From: Paenibacillaceae bacterium
GTDB taxonomy: Bacteria > Bacillota > Bacilli > Paenibacillales > CANHGK01
Assembly (NCBI GenBank): GCA_947460235.1
Contig: CANHGK010000008.1
Coordinates: 13,453-77,452 of the forward strand
Length of the DNA stretch: 64,000 bases
Reading direction: 5' to 3'
Part shown: positions 1-64,000 of the stretch, in pieces
Layout: every line of letters starts with the position of its first letter
Numbering within the stretch: the first letter of the stretch is position 1
The notes under the pieces: model-generated
What the model was told of the DNA's origin: nothing
Databases searched by the model: none
What the model saw: the letters and a program-made list of their open reading frames with translations, nothing else
Translations under genes and position numbers: made by a program

Positions 1-76
1 GGACGGTTGACCGAACATTGATCATGGGTCGCGTGGATTGGATCGTTTATCCGTTTAATCAAATGAGGTCGTTTCA

Positions 77-1243
77 TTGAAGGATCATTGGATTTCGAAT
101 TATGATTGGTTTGCACTAAAAAATCAATTGTTAAGTAACCTTAGGGAATTCGGTGTTGATTTGATTGGGGTCGCGGATGCGAGGCCTTTTACAGAGTTGC
201 GGGAACGTTTGAATCAGTGGCACGATAATGGTTGGGCTTCTGGTTTCGAGGAACGCGATGTTGATTTACGCACAGAACCTAACCGCGCACTTGAATCTGG
301 TAGTGCTCGTTCGATCATTTCAATTGCAATCGCGTACCCTTCTAAATTGCTGAATCCTCCGAAATCGGAACTGGGTGCATATCGCGGAGTCATTGCTCGT
401 TCAGCGTGGGGGGAAGACTATCACACTGTTTTACGTGATCGGTTACAACGAATTCGAACATGGTTGATTTCGCGTGTCCCGGAAGCGGAAATTGTTTCTA
501 TGGTTGATACTGGCGTGTTATCGGACCGCGCGGTGGCGGAACGTGCTGGTATTGGTTTTAGTGGAAAGAATTGTTCGATTATTTCGCCTTCAATGGGTTC
601 GTGGTTATATCTCGGAGAATTGGTAACAAATTTACCTTTCGAAGCGGATATACCGATGCTTGATCAATGCGGAACATGTACAAAATGTATTGATGCATGT
701 CCGACGGGAGCGCTTGTCGGACCAGGACAGTTAAATGCACAAACATGTATTTCGTTAATTACGCAGTTAAAAGGTGTATTGGACGACGATCAAAAAAAAC
801 ATATTGGAAACCGATTATATGGGTGTGATACTTGCCAAGTCGTTTGCCCTTACAATAAAGGGATGGATTGGCACTTGCATCAGGAACTTGAACCAGATCC
901 AGCGTTGGCCAAACCACTGTTGAAACCGTTGATATCAATGAGTCAGCGCGTATTCCGTGATCAGTTTGGACGGACTGCAGCGGCTTGGCGAGGAAATGCG
1001 CCGATTCGCAGAAATGCGATTATTGGCTTGGGTCATTTTCGTGATGTAACGGCTGTACCGGAGTTGACGCGTGCCATGAATGAAGATGCGCGTGTAGAAA
1101 TACGGGAAGCGGCGGTTTGGGCGCTTGGAAGAATTGGTACGGATGATGCAAGGGACGCGCTCGTAAATCGGCTGGCGTCAAATCTAGAAGGAACTGAAGT
1201 TGTGATGAAAGCCTTGCAACAAGCATTGGCAACATTGAAGTGA
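77..1243 (+). CDS. queG: epoxyqueuosine reductase QueG
   Basis: Two 4Fe-4S ferredoxin motifs (CGTCTKCIDACP and CDTCQVVCPYN) are followed by C-terminal HEAT-like repeats. TTG start at 77 with a GAGGT RBS 7 nt upstream. Confidence 0.8.
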   Translation: MKDHWISNYDWFALKNQLLSNLREFGVDLIGVADARPFTELRERLNQWHDNGWASGFEERDVDLRTEPNRALESGSARSIISIAIAYPSKLLNPPKSELGAYRGVIARSAWGEDYHTVLRDRLQRIRTWLISRVPEAEIVSMVDTGVLSDRAVAERAGIGFSGKNCSIISPSMGSWLYLGELVTNLPFEADIPMLDQCGTCTKCIDACPTGALVGPGQLNAQTCISLITQLKGVLDDDQKKHIGNRLYGCDTCQVVCPYNKGMDWHLHQELEPDPALAKPLLKPLISMSQRVFRDQFGRTAAAWRGNAPIRRNAIIGLGHFRDVTAVPELTRAMNEDARVEIREAAVWALGRIGTDDARDALVNRLASNLEGTEVVMKALQQALATLK

Positions 1244-1267
1244 ACAAAATGTATGCGGAGGCGAAGC

Positions 1268-2296
1268 ATGCGATTACTACGGTTGGATCATGTCAAAGCT
1301 GGAATGATCATGATGAGCAATTTTGAAAAGTCACATCATAACATCATGATCAAAGAAGGAACTACTTTAACCGATTCGATGATCAACGCAATGCATCGCT
1401 GGGGTGTGAATTGGATTTATGTTTCTGGTGAGATAGAAACTAGAACAGCGTCCATTCCGGAATGGACGAAGGTTGAGACGTTTGAAGCGTTAAATGATGA
1501 ATTTGAAAATATTATTGAATGTATGAAGTATCACCGCGATTTACCAGCAAAACATCTAGATCAATTGCTCTGTAGATTGATCGTTGAACTTTCGGCGCAC
1601 AAAGCACAACTGTTTCAGTTGCGTGAAATTCGTTGTATTGAAAGAGATGATTTTTTACATGCATACCATGTCTGTGTACTTTCCTTAATGATTGGATTTC
1701 GGATGGAATTGCCATTTGAACAACTGAGAGCATTGGCGATCGGCGCATTTCTACATGACATTGGTAAATTTGACGTACATCATCTGGATTGTTCGTCCAA
1801 ACCAGAATTGCATCACACGTTTATTGGATATAAGAAGTTGAAAGGTGAACCGTTATTTCCTTTGCAATCATCACATGCGGCGTTAATGCATCACGAACAT
1901 GTGGATGGATCGGGAAAACCACGCGGGATAACAAGCAATGAAATGCATCAGATCGGTAAAATCGTCGGCATCGCGAACCGTTACGATCATTATTTTAGAG
2001 CATTAGCTCCATTTTCGGAAAATGATCCTCCTTTACAACACCATGATGTGTATGAACGAATGGTGGCTCAAGTGGGTGTCCAAAGTGATCATGATATTTT
2101 TCTGCATTTTTTGTCCTCTGTTGTCGTCTACCCTACAGGAGTTGAAGTGTTGTTGAATACGCATCAACATGCAATTGTGATCGTTCAACATCCTCACTTG
2201 CCTTCGCGGCCAATCATTCGTATCATAGACTCAGAACAAACTTTGCATGATTTGTCGAAAAATCCGAAATTGTTTATTATTGATGTGTTAACGTAA
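1268..2296 (+). CDS. HD-GYP-like domain protein with degenerate GYP motif (HHEHVDGSGKPRG)
   Basis: HD motif FLHDIGK and a HHExxDGxG-K-P block. The ATG at 1268 follows a GGAG RBS; the ORF-track start at 1253 lacks an RBS. Confidence 0.6.
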   Translation: MRLLRLDHVKAGMIMMSNFEKSHHNIMIKEGTTLTDSMINAMHRWGVNWIYVSGEIETRTASIPEWTKVETFEALNDEFENIIECMKYHRDLPAKHLDQLLCRLIVELSAHKAQLFQLREIRCIERDDFLHAYHVCVLSLMIGFRMELPFEQLRALAIGAFLHDIGKFDVHHLDCSSKPELHHTFIGYKKLKGEPLFPLQSSHAALMHHEHVDGSGKPRGITSNEMHQIGKIVGIANRYDHYFRALAPFSENDPPLQHHDVYERMVAQVGVQSDHDIFLHFLSSVVVYPTGVEVLLNTHQHAIVIVQHPHLPSRPIIRIIDSEQTLHDLSKNPKLFIIDVLT

Positions 2297-2302
2297 AGGA
2301 GA

Positions 2303-2542
2303 ATGACTATGTGGGTATATATCACGCCAGTGATCACGTTGATTGTAGGTCTAATAGGCGGCGCTGTAATTGGTTTTCAAGTTTTTAAGAAACAAATGAT
2401 GAGTCTCATGAATAACCCCGATCAAATGGCGTCGATGATGCGTCAAAATCCTGATATGTTAGAAAAGATGGGGCGTCAAATGGGCGCTAATTCCGCGCAA
2501 ATGAAAGCTGCAAAAAAAATGATGAATCGCCGTCCGCGATAA
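2303..2542 (+). CDS. yneF: UPF0154/YneF-like small membrane protein
   Basis: 79 aa with one N-terminal TM and a Met/Gln/Lys-rich tail (KKxMMxxMxxNP...MMRQ). RBS AAGGAG upstream. Confidence 0.5.
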   Translation: MTMWVYITPVITLIVGLIGGAVIGFQVFKKQMMSLMNNPDQMASMMRQNPDMLEKMGRQMGANSAQMKAAKKMMNRRPR

Positions 2543-2575
2543 AAGTTGCGAGAATGGCTACGGGGGACTTTCGAA

Positions 2576-3184
2576 ATGCCTAGTAAGGAATATCGCAATT
2601 CACATGTACAACAAAATCGCGAGCAATTGGAATTTCATGTGCGTGAAATTCTGCGACTTGTAGGTGAGAATCCTGAACGTGAAGGATTGATTGACACGCC
2701 TGCTCGCGTCGTAAGGATGTATGAAGAAATTTTTGGTGGTTACGCGGCGGATTCTGGGGAAGTGCTCGGGACACTTTTCGACGAAGCGCATGAAGAATTG
2801 GTTATTGTTAATGATATCGTGTTTTATAGTCAATGCGAACATCATATGGCACCATTTTTTGGGAAGGTCCATATAGGATATGTTCCAAGCGGGAAAATTT
2901 GTGGGCTAAGCAAATTTGCCCGACTTGTCGATACAGTAACGAAGCGTCTACAAGTTCAGGAACGAATTACTTCGCAATTGGCGGATTTAATTGCCGAAAC
3001 ATTAATTCCGCACGGCGTCATGGTTGTTGTCGAAGCAGAGCATCTTTGTATGTGCGCACGTGGTGTTCGAAAGTATGGAAGTCAAACGATTACATCTGCA
3101 GTGCGTGGACAATTTAAACGAGATGCTTCGTTACGTGGTGAATTTTTATCTTTGATTGGTAGAACGGCCGGCAAGTTGATTTAA
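2576..3184 (+). CDS. folE: GTP cyclohydrolase I FolE
   Basis: Conserved CEHHMAPF active-site block and [11 protein letters not shown] motif. ATG at 2576 follows a GGGGGA RBS. Confidence 0.85.
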
Positions 3185-3195
3185 TGAACATTGAA

Positions 3196-3252
3196 ATGTC
3201 GCGATACGAATGATTGATTTTGACGATCAAATTCGTTGCGACATTTTTTTAT
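3196..3252 (+). terminator. rho-independent terminator after folE
   Basis: Hairpin AATGTCGC...GCGACATT followed by a T7 run. Confidence 0.5.
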
Positions 3253-3277
3253 TCTCGATGAAAACATTATTTGAAAG

Positions 3278-6200
3278 ATGGTGTGGAACGTGAAAAAGAC
3301 ATGGATTGCATATCGATACCTACTCATCTGCGCAATTGTTTGCATCCTGTGGCTTCCTGCGTACTTAACTGCCTTAGCGGGCCCTGTCGGCGAAAAGGCT
3401 AACGCAATCCGTATTGCGAATTGGCCTAATGGATTTCAAAAAGATTCGGATTCGTTTCATGGTGGTGCATTTGATGGTAAGAATGTTTGGATGGCACCAT
3501 ATGATGCTGACCGTATCGTTAAGATTAATGTTGCAGATGGTGAGATGGGCTCAATTCGTGCTTTTCCAGATGGATACACGTATACGTCCGGAGCATTTAG
3601 TGGAGCAGTCTATGATGGCACTTCGGTTTGGTTCATTCCATTCAATGCAGAGCGGTTGATTAAGATTGATCCGATCACTCTAAAAGTTTCATATGGCCCA
3701 CAGTGGCCAAGTGATTTTAAGAAGATGCAATCCGCATTTGATGGCGGTGTTGTTATCGGTGATTATTTGTGGTTAATTCCCCATGCATCTGATAAATTAT
3801 TGCGTTTAAATATTAAAAATTTCGCGTGGGACGCGTATTCGAAATGGCCCAATAATTTTTCGCATGGTAATGGTGCATTTTCTGGTGGAGTAGCTTCGTT
3901 GGATGGAGGCACGCTTTGGTTGGTTCCGTCCGATGCGAATATGATCGTAAAAGTTAATGCTTCGAACGGTGAAATGACGGGAAACAATGCGTGGCCAATT
4001 GGATTTTCAAAAACGAATGGAGCATTTTCTGGAGGCGCTACAGATGGTAATGGTCTGTGGTTAGCACCAAAAAAAGCAGATAAATTGGTGCGACTTGATT
4101 TGGTGAGTGGTGGAATGACTAGTTTTGCGAAGTGGCCTGCGGGAATGTCAATTGGAATCAATGCGTTTTCTGGAGCGATATATGACGGGCGGGATATTTG
4201 GTTGACTCCGTATGGAGCGGATCGAATTGTTCGTGTCAAAACGAACGGAGAAATGAGTGCACCGATTACATGGCCAAATGGCTTAAACCGAGGGATTCAG
4301 GCGTTTCAAGGTTCGGTATTTGATGGTTCGGATTTATGGCTCATACCATCTTCGGCGGATGCTGTCTTGGAATTGGTTGGGAATCGAACTCCGACTGCGA
4401 ATGGATCAAGCATTCAATTAACTGAAGATATTCCATATAGCGGTTTGTTGTCAGCATCAGACCTGGATGCAGATCCGTTAAAATTTACGGTTGTCAAAAC
4501 ACCTTCTAAAGGTGTATTAACGTGGATAAATGATTCAACGGGAAACTATAAATATACTCCAAATCTAAATGCGAATGGATCGGATACCTTTACCTATCGG
4601 GTAAGTGATGGAGTTACCTTTTCTAGCGAGGCAACCGTTTCGGTTTCGATTGCAAATGAGAATGATCCACCTGTTGTGAATGCACTTACCATACAAGCGC
4701 GTGAAGATGAATCCAAAACTGGAATTGGGATCGCTAATGATCCAGAGTTAGATGCATTAGAATATCAGATTGTTTCAAATGGTTCAAAAGGAACGTTTAC
4801 TTTTACGAACAATAAGACCGGTGAATTTTTATATGTGCCAACACCGGATCAGAACGGAAGTGACGAAGTTTCGGTACGCGTTAAAGACGGGAAATTGTTT
4901 TCGAATACCGTTAAATGGCAAGTGAATATTGTTCCTGTTAATGATATGCCGATTGCAAAGGACGTTACATTGCAAACGAATGAAGATCTTGCTGTTCAAT
5001 CGAATTTGAAGGCTTCGGATATTGATGGCGATGCACTTTCCTATGAATTCATTCAACAACCAACGCATGGGAATGTGATGATCTCAGATATTACAAAAGG
5101 AACTGTGATTTATAAACCAGATGAAAATTATTTCGGTTCTGATCAATTTGTTTATACGGTATCAGATGGCCTTTTAACATCGGCGCCTGCGAATGTTAAA
5201 ATTAATATTGCACCGATTGACGATGCACCTGAATTAAGTAGTGCAAATTTTACAGTAGTTCAAGGCGTTTCATTGCATGAACAATTAACTGCTAGTGATT
5301 TGGAGAATGATCCGTTAACATTTGAAATCGTCTCACCTCCTACGCACGGTAAATGGAGTTGGATTAATGCAGCAGATGGGAGATTTACGTACGAACCCGA
5401 GTTGAATTGGACTGGAATTGAAACGATTCAAGTTGATGTAACGGATAATGTATTGAAATCGGAAGTGAAATCGATTTCGATTGTTGTTTCGCCGACCGTA
5501 AAAAAACCAGTTGAAGTAAAGCAAGAGTTTCAGGTGACGAGTGGTGTTTATACCGTTAATCGATTAAATGTTCCGAATTCTGAGCAGAATGATTTGACGT
5601 TTGCACTCATGCTGAATCCTGGAAAAGGGAAGTTTGAATGGATCGACAATCAACACGGGTATTTTTACTATCAATCCAAAAGTGGTTTTATTGGTGATGA
5701 CGAATTTGAATATTTAGTTAAGGATTCTGGCATATATTCTGAAATGGGTAAAATCATTTTGCACGTGTTGGCTGCAACGAATGCTCCAATTAATACGGTG
5801 AGCCCGACTCCTTCGCCTACGTCAGTCCCAACAAATAAGCCAACAGTGTCAATCACGCCATCACCTACACCTTTAATTGTGAATAGTCAATCTCCAGCAG
5901 TTTTGCTGTCAAATACACCAGCACCTACAGTATTGGTTTCAGCATCACCGAATGCGACTTCGGTGAATCAACAGAGTCATACGCCGTCTCCAACATCTGT
6001 AATTAATGTTTTGACAAATAATCCTAATGCAACAAGTTCATCAACACCGATTGCACCTGTTGCAACGCCAGTCGTGATTCCGCAAATTGTATACATTCCT
6101 TACTATATTGAAGTGACGCCGATTCCTACGGCTACTTCGACGCCTGTGATGATACCGAATCCTACACCAACGTTGGAAATTAAAAAAATAAACGTTACAG

Positions 6201-7207
6201 TTACACCGGTTCCGTTGTCGAAAGTGGTGAATATGCCAGAATTACATTCGAATCATGGATTGGACTGGGTGGAAATAGATGATCAGACATTGAATCAAGA
6301 AATTTCCAAAACAATCCCTTTGAAAATAATTGGCCAGAAAAATAAAGAAATTCAGTTCGAAGAAGTTGTTAATGATGATCAAAAGGTGTTATCAATGATT
6401 ATGAATGATCAATTGGTACTACGTCCGAATGATTCGTTTTTCACAATTAATTTTTCGGGAAAGCGAGTAAGCAAACCGGTGTCGATTACGATTAGGGCAT
6501 CGGATCGAATGGGGAATTGGTCTGATCAAATTGTGCTTGTTGATGTTCGCGAAGTTCAGCGTGTGGAAATTTCTGCATTGAATGATGTAGTACTACCTTT
6601 GCCTGAAGAATGGAAAATGCAATTGAATGCTGGAGCGAATTCGAAAAAAGCTGCGTTTATGAAGGTTGTTAAAATTCCTGTGACAATCGAAGTTCAAAAT
6701 CGCGATGAAGAAATGATGGTAAGTGCTCAGACGGATAGTGCGTGTGGTTTGCAAGTGGATGGGTTTAACGGGAAGTCAATATTGTCTGAGGACGAGTCCA
6801 GCCGAACATATTACTTGAATGTCGTTGTTACCGACCGTTCGTCATTACGTCCATGTCATGTAGAAGTGACAGCAACCAGTGAAGGTCTTTTGCCTCGCTC
6901 ACAATCGTTTACGATTACTCCCGAAAATGTTCGTCCGAAACTAAACTTTATTAATCCATTAATGGTTATTAAATCAAACCAGCGCAGATTAATCACAATT
7001 AAGGCGACCGATCCGAATCAAGATCGCTTGACGTATTCTGTTAAAGGTGGAAATGATCAGACGGTGAAATTGACTCGTCAAGGTAATGTTTGGTTTTTAA
7101 AACCTGCGCCTTCTTATAAAACGACCACAGGTGTTAAGTTTTCTGTCAGGGTTGAGGATGGAAGGGGCGGGTTTGATTCCAAAACGTTCCGAGTAATTGT
7201 TAAATAA
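3278..7207 (+). CDS. large secreted repeat protein: signal peptide, 7 propeller-like ~47-aa repeats, 4 cadherin/BIg-like ~95-aa repeats, Pro/Thr/Ser-rich linker, C-terminal domain
   Basis: N-terminal hydrophobic signal. Seven copies of AFSGGxxDGxxLWLxPxxADxIV(K/R)(V/I)...WPxGF. Four repeats with DxDxDPLxF...Y(T/K)PxxNxxGSDxFTYxVSDG. Low-complexity PT(S) stretch at nt ~5770-6230. No LPXTG or SLH motif seen. Confidence 0.6.
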   Translation: MVWNVKKTWIAYRYLLICAIVCILWLPAYLTALAGPVGEKANAIRIANWPNGFQKDSDSFHGGAFDGKNVWMAPYDADRIVKINVADGEMGSIRAFPDGYTYTSGAFSGAVYDGTSVWFIPFNAERLIKIDPITLKVSYGPQWPSDFKKMQSAFDGGVVIGDYLWLIPHASDKLLRLNIKNFAWDAYSKWPNNFSHGNGAFSGGVASLDGGTLWLVPSDANMIVKVNASNGEMTGNNAWPIGFSKTNGAFSGGATDGNGLWLAPKKADKLVRLDLVSGGMTSFAKWPAGMSIGINAFSGAIYDGRDIWLTPYGADRIVRVKTNGEMSAPITWPNGLNRGIQAFQGSVFDGSDLWLIPSSADAVLELVGNRTPTANGSSIQLTEDIPYSGLLSASDLDADPLKFTVVKTPSKGVLTWINDSTGNYKYTPNLNANGSDTFTYRVSDGVTFSSEATVSVSIANENDPPVVNALTIQAREDESKTGIGIANDPELDALEYQIVSNGSKGTFTFTNNKTGEFLYVPTPDQNGSDEVSVRVKDGKLFSNTVKWQVNIVPVNDMPIAKDVTLQTNEDLAVQSNLKASDIDGDALSYEFIQQPTHGNVMISDITKGTVIYKPDENYFGSDQFVYTVSDGLLTSAPANVKINIAPIDDAPELSSANFTVVQGVSLHEQLTASDLENDPLTFEIVSPPTHGKWSWINAADGRFTYEPELNWTGIETIQVDVTDNVLKSEVKSISIVVSPTVKKPVEVKQEFQVTSGVYTVNRLNVPNSEQNDLTFALMLNPGKGKFEWIDNQHGYFYYQSKSGFIGDDEFEYLVKDSGIYSEMGKIILHVLAATNAPINTVSPTPSPTSVPTNKPTVSITPSPTPLIVNSQSPAVLLSNTPAPTVLVSASPNATSVNQQSHTPSPTSVINVLTNNPNATSSSTPIAPVATPVVIPQIVYIPYYIEVTPIPTATSTPVMIPNPTPTLEIKKINVTVTPVPLSKVVNMPELHSNHGLDWVEIDDQTLNQEISKTIPLKIIGQKNKEIQFEEVVNDDQKVLSMIMNDQLVLRPNDSFFTINFSGKRVSKPVSITIRASDRMGNWSDQIVLVDVREVQRVEISALNDVVLPLPEEWKMQLNAGANSKKAAFMKVVKIPVTIEVQNRDEEMMVSAQTDSACGLQVDGFNGKSILSEDESSRTYYLNVVVTDRSSLRPCHVEVTATSEGLLPRSQSFTITPENVRPKLNFINPLMVIKSNQRRLITIKATDPNQDRLTYSVKGGNDQTVKLTRQGNVWFLKPAPSYKTTTGVKFSVRVEDGRGGFDSKTFRVIVK

Positions 7208-7222
7208 ACTAACATTATAATT

Positions 7223-7258
7223 TGACTTTGTGTGTAATGTTCGTGTATTATCATTTCA
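7223..7258 (+). promoter_or_regulatory. putative sigma-A promoter for the riboswitch-operon transcript
   Basis: TTGACT (7223) then ~18 nt then TATTAT, about 10 nt upstream of the riboswitch 5' end. Confidence 0.3.
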
Positions 7259-7274
7259 AGAAGATGAAAACACG

Positions 7275-7406
7275 ATATATCGACCTAGGGTTCCGTAGTT
7301 GTTGTTAATTTATATGACACACTAGCTGGTCCGAGAGGTAAAGAGTTCTGATGTTGATCTGTTTCAACCGATGAACTTACACACGGAGGGATAAAAGCCC
7401 GGGAGG
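7275..7406 (+). promoter_or_regulatory. guanidine-I riboswitch aptamer (ykkC/yxkD leader class)
   Basis: Conserved blocks CUAGGGUUCCG (7285-7295), GGUCCGAGAG (7328-7337) and ACACGGAGGGAUAAAAGCCCGGGAGG (7381-7406). Downstream gene context (TauA/NMT1-type ABC transporter plus ureohydrolase) is the classical guanidine-I context. Confidence 0.75.
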
Positions 7407-7431
7407 TTATGCATACTCCGCGGGCTTTTTG
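7396..7431 (+). terminator. riboswitch expression-platform terminator
   Basis: AGCCCGGGAG ... CUCCGCGGGCU stem with one bulge, followed by U5. The 5' arm is the 3' end of the aptamer, so the two structures are mutually exclusive. Confidence 0.6.
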
Positions 7432-7457
7432 TGTTCAAAAAAAGAGGAGGAATTGAG

Positions 7458-8501
7458 ATGAGCATGCCAGTAGCAATGAAATGGAGAAAGATGTTTGTGA
7501 TTTTTGCGGTAATCGTTGTATGCGTGTCAATGATGTTGTCAGGATGTGCAACGACGAATACTACGCAGAGTGAAACAGAGGGATCTTCAGATCAACCGAT
7601 TCAAATTGCACTGAGTCCTTGGCCGGGTTGGTACATCTGGTATTTGGCCGAGGAAAAAGGATTTTTCAAAAAACGTGGTGTGAATGTGGAACTGAAGTGG
7701 TTCCCTGTGTATAGCGATTCCTTGCAAGCATTATCTACGGGCCAAGTCGATGCAAATAGCCAGACATTGAGCGATACATTGGCGCCTCTTTCGAAGTCGA
7801 TTCCCTTAAAAGTGGTGTTGGTTAATGATAACTCGAATGGCGGCGATGCGATCGTAAGTAAGCCGGGCATCAACTCGATCGCTGACTTGAAAGGCAAAAC
7901 CGTTGCAACGGAACTTGGTACGGTCGACCATCTATTGCTGCTGACTGCTCTTGCGAATGCTGGAATGAAAGAAACAGACATCAATTATGTGAATATGACC
8001 GTCAATGATGCTGGACCTGCTTTTATTAATGGGAAAGTGGATGCGGCTGTGTTATGGGAGCCGTTCCAAACGAAAGCAGTTAAAGATGGCGGCGGAAAAG
8101 TATTATTCTCATCGAAAGAAACGCCTGGATTGATTCCTGATTTACTCGTGTTCAAAGCAGAAACAGTAGAGAAACGCGGCGATGATATTCAAAAAGTCGT
8201 CAACGCGTGGTTTGATGCATTAGCTGAATTGAAAGCTCATCCGGACGAGTCCATTGCCATTTTGGCGAAAAAAGCTGAGCAGACCCCAGCGGAGTTCAAA
8301 GAAGGATTGGATACGATCAAAGTGTTTACGAAAGCAGATAATATTAAAGCGTTTGATGCATTGGATGGATATGAGTCACTCTCCTTTACAGGCGGGAAAA
8401 CAGCGGAATTCTTACAAGGGTTGGAGATGGTTAGTTCCATTCCAGACGTAAAGGCAGCGCTTGAACCGAAGTTTGTGAAAGCTGCAGAAGCGGCGGAATA
8501 A
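7458..8501 (+). CDS. ABC transporter substrate-binding lipoprotein, NMT1/THI5 (SsuA/TauA-like) family
   Basis: Lipobox LSGC after signal peptide; NMT1-like periplasmic binding fold. ATG 7458 with a GGAGG RBS; the GTG at 7431 lies inside the terminator. Confidence 0.8.
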   Translation: MSMPVAMKWRKMFVIFAVIVVCVSMMLSGCATTNTTQSETEGSSDQPIQIALSPWPGWYIWYLAEEKGFFKKRGVNVELKWFPVYSDSLQALSTGQVDANSQTLSDTLAPLSKSIPLKVVLVNDNSNGGDAIVSKPGINSIADLKGKTVATELGTVDHLLLLTALANAGMKETDINYVNMTVNDAGPAFINGKVDAAVLWEPFQTKAVKDGGGKVLFSSKETPGLIPDLLVFKAETVEKRGDDIQKVVNAWFDALAELKAHPDESIAILAKKAEQTPAEFKEGLDTIKVFTKADNIKAFDALDGYESLSFTGGKTAEFLQGLEMVSSIPDVKAALEPKFVKAAEAAE

Positions 8502-8540
8502 TGGTTGGATGAATGGGATGGTTGGAGGAGGGCGAATCAA

Positions 8541-9299
8541 TTGAAGCAAAAAAAATATCTCGGATACTGGGCAATTAGTTCGTTTCTTCTCCTGTTTGGT
8601 GGATGGTTAGCGCTCAGTGAAAGCGGAGTGATGAATCCGACATTTTTGCCATCGCCTTTCGTGGTGTTCAAAACGATGGTGAAATTGCTCGGAACAGAGC
8701 AATATTGGACGCATATTGGCATGAGTTGTTTTCGAGTGGTAGCCGGTTTCTTGTTAGCGGTTGTAATTGGTGTACCACTTGGATTATTGGCAGGATATTC
8801 GAGGCGCGGAGCTGCATTTATTGAACCTCCGATGGAATTTATTCGTTATATGCCAGCAGTTGCGTTTATTCCGCTCGTGATGATATGGGCGGGGATCGGC
8901 GAATGGGCAAAAGTGATTATTATTTTTATCGGATGTTTTTTTCAGTTGGTGCTGATGGTAGCGGACATTACGAGGCGAGTAAATAAAGACTGGATCGATG
9001 CTGCGAGGACGATGGGTGCGACGCGCTGGGGTGTACTAGAGACGATCATTATTCCTGCGATCCGCCCAGAGTTGATGAATGGACTTCGATTATTGCTTGG
9101 ATGGGCTTGGACCTATTTGGTTGTTGCTGAGCTCGTCGCAGTAAATAGTGGTCTTGGATACGCAATTATGAAGGCGCAGCGGTTTTTGAATACAGATCAA
9201 ATTTTTGTTGGGATGATTGTGATCGGAGCACTAGGATTGATTAGTGATCGCGTATTCGCCTATTGTAACAAACGATTTTTCCCGTGGGCGCAATCCTAA
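8541..9299 (+). CDS. ABC transporter permease (binding-protein-dependent inner-membrane component)
   Basis: 6 TM with an EAA-like loop (AARTMGATRWGVLETIIIPAIRP). A TTG at 8541 follows GGAGGAGGG at the right spacing; an alternative ATG at 8505 has no RBS. Confidence 0.7.
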   Translation: MKQKKYLGYWAISSFLLLFGGWLALSESGVMNPTFLPSPFVVFKTMVKLLGTEQYWTHIGMSCFRVVAGFLLAVVIGVPLGLLAGYSRRGAAFIEPPMEFIRYMPAVAFIPLVMIWAGIGEWAKVIIIFIGCFFQLVLMVADITRRVNKDWIDAARTMGATRWGVLETIIIPAIRPELMNGLRLLLGWAWTYLVVAELVAVNSGLGYAIMKAQRFLNTDQIFVGMIVIGALGLISDRVFAYCNKRFFPWAQS

Positions 9300-9336
9300 G
9301 TGATGAGTGGGTTTGATAGATAGGGAGTGAATGTAG

Positions 9337-10092
9337 ATGTCAGCAGCTATAGAATTACAAAAACTCGGTAAAACGTTCGAGAGTAACCAAGGCATCGTCC
9401 ATGCACTTGAAGAAATCGAACTCTCCGTTCAAGCGGGAGAATTCGTGAGCGTACTTGGACCGAGTGGATGCGGCAAATCAACGATGCTTCGAATTTTGGC
9501 GGGACTAGAACCATATACGAGTGGACAAATCATTTGTGATGATCGCGTAATTACTGGTCCTGGTGCGGACCGTGGCATGGTTTTTCAGGCGTATACGCTT
9601 TTCCCGTGGTTAACCGTACGTGAAAATATCGAATATGGCCTCAAATTAGCAGGTAAACATATTTTTGAGCGTCGTCGTATTTCGGGGGCATGGCTCGATC
9701 GGATTGGATTATCGAGCTTTGCGAAGCACTATCCGAATCAATTGTCTGGTGGGATGAAACAGCGCGTGGCAATCGCACGTGCGTTAGCGAATAAACCGAA
9801 AGTTCTGCTCATGGACGAACCCTTTGGAGCGCTCGATGCACATACGAAATTAATGATGCAGCGGTTGTTGCAAGCATTGTGGGTGGATGAACGGCCGACG
9901 GTTGTGTTTATTACGCATGATGTTGATGAGGCGATTTATTTGGGGCAACGGGTCGTGGTGATGGGTGCAAGACCAGGGCGGATTGTAAAAGAATATCAGG
10001 TACACTTGCCAGAAAAACGCACCGAAGAAGTTCGAGGAAATGCACATTTTATTGAATTGCGAAAAATGTTATTACAAGATCTGGAACATTAA
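9337..10092 (+). CDS. ABC transporter ATP-binding protein
   Basis: Walker A GPSGCGKST, signature LSGGMKQR, Walker B LLMDEPFGALD. Confidence 0.85.
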   Translation: MSAAIELQKLGKTFESNQGIVHALEEIELSVQAGEFVSVLGPSGCGKSTMLRILAGLEPYTSGQIICDDRVITGPGADRGMVFQAYTLFPWLTVRENIEYGLKLAGKHIFERRRISGAWLDRIGLSSFAKHYPNQLSGGMKQRVAIARALANKPKVLLMDEPFGALDAHTKLMMQRLLQALWVDERPTVVFITHDVDEAIYLGQRVVVMGARPGRIVKEYQVHLPEKRTEEVRGNAHFIELRKMLLQDLEH

Positions 10093-10115
10093 ACAATTTA
10101 GAGAGAACATGGAGT

Positions 10116-11273
10116 GTGACGGATATGGCATTTTGGGATCAGCACGGATTAAACGCGCGGCGATTACAAAATAATGTGGAAGAATCAAAGGGAGATTTGC
10201 ATGGCATTCAGGCAGCGCATGCCGAGGCATTATTGCCAAGTACACGTGCAGACGCAGAAATTAAACGGGGTTTAGAGCTAGGACTTGAAGGTGCGGCAAG
10301 CATTGGTGATCGGACGATTTCTTGTTTTTCACGGGGCGAGTTGCCGCATTATGCGGGGATTAACACATTTTTGAAAATGCCGTATTTGGAAGATGTGCGA
10401 AGAGTCGGCGAGTATGATGCAGCAATTCTCGGTGTACCATTTGATATTGGTACGACCTATCGCTCAGGAACGCGTTTTGGTCCGCAGGCAATTCGCCGAA
10501 TTTCCGCTTTGTATCAAACGTACAATTATGAACTCGGTGTGGACTTGCGCGAGCAATTGAAACTATGCGATCTTGGAGATGTATTCACGATAGCGAATAT
10601 CGAGAAAAGTTTTGATCAAATTACAAAAGCCGTATCTCATGTAATGAGTCAAGGCACGATGCCGATTATTCTCGGTGGTGATCATTCAATCGGATATCCT
10701 TGTGTGCGCGGGGTCGCAGAAAACATTGACGGCGACATCGGAATTATTCATTTGGATCGTCATATCGACATTCAGGAAAAAGACATGGATGAGCGCATGC
10801 ATACGACGCCTTGGTTTCATGCAACCAATATCAAAAACGCAAAGCCGAAAAATCTCGTACAAATCGGGATCGGCGGCTGGCAAGTGCCGCGTGCCGGAGT
10901 TCAGGTAGGTCGTGAGCGCGGTACGACGATCATGACGATTAATGATGTCGAGACGCTTGGGATTGATAAAGTTGCTGAGATGGCGCTTGAAGTGGCGTGG
11001 AAAGGCTGTAAAGCGGTTTACTTGAGCTTTGATATTGATTCAATTGATTGCGGATTTGTGCCAGGGACGGGATGGCCTGAACCGGGAGGCTTTTTACCGC
11101 GCGAAGCACTTAAGTTAATGCAATTGGTGGCAAAAGAAGGACTGGCAGCGATGGAAGTTGTTGAAGTTGCGCCGGCCTATGATATTAGTGATACGACGGC
11201 GTTGCTCGCGGCACGTGCGGTACTTGATGTACTGGCAACGATGACGGCGCACGGAAAAATTGGAGGAAAGTAA
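10116..11273 (+). CDS. arginase/agmatinase-family ureohydrolase (candidate guanidine hydrolase)
   Basis: Ureohydrolase metal-site motifs GGDHSIGYP, HLDRHIDI and SFDIDSIDCGFVPGTG. The start is uncertain (GTG 10116 or ATG 10125). The stop overlaps the cbiM start. Confidence 0.7.
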   Translation: MTDMAFWDQHGLNARRLQNNVEESKGDLHGIQAAHAEALLPSTRADAEIKRGLELGLEGAASIGDRTISCFSRGELPHYAGINTFLKMPYLEDVRRVGEYDAAILGVPFDIGTTYRSGTRFGPQAIRRISALYQTYNYELGVDLREQLKLCDLGDVFTIANIEKSFDQITKAVSHVMSQGTMPIILGGDHSIGYPCVRGVAENIDGDIGIIHLDRHIDIQEKDMDERMHTTPWFHATNIKNAKPKNLVQIGIGGWQVPRAGVQVGRERGTTIMTINDVETLGIDKVAEMALEVAWKGCKAVYLSFDIDSIDCGFVPGTGWPEPGGFLPREALKLMQLVAKEGLAAMEVVEVAPAYDISDTTALLAARAVLDVLATMTAHGKIGGK

Positions 11274-11933
11274 ATGCACATCCCTGACGGATTTTTGGAT
11301 GCCAAAACATGGATCAGTACAACGCTACTTGGCGGGGCGGTGGTTATGTTGGCTTCGCGTAATGCCCAAGTAGGTTTGAAACGTGAACAAGTTCCCAAAA
11401 TGGGTCTGTTAGGGGCATTTATTTTTGCGACGCAAATGGTTAATTTTCCGATTGCTGGAGCAACTTCAGGACATTTTCTCGGCGGTGCAATGGCGGCAAT
11501 TTTGTTTGGACCTTGGGTCAGTGTGTTGTTGATGAGTGCAGTGCTGATTATTCAAGCGTTTATTTTTCAAGATGGTGGTGTAACCGTGCTGGGAGCAAAC
11601 ATCTTGTGTACAGGAGTTCTCGGTAGTTTTGCAGGGTATGGGATGTATCGTTTCCTTGGAGTACGGGGGTTTCAATGGCTTAGTGAATCAGTCAAAATTT
11701 TCACGGCTGCGTGGTGTTCAATTGTAGCTGCGGCGAGTGGTGTTTCGTTGTTACTTGCTTTATCAGGTACAATGCCACTTGCCATAGGATTACCGGCCAT
11801 GACAGGTTGGCATAGTTTGATTGGGATTGGTGAAGGCTTGATTAGTGTTTGGGTAATCGCTTATTGGCGCAAGGCGCAGGCCGTCGCTTCACCGATATTG
11901 GTTGATACGAATCAAAGCGGTGAACACCGATGA
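11274..11933 (+). CDS. cbiM: CbiM/NikM substrate-specific component of Ni/Co transporter
   Basis: Begins MHIPDGFLD, the processed N-terminus typical of CbiM/NikM. About 6 TM. The ATG directly abuts the upstream stop. Confidence 0.8.
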   Translation: MHIPDGFLDAKTWISTTLLGGAVVMLASRNAQVGLKREQVPKMGLLGAFIFATQMVNFPIAGATSGHFLGGAMAAILFGPWVSVLLMSAVLIIQAFIFQDGGVTVLGANILCTGVLGSFAGYGMYRFLGVRGFQWLSESVKIFTAAWCSIVAAASGVSLLLALSGTMPLAIGLPAMTGWHSLIGIGEGLISVWVIAYWRKAQAVASPILVDTNQSGEHR

Positions 11934-12199
11934 AGTTGCCGAATATGAAGTTATGGATCGGTGTTGTCGTAGTAATGGTTGTTTGTGGTGTCTTATCGTA
12001 TTTTTCTTCAACATCACCGGATGGACTCGAGCGCGTGGCAGTTGACCTAGGATTTTCTAATCAAGAGAAAACGTATTGGTCGAATGCGCCAGTAGCGAAT
12101 GGTCAATATGGAATCATGGGATGGATAGGCGTCGCACTCGTATTCGGACTCGTCTGGTTATGGGGACGCATCGTTACGAAAGGCAAAGATCGGGGATAG
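11930..12199 (+). CDS. PDGLE-domain small membrane protein (CbiN-like partner of CbiM)
   Basis: 89 aa with 2 TM and an SPDGLERVA motif. ATGA start/stop overlap with cbiM. Confidence 0.55.
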   Translation: MKLPNMKLWIGVVVVMVVCGVLSYFSSTSPDGLERVAVDLGFSNQEKTYWSNAPVANGQYGIMGWIGVALVFGLVWLWGRIVTKGKDRG

Positions 12200-12203
12200 T
12201 TAC

Positions 12204-13757
12204 ATGAAAAAAAGTGCACAATCGATTAAATATCGTACAGCGGGATTGCTCGTTGTACTCATGAGCATGGTGCTATGGTCGGACGAGCGTGTGTTAATTG
12301 GATATAGTGTAGTTCTTTGTTTATTCATGTGGTGGAGCGGGTTATCGCTTCGAGAGGCGGGGCAACGATTGTTGTTACTCATTCCTTTCGGTGCGGGAAC
12401 ACTCGCTTTTTTGCCGTTCCATGGACATGAGGTTGTGGTCGGTGATGTGATGGGGTGGCACGTATATGAAGATGGACTCACGAAGGCGATTGGTTTGCTA
12501 TTAAAAATGGTCAATGCGAGTTTGATCCTTAGTATGATGTTGCATAAGATTGATTCGGGGCAATTTTTTCATAGTTTGCGTGCGCTCGGATTGCCGAAAT
12601 TATTGACTGAGCTGTTGCAACTGATGATGCGCTATGTTCATGTGCTAGGGGAAGAAGCTCGGTCCATGGTACTTGCTCAAAAGGCGCGAGGATTTCGGGC
12701 ACAAGGTTGGTGGTGGTCGATCAACAATTATCGACGTTTTGGGCAGTTGATGGGTGTTTTATTTGTGCGAAGTTTACGGCGCAGTGAGCGAGTTGATTTG
12801 GCGATGCGTTCACGCGGGGAACGTGAATGGTTTGGGGGTACTGACATGGAAACGTCTATGGAAAAATCGTTAAGTGGTCGCTCGGAATGGGCCGTAGAAA
12901 TGAAGGGTGTCGGTTACTCCTATGCAGGAAGTAACTCACTAGCACTGCGCGGAATCGATTTGTCGATTCGAAGTGGGAGTAAAACGGTATTGATGGGGAT
13001 GAATGGTGCGGGGAAATCGACGCTCATTTCGTTATTGAACGGACTGGCGCAGGTCTCAAAGGGAATGTATCGTTTGTTCGGACAAGAAATTACGGAGAAA
13101 AATGCGATGCATGCGAGGCGTGGTGTCGGTGTCGTTTATCAGGACCCTGATGATCAATTGTTTTCGCCAACGGTCTCAGAAGACATCGCATATGGTCCAT
13201 CGAATATGGGCCTATCGGAATCGGAAATTGAAGATCGTGTTACATATGCGATTGGTGCAGTTGGGTTGAGCGCTTTGGCAGATAAGTCTCCGTTTGAACT
13301 TAGTTACGGACAGAAGCGGCGAGTTGCAATTGCCGGTGTGATGGCGATGCGACCACCAATGATGGTGCTCGATGAACCAATGGCCTATCTTGATCCGCGT
13401 GGTCGGGATGAATTGCAGGCATTGCTTGAACAGTTGCATTTGATGGGAACAACCCTCATCGTAGCGACGCACGATGTTGATTTTGCTGCAGAATGGGCAG
13501 ATCATGTGATCATTTTGCGCGACGGGAAAGTACTTGCTGAAGGGGATGTTTCGCTTTTATTCGATGAAAAAATTGTGTATGAAGCAGGGCTGCATTTGCC
13601 GAGGTTGGTCAGACCATTTCGATTGTTGCAAGGCGCAGGCGATGTGAAACCGCGCACGGTTCGACAAGCGGCGCAAGAAATGTGGCGTTTGATTTTGAAA
13701 GGGACGAATGCAGAAACGAAGCATGACGAGCAAAATCAACTCAAATCTTTTCGTTGA
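12204..13757 (+). CDS. fused CbiQ (T component) - CbiO (ABC ATPase) of Ni/Co transporter
   Basis: N-terminal ~220-aa polytopic membrane domain. C-terminal ABC domain with Walker A GMNGAGKST, signature LSYGQKRR and Walker B MVLDEPMAYLD. Confidence 0.75.
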   Translation: MKKSAQSIKYRTAGLLVVLMSMVLWSDERVLIGYSVVLCLFMWWSGLSLREAGQRLLLLIPFGAGTLAFLPFHGHEVVVGDVMGWHVYEDGLTKAIGLLLKMVNASLILSMMLHKIDSGQFFHSLRALGLPKLLTELLQLMMRYVHVLGEEARSMVLAQKARGFRAQGWWWSINNYRRFGQLMGVLFVRSLRRSERVDLAMRSRGEREWFGGTDMETSMEKSLSGRSEWAVEMKGVGYSYAGSNSLALRGIDLSIRSGSKTVLMGMNGAGKSTLISLLNGLAQVSKGMYRLFGQEITEKNAMHARRGVGVVYQDPDDQLFSPTVSEDIAYGPSNMGLSESEIEDRVTYAIGAVGLSALADKSPFELSYGQKRRVAIAGVMAMRPPMMVLDEPMAYLDPRGRDELQALLEQLHLMGTTLIVATHDVDFAAEWADHVIILRDGKVLAEGDVSLLFDEKIVYEAGLHLPRLVRPFRLLQGAGDVKPRTVRQAAQEMWRLILKGTNAETKHDEQNQLKSFR

Positions 13758-13783
13758 GTGAATAGATAATCGAGCGTATAATT
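13752..13783 (+). promoter_or_regulatory. putative sigma-A promoter for PilZ gene
   Basis: TTGAGT, 17-nt spacer, TATAAT. Confidence 0.35.
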
Positions 13784-13819
13784 TGATTATCTAATTTCGC
13801 GACAAATGAGGTGTTTAGC

Positions 13820-14233
13820 TTGGACGCAGTTTCAAATCAACGAGTGCATCCGCGGATCTCGATTAGTGGAAAGATCAAATTTTCGTTTATTGCATTTAAA
13901 ATTGGTGAAAACGGCAAATATGAAGAAGATATTTCAATTATTGAAACACAAATTCGCGATATTTCCCTTGGCGGCATCAGCTTTGAAGATGTGCGAAGTT
14001 ATGAGCCTGGCATGAAAGGGTATATTTTTATTGTAATCGGACGCAGAAGATATGCACTCGTTGGTGAAGTTGTACGGTGTATTTCAGGCCAAAATGCGTA
14101 TCAAGTCGGAATCGCATTAGATAAAAATTTGAATGATGATGGAATGTTTGAACCGAGTGAAGAAATTGTGGAATTAATTCAGCGCTTAGAAGTATTACTT
14201 GAACATGATCCGAATTATACGAACATCACGTAA
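13820..14233 (+). CDS. PilZ-domain protein (c-di-GMP receptor family), paralog A
   Basis: RxxxR motif (QRVHPR) and DxSxGG motif (RDISLGG). TTG 13820 follows a GAGGTG RBS. Confidence 0.65.
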   Translation: MDAVSNQRVHPRISISGKIKFSFIAFKIGENGKYEEDISIIETQIRDISLGGISFEDVRSYEPGMKGYIFIVIGRRRYALVGEVVRCISGQNAYQVGIALDKNLNDDGMFEPSEEIVELIQRLEVLLEHDPNYTNIT

Positions 14234-14247
14234 TTGGAGGACGGACT

Positions 14248-14598
14248 ATGTTTCAGCGCATTCCATTGGATGAGCCGATTAAGACGCATTGGGTGCTGCG
14301 TTTTTTTATTTTGTTTTTACCTTGTTTGTTCGTTCGGTTTGCCGTTGGTCCAATTCAAGCACATTTAGGAATTTTGCCGGGCAGTTTTTACTGGTTCGGC
14401 ATTTTATATTTTCCGATGACAAATTGGACGATATATTGGGTGATGTTTACGATTCGTGTAGGAATCAATCGGATCGCCGGAAATGAGCGGATTACCGTTC
14501 CTAAATTGCGGAAATTTTATCGTTGGTACTTAAACGTGCCGGGTGGATTGGTATTATCGGAGTTGGTATTTCAGGGCTATTTGTATAATGCGGGATAA
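14248..14598 (+). CDS. hypothetical membrane protein
   Basis: 116 aa, 3 predicted TM. GGAGG RBS upstream; no recognisable motif. Confidence 0.4.
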   Translation: MFQRIPLDEPIKTHWVLRFFILFLPCLFVRFAVGPIQAHLGILPGSFYWFGILYFPMTNWTIYWVMFTIRVGINRIAGNERITVPKLRKFYRWYLNVPGGLVLSELVFQGYLYNAG

Positions 14599-14611
14599 GA
14601 ATGGACGTGGA

Positions 14612-14640
14612 TCACTCATTCGAGTGGTCTTTTTTTTGCA
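14612..14640 (+). terminator. weak rho-independent terminator
   Basis: GATCACTC-ATTC-GAGTGGTC hairpin followed by T8. Confidence 0.35.
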
Positions 14641-14735
14641 GAAAAATCCAGTGTCACAATAGGAAAGGCAGGGGAATCTTTGTGTGGAAAAGAATTGTAT
14701 ACAGATAAATGCTACTAGGGAAAAGGAGGGGTTTT

Positions 14736-17438
14736 GTGTTTTGGAAAAGACGAAGACTTCACATTGGAATTATGATAACGATGATCTTTTGGATCGTTTT
14801 ATTGATGGCTAGTGAATCTGTATATGCTGCACAATCTGAGAAAATTGTGAATTTAGAGCAAGGATGGGCATATTCAAAGGCAGAGGTGAAACCGGACCAG
14901 ATGGATTCGGTGAAGTGGGAAGCACTAAATCAATTATCGGATAGCAAACTTTCTGAACAAAATTCGGAAACGCCGGTCGTTTCATTTCGGATTACATTGC
15001 CAAATGTGGACTGCGTGGAATGTGTGTTATCATTCGAGCGATATATTCGTTCATATGTGTTATATGTAGATGGGCACGAAGTTGCATCTTCAGGTGGTGG
15101 GGCTACCAGTCAATTGTTGTCACTGGGAAAACCAGATGCAATTATTGATTTACCGGGGACGCCAAAAGGGAAACAATTATTACTTGTGGAGAATATTTCA
15201 CACCGATCAACGCCGCTTTATTCACCAATTTATTTTGGTGATAAAGAAACAATAATACGAAAACAGTTGTCCGGGGAACGTACGCAAATCATTATATCAA
15301 TGCTCGTATTGATGACGGGATTGATTTCGACGATGTTGTATTTATCGCTCAAGAAAGATGCAGCTTTTTTGAATCTCGGATTATGTGCAACGAATATTGG
15401 GTTGTATATGCTAAGTTGTTCGGGCATGGTTCATTATTTCTCTAATGATATGCCATTTTGGGATTTTCTCGAATATTTGACTCTTTATACGATGCCGTTG
15501 ACGACGTGGTATTATTTCCGCAACTTTGTCACATCTAAACCAAGTTTACATTGGTCACTCGTGGCCGGAAATGGTGGATTTATTTTATTTTCGTTACTTC
15601 AACAAGTTCGTGGCATTGCATTGTTTGAGTACGTTGGGATTCAGCGCGTCGTATTTCTAGTATCGCTGGTGTTTATTATTGCAGAATTGGTCCGTTCTGC
15701 ACGAGCCGGGAATCGTGAGGCAAAAATGGTTGTAGCTGCCTTTATTATTACGTGCTTAATTACCATGTGTAAAATTATTGCACTCTTTTTTAATGTGGAT
15801 TTAACGAATTTAACTTCCTATGCCGGTGGATTTTTCATGTTGTCACAATTGTTCGTGATGACTGACCGTTTCCGCAGAATGAATGAAGAACTGAGCATTC
15901 ATTCCAAGAATCTGGAACGATTCAATGAAGTTATGGAAGGGGAAGTGCATAGTCGTACGAAGCAAGTGCGTACGTTGATGGACAATGTAGCGCAAGGATT
16001 TTTAACGGTTGGGCCGAATTTGATTGTGGAAAAAGAGTTTTCCAAGGCGTGTATTAAATTACTTGGTGAGGAACCTGCGGGCCGAAATATTGTTGATTTA
16101 TTAACACGGGGCGATGCATCGAAAACGGAATGGCTGGAGAGGATGTTCCGTGATGTATTCGAAACGACTGAGCAATTCAAAATTGATATGTATGTTCAAT
16201 TACTGCCGAGTGAAATTGTCAGAGATGGTAGAACGTTGGGGATTTCGATGGAAGTCGTTCGCAGTGTGAATGAAAAACCTGAACATCTGATTTTAATGTT
16301 TAACGATCTAACGAAACAACGCGCACTCGAAGAAAAATTGAAAAATGAAGAGAAGCTAATGCGTATGATTGTGACGGTTTTGTCGCGTTCACGAGATTAT
16401 GCGGACTTAGTAGATGATTACCATCAATTTGTCGACTACGACTTGCCGAGTCTATTGAAAAATGTTCATTCGGAAATGACGCCAGATGTTCGGGTGCTCA
16501 GACTCGTGCATACGTTCAAAGGAAATTTCGCACAAATGAACTCCATTCTCTTAGCGGCACATTTGCATGAGATTGAGCACACGATTAAACGCGGGGAGCA
16601 TGAGCGTTTGGAGGAGTGGGCATTTAGGGTTTCGCAATTCGAATGGAAACAAGCACTGCAAAAAGAACAGCAACGCATGTTTGAAATTTTACCGGCGCAT
16701 CATTGGAACGATCAAAAAAATGCGATCCCAGTGCCGCGTAATACATTACTACATTTGCGCGATTATATTTTAGATAACTTACCAAATGATTTGGCGTCAT
16801 CGTTGGTAAAAGAGGTTGAACGTTTATACCAAAAATCGTTTGCGAGTTTATTCGAAGCGGTTGCTGAAAACACTTCTCAACTTGCAGAACGAATAAATAA
16901 AATGATCGAACCAGTGACCATCGAAGGCGGGGAATGGTTTGTTGATTTGGAACCTTGGTATGGATGGTCAAAATCATTAATTCACATTTCGCGTAATCAA
17001 GTAGATCACGGGATCGAGGATCCGGATATACGCATCGATACCGGCAAAGAATTATATGGTAAAATAAGCATTTCGATTGCCCAAGATTTGAATCATGTCA
17101 CCATTCGTTTTGCAGATGATGGCGCTGGAATTAATGTCGATAAATTACGTAAAAAGTTAATTAGTAATCAAATGATTTCTGTCGCACAAGTAGCAACGTT
17201 GCCAGATCATGAGTTGTATCGTTATTTATTTATGGATTCAGTAAGTACGAGGGATTCTGTATCGGAGTTGTCAGGTCGTGGCGTAGGTCTGGCGAAAGTG
17301 CTTGAGGAGACTGAAAAACTTGGTGGAACAATCGAAGTGGAGTCTGTGGTTGGTATTGGAACGACATTTATTTTCTGCATTCCCGTCAGAGATGGGTTGC
17401 CAGTAGCACAACAATCACATCGTGAAATCGCATCGTAA
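14736..17438 (+). CDS. 7TMR-DISM sensor fused to HPt domain and CheA-type HATPase (class-II-like histidine kinase)
   Basis: Signal peptide KRRR...VYA-AQ, ~150-aa extracytoplasmic domain and 7 TM. HPt-like HTFKGNFAQMN. CheA-type N box HISRNQVDHGIE, G1 DDGAGIN, G2 GRGVGL. No HisKA H-box and no CheW-like P5 domain. GTG 14736 follows GGAGGGG. Confidence 0.7.
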   Translation: MFWKRRRLHIGIMITMIFWIVLLMASESVYAAQSEKIVNLEQGWAYSKAEVKPDQMDSVKWEALNQLSDSKLSEQNSETPVVSFRITLPNVDCVECVLSFERYIRSYVLYVDGHEVASSGGGATSQLLSLGKPDAIIDLPGTPKGKQLLLVENISHRSTPLYSPIYFGDKETIIRKQLSGERTQIIISMLVLMTGLISTMLYLSLKKDAAFLNLGLCATNIGLYMLSCSGMVHYFSNDMPFWDFLEYLTLYTMPLTTWYYFRNFVTSKPSLHWSLVAGNGGFILFSLLQQVRGIALFEYVGIQRVVFLVSLVFIIAELVRSARAGNREAKMVVAAFIITCLITMCKIIALFFNVDLTNLTSYAGGFFMLSQLFVMTDRFRRMNEELSIHSKNLERFNEVMEGEVHSRTKQVRTLMDNVAQGFLTVGPNLIVEKEFSKACIKLLGEEPAGRNIVDLLTRGDASKTEWLERMFRDVFETTEQFKIDMYVQLLPSEIVRDGRTLGISMEVVRSVNEKPEHLILMFNDLTKQRALEEKLKNEEKLMRMIVTVLSRSRDYADLVDDYHQFVDYDLPSLLKNVHSEMTPDVRVLRLVHTFKGNFAQMNSILLAAHLHEIEHTIKRGEHERLEEWAFRVSQFEWKQALQKEQQRMFEILPAHHWNDQKNAIPVPRNTLLHLRDYILDNLPNDLASSLVKEVERLYQKSFASLFEAVAENTSQLAERINKMIEPVTIEGGEWFVDLEPWYGWSKSLIHISRNQVDHGIEDPDIRIDTGKELYGKISISIAQDLNHVTIRFADDGAGINVDKLRKKLISNQMISVAQVATLPDHELYRYLFMDSVSTRDSVSELSGRGVGLAKVLEETEKLGGTIEVESVVGIGTTFIFCIPVRDGLPVAQQSHREIAS

Positions 17439-17445
17439 ACTAAAA

Positions 17446-17495
17446 AAAAGAGGCGGATCACGTTTTGAGAAACATGTGATCTGCCTCTTTCATTT
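17446..17495. terminator. bidirectional rho-independent terminator
   Basis: AGAGGCGGATCAC...GTGATCTGCCTCT stem flanked by A8 on the 5' side and T-rich sequence on the 3' side. Confidence 0.55.
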
Positions 17496-17510
17496 TGCAA
17501 TAAACTATGC

Positions 17511-17846
17511 CTAGTTTTGCTTTGCTTTAATAAAAAATGTTTGAATCCAAAGTACAAGGACCAAGAACGATGTTCCTAGTAATGAATAGTACAACAACAT
17601 GGTAAATGAATTCTCGCCACTATCTGCTGTGAATACCGTTCCCATGAGTGCAATTGGGAAGAAAATCACCAGGAGGATCGGTGACAAAATGAGAAACACA
17701 AGTTTACGAATTCGAACACTTGTCGTAGACACAATCCATTTCGTACGATTCAAGAAGAATAATAAACAATACAAAATAATTAATAACAATGGAACGCTAC
17801 AAACGAACAACCAAATCAACAAACCATCAGTAAAGGATACTTCCAT
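17511..17846 (-). CDS. hypothetical small membrane protein
   Basis: About 111 aa with 3 TM. ATG at 17846 follows an AAGGGAG RBS. Confidence 0.4.
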   Translation of the reverse strand: MEVSFTDGLLIWLFVCSVPLLLIILYCLLFFLNRTKWIVSTTSVRIRKLVFLILSPILLVIFFPIALMGTVFTADSGENSFTMLLYYSLLGTSFLVLVLWIQTFFIKAKQN

Positions 17847-17910
17847 TTGGCATAACTCCCTTATGTATAAAATGATATTCACGTCATGAATGTACCACTA
17901 AAATGCTACA

Positions 17911-18702
17911 TTAGACAACTTGATTATCATCTAAGAATGGTTTGTTTGCATAGAAATACATCCACGCCATCAAGATCGTTCCGCCGACCAAATTGCCGAG
18001 CGTGACCGGAACTAAATTGTGGACCACACCAGCAAATGCAATCGTGTCCGGATGTTCGTGAATGAGCGCGATGGCAAATGTACACATGTTTGCGATGCTG
18101 TGCTCATACCCCGAAATAAAGAAACAGAAAACGAGTAATATCATCGTAAAAATTTTTGGTCCATCTCCTCTGATTGACATCGGTAGAAAGAACGCCATAC
18201 ATACAAGCCAATTACACAAGATGCCACGAAAAAATAATTCGGTCGTCCCAACATGCATTTTTTTATCGACGACACTGAGTAAAAAACCGTTAACTGAATG
18301 ATCGTTAAACAATCCAGTTGCATAAATTAGCGCTGCAAATACGAGTGCACCAAGAATATTGCCGAGATAACTGAATAACCAAAGTTTTGTTACATCCAGC
18401 CATTTTAACTTTTTTCGCAAACCTGCATACGTAAAATAGAACGTATCTCCGGTGAACAAATCGCCACCTCCATATGCAATCAGCAATATCGCCGCTCCAA
18501 AGGTTAATGCTGCCATCGGGTACGTTAATGCTGAATGTTCCAAATAAAAAAAGTTTCCCGTTTTGAATGCGACAATAACGCCAAACCCAATAAACATACT
18601 TGCAAGCATTGAACGCGACATATAACGGAACATACTTTGCTTGAATATTTTCTGTTTCTTAAGCGCAAGGGTTTCGACTTCGATTAGTGCTTCGGTTTCC
18701 AT
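17911..18702 (-). CDS. formate/nitrite transporter (FNT) family channel
   Basis: GGDLFTG and GNLVGG motifs. ATG 18702 follows a GGAAGGA RBS. Confidence 0.65.
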   Translation of the reverse strand: METEALIEVETLALKKQKIFKQSMFRYMSRSMLASMFIGFGVIVAFKTGNFFYLEHSALTYPMAALTFGAAILLIAYGGGDLFTGDTFYFTYAGLRKKLKWLDVTKLWLFSYLGNILGALVFAALIYATGLFNDHSVNGFLLSVVDKKMHVGTTELFFRGILCNWLVCMAFFLPMSIRGDGPKIFTMILLVFCFFISGYEHSIANMCTFAIALIHEHPDTIAFAGVVHNLVPVTLGNLVGGTILMAWMYFYANKPFLDDNQVV

Positions 18703-18857
18703 AAGATTGTATCCTTCCAAAAAAAGAATGATCATTCATTTAATATAACAATTGATATCGTTTGGTTTAAGTGATGTCGGTCACATTTGTGAAAATAAAA
18801 ACACCGAGCTCAGTTAAGAGTCTCGGCGCATTACGTAACATTTATGATTATTTTTGA

Positions 18858-19580
18858 TTACACACCACTGCCAGAAACTGCTGGCGAAGTTGTTGGAGTA
18901 GGAGTCGTTGCTTGAGCGGCTTGCATTTCTTTGAGGTGCTTCACTTTTAATACAAGTTCTTGTTTTTCTGCTGCAATGACGTCTTTTAATGCAGCTGCGA
19001 TGTCTGAGGTTTTGTCCGCTGTGATTGCAGTCGTTAATTTGTCATGCGCAGCCTTTTCTGCGTCAATCGTTGTTTGATCTGGTTGTGTCAGTTTGCTTGG
19101 ATCTGGTCGTGCACCTGAAGTGCGAAGTGCATCCATTTGTGTTTTGAATTCTTTTTCAGCTTTAATCAATGCATCTGCATCTGTTTTTAGTTCAGGGGCA
19201 TATGCGTTTACGAGCAATTGCAAATATTTTTGTTGATGTACTCCGCCGCCAGGACCTCCTATGCCAATCATGCCGCCGTGATCACCGCGACCACCATCAA
19301 ATTTTCCGTCCATCATTTCTTGCCCGCCAGGTCCACCATGACCACCATGACCACCATGACCACCGCGTCCCCCGTGATGACCTCCAGGACCTCCAGGACC
19401 TCCATGTCTGCCAAGGCCGCCAAATCCTTCAAATCCATTTTGATCTTGTTGTTGAGATGTACCAGGTGTTGTCGATGGTGTCGTAGTATTTGCTGTTGCG
19501 AATGCAGCGTAGCCACCGATGCTTGCGCCGAGAACAGCGATAATCGCAATTGTTGAGCTAAGTTTGCTAAGTTTTTTCAT
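18858..19580 (-). CDS. secreted His/Gly-rich protein with C-terminal alpha-helical (DUF2680-like) region
   Basis: Signal peptide. Low-complexity HGGPGGPGGHHGGRGGHGGHGGHGGPGG. GGAGG RBS. Confidence 0.5.
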   Translation of the reverse strand: MKKLSKLSSTIAIIAVLGASIGGYAAFATANTTTPSTTPGTSQQQDQNGFEGFGGLGRHGGPGGPGGHHGGRGGHGGHGGHGGPGGQEMMDGKFDGGRGDHGGMIGIGGPGGGVHQQKYLQLLVNAYAPELKTDADALIKAEKEFKTQMDALRTSGARPDPSKLTQPDQTTIDAEKAAHDKLTTAITADKTSDIAAALKDVIAAEKQELVLKVKHLKEMQAAQATTPTPTTSPAVSGSGV

Positions 19581-19742
19581 TGGAAATTCCTCCTTGGAAT
19601 GGTGACGGGCGATGCCGCCTGTGTTTTTGTTGTTTGTCTTGCTTGTCTATAGAATACCCATAGCTTGTGGGATGAAATCCGACTTGTTATGAAAGATGAT
19701 GAAAGATTATGAGAGGGATTATGGGAAAGTTGTGAAACAAAA

Positions 19743-19780
19743 ATACCGCATCCCCCCGAAGGAGTGATGCGGTATGGATT
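19743..19780 (-). terminator. terminator of aconitase gene
   Basis: ATACCGCATC...GATGCGGTAT 10-bp stem followed by T5 on the minus strand. Confidence 0.55.
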
Positions 19781-19790
19781 GTGAATTGGA

Positions 19791-22502
19791 TTATTTACCG
19801 TTCATGATTTGACGTAATACGGTTTGGAGAATACCACCGTTACGATAGTATTGAACTTCTACGAGGCTATCCAAACGAACGATTGCTTCAAAAGTAAATG
19901 TGCTACCATCCTCACGAGTCACATGAACTGGTAACAATTGACCTGGTTTGACATCGTCATTCAAGCCAGGGAAGTCAAACGTCTCACGGCCTGTTAAACC
20001 AATGGAATTCCAGCTTTCGCCTGCTTTGAAATTGAGCGGCAATACACCCATACCAACCAAGTTGGAACGGTGAATACGCTCGAACGATTCGGTAATTACG
20101 GCTTTCACGCCGAGCAAGAATGTACCTTTCGCTGCCCAGTCACGGGAGGAACCTGTACCATATTCTTTACCGCCAAGAATGACAAGCGGTGTGTTCGTTG
20201 TTTTGTATTGCATCGCTGCATCGTAAATTGACATGACTTCGCCAGTTGGCAAGTATGTCGTAACGCCGCCCTCCGTGCCAGGAGCCATAAGGTTACGAAT
20301 ACGGATGTTCGCGAATGTTCCGCGCATCATGACATCGTGACTTCCGCGGCGTGCGCCGTAGGAGTTGAAGTCTTCGCGAGCAACACCTTTGCCATTCAAA
20401 TACGTTCCTGCAGGTGATTTCGGTGAAATGTTACCCGCTGGGGAGATATGGTCCGTCGTAATCGAATCGCCGAGAACCGCTAATGCTTTTGCACCGTTGA
20501 TGGATTCGATTGGGCTTGGCGCTGGCGCCAAGTTCTCGAAGAACGGAGGCTCTTGGATATAAGTGGATTCGGAGTTCCACTCATACAATTTGCCTGAAGG
20601 GATCTCGATTTCGTTCCAACGTTGGTTGCCACTAAATACGAATTCATATTGTGTTTTATATAATTCAGGACCCATTGCGGATTGGATCGCATCAGCTACT
20701 TCTTTGGATGTAGGCCAGATGTCTTTCAAGTAAACTGCATTACCTTCTTTGTCTGTACCAATTGGTTCGTTTGCGAAGTCGATTTCAACGGTGCCTGCAA
20801 TTGCATATGCAACGACAAGTGGAGGTGATGCAAGATAGTTCGCTTTCACTTGAGCATGAACGCGGCCTTCGAAGTTACGGTTACCGGAAAGAACTGCTGC
20901 AACCGTCAAATCACCATCCGAGATTGCTTGACCAACTTCATCTGGCAATGGACCAGAGTTACCAATACACGTTGCGCATCCGTAACCAGCTACGTGGAAA
21001 CCGAGTGCTTCAAGTGATTCTAATACGTCAGCATTCTTCAAGTATTCGGTAACAACGCGTGAACCTGGCGTTAAACTGGATTTCACGTAAGCAGGTTTCG
21101 TCAAGCCTTTCGCGACCGCTTTCTTCGCAATTAAGCCGGCACCTAGCATAACGCTAGGGTTCGATGTATTCGTACATGATGTGATTGCCGCGATGACAAC
21201 TGCACCATTCTTCATTTGTTCTTCTTCGCGCTCTGCGATCGCAACGCCAACGGATTGGTTCATTTTCTCTTCAGAGAGACCATAACCGCCTTTGTCCACG
21301 GATTTACGTGCGATTTCTTGGAATGAAGCTTTAACGTTCGTAAGTTCTACACGGTCTTGAGGACGTTTCGGACCTGCAAGGCTTGGAACAACTGTGGATA
21401 GATCAAGTTCAACCAATTCTGTAAAAATAGGGTCCGGTGTTTCGTCCGTACGGAACAAACCTTGTGCTTTATAGTAGGACTCAACGAGCGCGATTTGTGC
21501 TTCGTCGCGGCCTGTTGCATTCAAATAATTGATGGTTTCAGCATCTACAGGGAAGAAGCCAACGGTCGCGCCATATTCAGGAGCCATGTTCGCAACCGTA
21601 GCACGGTCAGCCAAACTGATGTTGGATAAGCCTGCGCCATAGAACTCAACAAATTTACCTACAACGCCTTTTTTACGAAGTAATTGTGTAATTGTGAGCG
21701 CAAGGTCAGTTGCTGTTGCACCTTCTGCAAGCACACCAGTCAACTTGAAACCGATGACTTCTGGAGTTACGAAATACAGAGGTTGACCAAGCATGCCTGC
21801 TTCAGCCTCGATTCCGCCAACGCCCCAACCAACAACGCCAAGACCGTTGATCATCGTTGTGTGCGAATCTGTTCCGACAAGTGAATCAGGATATACATAC
21901 ATTTCACCACCGACTACTTTGGATGCTGCTACGGAAGCAAGGTACTCCAAATTTACTTGGTGAACGATTCCTGTTGCTGGTGGTACAGCACGGAAATTAT
22001 CAAAGGCAACTTGTGCCCAGCGCAAAAAGCGGTAACGTTCTTCGTTGCGTTGGAACTCAAGATTCATGTTTTGTTCTAGCGCAGTTGGGCTGCCAAACGC
22101 GTCAACCATGACGGAGTGGTCAATAACCAAGTCAACTGGTACAAGCGGATTAATTCGGTCAGGGTTTCCGCCAAGGCGTTGAACCGTTGCGCGCATTGCG
22201 GCAAGGTCAACTACAACCGGTACGCCTGTGAAATCCTGCAAAACAATTCGTGCAGGAATAAAAGGGATTTCTTTGATGTGTTCTTTTGTATTTGCCCAGT
22301 TTGCGATCAAATTCACATGATCTTCTGTGATTGCAAGACCGTCGAATTGTCGGATTGCAGCCTCGAGCAAAACCTTAATTGAAAATGGCAAGTTAGCCGT
22401 TTCCGGATGCTTTGCTGCAAAGTCTGGCAAGCTGTAAAATGCATAGCTTTTGTCGCCGACCGTAAGCGAGCGGCGTGTTGAAAAATCGTCTTGATAAGCC
22501 AT
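19791..22502 (-). CDS. acnA: aconitate hydratase A
   Basis: 903 aa, collinear with Bacillus CitB (MAYQDDF...YSLP...IKVLLE). Aconitase Fe-S ligands are present. GGAGGAGG RBS before the ATG at 22502. Confidence 0.9.
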
Positions 22503-22711
22503 TCCTAGTTCCTCCTCCAAGTCCATCGTACCATCGGTTCGCATAAATGCACGGATAGCACATTCGCGCATTTCATGCTATTATCCATACTAGTATAGCG
22601 TTTTGGAGGCATCACGACAAGCAAGCATACATGTGCATTTTGTAACATATTCTATTGAGAACGGGAATGAACGCCCTGCCATTAGGTATGGGTGCAGGAG
22701 GAACAATACAT

Positions 22712-23866
22712 ATGACAATTACGAATCAATCAATTCCATTAATCGGCGTTCTTTATGGCGGAAAATCCGGCGAACATGACGTATCGGTCGTCACCGCGTT
22801 TTCAGTTATGAAAGCGAATGATTACAGCAAATATGCAATGCTTCCCATCTATATTACATACGACGGTGTATTCAAAATCGGTCAAGTTTTGAACTCGTTC
22901 CATTACGCAGCTTCGGACGAATTACGAATGGGAGAAACGACAGGTCCTCGTTCGCATCAATTTGACGGACAAATTCAACAAGAGCGTCTTCAATCATTAT
23001 CCGATTTTTTATTGGTATGTAAGAATGAGGGGGTTTCTGTACTTTTCCCACTTTTACATGGCACATATGGTGAAGATGGTGTTATTCAAGGTTTATTCGA
23101 GATGGCACATATTCCATATGTCGGCGCTGGTGTACTCGCATCTGCTTGCGGAATGGATAAAGTGGCAATGAAGCGGATGTTCGCACAGGCGGGATTACCG
23201 AATTGTACATATCGATCATTTTATGCGCATCAATGGCATAATGAATATGAACATTGGGTCACTGAAATCGAAGTCGTGCTTGGATACCCGTGTTTCGTCA
23301 AACCAGCGAATCTTGGTTCTAGCGTTGGCATTGGTAAGGCACGTAATCGTGATGAATTACTTGCGGTCGTAGAAAATGCACTTCGTTTTGATCAACGTAT
23401 TATTGTGGAAGAGTATATCGATGGTCGGGAAATTGAAGTCAGCGTACTTGGCAATGAATATCCGGAAGCATCGTTGCCTGGGGAGATTGTTTCATCGAAT
23501 GACTTTTATGATTACAACGCTAAATATGTGGACGGCAAATCGACAATGCATATTCCTGCGTTGATCAGTGAAGAACAAATCGAACAAATTCGTGCACTTG
23601 CCGTTCAGGCCTACCGAGCGGTGGATGCGAGCGGATTATCACGCGTAGACTTTTTCTTAGTTAAAGAAACAGGGGACTGGTTAGTAAATGAAATTAATAC
23701 AATGCCAGGGTTTACGCCATTTAGTATGTATCCACTCATGTGGCAGGCAACAGGCAAGCCATATGCTGAATTGTTGGATGATTTGATTCGATTAGCGATC
23801 GAACGTTTCGAATCTCGTCATGCAATTTCGTACTCCTTCAATAAAGAAGAGAAGGCGCAGGTGTAA
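22712..23866 (+). CDS. ddl: D-alanine--D-alanine ligase
   Basis: ATP-grasp fold with the N-terminal IGVLYGGKSGEHDVS motif. GGAGG RBS before ATG 22712. Confidence 0.8.
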   Translation: MTITNQSIPLIGVLYGGKSGEHDVSVVTAFSVMKANDYSKYAMLPIYITYDGVFKIGQVLNSFHYAASDELRMGETTGPRSHQFDGQIQQERLQSLSDFLLVCKNEGVSVLFPLLHGTYGEDGVIQGLFEMAHIPYVGAGVLASACGMDKVAMKRMFAQAGLPNCTYRSFYAHQWHNEYEHWVTEIEVVLGYPCFVKPANLGSSVGIGKARNRDELLAVVENALRFDQRIIVEEYIDGREIEVSVLGNEYPEASLPGEIVSSNDFYDYNAKYVDGKSTMHIPALISEEQIEQIRALAVQAYRAVDASGLSRVDFFLVKETGDWLVNEINTMPGFTPFSMYPLMWQATGKPYAELLDDLIRLAIERFESRHAISYSFNKEEKAQV

Positions 23867-23868
23867 TC

Positions 23869-24189
23869 ATGGGGTTTCAAACGGAATTTAATAGTGTATG
23901 TAAATTCAAGTCGATGCAGGAATTATATGATTTGCTTGAGTATGGAAAAGGAAAAATGATCAAAAAAGGATTCCGTGTTTTTCCGACCGGGCAACGTGTG
24001 ATTGCATATTCTCCCGAAAATGTCGCCGTTGCAATTGTTCAAATATTAGCTTCAATTGCTGAAATAAACTTTGCAGGAGAAGAGGTAACACAGGTCGAAA
24101 TGAAACTAGTGAGGAAACTCTCAGAAGAAGAATCTAGAGTACAGACAAATTTGGCCTATGAATGCTTCTTCTCCATCCAACAGGAATAA
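23869..24189 (+). CDS. hypothetical protein
   Basis: 106 aa ORF starting 2 nt after the ddl stop. No recognisable motif. Confidence 0.35.
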   Translation: MGFQTEFNSVCKFKSMQELYDLLEYGKGKMIKKGFRVFPTGQRVIAYSPENVAVAIVQILASIAEINFAGEEVTQVEMKLVRKLSEEESRVQTNLAYECFFSIQQE

Positions 24190-24220
24190 CAAGATCTGTA
24201 TGGTAATCAGGGGGTGTTGA

Positions 24221-24883
24221 TTGTTGGAAATTCAAGATGGGGTTGGCCCGCGTGCGTTGACGATTTATTTTCGTTCGCAGGAACCGAAAGACGTACAACG
24301 TATATCTACGTTTTCGATTTGGATCCGATATCAGGAAGACGGGCGTACTGTAGAGACGTCACAACGGGTTGAGCCCTCAGATGTAAATGGTTATTTGTGG
24401 TGCAAGTGGGATAATCGCCCAAAACAGATCTTTGCAATTGGTGTCCGAAAAGATACAATGGACCCGCGCGTTGCAAATGGTTATGAACAGATGTATTTAA
24501 TCGAGACCGAAGACCAACCCGTGTATTCAATTGCACCTGATGGATTGATTTACGGGATGCCAGCTTCATTTGAACAGTTGGAAGTTGTCATTCATTATCG
24601 ATCAAGCAATCAATTATATTTACATTATTGTACCAACTTCAAGTCATGGACGAGTTTGCCTGGTGAATCATTTACGAACGCGGAAGGTTCCGATGGATAC
24701 CTTCGAATTCGTGTGCCATTACAATTCGATGAGTATATTGCAGGTGCGGCGATTAATGATGGTCGAGGCTGGTGGGACAATAATCGGGGAAGAGATTACA
24801 CATTTTTCCCAGGAGAATATATTATTGAACCATCTGGTATTGTAAGAACAGGTGCTCCGGAAGGCTCAAAACGAAATGCATAG
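24221..24883 (+). CDS. hypothetical protein with two CBM25/26-like (starch-binding-like) modules, no signal peptide
   Basis: Two segments match the LTIYF...W and GWWDNNRGRDYTF pattern of CBM25/26 modules. Start uncertain. Confidence 0.35.
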   Translation: MLEIQDGVGPRALTIYFRSQEPKDVQRISTFSIWIRYQEDGRTVETSQRVEPSDVNGYLWCKWDNRPKQIFAIGVRKDTMDPRVANGYEQMYLIETEDQPVYSIAPDGLIYGMPASFEQLEVVIHYRSSNQLYLHYCTNFKSWTSLPGESFTNAEGSDGYLRIRVPLQFDEYIAGAAINDGRGWWDNNRGRDYTFFPGEYIIEPSGIVRTGAPEGSKRNA

Positions 24884-24889
24884 TAGTAA

Positions 24890-24930
24890 TGAAGATCTGT
24901 ACGTCGCAAAGACGTACAGATCTTTTGTTT
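24890..24930 (+). terminator. rho-independent terminator
   Basis: Perfect 14-bp stem AAGATCTGTACGTC/GACGTACAGATCTT followed by TTGTTTT. Confidence 0.55.
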
Positions 24931-25002
24931 TAGTTGAAGTAATCGTTTGAAGCGATCTAAAAACTGTAGTTCAGAATGAATGGTTACATGCTGCTTGACA
25001 CA

Positions 25003-25040
25003 AAAAAAGATGACTCCCGATGTATTCAGGAGTCAACTCA
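25003..25040 (-). terminator. terminator of PilZ paralog B
   Basis: TGACTCC...GGAGTCA stem followed by T7 on the minus strand. Confidence 0.4.
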
Positions 25041-25067
25041 TGGCAGAACAGGTTTAATTTCAATGGT

Positions 25068-25451
25068 TTATTTGGATTGTTTTTTTGATACAATTTTTTT
25101 CTGCATAAATGTATAAAAGAAATTGAAGTCTTGGTACGAATCATGGTCAAATGAGAATCCATATCCGAATACACCCATTTGGATTGTCGTTTTACGTTGG
25201 ATGGTGCCTTTAAATGCGACACGGCGTTCATCAAGTATGAAAACGACTTCATATAGAACGACTGGGCTGACCGGAAGTTGAGCATTCGATTGAAAGAAAA
25301 TTCCGCCAGTGCTTACATCTTGCACATGTATTGTAATATTGCCCTTGTTTTCTACAGGTTGACCTTGAATTTTACGAATGGTCAAAATCCCTTTAACACT
25401 GATTTCTAACCGCTCATATTTTCGATTTTGGCTTCCGTTTTTCGGTTGCAT
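25068..25451 (-). CDS. PilZ-domain protein, paralog B
   Basis: RxxxR motif (NRKYER) and DxSxGG motif (QDVSTGG). ATG 25451 follows a GGAGG RBS. Confidence 0.6.
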   Translation of the reverse strand: MQPKNGSQNRKYERLEISVKGILTIRKIQGQPVENKGNITIHVQDVSTGGIFFQSNAQLPVSPVVLYEVVFILDERRVAFKGTIQRKTTIQMGVFGYGFSFDHDSYQDFNFFYTFMQKKIVSKKQSK

Positions 25452-25615
25452 TGCATTCGCCTCCGTCCAACTGCAAAAAAATATTTTCACCAATATCTTA
25501 CTACATGTCAATGTTATTTGACTAGTCTAAAATGTATGCGTTTTCAAAAAAATAAAAAAAGGACGTTCGTTCAGTGAAATACGAATTTCATGAACAAAAC
25601 GTCGAAGATTTACGA

Positions 25616-26035
25616 TTATTTACCTAAAAGTCCTTTGTGCGCACTATAATCGATATGTTCTTGGTCCAAAAAGCTGCGTAGCCACTTATGATCGCGTTTT
25701 GGCGTTGCTAAAATATAGCCTTTGACGCAGTCGTCTATCGTAACAGAAGTTGCATTACGCTCGAGTGCGATTTGACCAATCTTGGCAGCGATCGTATGTC
25801 GCCCAATATCTCGGAATGGTCCTGGTATTGGTGAAACGAGACGTTCGAGCATCGCTTTGGATTCGTTGTTCCACAAGGGGCGTGACGTTTCTACATAGTA
25901 ATTTTGCCAGTCCAACTTTGACTTGCCATCCGCCATCGGAAATACTTTGAAAAATTTACGGAACATGAAGTAACCGCCGACACTCATGAAGAACATTAGA
26001 AATGATCCCCAAATCGCCACGACTAGACTGTTCAT
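25616..26035 (-). CDS. hypothetical membrane-anchored protein
   Basis: 139 aa with one N-terminal TM. Hairpin plus T-run terminator downstream on the minus strand. Confidence 0.35.
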   Translation of the reverse strand: MNSLVVAIWGSFLMFFMSVGGYFMFRKFFKVFPMADGKSKLDWQNYYVETSRPLWNNESKAMLERLVSPIPGPFRDIGRHTIAAKIGQIALERNATSVTIDDCVKGYILATPKRDHKWLRSFLDQEHIDYSAHKGLLGK

Positions 26036-26087
26036 TGTTTCATCACATGCCTTTCAAAAAAGTATCCATACAATCATTATACTACGA

Positions 26088-26810
26088 TCATTTTGCTTTC
26101 ACATCTTTTGGTGGATTGAGAAATGTTTCGATGCCTTCTGCGATACCGCTGGCTAGCAAGATCTGATACGCTTCATCGTTTAGCAATTGATCTTCGTCAG
26201 AATTGCTGAGGAATCCGGTTTCGATGAGCGCGACAGGGACGTTAGACCAGTTAAAGCCAGTAAGGTCGGATCTGGTGGAAACGCCAAGCGAGGTGGCGCC
26301 AGTCGCTTGGATTGTACGATCTAATACATATTGTGCAATCTTGCGACTTGATTCCGCGAGTTGTTTATTATGGATGGCAGAAGTAGCAGGATACAATAAA
26401 CGAATGCCATGCATCTTTTGGTTTGTTGAACTATCAGCGTGGATTCGAATGACGGCCTCTGCATGGGCATCATTACAAATGGTTGCTCGTTGTTTATTGC
26501 TGATTTTGACATTGTGTGTTTCCCGTGTCATAACTACGTTGATGTTTTGTTTGATGAGTTGCGATTGTACGAGCTTGGCGATGGCTAATGTGATTTTGAA
26601 TTCGGGCACATGTGAGTTCCTGCCAGTTGCACCAGATGTGACGCTTGCTTTTTTGATCTTGGTAAAAGGACTGTTCGCTTCCTTGGTTGGGTCACCGTGT
26701 AATTGATGGCCTGCATCAATACAGACGGTTCGTTGTTTGGTGGTAGAGGCGAATGTTGTTTCGGTAGCTATAATGCTGAACATGATCACGAAAATGAGCA
26801 AGGTGCGCAT
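26088..26810 (-). CDS. N-acetylmuramoyl-L-alanine amidase, Amidase_3 family (CwlD-like)
   Basis: Signal peptide and Amidase_3 blocks (CIDAGHQ, ADAVIRIHADSS). Confidence 0.7.
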   Translation of the reverse strand: MRTLLIFVIMFSIIATETTFASTTKQRTVCIDAGHQLHGDPTKEANSPFTKIKKASVTSGATGRNSHVPEFKITLAIAKLVQSQLIKQNINVVMTRETHNVKISNKQRATICNDAHAEAVIRIHADSSTNQKMHGIRLLYPATSAIHNKQLAESSRKIAQYVLDRTIQATGATSLGVSTRSDLTGFNWSNVPVALIETGFLSNSDEDQLLNDEAYQILLASGIAEGIETFLNPPKDVKAK

Positions 26811-26939
26811 GGTGATAACCCCGTTATAAAAAAGATTTTCAAGCATCATAACACGGCAAAGCGATTCACTCAAACGGTAATTGCCCAATCAGGGACAATC
26901 GCCTACAATAGGATGGAATGAAAAGGAGTGACAACGCAA

Positions 26940-28079
26940 ATGTTGAAGATTGGTTCACATGTTTCGTTTTCGGAAAAAGGATTGCTTGGAGCGACGGAAG
27001 AAGCAATCTCATACAATTCAGGCACGTTTATGATTTATACCGGCGCACCGCAAAATACGAAACGGCGTCCGATGGAAGACTTTTTTGTTCCAGAAGGTTT
27101 AGCAAAAATGCAATCGGCAGGAATTGGCGAGATCATCGTTCATGCTCCATATATTATTAATCTAGCTTCCTATAAAGCAGATACGTTTCAACTTGCTGTT
27201 GATTTCTTACGATCCGAAATCGAACGGACAGCATTTATGGGCGTAAAACAAATTGTGTTGCATCCGGGTGCCTTTACGGATAAAGATGCGGAGTACGGAA
27301 TCGCTCGCATTGCAGAAGGGTTGAATGAGGTGCTTTCTGCATCAAATCCGACTGTAAATATTGCGATGGAGACGATGGCCGGTAAAGGTACAGAGATTGG
27401 TCGCTCATTTGAAGAGCTGGCAGCGATTATCGATAAAGTTAACCATAATGACCGATTAACGATTTGTTTAGATACATGCCACGTACACGATGCAGGCTAT
27501 GATCTTGTGAATGACTTAGATGGAGTCATCGAACATTTTGATCGGACAATTGGATTGAACCGTTTGGCGGTTCTGCATCTTAATGACAGCAAAAATCCTC
27601 GAGGCGCATCGAAAGACAGGCATGCTCCGATTGGTGCAGGATATATTGGATATGAGGCAATGCGAAGTGTTGTGTCGCATGAAAAGTTGGCCCATCTTCC
27701 AATGATTTTGGAGACCCCTTGGATTGGCGAACGAACAGATAAAGTAGAGCGCCCGATGTATGAAGTGGAAATCGCGTTGTTGCAAGGTGGTCATGCGCTC
27801 GAGCAACGCATGGGCGCGGCGTTTATGGAAGATGTTGAGAAGCTGGGACATTTTTTTCGAGGTGAATCGATCGACCCTCGTGAGACGGTGCTTCGTGTGT
27901 GGGAATCGATTCGTAGCGCAGTTAAACCCAAAAAAGGCGAGCCTGCACTAGACAAACGTGAACCAATGGAGCGTTTATATGATCAAATCATTGAAGCGGG
28001 CGTATTCAGCGGGTTGTCAGAAGAACAAATTAATCAACGGTTAACGGCATGGTTTTCGAAGGCTGCAAAACAAAGTTGA
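26940..28079 (+). CDS. nfo: endonuclease IV (Nfo) with ~95-aa C-terminal extension
   Basis: AP-endonuclease family 2 motifs ([22 protein letters not shown]). AAAGGAG RBS before ATG 26940. Confidence 0.75.
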
Positions 28080-28094
28080 TGTTGGGGGTTGTGA

Positions 28095-28997
28095 ATGGAG
28101 ACGCATGGTTTTACATTTTTGGCGCATGGCAATACTCCGCTAGCCAACCGGCTGCGCTTGTTAATTAGTTGTCCCGACCGGCCAGGGATTGTGGCAGCAG
28201 TATCAAGATTTTTGGCGGATCATGAGGCGAATATCGTGGCGTCCGACCAATATACGATGGACCCAGATGGTGGATTGTTTTATTTGCGGATGGAGTTTGA
28301 CGTTCCGAATTTATTGGAAGCTGCGCCGAGAATCGAACAAGATTTCGTTCGTATTGCTGCGGAGTTTCAAATGGAATATCAACTCAATCCGGCGGCGAAA
28401 AAGAAGCGGATCGCGATTTTCGTGTCCAAAGAAGATCATTGTTTGCTAGAGTTACTCTGGCAATGGCGTTCTGGTGCGTTTTTTGCGGATATAGCAATGG
28501 TTATCGGGAACCATCCTGATTTGAGACAGCATGCGGAGTCCTTTGACATTCCATACCATCATGTGCCGGTCACGCCCGAGTTAAAAGCAGATGTAGAACG
28601 AACGCATCTTCAATTGTTGAAAGACGCAAACGTGGATTTGGTGATATTGGCCCGTTATATGCAGATTATTTCACCATCTTTTATACAGCAATATCATAAC
28701 CGAATCATAAATATTCATCATTCCTTTTTACCGGCATTTGTGGGAGGAAACCCATATAAACAAGCGTATCACCGCGGGGTCAAAATTATCGGAGCGACGG
28801 CGCATTATGTGACTGAGGAACTCGATGCAGGACCGATCATCGAACAAGATGTTCAACGAGTGAATCACAAGAATGATATCGACTCACTGAAGCGAATTGG
28901 TGGGATGATCGAGCGCGCGGTGCTTGCACGTGCGGTTGGATGGCATTTGGAAGACCGCATCCTTGTGCATGGCAATAAAACCGTCGTATTTACGTAA
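28095..28997 (+). CDS. purU: formyltetrahydrofolate deformylase
   Basis: N-terminal ACT domain (LLISCPDRPGIVAAVSRFL) plus a formyl-transferase domain. Confidence 0.85.
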   Translation: METHGFTFLAHGNTPLANRLRLLISCPDRPGIVAAVSRFLADHEANIVASDQYTMDPDGGLFYLRMEFDVPNLLEAAPRIEQDFVRIAAEFQMEYQLNPAAKKKRIAIFVSKEDHCLLELLWQWRSGAFFADIAMVIGNHPDLRQHAESFDIPYHHVPVTPELKADVERTHLQLLKDANVDLVILARYMQIISPSFIQQYHNRIINIHHSFLPAFVGGNPYKQAYHRGVKIIGATAHYVTEELDAGPIIEQDVQRVNHKNDIDSLKRIGGMIERAVLARAVGWHLEDRILVHGNKTVVFT

Positions 28998-29073
28998 TTT
29001 TTGCAGTTGTGAATCCGTACTTGAATTGTGATAGAATAGGCATATTGAATGAGAACTGGGAGGAATTATTTTC

Positions 29074-31107
29074 ATGAGTCAGCAACAAACGATTACGCAA
29101 TTATCGGTGAACACGATCCGTACGCTGTCAATTGACGCGGTAGAGAAAGCAAACTCCGGGCATCCAGGAATGCCAATGGGTGCAGCTCCAATGGGCTACA
29201 CATTATTTGCTCGTTCAATGAAACATAATCCATCGAACCCACAATGGTGGAATCGCGACCGTTTCGTATTGTCCGCAGGTCATGGTTCGATGTTGCTGTA
29301 TAGCGCCTTACATTTAAGTGGTTATGATTTGCCGATGGAGCAAATTCAACAGTTCCGTCAATGGGGTAGTAAAACACCGGGTCACCCAGAGTTCGGGCAC
29401 ACGGCTGGAGTTGACGCAACAACAGGACCGCTTGGACAAGGAATTGCAATGGCGGTTGGTATGGCAATGGGCGAAGCACACCTTGGCGCGGTTTATAATC
29501 GCGAAGGCTTCGACGTGATGAACCATTATACGTATGTTGTTTGCGGTGATGGAGATTTGATGGAAGGCGTAGCGTCTGAAGCGGCGTCACTTGCGGGTCA
29601 TCTTAAATTAGGTAAATTAATTTTATTATACGATTCAAATGATATCTCGCTTGACGGGAAATTAAATATGTCATTCAGTGAAAATGTTCGTCAGCGTTTT
29701 GATGCATACGGCTGGCAAACGATTTTAATTGAAGATGGTAACGATGTTGATGCAATTGAAGCAGCCGTGAAATCAGCACAAGCGGTAACAGACAAACCGA
29801 CATTGATCGAAGTGAAAACCGTGATCGGTTTCGGAAGTCCGAACAAAGGCGGCAAAGGCGGCCACGAAGGTCCACACGGATCACCGCTCGGGAAAGACGA
29901 AACACTTCTAACGAAACAACAATATGGTTGGCCAGTAGATCAACCTTTCTTCGTACCAGACGAAGTTCGCGCTCATTTTGCAGAAGTAAAAAAAGCAGGC
30001 GAAGCGGCTGAAGTAGAATACCAACAATTACTTGCATCATACCAAGCGGCACATCCGGAAGCGGCGAAAGAATTCGTTCGCGTCATGAACGGTGAATTGC
30101 CAATCGGTTGGGATGAGAAGTTGCCTGCATACCCTGCGGATGGAAAAACAATGTCCACACGCGTGGCATCTGGCGCGGTATTGAACGCACTTGCAAGTTC
30201 GATTTCGAATCTTGTGGGTGGATCTGCAGATTTGGCTTCATCGAACAACACAATGCTTAAAGGGTTAGGCGATTTCTTTCCAGGCAACTATGCAGCACGC
30301 AACATCTGGTTTGGCGTACGTGAATTTGCAATGGCAGCAGCGCTTAATGGGTTAAGTTTGCATGGCGGTTTGAAAGTGTTCGGCGGTACATTCTTCGTAT
30401 TTAGTGATTATTTGCGACCTGCAGTTCGCTTATCGGCATTGATGCACCAACCGGTATTATATGTATTAACACATGACTCGATTGCAGTCGGTGAAGACGG
30501 TCCTACGCATGAACCGGTTGAACAATTAGCAGCAATGCGTGTAATACCTGGAATTACGGTAATGCGTCCGGCCGATGCGAATGAAACGCGTGAAGCGTAT
30601 CGTTGGGCGTTAACAGAAGCAAAAGGTCCAGTTGCGATGGTATTGACGCGTCAAAACTTACCGATTCTTGCAGAAACGGTTGAACATGCAGGAGAAGGTT
30701 TGGCTAAAGGTGCGTACATCCTTTCTGAAGCAACGAATGGTCATCCAGAATTGATCTTGCTTGCGACGGGTTCCGAAGTTTCATTAGCGATGAGTTCGAA
30801 GAAAGAACTTGAAGCCAAAGGAATTCCGACCCGCGTTGTAAGTATGCCGAGTTGGGAATTGTTCGAAAAACAAGATGAAGAGTATCGCGATGAAGTGATT
30901 CCTTCTTCAGTCAAAGCTCGTATTTCCATCGAAATGGCATATCCGATGGGCTGGGAGCGCTATACTGGTGATCATGGTAAGGTAATTGGGATTCGTACCT
31001 TCGGTGCATCGGCACCTGGCGATCGCGTGATGAAAGAATATGGTTTTACGGTAGAGAATGTTGTGAACACCGCATTGTCGATGCGTGAAGCAGCACTTAG
31101 AGATTAA
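29074..31107 (+). CDS. tkt: transketolase
   Basis: TPP-binding motifs ([12 protein letters not shown]) across 677 aa. GGAGG RBS. Confidence 0.9.
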
Positions 31108-31147
31108 TGCATTCTTTTTAAAAAATATATTGATTGGAGCTAAAATC

Positions 31148-31459
31148 ATGAGCAACTTTAGTAATGTAGAAGTCGTTCGCGCAGCGAACGTATATTTCGA
31201 AGGAAAAGTAACAAGTCGTACCGTTTTGTTCGCAGATGGCACGAAAAAAACACTTGGGATCATGTTGCCCGGTGAATATGAGTTTGGAACAGAAGTTGCG
31301 GAATTGATGGAAATTCAAGCTGGCGAGTTGGATGTGAAATTACCTGGTAATGATGCTTGGGTAACGATCAAGGGCGGCGAATCATTCCACGTTCCAGCAA
31401 ACGCGAAATTTCAATTGGTTGTCAAAACAGTAGCGGATTACTGCTGTTCGTACCTCTAA
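31148..31459 (+). CDS. ppnP: pyrimidine/purine nucleoside phosphorylase PpnP (DUF1255)
   Basis: 103 aa, collinear with PpnP (NVYFEGKV...GEYEFGT...). GGAG RBS. Confidence 0.65.
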
Positions 31460-31469
31460 GAATAGAAGA

Positions 31470-31512
31470 AAAAGCCCCAATCCACATTCGGATTGGGGCT
31501 TTTTCTTCGTTC
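31470..31512. terminator. bidirectional terminator
   Basis: AAAAGCCCCAATCC...GGATTGGGGCTTTTT. Confidence 0.6.
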
Positions 31513-31520
31513 GCTGGTAA

Positions 31521-32495
31521 TTATAAAAACTGTAATAGTTTATCGCTGGATGTTTTTGAAATGTTCAAGATGCCGCTGGTTAGTGCATATTCTTCTTGTG
31601 GTGTAATTAGATTTGCGGAAACCTTTTTTTGACGTAGAATAGCATGATTCATCATTTCGCGGATTTCAACGGGTAATTGAATACTTGTGATGCCAACATT
31701 CGTAAATTTAACACCGAAATCAGCGTGATTACGATGCAAATGTAACAGAATGAACGCACAAATTTCATGTTTTTTATGCAGAACATCTTCAAGCTTTCTC
31801 GTGCGAACGATTTCACGAACGCGCAATTGAATCGTAAGTTTCATTTGGTCATGAAGTGATTTAAATTGAATCGATAATTTTGGATTATTAATCCGGTACT
31901 GACAAACAAAATGGATTGAAAATGAAACTTGATCTGAACTTGTTAATTCAAGTTCACTAAAGGTGAGTTGTTGTTGACGCATGTCTACATTCAGTGCACT
32001 AACATGAACAGAGATGTTCCAAAAGAAGTAACGTCCAGGTTGCAGTTCGCGCTGAAAGATATTATCAAAATACAGCAAACCGACTTCATGCGGGGCAACT
32101 TCAACCACTTGAACAAGCGGTCCTAATAATATCCCATGTTTATATAGTGCCGGTTCAATCGAAAGATCAATGTCGGGCAGTTGAGGGTTAACTAGTTTGA
32201 TCTCATGCTGAAAAAGAATGTTCCAAAAAGTGTATACTCCAGTTGATAAAATTTCATGATATCTTCCGTTTATGTAATGTAATCCAAAGGAACCGTCAGG
32301 AATTTCAAATGTCGTAAGTAATTCACGTAATTCCGGATGGTTGATAAATAGCTCAAGAGGATGTCCTGTAACTTGAAATGGAATTTCAATGGAAGTACGA
32401 ATCACTTCGTACTTCCTAAACCAAGAGAGTTGATGATTGCCAGGTGAGAGTACACGCTTGAAAATCCCGCGTTCAAACAAAAGGCCGCGCTCCAT
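31521..32495 (-). CDS. SPFH/band-7-like domain protein (hypothetical)
   Basis: Weak resemblance to the stomatin/prohibitin core (LTSSDQVSFSIHFVCQYRINNP ... DFGVKFTNVGITSIQLP). Confidence 0.35.
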   Translation of the reverse strand: MERGLLFERGIFKRVLSPGNHQLSWFRKYEVIRTSIEIPFQVTGHPLELFINHPELRELLTTFEIPDGSFGLHYINGRYHEILSTGVYTFWNILFQHEIKLVNPQLPDIDLSIEPALYKHGILLGPLVQVVEVAPHEVGLLYFDNIFQRELQPGRYFFWNISVHVSALNVDMRQQQLTFSELELTSSDQVSFSIHFVCQYRINNPKLSIQFKSLHDQMKLTIQLRVREIVRTRKLEDVLHKKHEICAFILLHLHRNHADFGVKFTNVGITSIQLPVEIREMMNHAILRQKKVSANLITPQEEYALTSGILNISKTSSDKLLQFL

Positions 32496-32679
32496 TTCCG
32501 AAATAATAATGGTCTTATTAATAGGTTAACAACTCCCTCATGTGATATGGTCGCTCTGTGCGCATACGTTTTCAATTAAATCCAAAGTTAAATTTATATT
32601 GTCGAATATGATAAAAGTTTTGGAGAATTTGTATAATTTTAAAACATCATATCACACACCATGCTTTTTTACAAAAAAA

Positions 32680-32725
32680 AAGCCCTAGATTTGGTTTTTT
32701 ACACCGAAATCTGGGGCTGATTTGA
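32680..32725 (-). terminator. terminator of queD
   Basis: AGCCCCAGATTT...AAATCTAGGGCT stem followed by T9 on the minus strand. Confidence 0.55.
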
Positions 32726-32744
32726 AATGATTATTTACAATTGA

Positions 32745-33170
32745 TTATCCGCGTTTTGGACGATAAATAACGTAACTGGTTGGCGTCTCGCGCAACAAAA
32801 CTTGCCAAACTAACGGTTTGTTCTCACGTTGATCAAGATAGGCTTGCACGGTTTCGCAAATCGTTTCCGCAACAACTTCTGTTGTAGGAAAACGCTGACT
32901 AAAATCCATATGCTCATTCATCACAGAATGATCAAATCGTCCATGAACAAGATCTTTGATCGTCTTAAAATCGACGAGAAAACCAGCTTGATCAAGCGAG
33001 TCGCCAACGATTGTAATGTCACAGTAATACGTGTGTCCATGCATCTTTTGGCAGATGCCTGCGGTTGGATCTGGGATAAAATGCGCTGCGGCAAAATGCA
33101 TATCCTTATGCAATTCATACTTGTAAGGATGTGCAGTAGTCGGATAGTAATAATTCATGGTGGCGGTCAC
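32745..33170 (-). CDS. queD: 6-carboxy-5,6,7,8-tetrahydropterin synthase QueD / PTPS family
   Basis: CxxxHGH zinc motif (CQKMHGHTY) and catalytic His/Glu pattern in 141 aa. Confidence 0.7.
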   Translation of the reverse strand: MTATMNYYYPTTAHPYKYELHKDMHFAAAHFIPDPTAGICQKMHGHTYYCDITIVGDSLDQAGFLVDFKTIKDLVHGRFDHSVMNEHMDFSQRFPTTEVVAETICETVQAYLDQRENKPLVWQVLLRETPTSYVIYRPKRG

Positions 33171-33385
33171 CTCAGGAGTTGTAAGTTATACGAGTCTTAT
33201 GCACTCGCTATACAAATCGTATCAACTAAATGAACGATAGTCAAACGAAGTTGCTCTAAATTACGTTCTTTTTTTGTGGACTCTTAATCCCGTCAATTCC
33301 GAGTAGTTAACTTGACTTTGGAGTGGGGTGATGATAAATTTATGTAAGTAAAATTGATTGTAGCCATAAGGAGTGTTTATGTATC

Positions 33386-34408
33386 GTGAATAAAAATTCT
33401 AACCAATTCATGCTAATATTTCTGTTATTGAGCACTTTGGTTTTAGGTGGTTGCGGCGGGGCCGAATCAACTACCTCAATTAGTATTTTAAACGTCTCTT
33501 ACGATCCGACGAGAGAATTTTATGAGGACTACAATAAAAAATTTGTTCAACAATGGAAAGATGAGCATCATCAAGATGTTTCTGTGAAACAGTCGCATGG
33601 CGGGTCGGGTAAACAAGCGAGAAGTGTCATGGAGGGTTTAAAGGCAGACGTTGTCACCTTGGCGCTATCATACGATGTAAATAAAATCCAAAAAAATGGA
33701 TTGGTTAGACCGGAATGGCAAAGTCGTTTCCCCGCAAATAGTAGTCCATATACTTCGACAATTATTTTTGTAGTTCGTAGAGGAAATCCTTTTGGAATTA
33801 AGGACTGGAATGACTTAATTCACAAGGGGATTTCTGTAATTACACCGAATCCTAAAACATCCGGAGGAGCTAGATATAATTATCTTGCTGCATTTGCCTA
33901 TGCAAAGCAAACGTATGGAAATAACGAGTCACAAATCGAAGCATTTTTGAAGAAGTTGTATTTAAACGTCCCTATCCTTGATTCGGGTGCGAGAGCTTCA
34001 ACGACAACATTTGTGGAACGCCAAATAGGCGATGTATTATTGGCATGGGAGAATGATGCATTACTTGTTAAAACTGAATTTGGCGATGAGTTTGAGTTGA
34101 TCTATCCATCAATCAGTATTAAGGCTGAACCTCCAGTAGCGATTGTTGATAAAGTAGTTGACCGCAAAGGTACACGAGAAATTGCAACCGCATATTTAGC
34201 AGGGCTATATTCAAAAGAAGCTCAAGAATTATTGGCGAAGCATTATTTGCGTCCGACAGATCCAGATATCTTGAAAGAACATGTTTCTCAATTTCCGAAT
34301 TTGAAACTCGCAGAAATCGATCGTGATTTTGGCGGATGGGATGCAATTCACAACGCACATTTTGCGGATGGCGCGCTGTTCGATCAAATTTATACAACGA
34401 ATAAATAA
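33386..34408 (+). CDS. cysP: sulfate/thiosulfate ABC transporter substrate-binding lipoprotein
   Basis: Lipobox LGGCG. Sbp/CysP family, followed by cysT-cysW-cysA. AAGGAG RBS. Confidence 0.8.
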   Translation: MNKNSNQFMLIFLLLSTLVLGGCGGAESTTSISILNVSYDPTREFYEDYNKKFVQQWKDEHHQDVSVKQSHGGSGKQARSVMEGLKADVVTLALSYDVNKIQKNGLVRPEWQSRFPANSSPYTSTIIFVVRRGNPFGIKDWNDLIHKGISVITPNPKTSGGARYNYLAAFAYAKQTYGNNESQIEAFLKKLYLNVPILDSGARASTTTFVERQIGDVLLAWENDALLVKTEFGDEFELIYPSISIKAEPPVAIVDKVVDRKGTREIATAYLAGLYSKEAQELLAKHYLRPTDPDILKEHVSQFPNLKLAEIDRDFGGWDAIHNAHFADGALFDQIYTTNK

Positions 34409-34428
34409 ATTAATAGGAGGCTGTTCAG

Positions 34429-35262
34429 GTGAGTACACGCCGTACATCGTCCGTGATTCCCGGTTTTGGGTTGACCATGGGCTATACCATTGTCTATTTG
34501 AGTTTAATTGTTTTGATCCCTTTAGCAGGATTATTTTTCAAAATGGGTAGCGGTGACTGGCAGCACATTATCGAAGTCATCACGAGCCCACGTGTACTTG
34601 CGGCGTTCCGGGTCAGTTTGTTGACATCACTTGGTGCAGCACTTGCAAATGGTGTCATTGGATTATTAATCGCTTGGGTATTGGTGCGTTATCCATTTTC
34701 AGGACGAAAATTCGTGGATGCACTTATTGATCTTCCGTTTGCCCTACCTACTGCAGTCGCAGGGATCGCATTAACATCTTTGTATTCTCCAAAAGGATGG
34801 ATGGGACAACTCTTTGGAGAGATCGGAATTAAAATTGCATATACCCCGCTAGGAATTAGTCTTGCTTTGTTATTTATAGGCTTACCATTTGTAGTTCGGA
34901 CCATTCAACCGGTTTTGCAGGATGCGGAAACAGATGTTGAAGAAGCTGCGCTTACGTTAGGTGCATCGCGCTGGGTAACATTTTGGAAAGTAATTTTGCC
35001 AACATTATTACCATCTTGGTTGACTGGTGTCTCGCTTGCATTCGCACGTGGAATTGGTGAATACGGTTCTGTCGTTTTTATTTCCGGAAATATGCCAATG
35101 AAAACTGAAATTGTTCCACTATTAATTATTACCCAATTAGAGCAATTTGATTACGTAGCTGCGGCATCAATCGCTGTTGTAATGTTATTGTTGTCTTTTT
35201 TAATGTTGTTTGTGATAAATACTCTTCAGTGGCTAGCACGCCGCCGAATGCAAAATACGTAG
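34429..35262 (+). CDS. cysT: sulfate ABC transporter permease CysT
   Basis: 6 TM with an EAA loop (EAALTLGASRWVTFWKVILP). Confidence 0.8.
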   Translation: MSTRRTSSVIPGFGLTMGYTIVYLSLIVLIPLAGLFFKMGSGDWQHIIEVITSPRVLAAFRVSLLTSLGAALANGVIGLLIAWVLVRYPFSGRKFVDALIDLPFALPTAVAGIALTSLYSPKGWMGQLFGEIGIKIAYTPLGISLALLFIGLPFVVRTIQPVLQDAETDVEEAALTLGASRWVTFWKVILPTLLPSWLTGVSLAFARGIGEYGSVVFISGNMPMKTEIVPLLIITQLEQFDYVAAASIAVVMLLLSFLMLFVINTLQWLARRRMQNT

Positions 35263-35308
35263 AATCGCTTTGGAGGTGTTTAGGATGTCTAAAGGAGGAG
35301 CCCACGTA

Positions 35309-36142
35309 ATGTCCGGGAATCGGTCGGCGAGCATTGGGGGGTTACGTGAGCCGCGCTGGGTGAAAGTTGCACTCATTTCCATTACCCTGCTTTTAATCGG
35401 GTTGTTCATAGTGTTACCACTTATCGTGGTCGGAGAACACGCTTTTCGGAAAGGATTCGAAGTGTTTTGGGCGGCTATAAGTGATGATGCAGCGTTATCT
35501 GCGGTAAAATTAACATTAACAGTTGCGCTGTGGACGGTGCCAGTCAATGCTCTTTTTGGGATAGCTGCGGCGTGGGTATTAACAAAATTTCAATTTCGCG
35601 GAAAAAATATATTGCTGACATTAATTGATTTACCATTCGCGGTATCGCCGGTTATTGCCGGATTAATTTATGTTTTGATGTATGGAACAAATGGTTGGTT
35701 AGGGAAGTATTTGGATCAAGCTGACATTACGGTGATTTTTTCAACGCCGGGGATTGTGATTGCAACGATTTTTGTTACGTTTCCATTTGTTGTGCGCGAG
35801 TTGATGCCATTGATGCAGTCGCAGGGAATTAATGAAGAAGAAGCGGCAGTTACATTAGGAGCAAGTGGCTGGAGGGTGTTTTGGCAAGTAACATTGCCGA
35901 ACATCAAGTGGGCATTGTTATACGGTATTATTTTATGTAATGCGAGAGCGATGGGGGAGTTCGGCGCAGTATCAGTTGTTTCAGGACATATCCGCGGCGA
36001 AACGAACACGTTACCACTTCATATTGAAATTTTATATAATGAATATCACTTTGTGGAAGCTTTTGCAGTGTCGATGTTACTGGTTGTTCTTGCGCTCATT
36101 ACATTGATCATCAAAAGCATCATGGAAGGATGGGAATCATGA
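35309..36142 (+). CDS. cysW: sulfate ABC transporter permease CysW
   Basis: EAA loop (EEAAVTLGASGWRVFWQVTLP). GGAGGAG RBS before ATG 35309. Confidence 0.8.
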   Translation: MSGNRSASIGGLREPRWVKVALISITLLLIGLFIVLPLIVVGEHAFRKGFEVFWAAISDDAALSAVKLTLTVALWTVPVNALFGIAAAWVLTKFQFRGKNILLTLIDLPFAVSPVIAGLIYVLMYGTNGWLGKYLDQADITVIFSTPGIVIATIFVTFPFVVRELMPLMQSQGINEEEAAVTLGASGWRVFWQVTLPNIKWALLYGIILCNARAMGEFGAVSVVSGHIRGETNTLPLHIEILYNEYHFVEAFAVSMLLVVLALITLIIKSIMEGWES

Positions 36143-37206
36143 GCCAATGGCATATCGATGTGCAAAATGTAAATAAATTTTATGGAGAGTATCACGCAAG
36201 TAAAAACATTTCTTTTCAAGTTGAAAAGGGTAAACTGGTCGGTTTACTTGGACCGAGTGGTGGTGGAAAAACTACGATTTTACGGATGATCGCTGGACTT
36301 GAGCAACCAGATAACGGTTCGATTCTTTTTCGCGGACAAGAGATGAATCGAGTTGAGCCACAAAAACGAGGTATCGGGGTCGTTTTTCAAAATTATGCAT
36401 TGTTTAAGCATATGACCGTGTTTGATAATATTGCATTTGGATTAAATGTACAGAAGAAATCAAAGTCATTTATTAAAGAACGTGTTAACGAGTTGTTAGA
36501 TTTGACGAATTTAAGTGGACTTGGGAAGCGCTATCCTAATGAACTATCGGGCGGACAACGCCAACGCGTCGCTTTTGCACGTGCGCTAGCACCTGAACCG
36601 CAAATTTTATTGTTGGATGAACCTTTTGCTGCCATCGATGCACATGTACGCCGGGAATTGCGTTCGTGGCTCCGCGAAATGATCGATCGATTGGGGATTA
36701 CGACGTTATTCGTAACGCACGACCAAGAAGAAGCGATTGAAATTGCTGACCAAATATTGGTAGTGAATCAAGGTCGCATTGAGCAACATGGTACACCGAT
36801 TGAAATTTATCAATCTCCACAAACGGACTTTGTTGCTCGGTTTATTGGTGAATCTACGCAATTCGTCCCAAAAGGGATAATTCATGGGTTTAACGGCGTT
36901 GCTGACGGTCGGGAAGTGTTAATCCGACCTGAATTCGTAGAAATTGGCAAACCCAATGAAATTGCGCTTCCATCCGCAGCATCTCAAGGGACGGTACGAC
37001 ACCTTTATTACCGCGGCGCAAGTTGGGAAGTAGAAGTCGAAGTCGGTGGTGAGTTGCTCATTGGGAATCGTTCGGTTGAAAAATCATCATTGAAAATCGG
37101 GGATAAGGTTAGTGTACTTGTCCATCGGTTAATAGTATTTGAGAACGGCAAAGCGAATATCGTGGAAAATCAATTTAAGTATGATCCAATGCCGGTGTTT
37201 ATTTAA
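36130..37206 (+). CDS. cysA: sulfate ABC transporter ATP-binding protein CysA
   Basis: Walker A GPSGGGKTT, signature LSGGQRQR and a C-terminal TOBE-like domain. Confidence 0.85.
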   Translation: MGIMSQWHIDVQNVNKFYGEYHASKNISFQVEKGKLVGLLGPSGGGKTTILRMIAGLEQPDNGSILFRGQEMNRVEPQKRGIGVVFQNYALFKHMTVFDNIAFGLNVQKKSKSFIKERVNELLDLTNLSGLGKRYPNELSGGQRQRVAFARALAPEPQILLLDEPFAAIDAHVRRELRSWLREMIDRLGITTLFVTHDQEEAIEIADQILVVNQGRIEQHGTPIEIYQSPQTDFVARFIGESTQFVPKGIIHGFNGVADGREVLIRPEFVEIGKPNEIALPSAASQGTVRHLYYRGASWEVEVEVGGELLIGNRSVEKSSLKIGDKVSVLVHRLIVFENGKANIVENQFKYDPMPVFI

Positions 37207-37211
37207 TGAAA

Positions 37212-37260
37212 AAACCTTCACAATTGTTCAATCCGAGTGGATGAACTAGTGTGAAGGTTT
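37212..37260. terminator. bidirectional terminator
   Basis: AAAACCTTCACA...TGTGAAGGTTTTT. Confidence 0.55.
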
Positions 37261-37264
37261 TTAA

Positions 37265-38527
37265 TTATACGGATGCTTCTGCAGTCGTACGACTTTCTAA
37301 ATAAGCAGTTAATTTTTGACGAACATGAATCGCAGCCCCGGACAGTAAGCAACCATATTTATAACCGGCTTCGTCGTTTTCGACGCGGATAATCCGACCG
37401 ATCAATGGTGGCAATTCTGCTTCGTAAGGGAAGTGCAATACGATAAACATATCTTGTGCAAGTGGTGTTGCTGATGTAATCATCATCCCACCAGCCGAGA
37501 GATCAAAGAATTTACCTTCAACAGTTTGACCAACGAATGCGCCTTCTGCTGTATACTGATGAATCGAAATTTGAACGTCGATGCCCATGCGAATACGCGG
37601 TGCACGGCGACGATTCGTTTCTGGTTGTTCAGGATCGAATCGTTTCGTAATTTTGGCATTCATCAAGTCTTCGTATGTCATCACAACAGAGGATAAATCC
37701 ATTGCGCCAACTTCTTTTAGCATTGCCGTTTGATAAACATTTTTGCCGTTTTGGAGTATTGGTAGTGGCAATTGATATTCATCTGCAAGTTTGGAGGCAA
37801 TCTGTAAATCTTTATACATTAATTGAAGTGAGAATTGATTAGAAAAGTCGCGGGAAAGGATTTTCTCGCCTTTCATTTCAGCCATACGGCTGCTAGCACC
37901 GCCAGCAAGGACGACTTTCATAAATGCTTCTGGATCAATCCCTGATTTACTTGCAATGGCTAAGCCTTCGCAAAGGCCTAATACGTTGATTCCAACAATT
38001 GTATTTGCTGCAATTTTAGTATATCCACCTGAACCAGGGCCCCCCATATATATTGCATCTTTTCCCATTGCCAGGAAAAGATCGCGATGATCATCTAAAA
38101 TGGTTTGTTCGCCGCCAATCATGAACACCAAGCTACCGTCGATTGCCGCGGGTTTACTACCGGATACTGGCGCATCAAGAAAATCGATGCCATGTGATGC
38201 CAGTTCGATATGTAGTCGGATACTTAAGCCAGGTGAAATTGTGGAACAGTCGATAACCGTTACTGCGGGATGTAATCCATCCATGATGCCATTAGCACCA
38301 AAGTAAACATTCTCAATGGAGCTGTCATCACTCAACATGGTAATAACCACTTCAGACGATTTGACAACTTCTGCTGCACTTGCATGTGCAATTGCACCAA
38401 GTTCAATAAGCTCGTTCACACGTGAGTTCGTTCGGTTATATACGTTTAATGTGTAACCTTTCTTGATCAAGTTTGCTGCCATCGGTTGTCCCATAGTTCC
38501 GAGTCCAATAAAGCCTATTTTTTTCAT
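37265..38527 (-). CDS. NAD-binding beta-hydroxyacid (3-hydroxyisobutyrate-type) dehydrogenase fused to C-terminal PilZ domain
   Basis: N-terminal GFIGLGTMG Rossmann motif and HIBADH-like core. C-terminal ~110 aa carry RxxxR (NRRRAPRIR) and DxSxGG (FDLSAGG). GAGGTGA RBS before ATG 38527. Confidence 0.7.
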   Translation of the reverse strand: MKKIGFIGLGTMGQPMAANLIKKGYTLNVYNRTNSRVNELIELGAIAHASAAEVVKSSEVVITMLSDDSSIENVYFGANGIMDGLHPAVTVIDCSTISPGLSIRLHIELASHGIDFLDAPVSGSKPAAIDGSLVFMIGGEQTILDDHRDLFLAMGKDAIYMGGPGSGGYTKIAANTIVGINVLGLCEGLAIASKSGIDPEAFMKVVLAGGASSRMAEMKGEKILSRDFSNQFSLQLMYKDLQIASKLADEYQLPLPILQNGKNVYQTAMLKEVGAMDLSSVVMTYEDLMNAKITKRFDPEQPETNRRRAPRIRMGIDVQISIHQYTAEGAFVGQTVEGKFFDLSAGGMMITSATPLAQDMFIVLHFPYEAELPPLIGRIIRVENDEAGYKYGCLLSGAAIHVRQKLTAYLESRTTAEASV

Positions 38528-38705
38528 CCAATGATCACCTCGCGTACATTGTAACACGACATTTCATCGCTGTGAATGCTTTTACTTGCTTTTTTCCGTT
38601 GTTTTCAAGTATGCTATGTGATAAATATAATAGAACATCAAGGAAAAGACAGCCTAACAATGTTCGTGAAATGTGCAGGCCTTGTCTTATTAGGAGGATA
38701 CTTCA

Positions 38706-40088
38706 TTGAAAATCATCACAAATCCCGCACAACCAGACCGGTTGCTGACGTTAACCTACGATAAAGCGTTTCCGTTTGTGCAATCGCATGAACTTGATCA
38801 ATTAGCTGCACCAATTAAGTTGGCGCATGACCAGTTACATTTGAAAACTGGCGCTGGTAATGAATATGCCGGTTGGGTTGATTTGCCGTATTCCTACGAC
38901 AAAGTTGAATTCGCTCGAATTTTGGAATGTGCTGAGCGTATCCGTGAACAAGCAGATATTTTGATCGTGATCGGAATTGGTGGATCCTACTTAGGCGCAC
39001 GCGCGGCGCTTGAAATGCTTGGAAATGCGTTTAGTCCTGTATTAACGAAAGAACAACGCAAAGCGCCTCAAGTGTATTTCTTAGGGCACCATATTAGTTC
39101 GACGTATGCTGCACAATTATTCGAAGTGATGAAAGACAAAGATGTTGCGGTAAATGTCATTTCCAAATCTGGAACTACGACTGAACCTGCAGTTGCATTC
39201 CGAATGATGAAATCTTTCCTTGAAGAGAAATATGGTAAAGAAGGCGCAAAAACGCGTATTTATGCAACGACAGATAAATCTCGCGGTGCACTTCGCACAT
39301 TAGCTGACAGCGAAGGTTACGAGACGTTTGTCATTCCAGATGACGTTGGTGGTCGTTATTCTGTGTTGACACCAGTTGGTTTGCTACCACTTGCGGCAGC
39401 TGGATTAGATATTGTATCCATGATGCGCGGTGCACAAGCTTCCGTTGATGCATACTCCATTACGAATCTTGCTGACAATCCGGCATACCAATATGCTGCG
39501 GTGCGAACTGCGTTATATCGCAAAGGCAAAACAACTGAAATTCTTGTAAACTATGAGCCATATATGCACTTCGTGTCGGAGTGGTGGAAACAATTATTTG
39601 GCGAGAGCGAAGGCAAAGATCACAAAGGGATTTTCCCGGCTGCAGTTGATTTTTCATCCGATTTACATTCGATGGGGCAATACATTCAAGAAGGTCGACG
39701 CAATATTTTCGAAACTGTACTTCGTATTGAGCAAATGCCTCTCGATATTGTCATTGAAGCGGATAAAGATAACTTGGATGGGTTGAACTTCCTCGCAGGC
39801 AAAACGATGCAAGAAGTGAATCAGAAGGCGTTTGAAGGCACATTGCTAGCTCACCACGAAGGCGGGGTACCTAACATGGTCGTGAACCTTCCTTCTGCAA
39901 GTGCATATACGTTTGGCAACCTTGTATATTTCTTCGAAAAAGCTTGCGGAATTAGCGGTTACTTGCTTGGAGTAAATCCATTCGATCAACCAGGCGTGGA
40001 AGCTTACAAGAAGAATATGTTTGCGTTGCTTGGGAAACCAGGCTTTGAAGAAGAAAAAGCGCGCTTAGAAGCACTATTAAAGCGTTAA
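38706..40088 (+). CDS. pgi: glucose-6-phosphate isomerase
   Basis: Collinear with Bacillus Pgi over the full length ([21 protein letters not shown]). TTG start follows AGGAGGA. Confidence 0.85.
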
Positions 40089-40090
40089 TT

Positions 40091-40726
40091 ATGGCATTAC
40101 GTTATAGATTGATTGCAAAAGCCGCACAAACGGAACTCGTTGTGCGGCGTTCGCGTTTTATTAGCTTTATTGAACCAGTTGGGACGGAAACGGATGTCGC
40201 TCAAGCCCTTGAGCGGATCCGAAAATTGCATCCTACGGCAACGCATCACTGTTATGCGTATCAATTAAAGGAACCACAACAACTGCAGAAATGCTCCGAT
40301 GATGGTGAACCATCTGGCACAGCAGGACGACCAATATTAGATGTGATTCAGCATCACGGGTTATTTCATACGCTTATAGTTGTAGTTCGTTATTTTGGTG
40401 GGGTAATGCTTGGTGCTGGCGGTTTAATTCGCGCGTATGGAGATTCTGCGGCGGAAGCGATTGCTGTTAGTGATGTTCTTGAACGACGGACACATCGAGC
40501 ACTTGAAATTGAAGTTGATTATTCAACGTATGGTAAGTTGGAATTTGCCCTGCGAAATGAAGGCGTTCTGATTGGTGATGTTGAATTTGGCGCAGCGGTA
40601 ACGTTTATTTGTTGGCCTGAAGTGGAAGCGGTGGAAGAATTAAGGAAGAGCATTATAGATTGGACAAATAATCGTGCGAAAATTAATCATAACGGTCTAA
40701 AAATACTTGACCATCAGTGCAAATAG
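40091..40726 (+). CDS. YigZ/IMPACT-family protein
   Basis: UPF0029 N-terminal domain (RSRFISF...HHCYAY). Confidence 0.7.
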   Translation: MALRYRLIAKAAQTELVVRRSRFISFIEPVGTETDVAQALERIRKLHPTATHHCYAYQLKEPQQLQKCSDDGEPSGTAGRPILDVIQHHGLFHTLIVVVRYFGGVMLGAGGLIRAYGDSAAEAIAVSDVLERRTHRALEIEVDYSTYGKLEFALRNEGVLIGDVEFGAAVTFICWPEVEAVEELRKSIIDWTNNRAKINHNGLKILDHQCK

Positions 40727-40783
40727 TGTCAAAATAAGCAACGAAGAATAAATTTGACTAATAGTCCAAAAAAGGTGATTAAT

Positions 40784-41083
40784 ATGTTGGATGTTGTAAC
40801 GGTAAGTCATACCGGCCAAAAGCGCAACCGTTCTATTTATCAAGTTCAGTTTTTGGTACATGGTGCACCTGCAGTTGCTACTGTAGAATTTTCCCCAGCA
40901 AATTTGGTGAAACGCAGAATTATTTCTGCAAAATATAACCCTCAGACAAAAGAACATATGGATCTGATCGTTAATTTAGAAAAGACGTTTATGCCAATCA
41001 TGAATGTTGCCTTGAAGAAGGAGCAAAAAGATTGGTTGTTGGATGCGACTGAGCGTTCCGAAGCGTATCAAAAATTTCATTAA
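40784..41083 (+). CDS. hypothetical protein
   Basis: 99 aa with an RBS AAAGGTGA. No recognisable motif. Confidence 0.35.
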   Translation: MLDVVTVSHTGQKRNRSIYQVQFLVHGAPAVATVEFSPANLVKRRIISAKYNPQTKEHMDLIVNLEKTFMPIMNVALKKEQKDWLLDATERSEAYQKFH

Positions 41084-41097
41084 TGTTTGTATTGCTA

Positions 41098-41140
41098 AAA
41101 AAAGGTCCTTCATGCGAATTTGCATGAGGGACCTTTTTTA
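41098..41140. terminator. bidirectional terminator
   Basis: AAAAAAGGTCCTTCATGC...GCATGAGGGACCTTTTTT. Confidence 0.55.
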
Positions 41141-41144
41141 ATAC

Positions 41145-42917
41145 TTACATTCCGCTAAACAATGGAAATAGTGTAGAAAGTTCAACCAAATGTTCTTGTA
41201 ACCATTTGGAGAATCCGTCTTGAAGTGCTGTAGAGACTTCTTGTTCATCTTCCGCGGTTGGTTTCGTCATCTCTTTGTCTTTCATTGGGTCGAATTTCGG
41301 TAAATTCAATTCGTCAACAGCTTTACTAGATGATTTAACATGCATGCCAATTTTTGCGGGATATTGTTCTAAGCCGGCCATTTGTGAACCTGAAACATCC
41401 CAAATTAAATTCCAATCGGAATCGATTTGGTTGTTGGTTGTTTTCACAATTGATCCAAATGTGCCGCGCAATGTAGTATCGACTGCTTTTTCGCCGTATG
41501 CAAAGGTAATGTCTGCGTCTGATTTATTGGAATCCGTTTGATTTTCTTCATTGGTATTAATATTGGCCGACCAAATAAATGGCCCTTGGTCCGGAATGTT
41601 TAGTTTTTGATTCATGGTTAAATGTGTCATTTGGTGATGTTCATCCATAATCATATAATGCGTTTTAAGGGATGTATCCGCATAAGTGATATTACCTTGC
41701 GTTAACAATAATTTGAATTCACTTGCCCTAGGATCTTCAGTATTATCAATCGCGCTGGAATAATCGATCTTAGACCATTCTTTTTCACCAATACTTTGAA
41801 GTTCGAATTGTAATGTTCTGCTTAATAGGTGATCATTCATGTCCACAAAAACAACCATTTCAGCTTTGCGGATTTTGGTTTGTTTGAGGCTTTTGTCTGC
41901 GTCTTCTGCATTTGCTTGCAGGGTCGTTTTCCATTGCGCCAAAGTCTGTATCGTGGTCAGAGGTGTACCTGTTGTATCGGCATACATTTGTAATGCTTTT
42001 TCGTAACGTGTATGAATGAGCGTTAATAACTCGTCGTCAGAAGCGACTTGTTTCATCAATCCAACAATAAATGCTTTTAGCTCACTTTCCGTAAATTCAA
42101 TGGTCAACTTACGGGCTTGTATGGATTTACCGTCAACTTCAAAACTGCTTCCTGATTCGATTTTGAATTGGTCTTTATTCAAATGATCATTGAACCAAGC
42201 GGAATAGCGTAACGCGATCGGTAAAAATTCACTAATAGACGGTTGGATTGCTGCTTTCCATTCATCGTACGTATATACTTTGCGAGGAATGTTTTGCAAT
42301 CCGGAATCTTTCATATTGTCCAAGTTTGCATACAACCACCGATCGTAAAATGGCATTAATTTTACACCGAGAAATTTACTTTTGCCATCACCGATCGATT
42401 TGCCATATGCAAAGTCTACATTTGCCCAAAGATCTTTATTATGATTGATCGAAAATGCTCCAGCGAGTTCTGATTTATCTTTGTTTGAACGGATTTCTTG
42501 ATTAAAAGTAAGTTCAGTAATGAATTGATAAACGGGGCGAATATTTTCGGGGACACGCTCTAATCCATCTAATGAAAGGTTCAAACTAGCCTTTTGTTGT
42601 TGATTTCCGTCAATTATTAGTTTGTTAATCTCTTCAAATGATTTTGAAAATGATGTGCTGATATCCGTTACATTCTGTGCTTCAGCTTCAACATAAATTT
42701 GGAAGGGCGATTTGAACATGTCGTACTTGGCATAAGTGATATAACCTGTACAAATTACGATAAGTACCGCAACGGTGATGCTGGACCATTTTTTCCAATT
42801 TCGAATCCATTTCGTTTTTTCGACGACAGGTTTAAACTCAGAATCCGTTGTTGATTCAGGTGTGACATCAGATGTAACTTCTTTATTATCGGTTGTTTCC
42901 AAGGTGAAATCCCCCAA
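41145..42917 (-). CDS. hypothetical membrane-anchored extracytoplasmic protein
   Basis: 590 aa with one N-terminal TM after an acidic ~50-aa cytoplasmic tail. No recognisable catalytic motifs. Confidence 0.45.
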   Translation of the reverse strand: MGDFTLETTDNKEVTSDVTPESTTDSEFKPVVEKTKWIRNWKKWSSITVAVLIVICTGYITYAKYDMFKSPFQIYVEAEAQNVTDISTSFSKSFEEINKLIIDGNQQQKASLNLSLDGLERVPENIRPVYQFITELTFNQEIRSNKDKSELAGAFSINHNKDLWANVDFAYGKSIGDGKSKFLGVKLMPFYDRWLYANLDNMKDSGLQNIPRKVYTYDEWKAAIQPSISEFLPIALRYSAWFNDHLNKDQFKIESGSSFEVDGKSIQARKLTIEFTESELKAFIVGLMKQVASDDELLTLIHTRYEKALQMYADTTGTPLTTIQTLAQWKTTLQANAEDADKSLKQTKIRKAEMVVFVDMNDHLLSRTLQFELQSIGEKEWSKIDYSSAIDNTEDPRASEFKLLLTQGNITYADTSLKTHYMIMDEHHQMTHLTMNQKLNIPDQGPFIWSANINTNEENQTDSNKSDADITFAYGEKAVDTTLRGTFGSIVKTTNNQIDSDWNLIWDVSGSQMAGLEQYPAKIGMHVKSSSKAVDELNLPKFDPMKDKEMTKPTAEDEQEVSTALQDGFSKWLQEHLVELSTLFPLFSGM

Positions 42918-43083
42918 TCAGCTGTATTGCTCCGTAAGCGCAATCGTTTTCAGGATAGCACGACAAAAGCGTATTCGTCAAAATAAAACACATCTCTACA
43001 AAAAAATGAAGCGTAAGTTGCTGAAAAAAAGAGGGTAGCGATAAAACGAGAGGAAACGAAACTAAAAACTTCGCAAAGATCGA

Positions 43084-43455
43084 TCAATCCACGATTAATT
43101 TTGATACCATTTCCATATGTCCTGAGCCACACGGAATGGAGCAACGAATATCATATGCACCCGTTGTTTCCAGCGTAACGACTTGTTTGCCACTTCCAAC
43201 GATGTTCAAATCAAGATCTGAAATTAAAAGTCCGTGATTGCCTTCTTTTGCAACAAAATCGATCAGCACTTTCGCACCTTTTTTCACATGATATTCCGTT
43301 TGATCAAACTTAAAATTTGTTGCGGTAATCGTCACTGAAGACGTGACATTTTTAAAATCCTGTTCTGGAATTGATTTTTTGGTTTCTGAGGAACAGCCCA
43401 TTAACATGGCAATCAATGTGCCAATGATCATGCATATCATCCAAAGATGTTTCAT
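43084..43455 (-). CDS. cupredoxin-like lipoprotein with CuA-type copper motif
   Basis: Lipobox LMGCS. C-x3-C-G-x-G-H-x-x-M (CSIPCGSGHMEM) resembles the CuA site of cytochrome oxidase subunit II. Confidence 0.5.
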   Translation of the reverse strand: MKHLWMICMIIGTLIAMLMGCSSETKKSIPEQDFKNVTSSVTITATNFKFDQTEYHVKKGAKVLIDFVAKEGNHGLLISDLDLNIVGSGKQVVTLETTGAYDIRCSIPCGSGHMEMVSKLIVD

Positions 43456-43577
43456 TGTGTTATTTACTCCTTCAAGATATCTGTGCTTTCCCTTATTGTA
43501 TGCGTTCGTAATATGCGTTCGTTTGACAAAGTTGTGAAAAAGGTTACAAATCTATGACTGAATTGAATTTTTAAATA

Positions 43578-43640
43578 AAAAAACAAACCGCTTTTCTCAG
43601 AGTTCGTCATTCACTCCGAAAAAAGTGGTTTGTCAGTCAT
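43578..43640 (-). terminator. terminator of membrane-protein gene
   Basis: ACAAACCACTTTT...AAAAGCGGTTTGT stem followed by T7 on the minus strand. Confidence 0.4.
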
Positions 43641-43691
43641 TGATAAGGCAATGACTTGGAGAATTCAATGTTGTGGACATCGAATTCTCAC

Positions 43692-44120
43692 TTACTGTGT
43701 TACAGGTCCACGGTTTGTATCGAATGGGGTGCTCAAGGGAATAAATAAATCAACGATCCCAATCACGAGCGCGGCCATCAATGCACCCAACAACGTCGAA
43801 CTGACTCCGACTACGAGGAATTGTGCCAAGTAAATGACGACTGCACTTGTCAAAAATCCGACGATTCCACGACCAAACGGTGTCACGCGCGTTCCCATCA
43901 GCCCTTCAATAACCCAACCCATAATTGCGATCACTAGAGCCAGGAAAAAAGCGCTCCAGAAACCACCAACAGTGAATTGAGGAACGAGGTAACCGACGAT
44001 GAGCAGAACGATAGCGGAGACCACAAAACGGACGATTGTTCCAATCCATTGCACGGCTGAGACCTCCTCTCGTTTTAATGGTGCCTGCATATGATGCCCG
44101 AAAACGCGAAAAACATACAA
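43692..44120 (-). CDS. membrane protein (phage-holin-4/DUF360-like)
   Basis: 4 TM, about 130 aa. Start uncertain (M1 or M11). Confidence 0.4.
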   Translation of the reverse strand: MYVFRVFGHHMQAPLKREEVSAVQWIGTIVRFVVSAIVLLIVGYLVPQFTVGGFWSAFFLALVIAIMGWVIEGLMGTRVTPFGRGIVGFLTSAVVIYLAQFLVVGVSSTLLGALMAALVIGIVDLFIPLSTPFDTNRGPVTQ

Positions 44121-44182
44121 AACAATGTTATAATTGAACTCAGCAAACTGTAATTGATGAACGGGAAGAGGGATGAATCAGA

Positions 44183-46624
44183 TTGTTTGCCAAAGCAAAA
44201 CACATTTTGGAATATCCGAAGCTCATCGAACGATTGACCAGCTATGCGGCGACGTTCATGGGCAAAGAAAAATGTTCCGCGTTAGAACCGTCTTCTGATG
44301 AACAAACAGTGATCTCGTTATTGCAACAGACGGATGAGGCCGTGGAAATTTGTCGTTTGTTTGGTTCAGCGCCATTCGGCGGGATACGCGATGTTCGACA
44401 ATCACTCGCACTTGCCCGAGTCGGATCGATGCTTACACCAAATTCACTATTGGAAATTGCACAAACCATTCAAGGTGCGCGTAGACTGCGTTCCTTTATT
44501 TTAGATGCCAATCCAAAGATCAGCATTGTTTTGCTTGCGGATGTTGCTGGCAAAATTACGGATTTAAATGTGCTTGAAACGGAAATTTTGCGTTGTCTTG
44601 ATGAAGATGCTGGTGTTCGGGATCAAGCGAGTGCGGCACTTGCGTCAATTCGCTCGTCAATTCGCACCAGTGAATCGCGGGTGCGTGATCGGTTGGATCA
44701 AATGATTCGCAATACTACGACACAAAAGATGCTTCAAGATCCACTGATTACGATCCGAAACGACCGATTTGTTTTGCCGGTGAAACAAGAGTACCGTTCA
44801 AATTTTGGCGGAATCGTTCACGATCAATCGTCATCTGGCGCGACGTTGTACATGGAACCAGAATCGGTTGTGCCGTTAAACAATAAACTGCGTGAACTTG
44901 TATTGGATGAAAGGCGTGAAGTGGAGCGGATATTAGTCTCGTTGACACAATCCGTTGCCCTCGAAGACGAAGCATTACAACACAATTTGCAATCAACAAC
45001 GTGGCTGGATGTATGGTTTGCCAAAGCAAATCTGGCCAATTCGATGAAAGCAACGAAACCGGTAATCAATTCGCACGGGGAGGTTCGCCTGCGTAAGGCG
45101 AGACATCCATTGATTCCGCATGATCGAGTCGTGCCAATTGATGTGCAGCTGAATCGAAACATTTCGACGTTAATTATTACTGGGCCAAATACAGGTGGTA
45201 AAACCGTTACGCTCAAATGCGTTGGACTACTAACCCTAATGGCAATGAGCGGTATGTTCATTCCTGCAGAAGAAGATAGCCGCTGTGCGATTTTTGAAGG
45301 GGTATATGTGGATATTGGAGATGAACAAAGCATTGAACAAAGCTTAAGTACATTTTCGAGTCACATGACGCAAATCGTTTCGATGTTGCCGAAGTTGTCT
45401 GAGCGGACGCTCGTGCTCCTCGATGAGGTAGGTGCTGGAACAGACCCGGCGGAAGGTTCAGCGCTTGCAAGAGCGATTTTGGATGAAATTCATCGGCGCG
45501 GCGGACGTACGCTGGCGACGACGCATTATAAAGAATTAAAGGCGTATGCATTCGATCGTGCGGGAATGCAAAATGCGAGCATGGAGTTTGATGTACAGAC
45601 GCTCAGGCCGACGTATCGCTTAATTGTTGGTGTACCTGGACGTTCGAATGCATTTGCGATTGCCGAGCGGCTTGGTTTGCCCTCTCCCATTCTTGAGGAT
45701 GCAGCAACCTTGGTCGAAGTTGAAGATCAAAAGTTGGAGCAATTGTTGGCAAATTTGGAGTCAGAGCGAATTTCGCTTGAAAATGAACGTAAAGAAGTTT
45801 TGGCGTTGCGACGTTCCATTGAACAACAGCAAAGTTCCATTGATAAAGAACAAGTGAAAATCGAACGCGAACGTGAACGAAGTAAAAAACAAATTCGACT
45901 TGAAGCAGAGGAAGTTGTACGCAAGGCGCGCGCGGAAGCGGAATCAATTATCGCTGATTTGAAAGCAAAACAAGCGGAATTCGAATCGGGACAGACGATG
46001 GCTTTGAAACCACACGAGTGGAATTCAATTCGTCGCCGACTTGATCATGCTGTACCGGCACAAGAAAGTGGTTGGGAGTCACAACCATCCAAAACGCCCT
46101 CGATCGGTGGCCATCATGTTTCCATTGAGTCACTTGGAGTGGGAGATTGGGTTGTGTATCAGCGTCTCGGGCAAAAAGCACAATTGCTTGAACGTTCAGG
46201 GACGGACCAATGGTGGATCCAATGTGGGTCAATGCGGCTCAAAGCGAAAAACAGCGAGATGATCCCAGCATTGTCTGCACCGGATGGAAGTGTGGGTAAA
46301 GCTTCCGCAAAAGGTCAAGTTGAACTTAACATCCAAGCAAAAGATCGCATCAGTATTTCGATGTCGCGAAGTCGAGATGGTGTCAAAAACGAACTGGATT
46401 TGCGAGGAACACGCGTCGAAGATGCGATCGAAATGATCGACCGATATTTAGATGAAGCAATCTTAAGTGGATATGGAATTGTTCATTTGATTCACGGCAA
46501 AGGTACTGGTGCACTTCGCCAAGCGATACAGCCGTTTTTACAGCGGCATCCGCATGTTGCCTCTTTTCGCATGGCGAATTATAATGAAGGCGGTTCGGGT
46601 GTAACCGTAGTCGATTTGAAATAA
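44183..46624 (+). CDS. mutS2: endonuclease MutS2 (MutS domain plus C-terminal Smr)
   Basis: Walker A GPNTGGKT, a MutS ATPase domain, and a C-terminal Smr domain (LDLRGTRVEDA...HGKGTGALR). Confidence 0.85.
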   Translation: MFAKAKHILEYPKLIERLTSYAATFMGKEKCSALEPSSDEQTVISLLQQTDEAVEICRLFGSAPFGGIRDVRQSLALARVGSMLTPNSLLEIAQTIQGARRLRSFILDANPKISIVLLADVAGKITDLNVLETEILRCLDEDAGVRDQASAALASIRSSIRTSESRVRDRLDQMIRNTTTQKMLQDPLITIRNDRFVLPVKQEYRSNFGGIVHDQSSSGATLYMEPESVVPLNNKLRELVLDERREVERILVSLTQSVALEDEALQHNLQSTTWLDVWFAKANLANSMKATKPVINSHGEVRLRKARHPLIPHDRVVPIDVQLNRNISTLIITGPNTGGKTVTLKCVGLLTLMAMSGMFIPAEEDSRCAIFEGVYVDIGDEQSIEQSLSTFSSHMTQIVSMLPKLSERTLVLLDEVGAGTDPAEGSALARAILDEIHRRGGRTLATTHYKELKAYAFDRAGMQNASMEFDVQTLRPTYRLIVGVPGRSNAFAIAERLGLPSPILEDAATLVEVEDQKLEQLLANLESERISLENERKEVLALRRSIEQQQSSIDKEQVKIERERERSKKQIRLEAEEVVRKARAEAESIIADLKAKQAEFESGQTMALKPHEWNSIRRRLDHAVPAQESGWESQPSKTPSIGGHHVSIESLGVGDWVVYQRLGQKAQLLERSGTDQWWIQCGSMRLKAKNSEMIPALSAPDGSVGKASAKGQVELNIQAKDRISISMSRSRDGVKNELDLRGTRVEDAIEMIDRYLDEAILSGYGIVHLIHGKGTGALRQAIQPFLQRHPHVASFRMANYNEGGSGVTVVDLK

Positions 46625-46656
46625 TGGATTTGAACATCGCTTTGGAGGAATCCGGC

Positions 46657-46740
46657 ATGAAATATTTATGGGGAACATTGTTTATTCTCTCGCTGCTATT
46701 TTTATTTATTGGCGTGAATTATTGGCTTAATAACGGATGA
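46657..46740 (+). CDS. possible 27-aa hydrophobic micropeptide
   Basis: GGAGGAA RBS 6 nt before the ATG. MKYLWGTLFILSLLFLFIGVNYWLNNG forms a single TM helix. Confidence 0.3.
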   Translation: MKYLWGTLFILSLLFLFIGVNYWLNNG

Positions 46741-46762
46741 AAGATGAGAAGGAGCGAGTACG

Positions 46763-47248
46763 GTGAAGGTTTGTCCATGGTGTGAAATGGAGATTTATGG
46801 AGAATCGGAATTGGGCGAAGATAGCAAGCGCTGTCCGCATTGTGAAAATGATCTCGGTGATTACCGAATTGTTAATTTGGATTTAGGAATGGACGAAGAG
46901 GAAGACGAAGATGTTTTGACTGAAGCAAACCCCCAAACGGAAACGGAAGAGGCAGTTGAGGTCTATTTTGGGCCATTTGAACAAGTGGTCCGCAATATTC
47001 AAGATGCACATGACGAGACGTGGGAATGCTCGAATTGCGAAGAAATGATGATTCAAGTGAGCGAGCATACGGTCGAATCATCCAATTGGAATCCGATTAC
47101 ATTAAGCGGGTGGAATCAACCATTGCTCTCGGCTCCATTTCAGGTTACATCATGGATTTGTCCAGGTTGCTTCCGTATGGAACAAGCATTATCCGAAAAA
47201 GATCGTAAACAATTAATGTTGGAATGGTCCAACCAAGCCTCAAAATAA
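46763..47248 (+). CDS. zinc-ribbon protein (two CxxC...CxxC pairs), acidic
   Basis: CPWC...CPHC and CSNC...CPGC pairs. AAGGAG RBS before the GTG. Confidence 0.45.
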   Translation: MKVCPWCEMEIYGESELGEDSKRCPHCENDLGDYRIVNLDLGMDEEEDEDVLTEANPQTETEEAVEVYFGPFEQVVRNIQDAHDETWECSNCEEMMIQVSEHTVESSNWNPITLSGWNQPLLSAPFQVTSWICPGCFRMEQALSEKDRKQLMLEWSNQASK

Positions 47249-47250
47249 AA

Positions 47251-47312
47251 AAAGACGTCCAAATGATTCGGAGTCCTTGAATGATTCCGCTTCATTCGGA
47301 CGTTTTGTATGT
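47251..47312 (+). terminator. rho-independent terminator
   Basis: GACGTCCAAATGA...TCATTCGGACGT stem followed by TTTTGT. Confidence 0.5.
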
Positions 47313-47488
47313 CCACGATGGACAAGGAGTGGGTAAAATCAGTAAGGGGTCTTGGAATTGGAACATAGTTGCAGGTTAGAATTTAGTATGCGCTTTCACG
47401 GAAGGCTAAAGCCCTTGGACCGATTGTAATGGGAATCGGAATATGGGCATTGAGGTGGAATGACGTTCGGAGCAAAAAAGTGGTTTAA

Positions 47489-47902
47489 TTATTGACGCAT
47501 CGACTCTTCAAAAATGACTTGATGAATCATTTCAAAATAAAATTCATAAATCGCCATTTGGTCGACGTGATAGTAACGAACTCCATACATATTGCCTTGA
47601 CTGCGTAGTACTTCAACAAGAATGGCTTTGCGTTTATAAACAATTTTCATTGGTACTTTAGCGGGATACGTTTCATTGCTTCGGATCAGCAATCCTCCCA
47701 GCGAAAAGTTGATAACGCTTGCAACAGAGGTGATGATTTTGTCATTTTCTTTGTGATAAATCGTAATTTCAATTGGTTTTTCTGGAACGTCTACACGAAG
47801 GTCCCGGCGGTTTTCTTCGAAATCTTTTTTCTCACGCGCCATCCTTTCATCCAACGTTTCCGGTTGTGCGGGTTGTTCTTGAGGGGGATTTTGGTCAGTC
47901 AA
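47489..47902 (-). CDS. PilZ-domain protein, paralog C
   Basis: RxxxR motif (NRRDLR) and xSxGG motif (NFSLGG). C-terminus similar to paralog B. The TTG at 47902 follows GAGGTGA; a GTG at 47911 is also possible. Confidence 0.55.
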   Translation of the reverse strand: MTDQNPPQEQPAQPETLDERMAREKKDFEENRRDLRVDVPEKPIEITIYHKENDKIITSVASVINFSLGGLLIRSNETYPAKVPMKIVYKRKAILVEVLRSQGNMYGVRYYHVDQMAIYEFYFEMIHQVIFEESMRQ

Positions 47903-48065
47903 TCTGATCACCTCACTATGTTGAATCTATAGTCACTTTTTTCGACATTTACCATAAGAATCCCTTTTATTTGATTAACTTTTTTAACATTACCAGTTTG
48001 AAAACGGATATGCATAATTATATAATTAATCGATTATATAATAACGAACAAGGAAGTGTTCTGAA

Positions 48066-48506
48066 ATGAATGTAGCAAAAAGTTATCAGTCCCTGCATGA
48101 AAATTGCATTTTTTTTGGTGGGGCATCAGATGTTGAAACAATGATTAAGGAAGAAGGGATCCAAGTTATTGTTGACTTGCGCGGCGAAGCGACTGCGTGT
48201 GCGGATCCAGAAGCGGACGTCGAGTGGATACAAATCCCATTAGGTGACAACACACTTGAAAGTCAGGATGTATTATTCAAACAGGCAATTGATCAAGTTG
48301 TGAGTGCATATCACGATGGGAAAAAAGTTGCACTCCATTGCGGCGGTGGAAAAGGTCGTACGGGTACCGTTGCAGCGGGTGTACTGATTTCGTTGGGGAT
48401 TTGTGACACGATAGACGACGCAGAACAAGTGGCAAAACAAATCCGATCGGTCATTCAAATTAAACCAGAGCAAAAAGAAGCGTTACAAAAGATCTATGCA
48501 AAATAA
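48066..48506 (+). CDS. dual-specificity/tyrosine protein phosphatase
   Basis: P-loop HCGGGKGRTG (CX5R). Confidence 0.65.
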   Translation: MNVAKSYQSLHENCIFFGGASDVETMIKEEGIQVIVDLRGEATACADPEADVEWIQIPLGDNTLESQDVLFKQAIDQVVSAYHDGKKVALHCGGGKGRTGTVAAGVLISLGICDTIDDAEQVAKQIRSVIQIKPEQKEALQKIYAK

Positions 48507-48557
48507 GACAAAGCCTATGACTCAAAAAAAGAGTCATAGGCTTTATTTGTTATAAGA

Positions 48558-50255
48558 TTATTCCCAGTCAGTTACTGCACCTTTTGCAGCGGAAGAAACT
48601 AATTTAGCGAATTTATATAGAACGCCTTTTTTGTGTTTCAACTCAGGAGCAACGAATGCCGCGCGGCGTGCAGCCATTTCTTCGTCGGAAATGTGCAAGG
48701 TCAATTTTTGGTTGATGCTGTCGATCGTTACTTGATCACCGGTTTGTACGAGAGCGATTGGACCGCCAACTTGTGCTTCCGGAGCAACGTGACCGACGAC
48801 GAAACCGTGCGTTCCACCAGAGAAACGACCATCAGTAATTAATCCGACAGTTTCACCGAGACCTTTACCGACAAGGATTGCAGTGATCGATAGCATCTCT
48901 GGCATACCCGGACCGCCTTTAGGACCTTCGTAACGGATAATGACAACATCTCCCGCTTTAATTTCATCCTTCAAAACGGCTTCTGTTGCTTCTTCTTCGG
49001 AATCATATGGACGTGCAGGACCAGTAATTGTACTTACTTTTAATCCGCACATTTTTGCTAATGCGCCTTCAGGCGCTAAGTTGCCAGAAAGCACAACGAG
49101 TGGTCCCGTTGGACGAATTGGATTGTCAAAGGAACGAATGATGACTTGTCCTGGTGTGAGTGGTGTTGCTTCTGCCAAGTTTTCAGCGACGGTTTTACCT
49201 GTAACCGTTAAGCAATCTCCGTGCAACAATCCTTCAGCAAGCAAAACTTTCATAACGGCAGTGACTCCGCCAACTTTGTGCAAATCTTCCCAAACATATT
49301 TGCCGCTTGGACGTAGGTCAGCGATATGAGGTGTTTTGAGGCGAATTCGCTCAAAGTCTGCATAATCAAGTGGTAGGTCAATGGAGTGTGCGATTGCAAT
49401 TAAATGTAAGAATGCGTTTGTTGAACCACCAAGTGCCATAACAACAGTAATCGCGTTCTCAAACGCTTCTTTTGTCATGATGTCACGTGGACGGATGTCT
49501 TTGCGAAGCAAATCGACAACGGTTTGACCTGCTAAATGACAGTCATCGTTTTTGTTAGGATCAGTTGCAGGATTGGAAGAACTGCCCGGCAAGCTCATGC
49601 CCATCGCTTCAATTGCTGCAGCCATTGTATTTGCCGTGTACATACCGCCGCATGAACCTGCGCCAGGACATGCGTTACATTCAATATTATAAAGATCGTC
49701 TTTGGAAATTTTTCCGGCATTGTATTGACCAACACCTTCAAATCCGGAAACGATGTCTAATTTCTTATCTCCATGATGGCCTGCGCGAATCGTACCGCCA
49801 TATACGAATACAGCAGGTAAGTTCATCCGGCCCATCGCGATCATACAACCAGGCATATTTTTATCGCAACCGCCGATTGCAACAACCCCGTCAAGCATCT
49901 CTGCGCCGACAACGGTTTCGATCGAATCTGCAATGACTTCGCGGCTCACGAGGGAGTAGTTCATGCCTTCTGTTCCCATCGAAATTCCATCGGATACCGT
50001 AATCGTGTTAAAAATCAATGGCGCGCCGCCGCCTGCTGAAACGCCAGCTTTCGCACGAATCGCCAATTGATCGATGTGCATATTGCAAGGCGTTACTTCG
50101 CTCCATGTACTTGCAATGCCAATCATCGGTTTCTTAAAATCCTCATCTTTAAATCCAACGGCACGAAGCATCGCACGGTTCGGCGTACGGTTCTCGCCTT
50201 CGCTAATCGCAATACTGCGGATTCTCAAATCGCGTTCTTTATTGTTCTCGCTCAT
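48558..50255 (-). CDS. ilvD: dihydroxy-acid dehydratase
   Basis: Full-length ILVD/EDD family with Fe-S ligand cysteines (CNMHIDQ, CDKNMPG) and the SDG loop. AAAGGA RBS before ATG 50255. Confidence 0.9.
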
Positions 50256-50445
50256 GTTCACATATCCTTTCATTAATAACGAGGTGTCAGACTGCTACTG
50301 ATTATAACAAAATGAACTTGAATTGGAAAACAAAATGAACATTATTTTGTATGAATTCGGTTGCAAAAAAGGAAAACAAACCATATGATGAAAATGTTAT
50401 TTTGCCCATGAGATGGGTGGTTTGCTGATGCCGGGAGGGCTTGTC

Positions 50446-50937
50446 ATGGATCAATTGAAACGAAAACTGCTTGAATTGCTAAACACGGATGCGAGAATGA
50501 CGGCCGCGACGCTTGCTACAATGCTCGACGCAGAAGAAGAGCAAGTGAAACAAGCACTTCGCGAGATGGAAGAAGAACACGTCATTATTAAATATGCCCC
50601 TGTTGTGAACTGGGGAAAAGTTGATGAAGATAAAGTAACCGCATTAATTGAAGTACAGATACATCCAGAAAAAGGACGCGGTTTCGATGGAATCGCAGAA
50701 AAGATTTACCGCTATCCAGAAGTGAAGTCCGTTTACTTAATGTCAGGAGCCTATGATTTGTGTGTTGAAATTGAAGGCCGCACATTAAAGGAAGTTGCTT
50801 CGTTCGTATCGCAACGATTATCGACGGTTGAAGCAGTATTGTCGACGAAAACATATTTCATTCTGAAGAAGTACAAACAGGATGGAGTTATTTTCGAAGA
50901 TACTGAAGGAGATCAGAGGATGCTGGTGTCGCCATGA
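50446..50937 (+). CDS. Lrp/AsnC-family transcriptional regulator
   Basis: HTH followed by a RAM domain. GGGAGGG RBS. Translationally coupled to the downstream aminotransferase, as in the Bacillus yugG-yugH arrangement. Confidence 0.75.
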   Translation: MDQLKRKLLELLNTDARMTAATLATMLDAEEEQVKQALREMEEEHVIIKYAPVVNWGKVDEDKVTALIEVQIHPEKGRGFDGIAEKIYRYPEVKSVYLMSGAYDLCVEIEGRTLKEVASFVSQRLSTVEAVLSTKTYFILKKYKQDGVIFEDTEGDQRMLVSP

Positions 50938-52130
50938 CCATTCAAACCGAAAAGGGAATGCTTTCTTACTTAAATAGCACGGTAAAAGCGATTCCTCCAT
51001 CAGGAATTCGTAAATTTTTTGACTTAGCCAGCGCAAGCAAAGATATCATATCTCTTGGCGTTGGGGAACCGGATTTTGTAACGCCTTGGAATGTTCGTCA
51101 AGCGGCGGTTGAAGGCATTGAAACTGGACGTACGAGTTACACAGGTAATGCTGGATTGCCAGAACTGCGCGAAGAAATTGCGATCTATTTGCATCGCGAA
51201 TTTGAATTACACTATGAGCCGATGAAAGAAGTCATCGTGACGATTGGCGGCAGTGAAGCGATCGATTTGGCGTTGCGTGCGCTTATCGAACATGGGGATG
51301 AAATTTTGATCCCTGAACCATGCTATATCTCATATTCACCGCTTACTCGCTTGCATGGCGGTGTGCCGGTGGGCATTGAGACATTTGCATCAGATCAATT
51401 TAAGCTGCGAGCGGATGCGCTCGAAAAGGCGATTACGCCAAAATCAAAGGTGCTTATTTTGTGCTATCCATCCAATCCGACGGGCGGGATTATGACGCGT
51501 GAAGAAATGTTGCCGATCGCACAATTGGTCGAGAAACACGATTTGATTGTCATTTCCGATGAAATTTACGCAGAACTTACGTATGGCATGAAGCATACGA
51601 GTTTTGCTTCGCTTCCGGGTATGAAAGATCGCACGATATTGGTTAGTGGATTTTCTAAAGCGTTTGCGATGACTGGTTGGCGCATGGGGTATGCGTGCGG
51701 ACATCCGGATCTGATTGCTGCGATGCTCAAAATCCATCAGTACACGGTGATGTGCGCACCGATCATGGGCCAACTTGCTTCGATCGAAGCACTTCGGCAT
51801 GGGATGGAAGAAAAAGATAAAATGCGTGAGTCCTATAATCAACGCCGTCGTTTGGTCGTAACTGGGTTCCGTCAAATCGGACTTGAATGCCATGAGCCGC
51901 ATGGTGCATTTTATGCATTTCCTTCTATTCAATCAACGGGATTGACGTCTGAGCAATTTGCATATCGCCTATTACAAGAAGGCAAAGTTGCTGCAGTTCC
52001 AGGACATGTTTTCGGTCTTGGTGGGGAAGGATTTTTGCGTTGCTCATATGCTACATCTGTTTCCAAACTAAATGAGGCCATTGAACGAATTGGTAATCTA
52101 ATTATTATGCTATCAGATGAAAAAAAATAA
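50934..52130 (+). CDS. PLP-dependent aminotransferase, class I/II
   Basis: Fold-type I aminotransferase with the PLP-lysine context SGFSKAFAMTGWR. Confidence 0.8.
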   Translation: MTIQTEKGMLSYLNSTVKAIPPSGIRKFFDLASASKDIISLGVGEPDFVTPWNVRQAAVEGIETGRTSYTGNAGLPELREEIAIYLHREFELHYEPMKEVIVTIGGSEAIDLALRALIEHGDEILIPEPCYISYSPLTRLHGGVPVGIETFASDQFKLRADALEKAITPKSKVLILCYPSNPTGGIMTREEMLPIAQLVEKHDLIVISDEIYAELTYGMKHTSFASLPGMKDRTILVSGFSKAFAMTGWRMGYACGHPDLIAAMLKIHQYTVMCAPIMGQLASIEALRHGMEEKDKMRESYNQRRRLVVTGFRQIGLECHEPHGAFYAFPSIQSTGLTSEQFAYRLLQEGKVAAVPGHVFGLGGEGFLRCSYATSVSKLNEAIERIGNLIIMLSDEKK

Positions 52131-52254
52131 AAATTTGTGTATATATTTACCAATAAAATCATATAATAATCGTTTTAAATTCCAATTAATGTGTGGTATA
52201 CTTTTTTTCACAACACCAGTAATGGGTGTATTTGGTAACGGAGGTGATGAAAGC

Positions 52255-52509
52255 ATGTTAAGTTACGCGAGATGTCAAACGGTTAACAATGAGAGTGTTG
52301 CGTGGGAAAAAGACACAGCTACATTGAATCAAAAATTGCCAATGAATTTGATCCGTAACCAGTTTATGCTCTCAAAAGAAATTGAGCATATGCGTAAAAT
52401 GATGGAACATGCTGTACTTTCTGGACTCTCTTTCACATCGCCTCAAGTTGTGACAATTAGTCAGCAATTGGATTTGAAATTAGTAGAATATATGAAAAAC
52501 AAGAAATAG
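52255..52509 (+). CDS. Spo0E-like sporulation regulatory (aspartyl-phosphate phosphatase) family protein
   Basis: 84 aa with a Spo0E-family helix pair (MLSKEIEHMRKMM...SPQVVTISQQLDLKLVEY). GGAGGTGA RBS. Confidence 0.5.
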   Translation: MLSYARCQTVNNESVAWEKDTATLNQKLPMNLIRNQFMLSKEIEHMRKMMEHAVLSGLSFTSPQVVTISQQLDLKLVEYMKNKK

Positions 52510-52518
52510 TATGTTAAG

Positions 52519-52560
52519 GCATCCGATCAGATGGTTTTCTCATTTGATCGGATTTTTTTA
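52519..52560 (+). terminator. rho-independent terminator
   Basis: ATCCGATCA...TGATCGGAT stem followed by T7. Confidence 0.5.
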
Positions 52561-52661
52561 TTTGATCACGCATCAATTGATGACTGAAATTCGTAACTAG
52601 TGCAGGAATAGAGTAAAATAAAACTATTGAAAACCGTGATGTAAAACTGGAGGTTGTACAC

Positions 52662-53243
52662 ATGAAAATTTATACAAAAACTGGAGATCAAGGCGAAACT
52701 TCAGTGATTGGGGGCCGAGTTTCCAAAGATGATTTGCGAATCGAAACGTATGGAACCATTGATGAATGTAATAGTTTTGTCGGCTTGGCGATTGCAGCAT
52801 TACGCAAAGAAGGCTCCACTGGAACATTTGATGATGTATTGCTAGATCTTGAAATTATTCAACATGAATTATTTGATTGCGGATCGGATTTAGCTTATGT
52901 GAATCCATCCGCTTCCGGCTATAAAGTAAGTGAATCAATGGTCAAATCGTTGGAAGGATCTATCGATAAATACGATGCGGAAACGCCGGATATTACGAAG
53001 TTTATTTTGCCTGGCGGAACGGAAGCGGCCTCACTGATGCATGTGTGCAGAACTGTTGTTAGACGTTCGGAGCGATTGGTTGTCACGTTGTACAAAACGA
53101 CAGAAATTAATGTGGAAGTGCTGCGTTATTTGAATCGATTATCCGATTGGTTTTTTACCGTCGCGCGTTTGGTCAATCATCGTGCCGGTGTACAGGATAT
53201 TACGTATGTTCGCAGTGCGGATGTATTCCGCAAAACAAAATGA
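52662..53243 (+). CDS. cob(I)yrinic acid a,c-diamide adenosyltransferase, PduO type
   Basis: N-terminus MKIYTKTGDQGETS...RIETYGTIDE is typical of PduO-type ATP:cobalamin adenosyltransferases. Confidence 0.8.
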   Translation: MKIYTKTGDQGETSVIGGRVSKDDLRIETYGTIDECNSFVGLAIAALRKEGSTGTFDDVLLDLEIIQHELFDCGSDLAYVNPSASGYKVSESMVKSLEGSIDKYDAETPDITKFILPGGTEAASLMHVCRTVVRRSERLVVTLYKTTEINVEVLRYLNRLSDWFFTVARLVNHRAGVQDITYVRSADVFRKTK

Positions 53244-54196
53244 CCGAGACAATGAAAACGTATCATTGGAGCGGAACCGTTGCTGCGGACGACGCAAATT
53301 GTTCGATTCATTCATGGCTACGTGAACGGATGGGTTTCACAAGGCGTTTTCTTAGGCGAGTAAAAGTGACTGGCATATTACTTCGAAATGGGAATCGAGA
53401 TTACTGGAATTTACTTGTTGCTGCCGGAGATTACATCGAGTTGGAATGGAAAGAGCAATTGGCAGATATCCAATTAAACCATGACCGACGCGGTAATCAT
53501 TCTGATCTAATCCTTGATATCATTGCTCAGGACGATGATTTATGTGTCGTGAACAAGCCATCAGGTATGCTTGTTCATCCGGTCAAAAGTGAACGAATCA
53601 ATACGGCATTAGATATTTTGCAACGCGAACAACCGACGATTTCGTTTCGACCGGTGAATCGTATCGACCGTGAAACGAGCGGAATCGTTTTATTTTCCAA
53701 ACATGTACTTGCGCATCAAAAATTATCAGAGCAATTCGTTGAACGTTCTGCTTCCAAAGTGTATTTGGCTTGGGTTTGCGGCGAGGTTCCTTGCGAGTCG
53801 GTGTTGAATGAATTGCCAATTGTCAAAGATCATGATCACGCGGTGCGTAGATTTGTATGTCGGGGTGAAGTTATTCCTGAAGAAGCACAACAGGCATCGA
53901 CGATGATTCGCGGGATTCGATCCATCGAGTTGCCGAACGTGGGAATCATTAGTCTAGTTGAAGCAAAACCACTCACGGGGCGAACGCATCAAATTCGGGT
54001 TCATTTGTCGGCAATGGGTACACCGATTTTGGGGGATGTACTTTATGGCGGAATGATCATTCCCAACATTGCTGAGCGAATTCTATTGCACGCAAGCGAA
54101 CTAAGGGTCTTGCATCCACTAACGAAACAAGAACGTTGTTGGCATGCAGAATTACCAGATGATATGAATTTGTTCATGAAATTAACGATTGATTGA
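53240..54196 (+). CDS. RluA-family pseudouridine synthase
   Basis: Catalytic HRIDRETSG-type motif (VNRIDRETSGIVLF), VNKPSGMLVHP, and an N-terminal S4-like region. ATGA overlap with the upstream gene. Confidence 0.8.
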   Translation: MTETMKTYHWSGTVAADDANCSIHSWLRERMGFTRRFLRRVKVTGILLRNGNRDYWNLLVAAGDYIELEWKEQLADIQLNHDRRGNHSDLILDIIAQDDDLCVVNKPSGMLVHPVKSERINTALDILQREQPTISFRPVNRIDRETSGIVLFSKHVLAHQKLSEQFVERSASKVYLAWVCGEVPCESVLNELPIVKDHDHAVRRFVCRGEVIPEEAQQASTMIRGIRSIELPNVGIISLVEAKPLTGRTHQIRVHLSAMGTPILGDVLYGGMIIPNIAERILLHASELRVLHPLTKQERCWHAELPDDMNLFMKLTID

Positions 54197-54215
54197 AGGT
54201 AAAGGAGCGGTTAGA

Positions 54216-54584
54216 ATGTCGGTTGTTATATATTCCTATGATAAATGCGGTACATGCCGTAATGCATTAAAATGGTTGAAGCAATCAGGTGTCGCGTGCG
54301 AGGTCGTACCAATCGTTGATCGACCGCCTACGGAAGCACAGCTCCAAGAGATGATTGCAAATAGCGGCAAGCCCTTATCGAAATGGTTTAATACATCTGG
54401 AGAAGTGTATCGCCAACTGTCGCTAAAAGATAAATTGCCATCGATGACTCCGGAAGAACAAATCCGATTGCTTGCAAGCAATGGTAAATTGTTGAAACGT
54501 CCAATTGTCAGCGATGGTCAACAGGTAACCGTCGGATTCAACGAGGCTGAGTTTGGAGATACGTGGACGGTGCATCATGTCTAA
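54216..54584 (+). CDS. ArsC/Spx-family protein (YffB-like)
   Basis: N-terminal CGTC redox motif in a thioredoxin-like ArsC fold. AAGGAG RBS. Confidence 0.6.
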   Translation: MSVVIYSYDKCGTCRNALKWLKQSGVACEVVPIVDRPPTEAQLQEMIANSGKPLSKWFNTSGEVYRQLSLKDKLPSMTPEEQIRLLASNGKLLKRPIVSDGQQVTVGFNEAEFGDTWTVHHV

Positions 54585-55635
54585 ACCGAATAAAGGTTCA
54601 TTTCGATGGCTGCTGGCAACGACCGGAATATTTATTGCAACGAAATTGAAATGGGTAATCGGTCTCATTAAGTTAAGTAAGTTTGGTGGCACGTTAATTA
54701 GTATGATCATTTCGGTTGGCGCATATGCCCTTGCGTCACCACTTGAATTCGCGATCGGATTCGTGTTACTCATTTTTATTCATGAACTGGGTCATGTCAT
54801 TGCGGCAAAACAAAAAGGTGTTCCGGCGTCAGCGCCACTCTTTATTCCGTTTCTCGGAGCATTAATTACGATGAAGAAAAATCCGCGTGACGCGGTTACG
54901 GAAGCATATATTGCGTTTGGTGGCCCGTTAATTGGCTCAATCGGAGCGTGGATTGTTGGATGGCTCGGAATTGTAATGAAAAATGATTTGCTGCTGCATT
55001 TGGCATATACAGGTGTGTTTATTAATTTAATTAACTTATTGCCGATTCATCCACTAGATGGTGGTCGAATTTCTGTCGCAGTGACTCGCTGGCTATGGCT
55101 CGTTGGTTTGGTCGGCGGATTGTGGATTATTCTACAAATGCAAGCGTGGTTCTTTCTGTTTATTTGGGCATTGTTTGCCTATGAGTTATACCAAAAATTC
55201 GTTAAATTCCGTAACCGCCGCAAACCGATGGAAGTGAATACATCCATCCGCGTAATGTTGGATCCAGAGCGGTCATTTTGGATTCCAGGGGAAGAGCATC
55301 GTGCGCAATTGCAAATTCGTACGTATACAACTTTGGAAGGCGAACAAAAAATTGAGTTGGAGTGGCCGATCGTTGGTATGCAGGAAACATTGCATTTGAA
55401 CTATGCGATTTTGGTGGATGCAATTGAAGTATATGGTGTAAAGAAGATATTGGATGCGGAAGGTCATGTGGTCGCGGCGGACGTGAAGGTCGTCATTCGT
55501 GGGCGCCAGTATGAAGCGGAAGATTATTACGATGTACCGCTCAACGTGCGATTAAGTTATGGAGCGGCATATCTTGGTTTGGCCGGCGCACTTGGATGGA
55601 GTCTGTATTATATCGGCATCATCACGGTGGCGTGA
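54577..55635 (+). CDS. site-2 protease family (M50) zinc metalloprotease
   Basis: HExxH in a TM helix (IHELGHVIAA) and multiple TM segments. Overlaps the upstream stop. Confidence 0.65.
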   Translation: MSKPNKGSFRWLLATTGIFIATKLKWVIGLIKLSKFGGTLISMIISVGAYALASPLEFAIGFVLLIFIHELGHVIAAKQKGVPASAPLFIPFLGALITMKKNPRDAVTEAYIAFGGPLIGSIGAWIVGWLGIVMKNDLLLHLAYTGVFINLINLLPIHPLDGGRISVAVTRWLWLVGLVGGLWIILQMQAWFFLFIWALFAYELYQKFVKFRNRRKPMEVNTSIRVMLDPERSFWIPGEEHRAQLQIRTYTTLEGEQKIELEWPIVGMQETLHLNYAILVDAIEVYGVKKILDAEGHVVAADVKVVIRGRQYEAEDYYDVPLNVRLSYGAAYLGLAGALGWSLYYIGIITVA

Positions 55636-55663
55636 TTTTTTATAATGTAAGGGGATCAAAGCG

Positions 55664-56884
55664 ATGGAACAGCTTCGAAACTTGAAAAAAACGTCGTCCA
55701 GTCGCGTTCAGCAACTGGGCGCGTCTATTTTTGCACGACTTGCAGCGAGTAAGTCACACCGAATTGCATCTGGAAAACGGACGATCGATCTTAGCATTGG
55801 TAGTCCTGATTTGCCTCCGACGGCGAAACTCATTGATGAGATGGCGAGCGCATTACATAACGAAGATGCTTTTACATATCCATCTTCCAAAGGGACGAGC
55901 TATTTTCGTGAAACCGCAGCAAAGTGGATGTTCGCGCGTTTTGGTGTTGAAGTTGATGCGGATCAAGAACTTATTTCGTTAATTGGTACACAAGATGGGC
56001 TTGCGCATATCTCGCTAGCAATCGGTGATTCTGGCGATATCGCACTCGTGCCGGATCCAGGATATCCAATTCATCATGCAGGACCAATGCTCGCGGGCAT
56101 GGAAGTATACCGGATGCCGCTACATGCAGCGAATGGATATTTGCCTGATCTTGATGCAATTCCTACAGATATTATCGAAAAAACGGTCATGCTATTGCTT
56201 AGTTATCCGAGTAATCCAACTACTGCAGTTGCAACAGTCGATGATATGGCAAAATGGGTCGACTTTTGCCGGGCACATGGAATTTTGCTCATTCACGATT
56301 TGGCGTATTCCGAAATGGCGTTCGATGGGTTCGATCCACCAAGTGTGCTCTCCATTCCAGGTGCAAAAGAAATCGCGATTGAATTTCATTCACTCTCTAA
56401 AAGTTTTAATCTTGCTGGTTCACGGATTGGATTCGTTGTTGGTCAGCGCGATGTAATTAGTAGTTTGCGTTCGCTCAAAGAAAATATTGATTATGGCGTG
56501 TTTCATGCCGTTCAACAAACTGGCGTTGTCGCGTTGGAGACGGATATCGAACGAATTTTACAAAAGAAAAGTCCGATTGCAGCTTCGATATATAAACCGC
56601 GTAGAGATCTTTTGATTCACATCCTTCGTGAAATGGGTTGGAATATCGAGATGCCGCGTGCCACGATGTTTGTGTGGGCACCGATTCCAGTTGGTATCGA
56701 TTCAGAGACATTTGCGGAACGATTACTTTCAAGCACAGGTGTCGTTGTTGTGCCCGGCCGAGCGTTCGGTGAACATGGGGAAGGTTTTGTGCGCATCGCA
56801 CTTGTACAAGCAGTCGAAGTAATTCGCGAAGCGGCACAGTTAATGGGACAATTTTGGCAGGAAGAAGGTTGGAAAAATAAATGA
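55664..56884 (+). CDS. class I/II aminotransferase (DapL/LL-diaminopimelate aminotransferase-like)
   Basis: Fold-type I PLP enzyme with lysine context SLSKSFNLAGSRIGF. Confidence 0.7.
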   Translation: MEQLRNLKKTSSSRVQQLGASIFARLAASKSHRIASGKRTIDLSIGSPDLPPTAKLIDEMASALHNEDAFTYPSSKGTSYFRETAAKWMFARFGVEVDADQELISLIGTQDGLAHISLAIGDSGDIALVPDPGYPIHHAGPMLAGMEVYRMPLHAANGYLPDLDAIPTDIIEKTVMLLLSYPSNPTTAVATVDDMAKWVDFCRAHGILLIHDLAYSEMAFDGFDPPSVLSIPGAKEIAIEFHSLSKSFNLAGSRIGFVVGQRDVISSLRSLKENIDYGVFHAVQQTGVVALETDIERILQKKSPIAASIYKPRRDLLIHILREMGWNIEMPRATMFVWAPIPVGIDSETFAERLLSSTGVVVVPGRAFGEHGEGFVRIALVQAVEVIREAAQLMGQFWQEEGWKNK

Positions 56885-57795
56885 AAACAGATCAACAAAC
56901 AAACACAGGGTACGATGTGATGATCGTCGATAGTTTTGCTTTATTATTTCGCGGGTATTTTGCCAGCGCAGCCATGCGCACACCGGAACCGAACCGTTTA
57001 GGTCAATATACAAACGGGCTTCAACAATTTTTGCGATACTTATTGGATGCGATGACGACGTTTTCGCCGAAACATATTTGCTGTGCCTTTGACGCTGGTT
57101 CCAAAACATTCCGAAATGAAATGTACGACGGTTATAAGTCGAACCGTCCCGAACCACCGGAAGCATTACGCCCACAATTCGAAGGACTGTGGGAATTGAC
57201 GCGCGGGATGGGCTTGCCAAGTTATCGGATGACCGATTATGAAGCAGACGACCTCATCGGGTCGATCGCGGCAAAAGCATCTGCACAAGGGCTGCGTACT
57301 GCAATTTTGACGGGGGATGGCGATTCCTTGCAATTAATTGACGCAAACACGGACGTTATTCTCATGAAAAAAGGCTTTAGTCAATATGCCGTCGTAAACG
57401 AAACCGGACTACAAGAATACAAAGGAGTTCGTCGTCCTGGTCAAATTGTCGATTTGAAAGCGCTAATGGGTGACGCGAGTGATATGATTCCCGGTTGCCC
57501 AAAAATAGGGGAGAAAACGGCATTATTACTATTAAATCAGTTTGATAACATTGACCAACTGTATGCGCGCATCGAAGAAGTACCAGCGAGATGGCAGTCA
57601 TTACTGCGTGAACATCAGGATAAAGTGTTGATGTCATATTCACTCGCATCAATTTGCACAACGATTGATGTGGAGATGGAATCGGCATTACATGAACCGT
57701 GGTCACCTAACCGAGAACAATTGCAGGAGACCTTTGAACAGTGGGCAATGGAAAAAGCGGCACCTGCTTGGGGAAAATGGTTGGACCGAGAATGA
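56881..57795 (+). CDS. 5'-3' exonuclease (YpcP-like, PIN/FEN domain)
   Basis: Collinear with the Pol I 5'-nuclease domain (acidic clusters DAGSKTFRNE, GYEADD, H3TH). ATGA overlap with the upstream gene. Confidence 0.75.
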   Translation: MKTDQQTNTGYDVMIVDSFALLFRGYFASAAMRTPEPNRLGQYTNGLQQFLRYLLDAMTTFSPKHICCAFDAGSKTFRNEMYDGYKSNRPEPPEALRPQFEGLWELTRGMGLPSYRMTDYEADDLIGSIAAKASAQGLRTAILTGDGDSLQLIDANTDVILMKKGFSQYAVVNETGLQEYKGVRRPGQIVDLKALMGDASDMIPGCPKIGEKTALLLLNQFDNIDQLYARIEEVPARWQSLLREHQDKVLMSYSLASICTTIDVEMESALHEPWSPNREQLQETFEQWAMEKAAPAWGKWLDRE

Positions 57796-57805
57796 AACAA
57801 AAAAG

Positions 57806-57862
57806 CGGTTTTATCGGGATGCACTGATTTCAAAGTGCACTCCGATAAAACCGCTTTAATTT
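57806..57862. terminator. bidirectional terminator
   Basis: AAAGCGGTTTTATCGG...CCGATAAAACCGCTTT. Confidence 0.55.
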
Positions 57863-58152
57863 TAATGGTCACTAAACGTAATCATGCCTACGATTTGAAC
57901 GAGGAAGTTAGAAAGTTCTTCAGCTTCTTCATCATTCAAATTGTAAGCGAAGCCAATATAACCCTCTTCATCAATGTCGTCCGGACCGATAATTGCGGTG
58001 CGACCGGATTGAATATCCATAATCAATTTTTTTCCGAAAAATCGATCCGTGGTGGTGATTGCCAAGTCAAAGCGGCGAGTCTGTCCAACGAAACATACAA
58101 AACGGGTCGACGTTTGTTCGGTGTGGTCGTATAGATAATCGAAAGGGGACAT
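57862..58152 (-). CDS. DUF1292/UPF0473-like small acidic protein
   Basis: 96 aa with an acidic DEEGYIGFAYNLNDEEAEEL segment. Confidence 0.4.
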   Translation of the reverse strand: MSPFDYLYDHTEQTSTRFVCFVGQTRRFDLAITTTDRFFGKKLIMDIQSGRTAIIGPDDIDEEGYIGFAYNLNDEEAEELSNFLVQIVGMITFSDH

Positions 58153-58164
58153 ACTTGCTCCTTT

Positions 58165-58740
58165 TCACTCTAAAATAATATCTTTGTTCATAATTTGTTT
58201 GTACAGAATGTAGCTTTTAAGATTGTGTAGATTTTCTTTGGATACGATTAAGAATTCGCAACCATAACGTTTGCTTCCTTCAGCACCAACTTCGTTAACA
58301 ATTTTGATTTGCGCGACAAGCGGCAAGTCCATGTTAATCAGCGTATAGTGGCGGTCGGTTTGAACCGAGTTTTCATTAGTAGCAGAAAAACCAGCACCTT
58401 TGTGACTAATATCACTAAGTGAAATTTGAATATGCGATCCGGTTTTGTCGTCTTCAAGATTATCGATAAGATACGCTTTCATACCAGTTTTGATGCGCGG
58501 ATATTTACGTCGAACATCATTCAAGTCCACAAGTGCAAGTGGAATGAACAAATAAACGTTGTTTTGATGAACGTTAATCGCTCGCACGATGAATTCTTTG
58601 CCGCCATATGCGCAAGTCACATATTGTCCTACGCGTAATCTAGATGCGTCTGGAAGCGCAATTTTCATTAATTCTCCGTGATATAGAACGACTTCACCTT
58701 CAAGGATCTCGTCTCCGATTGTAATTTTTACCGTGTCCAT
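58165..58740 (-). CDS. YcgR/DgrA(YpfA)-like PilZ protein (PilZN + PilZ)
   Basis: C-terminal PilZ with an RxxxxR block (RRKYPRIK) and DISHKGAGF. Two-domain layout about 190 aa. GGAGG RBS before ATG 58740. Lies 25 nt downstream of corA on the same strand. Confidence 0.6.
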   Translation of the reverse strand: MDTVKITIGDEILEGEVVLYHGELMKIALPDASRLRVGQYVTCAYGGKEFIVRAINVHQNNVYLFIPLALVDLNDVRRKYPRIKTGMKAYLIDNLEDDKTGSHIQISLSDISHKGAGFSATNENSVQTDRHYTLINMDLPLVAQIKIVNEVGAEGSKRYGCEFLIVSKENLHNLKSYILYKQIMNKDIILE

Positions 58741-58852
58741 GGAACGGCCTCCTCTAAACAGTGCTGAGCCTGCATATGATTGCTTCGATTGCGAAATAGG
58801 ATAGACAAAAAAATCCATACCTTCCACAGTTACTGTATACTATTCTACAACG

Positions 58853-59788
58853 TTAGAGCCATTCCTTCTTCCGGAAAATAAAAATCATCGTCGTTGCCAT
58901 CAAAATAAAAAAGCCAATGACCATAAAGTAGCCATATTTCCAATCGAGCTCAGGCATGACTTTGAAGTTCATTCCATATAATCCGGTAATTACGGTCATT
59001 GGCATGAAGATGGTCGTCAGTGCGGTAAATGTTCTCATGACTTCGTTGGCGCGGTTTGCAAGGTTCAATTGATATGCCTCGCGTAAGTTGCCTACGAGAT
59101 CGCGAAACGTCTCGAATGTCTCCGTAATTTTGATCATATTTTCGTGGATATCGCTGAAATACTTCTGTAGTTTCTCATCAATGAGTCGCAAGTTTCGGTT
59201 TTTGAGCGCCGCGATCAAGTCACGCTGTGGGCCGAGGACTTTCTTGAGCCAAAGAATTTCACTGCGTAACCCCATGATTTCATTCAAATGAGACTTTTTA
59301 TTGTGAATCAGAATGTCTTCATCTAATATTTCAATTTTCGTCTCAATCTTGTCGATAACGGTAAAATAGTTGTCAACGACTAAGTCGATCATATGATAAA
59401 CAAACCAGTCCGGTGAGTCGACGGATTCCTGCAAAAGAATCGGTTTGACTGCGCGAATTTCATTTAATTTTTGCTTCGTAACGGTAATTACAAAATACTC
59501 ACCTAAGAAAATATTCAATTCGCGGATGAAAATTTCTTCGTCATCGTAGCGGATACTGTTTACGACGATATAGTAGAGTTGTTCATGCACTTCAATTTTC
59601 GGACGTTGTTCCTCGTCCGCCATAATATCCTCGATGACAAGGTCGTCAATGTTGAAAAGTTTCTGTAATAACAGCAAATCGTCGGTGTCGGCATCAATCC
59701 AATAAAAGCCGCTTTCCGGATGTCGGGTTGCCTCGACGACACTGTCGAGGATCTCGAAAACTCCGTTTTGCACCAAACGGATCTTCAT
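58853..59788 (-). CDS. corA: magnesium/cobalt transporter CorA
   Basis: GMNF signature (YGMNFKVMPEL) followed by two C-terminal TM helices. Confidence 0.85.
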   Translation of the reverse strand: MKIRLVQNGVFEILDSVVEATRHPESGFYWIDADTDDLLLLQKLFNIDDLVIEDIMADEEQRPKIEVHEQLYYIVVNSIRYDDEEIFIRELNIFLGEYFVITVTKQKLNEIRAVKPILLQESVDSPDWFVYHMIDLVVDNYFTVIDKIETKIEILDEDILIHNKKSHLNEIMGLRSEILWLKKVLGPQRDLIAALKNRNLRLIDEKLQKYFSDIHENMIKITETFETFRDLVGNLREAYQLNLANRANEVMRTFTALTTIFMPMTVITGLYGMNFKVMPELDWKYGYFMVIGFFILMATTMIFIFRKKEWL

Positions 59789-60085
59789 GGGGAATCACTC
59801 CTAACGGACGTAACTACACCCTACACGGTAATGGCAAGGGCAGTCCGGCCAATATGATGTTTGAAAAAAGTACAATTGTCCCAGGGCCTCGGTCGTTCTC
59901 CGTCCATGCCATTTCACTCCTTTATTTCCCGAAATGTCCGCATCCTTTCCAACTATACTCCTCAAAACTAATGCTTTCAAGCGTAAGTTTCCTTGATTAA
60001 AATGCGCTCCTTGACCTGTCAACTCATATGTTATACATTCATCTTTAGACTGCTTTTAATGGTGACAATTGTAGGAGGGTTGGGT

Positions 60086-62197
60086 ATGCCGATTAAGGTA
60101 CCTGATTTTTTACCGGCGAAGGAAACGTTGGTACGTGAAAATATTTTCGTAATGGATGAATCGCGTGCATATCAACAAGATATTCGCCCGCTTAGTATCG
60201 CAATTTTAAATTTAATGCCTAATAAAGAAGTGACAGAAACACAATTGCTTCGATTGATTGGGAATACCCCACTTCAAATCGAAGTAACGTTACTGCATCC
60301 TGCAACGCATCGTGCGAAACATACAGACGAAGCGTACTTGCAGTCTTTTTATCGTACATTTGAAGAGATTAAGGAACATAATGTCGATGGATTGATCATT
60401 ACCGGAGCGCCGATTGGGCATTTACCATATGATCAGGTGAGTTATTGGGAAGAGTTGAAGCAAATTATGGAGTGGAGTAAGAAACATGTTACTTCTACTT
60501 TATTCTTATGCTGGGGCGCGCTTGCTGGACTGTACCATCATTATGGAATTGAGAAAGTTTATGATGACAAAAAGACATTCGGAATTTTTCCGCATAAACG
60601 CAGTTTGCGAAATAAGCCTTTGATGCGCGGATTTGATGATGTGTTCTGGGTTCCGCATTCCCGCTATAACTATATTCGCAAGGCAGATGTCGATGCACAT
60701 CCAGAATTAGAAATCTTGTCTGAATCCGAGGAAACGGGTGTGTATTTAGTTGCATCTAAGGATGGCCGGCATGTTTTTGTAACTGGTCATGCAGAATATG
60801 AAGCTAATTCACTTCGTGAAGAATATGAACGAGATCAAATACGTGGGTTAGATACGTCGATCCCGGAGAACTATTTCCCGAATAACGACCCATCCAGAGA
60901 TGTGATGGTGTCCTGGCGGGCGCATGCATCACTTATGTTTAGTAACTGGTTGAACTATTACGTCTATCAAGCGACTCCGTACGATGTTGAACGAGTGAAT
61001 TTGCCAGTGATGGATTGGCGTTCGAAAGGGTTTTTGATGGACTCAAGACTTGCCCAAATCGGCACACATTCGGATCCTGCTACGGGCGGTGTAAGTTTTC
61101 CAATTTATAATTCAACGGCATTCCGGCATCCGGGTCTCGGCCAAAGTACAGGATTTGACTATTCGCGTTCAAAAAACCCTACGCGTTCCGTGCTTGAACA
61201 AGCCATTGCGGAGATTGAGAGCGGTGACACGGGTTTCGCATGTAGTACTGGTATGGCGGCGTTGCAGACGGTATTTGCTTTATTCCGTACAGGCGATCAT
61301 TTGATTTGTTCACTTGATTTGTACGGTGGTACATACCGGATGATTGAACAAATATTATCGCGTGCGGGTGTGACTGCATCATATGTGGATACGAATGATT
61401 TACAGGCCATCGAATCAGTGGCCAAACCAGAAACAAAAGCTATTTTCATTGAGACTCCGACGAATCCGATGATGATGATTACGGATATACGCAAAGCTGC
61501 AAAGTGGGCGAAGGCACGCGGTTTGCTTACGATTGTAGATAATACGTTAATGACTCCATATTTCCAGCGTCCGATTGAACTTGGAGCGGATATCGTTGTG
61601 CATAGTGCGACCAAATATTTGGGCGGACACAATGACGTTTTAGCGGGTTTAATTGTGACAAAGGGCGAGAAACTTAACACGGAAATGGCCTTTTTGCATA
61701 ATGCAATTGGTGCTGTTCTCGGAGCGAACGACAGTTGGTTGTTAATGCGCGGGATGAAAACATTGGCGCTTCGGATGGAGCGTCACGAATACAATGCGAC
61801 GATGTTGGCGCAATATTTGACAAAACATCCGCTAGTTGAAAATGTATTTTATCCAGGGCTTAAGATTCACCCGGGATATGAAGTGCAGAAGGAACAGGCA
61901 ACAGGTAATACGGGGATTTTCTCATTCCGAGTGAAAGATTCGCGCTATGTTGCGCCAATACTGAAACACATTAAATTGATCAATTTTGCGGAAAGTCTGG
62001 GCGGTGTTGAATCGCTGATGACCTATCCAATGGTGCAGACGCATTCCAATATTCCAGCGCATATCCGTAATGTAATTGGTGTGGATGATTGTTTGCTTCG
62101 TCTTTCCGCTGGCGTAGAGCATATTGATGATTTGGTGGCTGATTTGAGCCAAGCGTTGCAAAAAGCAGCTGACGACGTAGTAGTCGGAGGGGAGTGA
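60086..62197 (+). CDS. metA-metI: in-frame fusion: homoserine O-acyltransferase MetA (N) + cystathionine gamma-synthase/O-acetylhomoserine thiolyase MetI (C)
   Basis: Residues 1-~305 are collinear with MetA through the conserved C-terminus [13 protein letters not shown]. After a ~20-aa linker, a complete Cys/Met-PLP enzyme follows (LAQIG...PIYNSTAF...SATKYLGGH). No stop codon separates them. GGAGGG RBS before ATG 60086. An internal AAAGGG plus ATG (MDSRLAQIG) sits at the junction. Confidence 0.7.
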
Positions 62198-62203
62198 TTC
62201 ATC

Positions 62204-63364
62204 ATGGCTAATCATCGTGACGAACAACACCAGTTTGAAACAAAATTACTTCATTGGGGCTCCGAAATGGATCCGCACTATGGTGCATCGAATGTTCCAA
62301 TTTATCAATGTTCTACATTTCATCAAGAAGATGTGGACAATCCGCCAGAGCATGACTATACACGTTCTGGTAATCCGACGCGTCAAGCGGTTGAGGATCA
62401 AATTGCCTATCTCGAAGGTGGCGCGCGGGGATTTGCGTTTGCGTCGGGGATGGCTGCGATCAGCACAGCATTTTTCTTATTGAGCGCTGGAGATCATGTC
62501 ATCGTGACCGAAGATGTGTATGGCGGGACGTATCGTATTTTAACGACATTGCTGAAACAAATGAACATCGAATCAACGTTCGTAGATATGACAAATATCG
62601 ACGAGGTGAAAGCAGCACTCAAACCGAACACCAAAGCAGTATATATGGAAACGCCGTCTAATCCGACACTTCGGATTACGGATATTCGTACGGTTTGTGA
62701 TTGGGCGCATGCAAATGGGTTGCTCACGATGCTCGATAACACATTTATGACGCCGTATCACCAAAAGTCGATTCCTCTTGGCGTCGATGTGGTATTGCAT
62801 AGTGCAACTAAATTTCTTGGCGGACATTCAGATGTGCTTGCAGGGTTGGCTGTCGCTGCAAATGACTCAATTGGTCGCCGTTTAAAAGGATTGCAGAATA
62901 GTCTTGGCAACGTTGCCGGACAATTTGATTCCTGGTTACTCATGCGCGGAATCAAAACATTGGCAGTTCGCATGGAGCAACATGAGTCGAGCGCGCGTAA
63001 GTTAGCGCAGTGGCTCGTTACCGATCCGCGCGTTGTGAATGTATTTTATCCAGGGTTACCGAATCATCCAGGCCGTGTTGTTCACGAATCACAGTCCAAA
63101 GGTTACGGCGCGATCGTATCGTTCGACGTCGGTTCAGGTGAACGTGCCCGCGAAGTCATGAGTAAAGTGAAATTGCCACTCGTTGCTGTGAGTCTAGGTG
63201 CAGTCGAAAGTATTCTCTCGTATCCACCCAAAATGTCGCATGCCGCGATGCCGCAAGAAGTTCGCATGGCACGTGGAATTACCGATGGCGTGTTACGATT
63301 CTCTGTCGGTTTAGAAAATATTGATGATTTAATTGCGGATTTGGATCAAGCATTGGGTAAATAG
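62204..63364 (+). CDS. metC: cystathionine beta-lyase
   Basis: Cys/Met-metabolism PLP family, collinear with Bacillus MetC (SATKFLGGHSDV). GGAGGGGAG RBS. Confidence 0.8.
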   Translation: MANHRDEQHQFETKLLHWGSEMDPHYGASNVPIYQCSTFHQEDVDNPPEHDYTRSGNPTRQAVEDQIAYLEGGARGFAFASGMAAISTAFFLLSAGDHVIVTEDVYGGTYRILTTLLKQMNIESTFVDMTNIDEVKAALKPNTKAVYMETPSNPTLRITDIRTVCDWAHANGLLTMLDNTFMTPYHQKSIPLGVDVVLHSATKFLGGHSDVLAGLAVAANDSIGRRLKGLQNSLGNVAGQFDSWLLMRGIKTLAVRMEQHESSARKLAQWLVTDPRVVNVFYPGLPNHPGRVVHESQSKGYGAIVSFDVGSGERAREVMSKVKLPLVAVSLGAVESILSYPPKMSHAAMPQEVRMARGITDGVLRFSVGLENIDDLIADLDQALGK

Positions 63365-63531
63365 CGTATAAAAAGGTCGATTTCTCATGTTCATTTTTTA
63401 TGAACTTGAAGAAATTGACCTTTTTTGATGTGAAATAACGTTTAGGATTGATGGTAAGGATTGGACGTATAGAAGGGAAACGTGAGGTGGGGCAGGAATT
63501 TATTTAGACACGGTGAAAGGACGGTGGGTGA

Positions 63532-64000
63532 TGGGTAAGTTTAGGAATTTTAAAGCCTTGTTTCGAAATAGCTTAGGTAAGCGGCTTTTTATCATATCAT
63601 TGCTCAGTATTTTTACGGTAGTGGGCGTTGCGGAAGTGTTTGCATTTCCGAAGTATGTGGACAATTTGGTGCAGACGAAACGTGATTCATTACAAATGTC
63701 CGTGCGTCAGTCGCGCGATCAATTGGATTATTTTTTGGGTGCATTTATTGATATTAGTACCAAATTAAATAAAGATTTACGGTTGCGAGAGACATTAAAT
63801 AACATTGTAGAAAAAGATAAGAATGGTCAAATTTCATTGCGTAATTTGGCGGTGAATGAGGCGCAGCAACTCGTGCAAAATGAGTTTGATACCTTAAATC
63901 AGGTTTGGGGAATTCGTTTATTTCGGTGGACTAATCAGGCCAACTACGAAGGTAGCTATCAAGGGCTTCAATCCCGTATTTTGCAAGATCCGACGTTATT
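63532..64000 (+). CDS. membrane sensor protein, N-terminal fragment (runs off window)
   Basis: ATG 63532 after GGTGGGTGATG. One TM (LFIISLLSIFTVVGVA) followed by an extracytoplasmic domain. Incomplete at the window edge. Confidence 0.3.

Follow-up and report, generated by a model that had tools for sequence, protein, structure and literature searches.

A sensor-fused CheA-like kinase without P5 in a Paenibacillaceae bacterium, and its family of PAS-P1-P3-P4 proteins

CheA is the textbook kinase that is unable to sense alone: chemoreceptor arrays control its activity by way of CheW and the P5 domain. RetS and LadS of Pseudomonas aeruginosa are 7TMR-DISM class-I sensor kinases; in such kinases the transmitter consists of HisKA and HATPase_c, and the phosphoacceptor lies on the DHp. 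An HPt four-helix bundle occurs within the kinase polypeptide in ArcB, BarA and RcsD/YojN, where it forms the third relay step, after the HisKA histidine and an internal receiver. The core of CheA comprises P1, P3, P4 and P5 (Berry, Andrianova and Zhulin 2023, PMC10782961), and the homologs surveyed there carried a CheW domain in 100% of cases, while CheA was described as having no sensor domain (PMC10782961). A precedent for a rearranged set of CheA domains is the split pair CheA3/CheA4 of Rhodobacter sphaeroides (3kyi/3kyj, CheA3 P1), in which, according to one account (PMC6829392), P4 can phosphorylate P1 outside the canonical five-domain chain. However, both proteins retain P5, act in a chemoreceptor cluster and have no fused sensor.

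Compared with CheA in the strict sense (PMC10782961), the kinase analysed here has P4 and P1, lacks P5 and carries its own sensor. With the CheA proteins of Thermotoga maritima and E. coli (PDB 1tqg for P1, 4xiv for P3P4, 1i58 for P4 and 1b3q for P3-P5) it shares a homologous P1, a predicted P3-like hairpin and P4, and the likeness extends to the P1 motif H..K with H(+19)..E(+22), to N, G1, F and G2 boxes of the CheA type, and to a predicted phosphoacceptor placed on a separate HPt bundle, off the dimerisation helices. The likely partners of its family are CheY-type receivers and CheX, as for CheA. It differs from CheA in having neither P5 nor P2, in carrying a membrane sensor and a PAS-like domain before P1, in belonging to a family whose P4 domains form a clade apart from the P5-bearing CheAs, and in having no CheW or MCP genes nearby. 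Its sensor is of the same type as in the 7TMR-DISM class-I kinases (RetS, LadS, and the database proteins P0142 and P0126), whereas its transmitter is PAS-P1-P3-P4. By phmmer, P0142 is 40% identical to the kinase, and P0126 is 37% identical over residues 9-407, which hold the extracytoplasmic domain and the 7TM bundle. As in ArcB, BarA and RcsD/YojN, the HPt bundle lies within the kinase polypeptide, but neither a HisKA histidine nor an internal receiver precedes it here.

The gene lies in a 64-kb stretch of Paenibacillaceae DNA, the whole of which was analysed and is called the window. Residue numbers follow the 909-aa frame that opens at ATG 14709; subtracting 9 gives the numbering of the 900-aa protein. 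The features are listed below.

14609..14638, + strand: intrinsic terminator with a 9-bp stem and T8, closing the upstream PilZ/small membrane protein operon (terminator scan)
14722..14738, + strand: AAGGAGG ribosome-binding site (14722-14728) and GTG start codon (14736-14738) (sequence)
14736..17438, + strand: whole gene of the sensor-fused CheA-like kinase, 900 aa, stop codon included (ORF list, domain evidence)
14757..14831, + strand: hydrophobic segment at the N-terminus serving as signal peptide or anchor, LHIGIMITMIFWIVLLMASESVYA followed by A (hydropathy peak at residues 17-35)
14832..15263, + strand: extracytoplasmic beta-sandwich sensor domain, residues ~42-185 (strands 46-178 in the AlphaFold model)
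15279..15905, + strand: 7TMR-DISM seven-helix membrane domain, residues 191-399 (Pfam PF07695, AlphaFold model)
15906..15986, + strand: long signalling helix, TM7 continued into the cytoplasm, to residue ~426 (module model)
15987..16313, + strand: PAS-like domain, residues 427-535, bearing the conserved motif N..QGF (modelled as an alpha/beta fold)
16314..16712, + strand: P1-type HPt helical bundle, residues 536-668 (family profile against PDB, conservation)
16737..16829, + strand: P3-like two-helix hairpin, residues 677-707, presumed dimerisation element (model helices 293-306 and 309-323)
16839..17393, + strand: P4 ATP-binding domain of the CheA type, residues 711-895, its N, G1, F and G2 boxes all intact (NCBIfam, PDB, Foldseek)
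17447..17490, no strand assigned: bidirectional terminator hairpin, with an A-run before and a T-rich stretch after (sequence)

In the ORF list the reading frame spans 14709..17438 on the + strand, and the GTG at 14736, 7 nt downstream of the AAGGAGG at 14722-14728, is the likely start. Since the 900-aa product from this GTG is identical to the database protein P0001, the gene coordinates of the original prediction, 14736-17438, are right. The terminator at 14609..14638 has an RNAfold energy of -12.1 kcal/mol; the hairpin at 17447..17490, which sits between the kinase gene and a convergent small membrane-protein gene, has one of -26.7 kcal/mol. With its own ribosome-binding site and terminators at both sides, the gene is monocistronic. 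The PilZ protein and the small membrane protein named earlier as neighbours do adjoin the gene; because a terminator separates them from it, they are not operon partners, and co-transcription of the kinase with PilZ was rejected. A shortened CheX remnant downstream of the kinase was also considered and rejected, as the gap between the stop codon and the convergent gene measures only 72 nt and contains the terminator.

The earlier reading that no response regulator, CheW, CheY or MCP is encoded nearby holds for the entire window. Pfam searches of those long ORFs that were taken for genes found no REC, CheW, MCP or CheX gene and no chemotaxis or flagellar gene in the 64 kb, and HMMs run on every ORF of at least 60 aa found no REC or CheX ORF. 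The window also carries Spo0E-like, DUF2621 and MutS2 genes, which suggest a spore-forming member of the Bacillota.

The AlphaFold model of residues 1-400 (pLDDT 82) opens with an N-terminal helix at residues 4-39; the strands of a beta-sandwich follow at 46-178, and residues 191 to 399 hold seven helices. We infer that signal cleavage of the kinase would fall between VYA and A. The beta-sandwich weakly resembles the N-terminal sugar-binding jelly roll of GH2 glycosidases (Foldseek, E 3e-4 over ~160 columns). In Pfam terms a 7TMR-DISM receptor joins PF07695 to an extracellular domain, PF07696 or PF07697, and the clan to which DISMED2 is assigned has a galactose-binding-like fold; neither 7TMR-DISMED1 nor 7TMR-DISMED2 matched the kinase at E<=1 in Pfam, and the DISMED2 domain expected from the scan was thus not detected by sequence. 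The 7TMR-DISM_7TM profile PF07695, by contrast, matched residues 197-385 with 39 bits (cut-off 29) over profile positions 9-203 of 205, which, together with the seven modelled helices, confirms the predicted 7TMR-DISM sensor with seven TM helices.

Beyond the membrane, residues 386-426 form helix 2-42 of the module model, with a pLDDT above 90. The next segment, previously described as PAS-like, adopts an alpha/beta fold in the model, and residues 408-474 give a weak match to a FixL PAS (NCBIfam, E 7e-5). Its motif is conserved among 94 aligned members of the family defined below (G430 in 89, Q429 and F431 in 74 each).

For the HPt region, the single kinase sequence reached only E 5e-3 with Pfam Hpt, which is below the cut-off. 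The family profile of the same region matched CheA P1 structures in the PDB (1tqg at E 7e-13, 1i5n at E 4e-10, and also 2ld6) and the CheA3 P1 of Rhodobacter sphaeroides (E 1e-5), while the HPt domains of BarA, YojN and 7c1i were matched at E 0.01-0.1 only, far below CheA P1. These matches bear out the HPt-like helix that had been recognised by its HTFKG histidine. The predicted phosphoacceptor within HTFKG is His601 (His592 in the 900-aa protein; codon 16509-16511). Among the 94 aligned members H601 is kept in 93, T602 in 92, K604 in 93, G605 in 92, H620 (+19) in 84 and E623 (+22) in all. We take the spacings of H601, K604, H620 and E623 to be those of CheA H48, K51, H67 and E70. The proposal that the HTFKG histidine would serve as phosphoacceptor is strongly supported by this conservation.

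The stretch between HPt and ATPase had been regarded as a linker of ~140 aa. It is in fact structured, being made up of the remaining P1 helices and a P3-like two-helix hairpin at 677-707, and because of this predicted hairpin the architecture is best read as P1-P3-P4, more than HPt plus ATPase. The top Foldseek match of the module model was the CheA P3P4 structure 4xiv_A (252 aligned columns, 250-residue target, TM 0.70), on whose full length the hairpin and P4 of the predicted model superpose. At ~30 residues, the hairpin has about half the canonical length of ~60, and H-kinase_dim (PF02895) gave no match in the kinase at E<=1 in Pfam. H682, the sole histidine of the hairpin, was rejected as phosphoacceptor because it is not conserved across the family: most of the 94 members have A, E, Q, R or K at this position.

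Pfam places HATPase_c at residues 756-894. The NCBIfam CheA models covered residues 724-893 (E 5e-38 and 6e-24), and class-I kinase models of NCBIfam reached only the last ~40 residues, at the G2-box end of the ATPase. CheA P4 domains in the PDB matched the kinase at E 2e-26, and P4 against P4 structures gave TM 0.85-0.90 in Foldseek, normalised to the target. All 94 aligned members share N763, H767, D803, G805, G807, G856, R857, G858 and G860. The N and G1 boxes are therefore of the CheA (class II) type, as the original prediction had stated, and its domain-scan check turned up neither a canonical HisKA nor a standard class-I HATPase. HisKA-family, P2 (PF07194) and CheW-like P5 (PF01584) profiles found nothing in the kinase at E<=1 in Pfam, and the chain ends 16 residues beyond P4, in keeping with the absence of a HisKA H-box, P2 and P5 that had been noted.

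The kinase belongs to a family, here left unnamed, which we defined in this analysis as sensor-fused PAS-P1-P3-P4 kinases whose whole cytoplasmic module falls in one alignment with the motifs N..QGF, HTxKG...H..E, N, G1, F and G2; the kinase aligns over the module in one stretch and has all of these motifs. In an exhaustive phmmer search of 1.84 billion representatives, the module (residues ~385-895) aligned unbroken to nearly all of the best 150 matches, and up to 1,722 clusters reached E<=1e-30. The PAS-like and P4 parts occurred together in 266 of 273 retrieved proteins. A word-indexed homolog search returned 6 matches for the whole protein and 1 for its N-terminal 400 residues; the family came to light only with a profile built from four modules and with exhaustive phmmer. 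The kinase had been presented as an orphan combining a 7TMR-DISM sensor with CheA-type HPt and ATPase domains: the architecture stands, but the combination is not unique, the protein being one member of a large family. Current annotations call such proteins 'ATP-binding protein' or 'CheA'. Our literature search found no publication on a sensor-fused P1-P3-P4 family, although one may exist; Geobacter EsnC proved to be an ordinary CheA that acts together with an MCP and CheW.

A profile search of genome contigs yielded 80 loci, only 13 of which held family members; it was dominated by canonical CheAs because the search patterns derived from the P4 boxes. Family members were told apart from CheA by a PAS-only HMM and by the tails after P4, because an HMM of PAS+P1 and a seed of P5 both cross-match. 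None of the 13 family ORFs in the genome loci had a P5-like tail. In a P4 tree, 49 family members and 55 P5-bearing CheAs part on a single branch (bootstrap 86/100).

The sensor inputs across members include HAMP, dCache, PAS, GAF, CHASE, NIT, cytochrome b561 and 7TMR-DISM, a variety that is expected for a signal-output module driven by its fused sensor. Among the 55 nearest representatives, one of which is the window protein, 32 have a fused CheX and 5 have a REC domain. In most of the more distant family members a CheY-like receiver gene adjoins the kinase: CheY-like REC genes neighbour it at loci L005-L011, L013, L015, L017 and L034, a REC-containing hybrid kinase at L016, and CheX genes at L006, L007, L008, L010, L011 and L015. 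Downstream of two CheX-fused kinases, probably from Bacillota, lies a REC + STAS-like gene. The closest relatives with examined context, P0010 and P0007, are orphans too, with neither REC nor CheX, so that the proposed pairing with CheY/CheX is an extrapolation from remoter members of the family. Two of the closest module relatives carry a receiver: P0127 has an N-terminal REC followed by the module (45% identity), and P0126 combines a class-I kinase, REC and a degenerate module copy that has lost its ATP-binding boxes. P0126, as a close paralogue type, indicates that the module can lose kinase function.

Taken together, the protein is probably an active, self-contained CheA-type (class II) sensor kinase, in which phosphate would pass from P4 to the P1 histidine and on to a CheY-type receiver encoded elsewhere. 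The catalytic and phosphoacceptor residues, all near-invariant in the 94 members and all kept here, count for activity. By sequence and model, the sensor consists of the extracytoplasmic beta-sandwich and the 7TMR-DISM bundle, whose TM7 runs as a ~60-residue helix into the PAS-like domain, followed by the P1-type HPt, the short P3-like hairpin and a P4 ATPase all of whose catalytic boxes are intact. Dimerisation may proceed through the membrane domain, the signalling helix with PAS, and the P3-like hairpin. A sensor signal, possibly a carbohydrate or envelope cue, would alter the presentation of P1 to P4, and P4 would move the ATP gamma-phosphate onto His601 (His592). The fused sensor could thereby stand in for the MCP-CheW-P5 coupling that controls canonical CheA. 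To judge from the relatives, where the receiver gene adjoins that of the kinase, in many cases together with one for a CheX phosphatase, or where CheX and REC are fused to the kinase, the P1 phosphoryl group would go to a CheY-type receiver. The receiver in this genome would lie outside the 64-kb window; possible candidates are a CheY-like protein that stands alone, a protein of the REC-STAS-like kind and the chemotaxis CheY.

The last of these targets amounts to an alternative of its own, a special case of the preferred explanation that differs from it solely in the target: the kinase would feed ordinary chemotaxis by directly phosphorylating the chemotaxis CheY (or CheV/CheB), as an MCP-independent motility input. 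CheX is a CheY-P phosphatase, and its fusion in 32 of the 55 nearest representatives speaks for this reading, as do the CheA-type P1 and P4, the CheY-like 'DLVTMDITMP' motif of the relatives' partner receivers, which presumably resembles that of B. subtilis CheY, and the position of L008 next to a canonical CheA-CheW-MCP cluster. We nevertheless consider it unlikely, since the window lacks chemotaxis and flagellar genes, MCP and CheW are absent from most relatives' loci, and the REC + STAS-like partners of some members suggest an output through partner switching, not through the flagellar motor. Less probable again is a role as phosphorelay node or phosphatase, in which P4 would be regulatory and the P1 histidine would chiefly take phosphate from, or drain it out of, a receiver that some other kinase phosphorylates. 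The module does lie downstream of a receiver in P0127 and P0126, among the closest module relatives, but the kinase itself has no REC domain, its ATP-binding boxes are intact and family-invariant, whereas they are lost in the P0126 copy behind a class-I kinase, and the fused sensor argues for primary sensing.

It is very improbable that the gene is a decaying or non-functional orphan of a CheX/CheY-linked system, left with no working partner. The lack of both a fused CheX, present in 32/55 nearest representatives, and an adjacent receiver would fit such decay; set against it are the intact frame of 900 aa with a good ribosome-binding site and terminators on both flanks, the retention of every conserved catalytic residue, the existence of further members that lack CheX and share the 7TMR-DISM architecture (P0007, P0135 and P0157), and the presence of the identical protein in an independent sequencing run. 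The least probable reading is a cryptic class-I kinase in which the hairpin 677-707 is a divergent DHp with His682 (LLHLRD) as phosphoacceptor and the HPt as second relay step. The hairpin does stand in the DHp position just before the ATPase, and its histidine is followed by L-R; but the His682 column varies as described, no HisKA-family profile matches at E<=1, and hairpin and ATPase superpose on CheA P3P4, the ATPase being of the CheA type.

For an active, self-contained class II sensor kinase, the interest lies in the CheA catalytic machinery (P1, P3, P4) being wired straight to ordinary sensor domains. It is possible, though we regard it as rather doubtful, that sensor-fused P1-P3-P4 kinases form a widespread unrecognised class of direct-sensing class II kinases that work with CheY-type receivers and CheX and without chemoreceptors, CheW or arrays; if so, the textbook statements that CheA lacks a sensor and invariably has a CheW-like domain would cover a single branch of the class. 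The P5-less branch might resemble a pre-chemotaxis ancestor of CheA. If the family is active, class II kinases would not be limited to chemosensory arrays, a simple, array-free system would be at hand for the regulation of P1 access to P4, and signalling proteins by the hundreds to thousands would be overlooked or wrongly labelled in genome censuses keyed on HisKA or on the CheW domain of CheA. For this organism, the prediction is that another part of the genome encodes a CheY-type receiver under the control of an envelope or carbohydrate signal.

The kinase lies in one long open reading frame of the ORF listing (14709..17438, + strand). No ribosome-binding site precedes its ATG at 14709, and a GTG at 14736 sits 7 nt past AAGGAGG (14722-14728). 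Translated from this GTG, the product has 900 aa and matches database protein P0001 exactly; P0001 also occurs, with unchanged neighbours, on an independent Logan contig. The span of the original prediction, 14736-17438, is therefore correct. Residues are numbered here in the 909-aa frame, from which 9 is subtracted for the real 900-aa protein. The gene is monocistronic, with the following flanks:

14248-14598, + strand, small multi-pass membrane protein of 116 aa
14609-14638, intrinsic terminator (hairpin plus T8, -12.1 kcal/mol) closing the upstream PilZ/small-membrane-protein operon
17447-17490, 17-bp hairpin between A- and T-runs (-26.7 kcal/mol), 3' of the kinase stop codon
17511-17882, - strand, small multi-pass membrane protein of 123 aa

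Neither membrane protein matched Pfam or NCBIfam. The independent contig (L001) carries both genes as well, and they were not kept beside the kinases of the relatives examined.

For the transmitter half (residues 385-909), a model built on 94 aligned homologs was very confident (pLDDT 92.5) and contains:

residues 386-426, helix prolonging TM7
residues ~430-533, alpha/beta PAS-like domain, in agreement with the PAS-like segment predicted
residues ~535-668, helical bundle (P1/HPt), with His601 on helix 592-609
residues 677-690 and 693-707, short two-helix hairpin
residues 711-895, ATPase domain

As predicted, the ATPase is of the CheA type and not class I. CheA models of NCBIfam match it at E 5e-38 and 6e-24, class-I kinase models reach only its last ~40 residues, P4 of T. 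maritima CheA from the PDB matches at E 2e-26, and Foldseek aligns it with P4 structures at TM 0.85-0.90. Since the best Foldseek match overall is the CheA P3P4 fragment 4xiv_A (TM 0.70 over 252 columns, for a target of 250 residues), the modelled hairpin appears to correspond to P3. The ~140-aa linker expected before the ATPase consists of the remainder of P1 and this P3-like element. The HPt domain is weak in the single sequence (Pfam, E 5e-3), whereas a family profile built from 26 sequences matched the CheA P1 structures 1tqg (7e-13), 2ld6 (1e-12) and 1i5n (4e-10), and the HPt domains of BarA, YojN and 7c1i only at E 0.01-0.1, so that the predicted HPt can be classed, by profile comparison, as P1-type. 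Pfam profiles of HisKA, P2, CheW and H-kinase_dim gave no match in the protein at E<=1, and its C-terminus is only 16 residues beyond P4, in line with the reported absence of HisKA, P2 and P5.

Among 94 aligned family members (sensor-fused PAS-P1-P3-P4 kinases without P5), the predicted phosphoacceptor H601 of the HTFKG motif is kept in 93, T602 in 92, K604 in 93, G605 in 92, H620 (+19 from H601) in 84 and E623 (+22) in all 94, which supports the assignment made earlier to this histidine. The spacing of these P1 residues equals that of CheA H48, K51, H67 and E70. N763, H767, D803, G805, G807, G856, R857, G858 and G860 are each kept in 94/94, and the full set of residues expected for ATP binding and P1 phospho-acceptance is present in the kinase.

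The sensor half also agreed with the 7TMR-DISM assignment. Pfam places 7TMR-DISM_7TM at residues 197-385 (39 bits, cut-off 29), and an AlphaFold model of residues 1-400 (19 aligned relatives as input, pLDDT 82) begins with a hydrophobic helix, followed by a beta-sandwich (46-178) and by seven membrane helices within 191-399. The sandwich weakly but consistently matches GH2 glycosidase N-terminal sugar-binding domains (Foldseek, E 3e-4, ~160 columns). Among the domains originally named, 7TMR-DISM_7TM and a CheA-type HATPase_c were thus recovered and Hpt only weakly; Pfam 7TMR-DISMED2 found no match in the protein, and DISMED2 is at most a plausible label for the modelled extracytoplasmic domain. 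The same sensor is carried by the class-I kinases P0142 (sensor-HisKA-HATPase) and P0126 (sensor-HisKA-HATPase-REC), the latter with 37% identity to the kinase over residues 9-407.

Rather than a one-off, the gene is one of many in a large family. With phmmer run exhaustively over 1.84 billion representatives, 1,722 clusters reached E<=1e-30, a threshold that mostly keeps ordinary CheAs out, since we estimate canonical CheA at only ~95-115 bits against the query; nearly all of the top 150 matches cover residues ~385-895 in one stretch, and a profile search added 704 proteins. N-terminal inputs include HAMP, dCache, PAS, GAF, CHASE, NIT, cytochrome b561, solute-binding and 7TMR-DISM domains. 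Over the 55 nearest representatives, of which the window protein is one, HATPase_c occurs in 55, a fused C-terminal CheX in 32, Pfam-detectable Hpt in 24, HAMP in 11, 7TMR-DISM in 8 and REC in 5; HisKA, CheW, H-kinase_dim and P2 are absent from the 25 most frequent of their 34 families. The exact architecture recurs without CheX in proteins P0007, P0135 and P0157, and with CheX in P0128, P0131, P0138 and P0143. NCBI labels such proteins 'ATP-binding protein', JGI 'chemotaxis sensor kinase CheA'. A neighbour-joining tree built on P4 domains has one branch that parts 49 family members from 55 P5-bearing CheAs (bootstrap 86/100), which argues for a distinct clade and not for scattered CheAs that lost P5; since the tree is unrooted and its CheA sample biased, it does not fix the direction of evolution.

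Pfam scans of the long ORFs taken as genes, together with REC and CheX HMMs on all ORFs >= 60 aa, found no REC, CheX, CheW, MCP or other HPt gene within the 64-kb window, so the predicted lack of a nearby response regulator, CheW, CheY or MCP holds there. The closest relatives with context read, P0010 (module 45% identical) and P0007, are orphans too. Next downstream of the Desulfurivibrionaceae and Herbaspirillum genes come CheX and a single-domain REC; the Planctomycetes gene has REC downstream and CheX ~0.8 kb upstream, and that of Acetobacterium has REC directly upstream. Most other family loci in genomes have REC, often CheX, within one or two genes. The more distant members are therefore consistent in pointing to a CheY-like/CheX partnership, and the partner receivers share the CheY-like motif 'DLVTMDITMP', which resembles B. 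subtilis CheY. Directly 3' of two CheX-fused kinases, both probably from Bacillota, lie genes for ~250-aa proteins that join a CheY-like REC to a C-terminal STAS-like domain, 36% identical to each other:

locus L090, 3901-4662
locus L091, 4502-5242

Their STAS-like match (E 2e-3) is below the Pfam cut-off; these genes give a hint that part of the family may act through partner switching.

Beyond the observed domain identities and residue conservation, the kinase is most likely a direct-sensing class II kinase, for which we infer dimerisation, phosphoacceptor, partner and output. A signal detected by the extracytoplasmic domain and 7TM bundle would travel through the TM7 helix to the PAS-like domain and shift the presentation of P1 to P4 within the dimer; P4 would phosphorylate His601 (His592 in the 900-aa protein), and the phosphate would then move from P1 to a CheY-type receiver encoded elsewhere. 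Of the alternatives, taken in order of weight, the chemotaxis CheY itself as target is compatible with this scheme and differs in output only. P0126 and P0127 suggest that the module may be a relay node behind another kinase. P0126 (1256 aa) has the same 7TMR-DISM sensor, then a class-I unit of HisKA, HATPase and REC, and behind it a degenerate PAS-P1-P3-P4 copy (phosphoacceptor motif HTFKG to IEKFKQ, N-box RNQVDHGIE to RGQLEHQIE, G2 box missing), which looks like a pseudokinase version kept behind a receiver. However, our kinase is without REC and its ATP boxes are intact.

A cryptic class-I kinase would use H682, the sole histidine of the P3-like hairpin; in the family, A, E, Q, R or K predominate in this column, which argues against a cryptic DHp histidine, and we reject this reading. 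We also reject a decaying orphan, as frame, signals and catalytic residues are all intact.

The window is rich in c-di-GMP signalling, with three PilZ-domain proteins and an HD-GYP-like HD_5 protein, these four lying at 13811-14233, 37265-38557 (- strand), 58165-58827 (- strand) and 1253-2296. One PilZ protein joins a 6-phosphogluconate/3-hydroxyisobutyrate dehydrogenase-like NAD-binding enzyme to a C-terminal PilZ. No link from these genes to the kinase was found. Other features are:

3278-7207, + strand, 1309-aa protein with four Big_9/cadherin-like repeats, probably a surface adhesin
12204-13757, + strand, 517-aa fusion ORF of CbiQ (ECF-type cobalt transporter transmembrane component) and an ABC ATPase, with CbiM (11274-11933) and a small CbiN-like ORF upstream
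18858-19580, - strand, 240-aa protein, signal-peptide-like at its N-terminus, with a long low-complexity stretch rich in Gly, His and Pro (GGHGGPGG repeats) and without Pfam match
59993-62197, + strand, 734-aa fusion of homoserine O-acyltransferase (HTS) and a Cys/Met-metabolism PLP enzyme
62204-63364, second, stand-alone Cys_Met_Meta_PP gene, next after this fusion

The window has genes for methionine, branched-chain amino acids, folate/queuosine and cobalt transport, kinds that in Bacillota often carry riboswitches or T-boxes, and yet Rfam at gathering thresholds gave zero RNA families in 1-64000.

CheA 'lacks a sensor (input) domain', its core domains are P1, P3, P4 and P5, and the CheW domain was found in 100% of 13,673 CheA sequences surveyed, a set drawn from the MiST database (Berry, Andrianova and Zhulin 2023, PMC10782961). 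The catalytic core of our kinase would work like that of CheA, but the protein departs from CheA in two defining features; class-I kinases have HisKA, which it does not, so it is not class-I either, although it has its sensor in common with 7TMR-DISM class-I kinases. MiST probably defines CheA by these core domains, and sensor-fused, P5-less proteins would therefore be left out of the surveyed set. We found no description of the family in the literature searched, which was one library. The observation is confirmed and its interpretation supported, amended by the P3-like hairpin and the many related genes. The kinase is a CheA-type enzyme with its own sensor and without P5, in a large uncharacterised family. 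As a single gene it is unexceptional; the family goes against a textbook generalisation on CheA, and this is directly testable.

What the first reader, a model, noticed from the sequence alone, without database searches (positions are those of the whole stretch)
37265..38527. Metabolic dehydrogenase (HIBADH/beta-hydroxyacid dehydrogenase fold) fused to a C-terminal PilZ domain
The first ~300 aa form a complete NAD(P)-binding 3-hydroxyisobutyrate/6-phosphogluconate-dehydrogenase-like enzyme (GFIGLGTMG Rossmann motif). The last ~110 aa form a PilZ domain with intact RxxxR (RRRAPRIR) and DxSxGG (DLSAGG) motifs. A PilZ domain fused directly to a catabolic oxidoreductase would make enzyme activity directly responsive to c-di-GMP. 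I do not recognise this architecture as a described family.
Basis: partly seen in the sequence, partly recalled or inferred. Interest (0 to 1): 0.65.

Follow-up and report, generated by a model that had tools for sequence, protein, structure and literature searches.

The report
Dehydrogenase fused to c-di-GMP sensor
This gene encodes a complete NADPH-type small-acid reductase joined by a floppy linker to an intact PilZ c-di-GMP receptor, an apparently undescribed fusion conserved in at least 164 Paenibacillaceae species that probably lets a biofilm/motility signal act directly on a soluble metabolic enzyme.

Summary
Window 37265-38527 (minus strand) is one 420-aa ORF with its own promoter, ribosome-binding site and terminator. 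Residues 1-290 form a complete beta-hydroxyacid dehydrogenase (Pfam 1.4e-49 and 1e-27). It is 37% identical, without gaps, to the NADP+-bound Geobacter GHB dehydrogenase/succinic-semialdehyde reductase 3pef, and all catalytic and substrate residues are kept. Residues 305-411 form a canonical PilZ domain (40.9 bits against a cut-off of 22.5; RRxxxR and DLSxxG motifs; beta-barrel plus C-terminal helix; the top 22 Foldseek hits are c-di-GMP PilZ structures).

It is not an artefact. The identical protein occurs in three independent assemblies. The fusion occurs in at least 164 species genomes, all 80 fetched being Paenibacillaceae or unclassified Bacillales/Bacillota MAGs. It almost always lies divergent to pgi (80 of 81 loci). 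PilZ is the best-conserved segment (71% identity), while the linker is variable (17% identity, 9-56 aa).

The same PilZ subtype is also fused to, or encoded next to, a GGACT enzyme. This suggests a PilZ class that partners with soluble enzymes.

I found no description in eight literature searches or two recent effector reviews. c-di-GMP binding, the substrate and the direction of regulation are inferred, not shown. Verdict: a real new variant of PilZ-regulated enzymes, moderately high interest.

The parts
37265..38527 (-). CDS of the 420-aa dehydrogenase-PilZ fusion protein (ATG 38527-38525; stop TAA 37267-37265)
   Evidence: ORF list. Gene calls on three independent assemblies translate to the identical protein. 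120 of 120 best homologues have the same architecture.
38042..38521 (-). NAD(P)-binding Rossmann domain (aa 3-162, Pfam NAD_binding_2)
   Evidence: Pfam E 1.4e-49, 168.6 bits. AF2 pLDDT above 90.
38489..38515 (-). Dinucleotide-binding motif GFIGLGTMG (aa 5-13)
   Evidence: G8, G10 and G13 are invariant in 119 sequences.
38429..38437 (-). N31-R32-T33, the NADP(H)-type 2'-phosphate motif at the end of beta-2
   Evidence: YNR[TS] and close variants (F/W at the first position, N at the last in two) occur in all 119 sequences. The aligned residues in NADP+-bound 3pef are N-R-S. The link to NADP specificity is from knowledge of the family.
37679..38035 (-). All-helical C-terminal dehydrogenase domain (aa 165-283, Pfam NAD_binding_11)
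   Evidence: Pfam E 1e-27. Foldseek TMt 0.96-0.97 to 1vpd and 3pef.
38003..38017 (-). Catalytic Lys171 to Asn175 (motif GxGxxxKxxxN)
   Evidence: K171 and N175 are invariant. They correspond to AtGLYR1 K170 and N174 (PMC5399074) and are identical in 3pef.
37619..37657 (-). Variable, disordered inter-domain linker (aa 291-303)
   Evidence: 17% mean pairwise identity and 9-56 aa long across the family. pLDDT below 50 for residues 299-312.
37295..37615 (-). Canonical PilZ domain (aa 305-411): six-stranded beta-barrel plus C-terminal helix
   Evidence: Pfam PF07238, 40.9 bits against a gathering cut-off of 22.5. AF2 secondary structure. The top 22 Foldseek PDB hits are c-di-GMP PilZ domains. It is the most conserved segment, at 71% identity.
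37595..37612 (-). RRxxxR c-di-GMP-binding motif (R306 R307 R308 A P R311), at the linker/PilZ junction
   Evidence: R306, R307 and R311 are invariant in 119 sequences. The motif definition is from bioRxiv 10.1101/814665.
37487..37504 (-). [D/N]hSxxG c-di-GMP-binding motif (D342 L S344 A G G347)
   Evidence: S344 and G347 are invariant. D342 is conserved in at least 90% of sequences, with Asn seen in one. Position h is L or I.
38548..38576 (-). Promoter of the fusion gene: -35 TTCACA (38576-38571), 17-nt spacer, extended -10 TGtTACAAT (38556-38548)
   Evidence: Promoter scan, 10 of 12 matches with TG. ATTCACA is conserved upstream in 50 of 78 homologous loci, with a similarly placed TGnTAnAAT-type -10 visible in most of the 25 printed upstream sequences.
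38535..38541 (-). Ribosome-binding site GAGGTGA, 7 nt upstream of the ATG
   Evidence: Sequence. GAGGTGA is present upstream in 70 of 78 loci.
37210..37262 (.). Bidirectional intrinsic terminator hairpin (AAAAACCTTCACA...TGTGAAGGTTTTT) shared with the convergent cysA
   Evidence: Sequence. RNA fold dG -25.3 kcal/mol, z = -7.2, followed by a U-run.
38706..40088 (+). Divergently transcribed pgi (glucose-6-phosphate isomerase), a conserved partner in synteny
   Evidence: Pfam PGI. It lies divergently adjacent to the fusion gene in 80 of 81 loci, with a median gap of 123 bp. The two promoters are conserved back to back.

Best explanation
The gene encodes a soluble, catalytically competent, probably NADPH-dependent beta-hydroxyacid dehydrogenase of the glyoxylate/succinic-semialdehyde/tartronate-semialdehyde reductase type. 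Its C-terminus carries, on a flexible linker, a canonical c-di-GMP-binding PilZ domain.

Proposed mechanism (inferred):
- At low c-di-GMP the PilZ domain is loosely tethered and the RRxxxR segment of the linker is disordered.
- When c-di-GMP rises, the RRxxxR loop and the DLSxxG strand clamp the ligand. This probably involves an intercalated c-di-GMP dimer, given the Arg preceding RxxxR.
- Clamping orders and shortens the linker and repositions PilZ against the dehydrogenase, either in the same subunit or in the neighbouring subunit of the oligomer.
- Repositioning then changes access to the active-site cleft or the oligomeric state, and so the enzyme's activity.

This would couple the sessile/motile second-messenger state directly to an NADPH-consuming aldehyde-acid reduction step, without transcription.

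Shown here: the domain identities, intact motifs, conservation, genuineness of the fusion, and the transcription unit. Inferred: c-di-GMP binding, the substrate, and the sign and mode of regulation.
For: - Both domains are significant and complete.
- The dehydrogenase half is 37% identical and gapless over 285 aa to NADP+-bound 3pef. The AF2 model superposes on it at TMt 0.97 and 1.1 A.
- All six residues shown by mutagenesis to matter in AtGLYR1 (K170, N174, F231, D239, S121, T95; PMC5399074) are present as K171, N175, F232, D240, S122 and T96. Five of them are invariant in the family; position 122 is Thr in at least 90% of members.
- The PilZ half has RRxxxR, [D]hSxxG and RxxxRhxh patterns, a beta-barrel and a C-terminal helix.
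- The top 22 structural neighbours are c-di-GMP-binding PilZ domains.
- PilZ is the most conserved segment (71% against 63-65% for the enzyme halves), so it is under strong purifying selection.
- The fusion is old and vertically inherited. The window protein is about equidistant from 80 Paenibacillaceae loci, as are the neighbouring Pgi and YigZ. Synteny with pgi holds in 80 of 81 loci.
- Rosetta-stone support: the same narrow PilZ subtype has only 14 representatives at E<=1e-10 among 1.84 billion. It is also fused to a GGACT/AIG2 enzyme (P0128), and it occurs as a stand-alone gene immediately after a separate GGACT gene in the same context. This subtype therefore repeatedly pairs with a small soluble enzyme.
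- c-di-GMP signalling is evidently active in these genomes. The window holds four more PilZ ORFs. A GGDEF cyclase gene lies about 2.8 kb downstream in 19 of 81 loci.
- Precedent: the survey of PilZ fusions states that fused PilZ domains invariably retain c-di-GMP binding (bioRxiv 10.1101/814665), and the C-terminal PilZ of BcsA gates its catalytic domain (PMC12564702).
Against: - There are no experimental data for any member.
- AlphaFold does not predict a confident PilZ-dehydrogenase interface (pTM 0.69; linker pLDDT below 50).
- Linker length varies from 9 to 56 aa, which argues against a single rigid docked geometry.
- The strongly conserved PilZ patches (DMFVxIHxPxEAxLPP, YGC) are shared with the GGACT-associated and stand-alone forms. 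They are therefore not a dehydrogenase-specific docking surface and could instead serve ligand binding, the fold, or a common third partner.
- The substrate is unknown, because scores fall below all NCBIfam equivalog cut-offs.
- The direction of regulation (activation or inhibition) cannot be deduced.
Confidence: 0.55

Rival explanations
1. Recruitment/adaptor model. PilZ binds c-di-GMP but does not regulate catalysis in cis. Instead, the ligand-bound PilZ docks the constitutively active enzyme onto another protein or complex. Alternatively, the dehydrogenase domain acts as an NADP(H)/metabolite sensor that conditions a PilZ-mediated protein-protein output, as in YcgR/MotI/MapZ-type adaptors.
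For: - The conserved surface motifs of this PilZ subtype are shared among the dehydrogenase-fused, GGACT-fused and stand-alone forms, as expected if they contact a common partner.
- The charged C-terminal helix of PilZ is a known protein-interaction element (bioRxiv 10.1101/814665).
- AF2 gives no confident intramolecular docking, and the linker is long and variable.
Against: - No candidate partner gene is shared between the two genomic contexts. One is pgi/yigZ/tkt, the other YheCD ATP-grasp/DUF445.
- The split and fused GGACT-PilZ pair points to the adjacent enzyme itself as the partner.
- All catalytic residues are invariant, so the dehydrogenase is not a degenerate sensor domain.
Confidence: 0.25
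2. The PilZ-like domain no longer functions as a c-di-GMP receptor. It would be a structural appendage, an oligomerisation or stability domain, or a binder of a different ligand, and the protein would be simply a beta-hydroxyacid dehydrogenase with a C-terminal extension.
For: - Some PilZ domains do not bind c-di-GMP.
- The Pfam score is moderate (40.9 bits) and Foldseek E-values are modest (4e-3; TM 0.5-0.6).
- There is no sequence-level hit to any solved PilZ.
Against: - Non-binding PilZ domains have disrupted motifs. Here R306, R307, R311, S344 and G347 are invariant and D342 nearly so across 119 sequences that share only 17% identity in the adjacent linker.
- According to the PilZ survey, fused PilZ domains invariably retain binding.
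Confidence: 0.07
3. Artefact. The ORF would be an assembly chimera or a sequencing frameshift that joins two separate genes, a dehydrogenase and a small PilZ protein.
For: - The window is a metagenome scaffold.
- RefSeq holds short PilZ-only calls (135 and 166 aa) for some homologous loci.
- One singleton contig (L089) may carry a genuinely split version.
Against: - The identical protein occurs on three independent assemblies.
- 80 of 80 loci fetched from isolate genomes and MAGs have an uninterrupted 410-521 aa ORF.
- Composition does not change across the junction.
- The short RefSeq calls cluster with full-length 423- and 454-aa proteins from the same species (same contig for the 135/423-aa pair).
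Confidence: 0.01

Closest known systems
Bacterial cellulose synthase BcsA (GT2 catalytic domain with a C-terminal PilZ; PDB 4p00/5ej1)
   Same: An enzyme carries a C-terminal canonical PilZ whose RxxxR lies in the linker to the catalytic part. c-di-GMP binding relieves autoinhibition of the active site (PMC12564702). The BcsA PilZ is among the best structural matches (TMq 0.60).
   Different: BcsA is a membrane-embedded processive glycosyltransferase with a gating loop and a TM8 connection. This protein is a soluble NADPH oxidoreductase with an unstructured linker of variable length. It has no GT2 domain, no transmembrane segments and no recognisable gating loop.
[quoted passage not shown]
   Same: Same fold (TMt 0.94-0.97) and 35-37% identity. 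The catalytic and substrate residues are identical, as are the N-R-S/T NADP motif and the SGSK motif.
   Different: None of these enzymes has a C-terminal extension. No PDB entry aligns beyond about 299 columns. The protein does not reach any NCBIfam equivalog cut-off, so its substrate may differ.
Streptomyces GlgX, a glycogen-debranching enzyme allosterically activated by c-di-GMP (PMC9530166)
   Same: A soluble metabolic enzyme under direct c-di-GMP control.
   Different: GlgX is listed here as a conceptual precedent only: I did not read the paper for how it binds c-di-GMP. It acts on a polysaccharide, not in small-molecule redox chemistry, and comes from a different phylum.
Caulobacter SmbA, a TIM-barrel, aldo-keto-reductase-related 'metabolic switch' that binds c-di-GMP and ppGpp (PMC9944927)
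   Same: An oxidoreductase-related protein whose state is set by c-di-GMP.
   Different: It has a TIM-barrel fold and no PilZ, the ligand sits in the barrel, and no catalytic activity is established. The protein here has a Rossmann beta-HAD with an intact active site plus a separate PilZ.
YcgR/MotI/PlzD two-domain PilZ receptors
   Same: c-di-GMP binds at the inter-domain linker (RRxxxR) in front of a C-terminal PilZ and drives domain re-packing. They are structural neighbours.
   Different: Their N-terminal domains are degenerate PilZ-like (PilZN/PilZNR) adaptors that act on flagellar motors. Here the N-terminal partner is a full enzyme.
GGACT/AIG2-PilZ fusion (P0128) and the adjacent GGACT + PilZ gene pair (L084-L088), found here
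   Same: The same narrow PilZ subtype (E 6e-35 and 1.5e-33 to the profile; shared DMFV...P.EA.LP...YGC motifs), attached to or encoded next to a small soluble enzyme.
   Different: The partner enzyme has a different fold (gamma-glutamyl(amine) cyclotransferase-like) and the genomic context is different (four YheC/D ATP-grasp genes, DUF445). It is also uncharacterised.

Membership tests
beta-hydroxyacid dehydrogenase superfamily (HIBADH/6PGDH-related; Pfam NAD_binding_2 + NAD_binding_11) | Both Pfam domains score above the gathering threshold and in the correct order | tested here: met
   168.6 bits (cut-off 21) and 97.2 bits (cut-off 30).
beta-hydroxyacid dehydrogenase superfamily | N-terminal GxxGxGxMG dinucleotide-binding motif | tested here: met
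   IGFIGLGTMG at aa 4-13. G8, G10, M12 and G13 are invariant.
beta-hydroxyacid dehydrogenase superfamily | Substrate-binding DAPVSGG-type motif, catalytic Lys in GxGxxxKxxxN, and the KDLxxA motif | tested here: met
   DAPVSGS (aa 118-124), GSGGYTK171IAAN175 and K239-D240-L241. D118, P120, V121, G123, K171, N175, K239 and D240 are invariant; A119 and L241 are conserved in at least 90%. The motif definitions are from my knowledge of the family.
beta-hydroxyacid dehydrogenase superfamily | Fold: Rossmann domain plus an all-alpha C-terminal domain | tested here: met
   AF2 pLDDT above 90 for residues 1-290. Foldseek TMt 0.96-0.97 and rmsd 1.1-1.3 A to 1vpd and 3pef.
beta-hydroxyacid dehydrogenase superfamily | NAD(P)-dependent oxidoreductase activity | not testable with these tools
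   Requires an enzyme assay.
Named equivalogs: tartronate semialdehyde reductase (NF008592/TIGR01505), HIBADH (TIGR01692), sulfolactaldehyde reductase, L-threonate dehydrogenase | Score at or above the NCBIfam curated cut-off | tested here: not met
   250.8 against 397; 244.3 against 340.75; 206.6 against 291.6; 179.3 against 348; 157.6 against 350.
NADPH-dependent glyoxylate/succinic semialdehyde reductase (GLYR/GHB-DH type) | Catalytic K and N plus substrate residues F, D, S and T of AtGLYR1; NADP-type N-R-S/T motif | tested here: met
   K171, N175, F232, D240, S122 and T96 are present, as is N31-R32-T33. All are identical to 3pef apart from T33, where 3pef has Ser.
NADPH-dependent glyoxylate/succinic semialdehyde reductase (GLYR/GHB-DH type) | Orthology and substrate preference for glyoxylate or SSA | tested here: inconclusive
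   3pef is the best PDB sequence hit, but at only 37% identity. TSR 1vpd is nearly as close at 35%, and it is first by Foldseek. No phylogeny with unfused homologues could be built, and there is no assay.
Canonical c-di-GMP-binding PilZ domain (PF07238) | Pfam match above the gathering score | tested here: met
   40.9 bits against 22.5, covering 101 of 102 profile positions.
Canonical c-di-GMP-binding PilZ domain (PF07238) | RxxxR motif in the N-terminal loop (with the RxxxRhxh pattern) | tested here: met
   R306-R307-R-A-P-R311-I-R-M. R306, R307 and R311 are invariant in 119 sequences. Definition.
Canonical c-di-GMP-binding PilZ domain (PF07238) | [D/N]hSxxG motif with a hydrophobic residue at h | tested here: met
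   D342-L-S344-A-G-G347. Across the family it reads D[LI]SxxG. Definition.
Canonical c-di-GMP-binding PilZ domain (PF07238) | [quoted passage not shown] | tested here: met
   AF2 gives six strands plus helix 400-419. The top 22 Foldseek hits are PilZ domains of Alg44, BcsA, MrkH, PP4397, MotI and YcgR (VCA0042 at rank 43). Model confidence is moderate (pLDDT 79).
Canonical c-di-GMP-binding PilZ domain (PF07238) | Binds c-di-GMP | not testable with these tools
   Requires ITC, DRaCALA or a co-crystal structure.
YcgR/MotI-type receptors (PilZN or PilZNR + PilZ) | N-terminal PilZN/PilZNR (degenerate PilZ-like) domain | tested here: not met
   The N-terminal 290 aa are a dehydrogenase, and there is no PF07317 or PF12945 hit.
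BcsA-type PilZ-gated glycosyltransferase | GT2 catalytic domain, transmembrane helices and a gating loop | tested here: not met
   There is no glycosyltransferase domain, and the AF2 model consists only of the two soluble folds, with no additional helical segments. Transmembrane segments were not predicted separately. Only the logic of 'enzyme plus C-terminal PilZ' is shared.

The most novel reading that the evidence does not exclude
The dehydrogenase-PilZ protein, together with the related GGACT-PilZ fusion and gene pair, would define a previously unrecognised class of Bacillota PilZ modules. Their job would be direct, post-translational c-di-GMP control of soluble small-molecule enzymes. For this protein, c-di-GMP would switch an NADPH-dependent glyoxylate/succinic-semialdehyde-type reductase whose gene sits beside pgi and tkt. 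That would be the first PilZ-mediated link between the biofilm/motility messenger and redox or aldehyde metabolism.
Probability: 0.4. Interest if true: 0.72.

Novelty: new variant of a known kind. Interest (0 to 1): 0.58.

Why it matters
Known PilZ outputs are mostly exopolysaccharide synthases, flagellar and pilus machinery, chemotaxis and transcription. Direct c-di-GMP control of soluble metabolic enzymes is known only from a few non-PilZ cases, such as GlgX and SmbA. A PilZ domain hard-wired to an NADPH-dependent aldehyde-acid reductase would extend the PilZ repertoire to core small-molecule and redox metabolism. The family is conserved in at least 164 Paenibacillaceae species.

It is also a simple experimental system. 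It is one soluble polypeptide with a spectrophotometric assay, so it could show how a PilZ domain transmits ligand binding to a fused enzyme. Paenibacillus c-di-GMP biology is almost unexplored, although the window alone holds five PilZ proteins. The split and fused GGACT-PilZ pair suggests the principle is more general.

Tried and rejected
- **Assembly or frameshift artefact:** rejected. The protein occurs in three independent assemblies, and 80 of 80 loci have an intact ORF.
- **Longer GTG start at 38557:** rejected. That GTG lies inside the promoter's extended -10 region. The RBS and the database gene calls point to the ATG at 38527.
- **c-di-GMP or other riboswitch control:** no Rfam hit anywhere in the 64-kb window.
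- **Conserved regulator site in the pgi-fusion intergenic region:** the conserved blocks resolve into two back-to-back sigma-A-type promoters, not an obvious operator.
- **Sequence-level relative of the PilZ among solved structures:** none. The best hit was an irrelevant YukD match at E 0.18. A fold search was needed instead.
- **AFDB50 fold search for similar two-domain models:** that library was unavailable.
- **Possible naturally split DH|PilZ version (P0127/L089):** stop codons lie upstream, the preceding ORF ends ...QNWTF*, and tkt-purU-nfo lie downstream. However, the contig ends 56 nt upstream, no relatives were found in the 5.8-billion-protein search, and the metagenome scan brought back four loci at about 50% identity; the one I checked (L090) is an ordinary fusion. 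This remains unresolved.
- **6-phosphogluconate dehydrogenase identity, suggested by the pgi/tkt neighbours:** rejected. Scores are only 50-69 bits against cut-offs of 271-427, and the 6PGD C-terminal domain is absent.
- **The window's other PilZ ORFs as paralogous sources of the fused PilZ:** rejected. They share at most about 25% identity over alignable stretches, with weak E-values.
- **Literature:** eight full-text searches and targeted reading of the PilZ survey and two effector reviews found no description. The library covers only open-access papers and bioRxiv.
Full report
**1. Observation**

The reported interval is exactly one coding sequence on the minus strand. The ORF list gives 37265-38557 (GTG, 430 aa). 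That GTG lies inside a sigma-70-type promoter, TTCACA-17-TGtTACAAT at 38576-38548. A strong RBS (GAGGTGA, 38541-38535) precedes the ATG at 38527. Public gene calls use that ATG, giving 420 aa.

Two nucleotides after the stop codon lies a hairpin at 37210-37262. It is flanked by an A-run and a T-run. It folds at -25.3 kcal/mol, with z = -7.2 against shuffles. It serves as a bidirectional terminator shared with the convergent cysA. The gene is therefore a monocistronic unit. Base composition shows no discontinuity across it.

**2. Domain content**

Pfam finds three domains, each above its gathering threshold:
- NAD_binding_2, aa 3-162, E 1.4e-49.
- NAD_binding_11, aa 165-283, E 1e-27.
- PilZ, aa 305-411, E 2.8e-10, 40.9 bits against a cut-off of 22.5, covering 101 of 102 profile positions.

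They are GFIGLGTMG (aa 5-13), RRRAPR (aa 306-311) and DLSAGG (aa 342-347).

**3. Not an artefact, and not a one-off**

The identical 420-aa protein is encoded on a 295-kb metagenome scaffold (the source of the window). It is also encoded on two independently assembled SRA contigs, one with the same neighbours.

The 120 best homologues among 5.8 billion proteins are 48-54% identical over about 98% of the length. All carry PilZ plus both dehydrogenase domains. Where named, they come from Paenibacillus, Gordoniibacillus or 'Paenibacillaceae bacterium'. They are annotated only as 'NAD(P)-binding domain-containing protein', 'tartronate semialdehyde reductase' or '3-hydroxyisobutyrate dehydrogenase-like'.

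A PilZ-only profile found relatives in 164 species-representative genomes. All 80 fetched loci contain an uninterrupted fusion ORF of 410-521 aa.

**4. Conservation pattern**

In a 119-sequence alignment the following residues are invariant:
- In the dehydrogenase half: the Rossmann glycines, N31-R32, S95-T96, D118, P120, V121, G123, K171, N175, F232 and K239-D240.
- In the PilZ half: R306, R307, R311, S344 and G347. D342 is conserved in at least 90% of sequences, with Asn seen in one.

Mean pairwise identity by segment is as follows:

| Segment | Mean pairwise identity | Length |
|---|---|---|
| Dehydrogenase, N-terminal domain | 63% | about 162 aa |
| Dehydrogenase, C-terminal domain | 65% | 126 aa |
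| Linker | 17% | 9-56 aa |
| PilZ | 71% | 108-111 aa |

The sensor domain is thus the most strongly constrained part, and it is tethered by a free-evolving linker.

**5. What the enzyme half is**

The closest solved sequence is 3pef (E 5.9e-55). It aligns without gaps over residues 2-286 at 37% identity. Tartronate semialdehyde reductase 1vpd follows at 35%. Foldseek labels 3pef as the gamma-hydroxybutyrate dehydrogenase of Geobacter metallireducens in complex with NADP+. The AF2 model superposes on 3pef and 1vpd at TMt 0.96-0.97 and 1.1-1.3 A.

The residues reported as catalytic (K170, N174) and substrate-binding (F231, D239, S121, T95) in Arabidopsis GLYR1 (PMC5399074) correspond here to K171, N175, F232, D240, S122 and T96. 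All are present and identical to those in 3pef. The N-R-T triplet after beta-2 matches the N-R-S of NADP+-bound 3pef. TSR has an Asp-type NAD signature at that position in the same alignment.

No NCBIfam equivalog threshold is reached. The best is TSR at 251 bits against a cut-off of 397. My reading is an active, probably NADPH-preferring reductase of small aldehyde-acids (glyoxylate, succinic semialdehyde or tartronate semialdehyde type). The substrate is not established, and 'catabolic HIBADH' is not the best description.

**6. What the C-terminal half is**

The AF2 model of the full protein has pLDDT 88. It shows a disordered segment at residues 299-312 that contains the RRxxxR motif, as expected for an unliganded PilZ. 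Six beta-strands and a terminal helix (aa 400-419) follow. A PilZ-only model has pLDDT 79. Its 22 best PDB neighbours are all c-di-GMP-binding PilZ domains: Alg44, BcsA, MrkH, PP4397, MotI and YcgR, with VCA0042 further down at rank 43. The E-values are modest and TM is 0.5-0.6.

The domain also fits the refined motifs [D/N]hSxxG and RxxxRhxh, and it has the C-terminal helix of canonical PilZ described by Galperin and Chou (bioRxiv 10.1101/814665). The same survey notes that PilZ domains in fusion proteins invariably keep c-di-GMP binding. I recall from the PP4397/VCA0042 literature that an Arg directly before RxxxR, as here, favours binding of an intercalated c-di-GMP dimer. I did not re-verify this.

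**7. Genomic context**

Across 81 loci the context is as follows:
- pgi is the divergent immediate neighbour in 80 loci, with a median gap of 123 bp.
- A YigZ/IMPACT-family gene follows pgi in 79 loci.
- A TetR gene lies further upstream in 63 loci.
- Ppnp and transketolase lie downstream in 53 loci.
- purU and an AP-endonuclease-2-family gene (putative nfo/endonuclease IV, assigned only for the window's locus L001) lie further on.

The conserved upstream blocks are two back-to-back sigma-A-type promoters. The fusion gene has ATTCACA-17-TGnTAnAAT. pgi has TTGCTT-18-TATGCT in the window at 38586-38615, plus strand. I saw no obvious operator, and there is no Rfam element.

In the window's lineage a sulfate ABC transporter (CysT and CysW equivalogs plus a sulfate ABC transporter ATPase, cysA-like) is inserted between the fusion gene and ppnp-tkt.

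The window proteins are about equidistant from all 80 loci. Pgi is 65-69% identical, YigZ 40-49% and the fusion 46-54%. This indicates a deep-branching relative and old vertical inheritance of an already fused gene.

c-di-GMP signalling is clearly in use. The window has four further PilZ ORFs, three above the Pfam cut-off. A membrane GGDEF cyclase gene lies about 2.8 kb downstream in 19 loci, and a motif-predicted EAL gene lies adjacent in one.

**8. The PilZ subtype elsewhere**

An exhaustive HMMER scan of 1.84 billion representatives with the PilZ-only profile gave only 14 hits at E<=1e-10. A gap then follows down to generic PilZ proteins at about 1e-6.

Most of the strong hits are fusions, fragments of them, or short alternative gene calls of them. 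Two are different:
- P0128 (268 aa; seven cluster members; contigs up to 40 kb) is a GGACT/AIG2-like enzyme fused to this PilZ subtype.
- P0129 (125 aa) is a stand-alone PilZ encoded directly after a separate 155-aa GGACT gene. Its context is the same as that of P0128: YheC/D ATP-grasp genes, DUF445, GGACT, then PilZ.

This split and fused pair is classical Rosetta-stone evidence that the PilZ subtype works with the adjacent enzyme. It suggests a class of PilZ modules dedicated to soluble enzymes.

A possible split DH|PilZ version (P0127, L089) could not be confirmed. The contig ends 56 nt upstream and no relatives were found.

**9. Mechanism**

My best-supported reading, at about 0.55, is cis-regulation. 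c-di-GMP would be clamped between the RRxxxR loop at the end of the linker and the DLSxxG strand. This would order the linker and reposition PilZ against the dehydrogenase, in the same or the neighbouring subunit. Active-site access or oligomerisation would change as a result. The logic resembles BcsA (PMC12564702) and the linker-clamping of YcgR/PlzD-type receptors.

Several findings weigh against over-confidence:
- AF2 gives no confident interface (pTM 0.69).
- Linker length is highly variable.
- The conserved PilZ patches are shared with the GGACT-associated forms, so they are not dehydrogenase-specific.

The main rival, at about 0.25, is a recruitment or adaptor role, possibly with the dehydrogenase as an NADP(H) sensor. 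A non-binding PilZ (about 0.07) and an artefact (about 0.01) are unlikely.

**10. Novelty**

None of the eight full-text searches I ran found this architecture. Neither did the PilZ domain survey nor the 2023 and 2025 c-di-GMP effector reviews. No solved structure extends beyond the dehydrogenase part.

The sequences themselves are in public databases under generic names. Enzyme-plus-PilZ logic is known from BcsA. Direct c-di-GMP control of soluble metabolic proteins is known from GlgX (PMC9530166) and SmbA (PMC9944927). I therefore rate this a new variant of a known kind. It is real, conserved and easily testable, and of moderately high interest (0.58).

Noticed in passing
window 13811-14233 (+), 25068-25511 (-), 47489-47911 (-), 58165-58827 (-): There are four further PilZ-domain ORFs in the same 64 kb. 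Three are above the Pfam cut-off (28.2, 29.5 and 30.5 bits) and one is marginal (22.4 against 22.5). The 220-aa ORF has an unassigned 105-aa N-terminus and may be MotI/YpfA-like. All share at most about 25% identity with the fused PilZ over alignable stretches. Five PilZ proteins in 64 kb is unusually dense, and no GGDEF or EAL ORF is present in the window.
   Followed up: partly
L084 6001-6807; L085; L086 (P0128) and L087 5444-6378; L088 4533-5467 (P0129): A GGACT/AIG2-like (gamma-glutamyl cyclotransferase-like) enzyme is fused to the same PilZ subtype in some uncultured Bacillota. In others the two are adjacent separate genes. In every case they sit next to a cluster of three or four YheC/D-type ATP-grasp genes and a DUF445 gene. 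This looks like a second, uncharacterised c-di-GMP-linked enzyme system, possibly acting on gamma-glutamyl peptides.
   Followed up: partly
L089 1-440: A stand-alone 126-aa PilZ of the fusion subtype has in-frame stop codons upstream. The preceding ORF ends ...QNWTF*, which resembles the dehydrogenase C-terminus YEDWM. tkt-purU-nfo follow downstream, as at fusion loci. This may be a naturally split dehydrogenase|PilZ gene pair. The contig ends 56 nt upstream and no relatives were found.
   Followed up: partly
L007 9137-10246 and 18 other loci (about 2.8 kb downstream of the fusion gene); L056 6392-8002: A membrane-anchored GGDEF (GGEEF) diguanylate cyclase gene lies just beyond ppnp-tkt in 19 of 81 loci (Pfam GGDEF E 7e-41 for L007). 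In L056 an ORF with EAL-type sequence motifs (regex match only, no Pfam check) directly abuts the fusion gene. These are possible local sources or sinks of c-di-GMP.
   Followed up: partly
window 38586-38615 (+) and 38548-38576 (-); homologous regions of L004-L083: The pgi and fusion-gene promoters lie back to back, with -35 boxes about 10 bp apart. Both are conserved across the family (TAG[CA]ATACTT...AAAGCAAGTA...ATTCACAG). This raises the possibility of coupled or competing transcription of pgi and the fusion gene.
   Followed up: partly
window 34429-37206 (+), and upstream on L001 11322-15142: A sulfate ABC transporter lies between the fusion gene and ppnp-tkt in this lineage. It comprises CysT and CysW equivalogs, a sulfate-type ATPase and a binding protein. 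In most Paenibacillus loci ppnp-tkt follow the fusion gene directly, so this looks like a lineage-specific insertion.
   Followed up: yes
L023, about 70-140 nt upstream of the fusion start codon (Paenibacillus alkalitolerans): A long (CT)n dinucleotide repeat of more than 70 nt replaces the usual pgi-promoter block just upstream of the fusion gene's promoter. It could be a contingency or phase-variable element, or an assembly oddity.
   Followed up: no
P0121/P0199 and P0126/P0198 (Paenibacillus gyeongsangnamensis / P. filicis; Gorillibacterium massiliense): RefSeq holds both short 'PilZ domain-containing protein' calls (135 and 166 aa) and full-length 423- and 454-aa calls that fall in the same 90%-identity clusters, from the same species (same 348-kb contig for the first pair). 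Inconsistent start-site annotation like this can hide the fusion in database surveys.
   Followed up: yes
window 1-64000: There are no Rfam matches at gathering thresholds anywhere in 64 kb: no tRNA, no riboswitch and no sRNA family.
   Followed up: no

Follow-up and report, generated by a model that had tools for sequence, protein, structure and literature searches.

The closest described relative of the locus reported here is the metA-metI-metC operon of the Paenibacillaceae, with which it shares both the enzyme families and the gene order, a divergent corA gene followed by metA, metI and metC, and from which it differs in three respects: the metA stop codon is missing, the SAM riboswitch is absent and residue 111 of MetA is glycine instead of glutamate. 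The metIC operon of Bacillus subtilis, whose MetI and MetC products are listed as controlled by SigA and the S-box (PMC6522883), likewise differs in being S-box-controlled, whereas the met operon in the window, the 64,000-nucleotide stretch of DNA that was analyzed, has no S-box. The homoserine O-succinyltransferase of E. coli (7CBE, 6MTG) has the same fold, Cys142-His235-Glu237 triad and Gly111 as the MetA encoded here, although overall the window MetA groups with the acetyl-type enzymes of Bacillota by its NCBIfam scores.

Several fusions of methionine-pathway enzymes provide a second set of comparisons. A MetX-cystathionine gamma-synthase fusion found in Gemmatimonadota (cluster P0247; MCE2421826.1), present in nine records from separate assemblies, joins the same two steps in the same order as the gene described here, but its acyltransferase is the alpha/beta-hydrolase MetX, unrelated to the HTS-family MetA, and it belongs to another phylum and is of independent origin. 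HTS-family MetA is itself found, with a full HTS domain, fused to other enzymes of the aspartate-to-methionine route, as MetA-aspartokinase (P0138 and P0145, the P0138 cluster having seven members, including MDO4720838.1) and as MetA-homoserine dehydrogenase (P0133 and P0220, two separate single-member clusters), indicating that MetA tolerates a C-terminal partner. In these proteins the partner acts upstream of MetA, whereas the partner in the window, MetI, acts immediately downstream. Tandem Cys_Met_Meta_PP fusions of the MetI-MetC type (P0121, P0122 and P0130; 760-800 aa, with three members in the P0122 cluster) also join adjacent PLP enzymes of the pathway but, unlike the window fusion, have no acyltransferase moiety. 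The gene in the window is a new domain combination arising from a well-known type of event and not a new kind of system.

The features of the locus are as follows.
58853-59788, minus strand: corA-like Mg2+ transporter gene, divergent from metA (Pfam CorA, 230.7 bits)
59789-60085, plus strand: corA-metA spacer, 297 nt, without a SAM (S-box) riboswitch or structured leader
60011-60039, plus strand: sigma-A-like promoter, TTGACC-17-TACATT (consensus scan, 9 of 12 matches)
60073-60079, plus strand: Shine-Dalgarno sequence of the fused reading frame, AGGAGGG (duplex with the 16S 3' tail, -10.7 kcal/mol)
60086-62197, plus strand: metA::metI fused open-reading frame, 703 codons plus TGA, predicted product 79.2 kDa
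60086-60985, plus strand: MetA moiety (homoserine O-acyltransferase, HTS family), residues 1-300 (Pfam HTS, 454 bits)
60416-60418, plus strand: MetA codon GGG, Gly111, in the context TGAPIG
60983-61036, plus strand: linker of 18 residues, 300-317, which by comparison with relatives would be the translated former MetA tail and metA-metI spacer
61024-61030, plus strand: GAAAGGG, resembling a Shine-Dalgarno sequence and separated by 6 nt from the in-frame ATG at 61037 (M318, MDSRLAQIG)
61037-62194, plus strand: MetI moiety (cystathionine gamma-synthase / O-acylhomoserine thiolyase type), residues 318-703 (Pfam Cys_Met_Meta_PP, 481 bits)
62009-62011, plus strand: codon 642, GAA (Glu of the conserved GGVES motif), which is TAA in sister strain L084
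62204-63364, plus strand: metC-like cystathionine beta-lyase gene (Pfam, 487.6 bits; best NCBIfam PRK08064, 582.8 bits)
63370-63426, plus strand: intrinsic terminator at the operon end (hairpin folding at -29.9 kcal/mol, z = -9.2, with a U run after it)

The fused reading frame runs from the ATG at 60086 to the TGA at 62195-62197 with no stop codon between them, and both Pfam domains are full length in its product, HTS at residues 2-299 and Cys_Met_Meta_PP at residues 322-692, which bears out the single 703-aa MetA-MetI frame described in an earlier note on this DNA. An identical 703-aa product (P0519) is present in the public protein collection of NCBI and ENA, on one contig of 294,951 nt, indicating that the window is faithful to the deposited assembly. 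The metC gene has its start at 62204, 6 nt past the end of the fused-frame stop codon at 62197, the distance given in that note, and is preceded by a strong Shine-Dalgarno sequence of its own (-16.1 kcal/mol). No notable RNA structure was found at the metA/metI junction (fold z = -0.36).

The MetA half is complete in sequence. Residues 2-299 cover positions 1-298 of the 298-position HTS profile (PF04204), the residues recognizable as MetA extend to 300, so that the conserved C-terminus of the family is reached as the earlier note had claimed, and the half aligns end to end with the solved structures 2GHR, 2VDJ, 2H2W and 7CBE. The Cys of the CWG motif (Cys142) and the His and Glu of GHAEY (His235 and Glu237) are all present; in the numbering of the E. 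coli and B. cereus enzymes, these are the catalytic residues. Assignment by NCBIfam is to the acetyl type, with a narrow pass for MetA_acetyl (NF047918; 471.7 against a cutoff of 460.5) and a failure for MetA_succinyl (453.5 against 495). What distinguishes this MetA from stand-alone members is its end. The solved MetA chains stop one or two residues past the TPY motif, and among the 120 nearest MetA clusters the protein terminates 4-31 residues past it, most commonly 6, as expected from the earlier statement that most MetA proteins end a few residues later. In the window there is no stop codon within roughly 4-31 residues of TPY/F, the first being at 62195.

Beyond the linker, which at 18 residues is close to the 20 first estimated, a full cystathionine gamma-synthase/O-acetylhomoserine thiolyase follows, again as first described. 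Residues 322-692 cover positions 4-381 of the 381-position PF01053 profile, the half aligns end to end with 4L0O and many other solved enzymes, and the PLP lysine is K510 in a SATKY motif (nt 61613-61615). The best NCBIfam for this half, PRK08247, scores 524.9 bits and is under its curated cutoff of 585; the purely generic PLP-enzyme names that NCBI gives to many relatives suggest that these too may score below equivalog cutoffs.

At the junction, the AAAGGG and ATG (MDSRLAQIG) that had been proposed as the ancestral metI initiation site align with the MetI starts of 54 relatives. The relatives' metI begins M(K/N)IESRLAQIG, and its alignment with MDSRLAQIG indicates both that the internal ATG is the ancestral metI start and that the linker consists of what used to be the MetA tail and the intergenic spacer, now translated. 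The linker looks, from its sequence, like translated spacer and not like an evolved linker. The internal Shine-Dalgarno GAAAGGG has a duplex energy of -8.7 kcal/mol, as compared to a median of -10.3 kcal/mol for metI in the relatives; it ranks second among the 54 ATGs within the fused frame, falls within the range of real starts in the window and is in the top 6% of random 20-mers. With an energy near that of real starts and so high among random sequences, it is plausible that some free MetI, which would be 42.1 kDa when started at M318, is made by internal initiation.

When the fusion was modelled with AlphaFold2 from a block alignment of 62 rows, confidence was good for the MetA half and poor for the MetI half, with pLDDT below 50 for residues 300-415. 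MetA is a dimer, enzymes of the cystathionine-synthase family are tetramers, and the plant cystathionine gamma-synthase tolerates a long N-terminal extension. By analogy with these, a tetramer of the fused protein is geometrically plausible.

The route by which such a gene could arise was apparent from related loci. A scan of one genome per species gave 80 loci, of which 55 (54 from Paenibacillaceae and one from Chloroflexia) had a metI-like gene downstream of metA, nearly always as the very next gene, and a metC-like gene came after metI in 44 of the fetched loci. The MetA encoded in the window is 57-67% and the MetI 69-75% identical to those of the relatives, the nearest being 67% and 75%, respectively. 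The earlier note had proposed that orthologous loci be compared for a stop codon after MetA, and metA has its own stop in all 55, at 305-317 aa, typically in the form ...TPYD(I/L)G(P/A)(Q/G)I* and 5-17 codons past TPY. The spacer between metA and metI in these loci is mostly 15-170 nt and carries a good Shine-Dalgarno sequence. In half of the 54 relatives (27) the two genes are in the same frame, and in 19 of the 54 the metA stop is the sole in-frame stop before metI, so that a single point mutation would produce the same fusion in those genomes. In the window, the other two frames each meet a TGA just past the TPYD codons, at 60988-60990 and 60996-60998, so that a 1-nt indel within about 13 nt of the MetA tail would toggle the gene between fused and unfused states. 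The fusion can thus be explained as a single event, whether the stop became a sense codon by substitution or the short MetA tail gained or lost 1 nt.

The earlier note had left open a real fusion as against a lost or mis-sequenced stop. If the contig is in error, metA and metI would be separate in the organism and would appear fused through one wrong base in the assembly or consensus, which would be either a miscalled stop or an indel of 1 nt within 60983-60995. A single indel in these approximately 13 nt would restore a MetA of normal length, the fusion is a singleton case, and the genome looks to be derived from a metagenome, since identical DNA occurs in metagenome runs. These runs also supply evidence on the other side. 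Independently assembled contigs from three of them (SRR6787519, SRR6788424 and ERR3761212) carry the same organism and match window positions 47388-58977 at 99.98-100% identity, with no indels and two mismatches in 19,122 nt, indicating that the contig is accurate and that the organism is an environmental bacterium; ERR3761212 is a metagenome of the Rimov reservoir (PMC10244341). On that count, the indel error per 13-20 nt on this contig is at most about 0.3% (95% bound). None of the three-run contigs reaches the met locus or its junction, and metagenome scans with the back-translated linker-junction peptide and with the Gly111 context returned zero matches each. The other proteins of the window are singletons in their 90% clusters, which, together with the 67% and 75% identities of the nearest MetA and MetI, indicates that the species is known essentially from one genome.

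The window in general shows no sign of broken genes, as open-reading frames of 1309, 926, 909 and 813 aa are uninterrupted and about 91% of its length lies in frames of 80 aa or more. The possibility that the genome is generally prone to spurious fusions was rejected, as the one other fused-looking frame, CbiQ-CbiO at 12204-13757, is the normal architecture, with the same fusion in nearly all relatives. The longest homopolymer in the junction interval is 2 nt, and this, with the absence of indels in 19 kb nearby, favors a real change. An artefact is therefore an improbable explanation in our judgment.

The region upstream of the fused gene departs from the relatives as well. The divergent corA-like neighbor is syntenic, being found in at least 20 related loci, but the corA-metA spacer of 297 nt is 300-500 nt shorter than the roughly 590-830 nt of the relatives. 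The SAM riboswitch (RF00162) was found 100-400 nt upstream of metA in all 14 relatives tested. In the window spacer, an Rfam search returned nothing at the gathering score nor at E ≤ 10, no riboswitch, T-box or structured leader was detected upstream of metA (fold z-score +0.87), and the operon leader, lacking RF00162, falls outside the S-box regulon as so defined. The conserved corA neighbor, the shorter spacer and the missing RF00162 together indicate that the riboswitch leader has been deleted in the window. What is present is the sigma-A-like promoter, 47 nt before the ATG, from which the leader would be about 45 nt; it is a consensus match only, and such sites are no more numerous than expected from shuffled sequence.

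A second departure lies within MetA. Where the window has TGAPIG around Gly111, the E. coli enzyme (7CBE, 6MTG) has TGAPLG and the B. cereus and T. maritima MetA have TGAPVE, and position 111 is Glu in all 78 of the other MetAs from the fetched loci and in all 120 of the nearest clusters. The window MetA thus has, in place of the Glu111 of the acetyl type, the glycine of E. coli homoserine O-succinyltransferase. In the work of Zubieta et al. (2008), the residue at this position reportedly switches specificity between acetyl-CoA and succinyl-CoA. The earlier note was silent on both of these peculiarities of the operon, the missing S-box leader and Gly111.

The two peculiarities are compatible with a remodelling of the pathway and also with a weakening of selection on the operon. 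If the pathway has been remodelled, a deep-branching uncultured member of the Paenibacillaceae would channel O-acylhomoserine through a 79-kDa bifunctional MetA-MetI, with a shift to succinyl-CoA by way of Gly111 and with a plain promoter in place of SAM-riboswitch control; we offer this only tentatively and think it rather unlikely in its entirety. If instead selection has weakened, the stop loss would be real but non-adaptive, a tolerated or mildly harmful lesion and maybe a step towards loss of the pathway. The disappearance, with 300-500 nt of spacer, of a leader kept by 14 of 14 relatives is in keeping with such weakening, as is a glycine where 78 of 78 other MetAs and 120 of 120 nearest clusters have glutamate. 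The distribution of the fusion points the same way, as it is fixed in none of the 55 related loci although 19 lie one mutation away, and the fused state may be selected against.

Divergence between strains provided a more direct view of selection on these genes. A 661-nt contig of a sister strain, L084 (ENA, ERZ28593839), is 98% identical over window positions 61709-62369 and differs from the window in metI/metC at 11 sites, of which 10 are synonymous, none is missense and one is nonsense. The probability of 10 synonymous and no missense changes under neutrality is about 2e-7, indicating strong recent purifying selection within the species on metI towards its 3' end and on the beginning of metC. 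The nonsense change, the TAA at codon 642, would cut the last 62 residues of MetI, and it shows that disruptive alleles do arise in the met operon; this allele is a further point for weakened selection, whereas the synonymous-only divergence argues against outright decay of the operon. Also against decay, the catalytic residues are intact, as are the Shine-Dalgarno sequences, metC and the terminator, and there is no erosion of invariant columns. In a comparison with 78 other MetAs and 53 other MetIs, changes at otherwise invariant columns numbered two in MetA (E111G and P273V) and eight, all conservative, in MetI, which is no excess. By these sequence comparisons metA and metI do not look like pseudogenes, and a non-adaptive lesion is, in our estimation, doubtful, though a more serious contender than an assembly artefact.

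The reading that we prefer, and to which we give slightly better than even chances, is that the stop has truly been lost and that the fusion yields a bifunctional MetA-MetI, with internal initiation possible. By this account, an ordinary Paenibacillaceae metA-metI-metC operon would have lost the metA stop through a substitution or a 1-nt indel in the MetA tail, after which the metA frame would continue across its former 3' tail and the intergenic spacer and on through metI. Translation would mainly give a 79-kDa protein that joins two successive enzymes of the methionine pathway: its MetA moiety would acylate homoserine, and its MetI moiety would combine O-acylhomoserine with cysteine (or sulfide), yielding cystathionine (or homocysteine). 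The start inherited from the unfused metI, ribosome-binding site and ATG alike, is kept in frame and may yield some free 42-kDa MetI by internal initiation, and metC would be translated separately. From the sequence, we infer each of three points on which this account depends, namely that the fused protein is translated, that both activities are kept and that the internal start is used.

A search for other proteins of this kind gave no second credible HTS plus Cys_Met_Meta_PP protein among 5.8 billion clusters and no second MetA-MetI fusion in the best 150 of 1.84 billion representatives, and a literature search found no report of a published MetA-MetI fusion. Cluster representatives can hide fusions, as the 703-aa protein of the window itself sat behind a 59-aa representative of its 90% cluster, so the absence of others is weaker than it appears and strain-level fusions could stay hidden. 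Among the candidates rejected was a 919-aa protein of Phytophthora kernoviae, a chimeric gene model that combines a truncated HTS with fragments of the PLP enzyme and an MqnC-like radical-SAM portion. Other long proteins matching both halves were tandem PLP enzymes, MetA-homoserine dehydrogenase, MetA-aspartokinase or MetA-MatE.

The finding, a single case so far unconfirmed, touches no long-standing open question and is only modestly surprising, given that fusions of neighboring pathway genes are common. Should the remodelled-pathway reading hold, it would be the first natural fusion of an HTS-family MetA with a cystathionine gamma-synthase, convergent with the MetX-based fusion of Gemmatimonadota. 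Provided that the fusion exists and is active, two consecutive methionine enzymes would have been joined by the simplest route, the loss of one stop codon in a spacer otherwise free of in-frame stops, and the fused gene could serve as a possible template for engineered methionine production. Gly111 and the loss of the riboswitch would then allow tests of the acyl-donor rule and of riboswitch-free regulation in a member of the Bacillota. The fusion would also have been caught while the old ribosome-binding site persists, making it a useful case for how operon neighbors become multidomain enzymes.

The 703-aa product of the fused metA::metI frame is on record as a protein (P0519) and falls in a 90% identity cluster represented by a 59-aa C-terminal fragment. 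Because this fragment stands for the whole cluster, the fusion was never displayed in homology searches that list representatives, and the failure of such searches to show fusions must be read with hidden cluster members in mind. The single database match with the appearance of a fusion was a 919-aa hypothetical protein from Phytophthora kernoviae (P0001), which was rejected as a genuine fusion, since it is chimeric, combining a truncated HTS with fragments of the PLP enzyme and a region resembling radical-SAM MqnC. The entry probably arose from eukaryotic gene modelling across contaminant bacterial (Paenibacillus-like) DNA.

Other reading frames of note in the window were as follows.

12204-13757, plus strand: 517-aa ORF, CbiQ (ECF transporter T component) joined to an ABC ATPase
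37265-38557, minus strand: 430-aa ORF, NAD-binding enzyme of the 3-hydroxyisobutyrate/6-phosphogluconate dehydrogenase type (residues 13-293) with a C-terminal PilZ domain (315-421)
41145-42917, minus strand: 590-aa ORF without a Pfam match at E ≤ 1e-5
58165-58827: further PilZ protein

The first of these was considered as a second stop-loss fusion and rejected, as almost all Paenibacillaceae homologues are likewise fused (500-590 aa); CbiQ and ATPase in one frame is the normal architecture. The 430-aa frame is an unusual combination, with a domain of the c-di-GMP-binding type attached to a metabolic dehydrogenase, and a Pfam search of the 590-aa frame returned nothing at E ≤ 1e-5.

Window positions 47388-58977 were recovered at 99.98-100% identity in contigs from three public runs (SRR6787519, SRR6788424 and ERR3761212, the last from the Rimov reservoir) representing at least two projects. 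Such near-clonal identity between projects is curious in itself. The organism is an environmental Paenibacillaceae relative and apparently uncultured. A 98%-identical sister strain (ENA assembly ERZ28593839, contig L084) carries TAA at contig positions 301-303 (window 62009-62011), where codon 642 of the fused frame reads GAA in the window, shortening its MetI by 62 residues; the remaining differences across the 661 nt compared, ten of ten, were synonymous.

A SAM (S-box) riboswitch was present in all 14 relatives tested and absent upstream of the window's met operon (59789-60085). Relatives that share the synteny have a corA-metA spacer of about 590-830 nt, and here it measures 297 nt, a difference suggesting that the leader was deleted; the sole element left is a plain predicted sigma-A-like promoter. 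An Rfam scan of both strands (1-64000) found no family at the gathering score, a little unusual for a 64-kb Bacillota chromosome segment.

MetA residue 111 is Gly (TGAPIG; codon at 60416-60418), as in the succinyl-type HTS of E. coli. The 78 further MetAs encoded at the fetched loci all have Glu (78/78), as do the 120 nearest clusters (120/120). This position reportedly determines whether acetyl-CoA or succinyl-CoA is used. Since Gly111 occupies it, the MetA of this organism, in contrast to that of its relatives, may produce O-succinylhomoserine.
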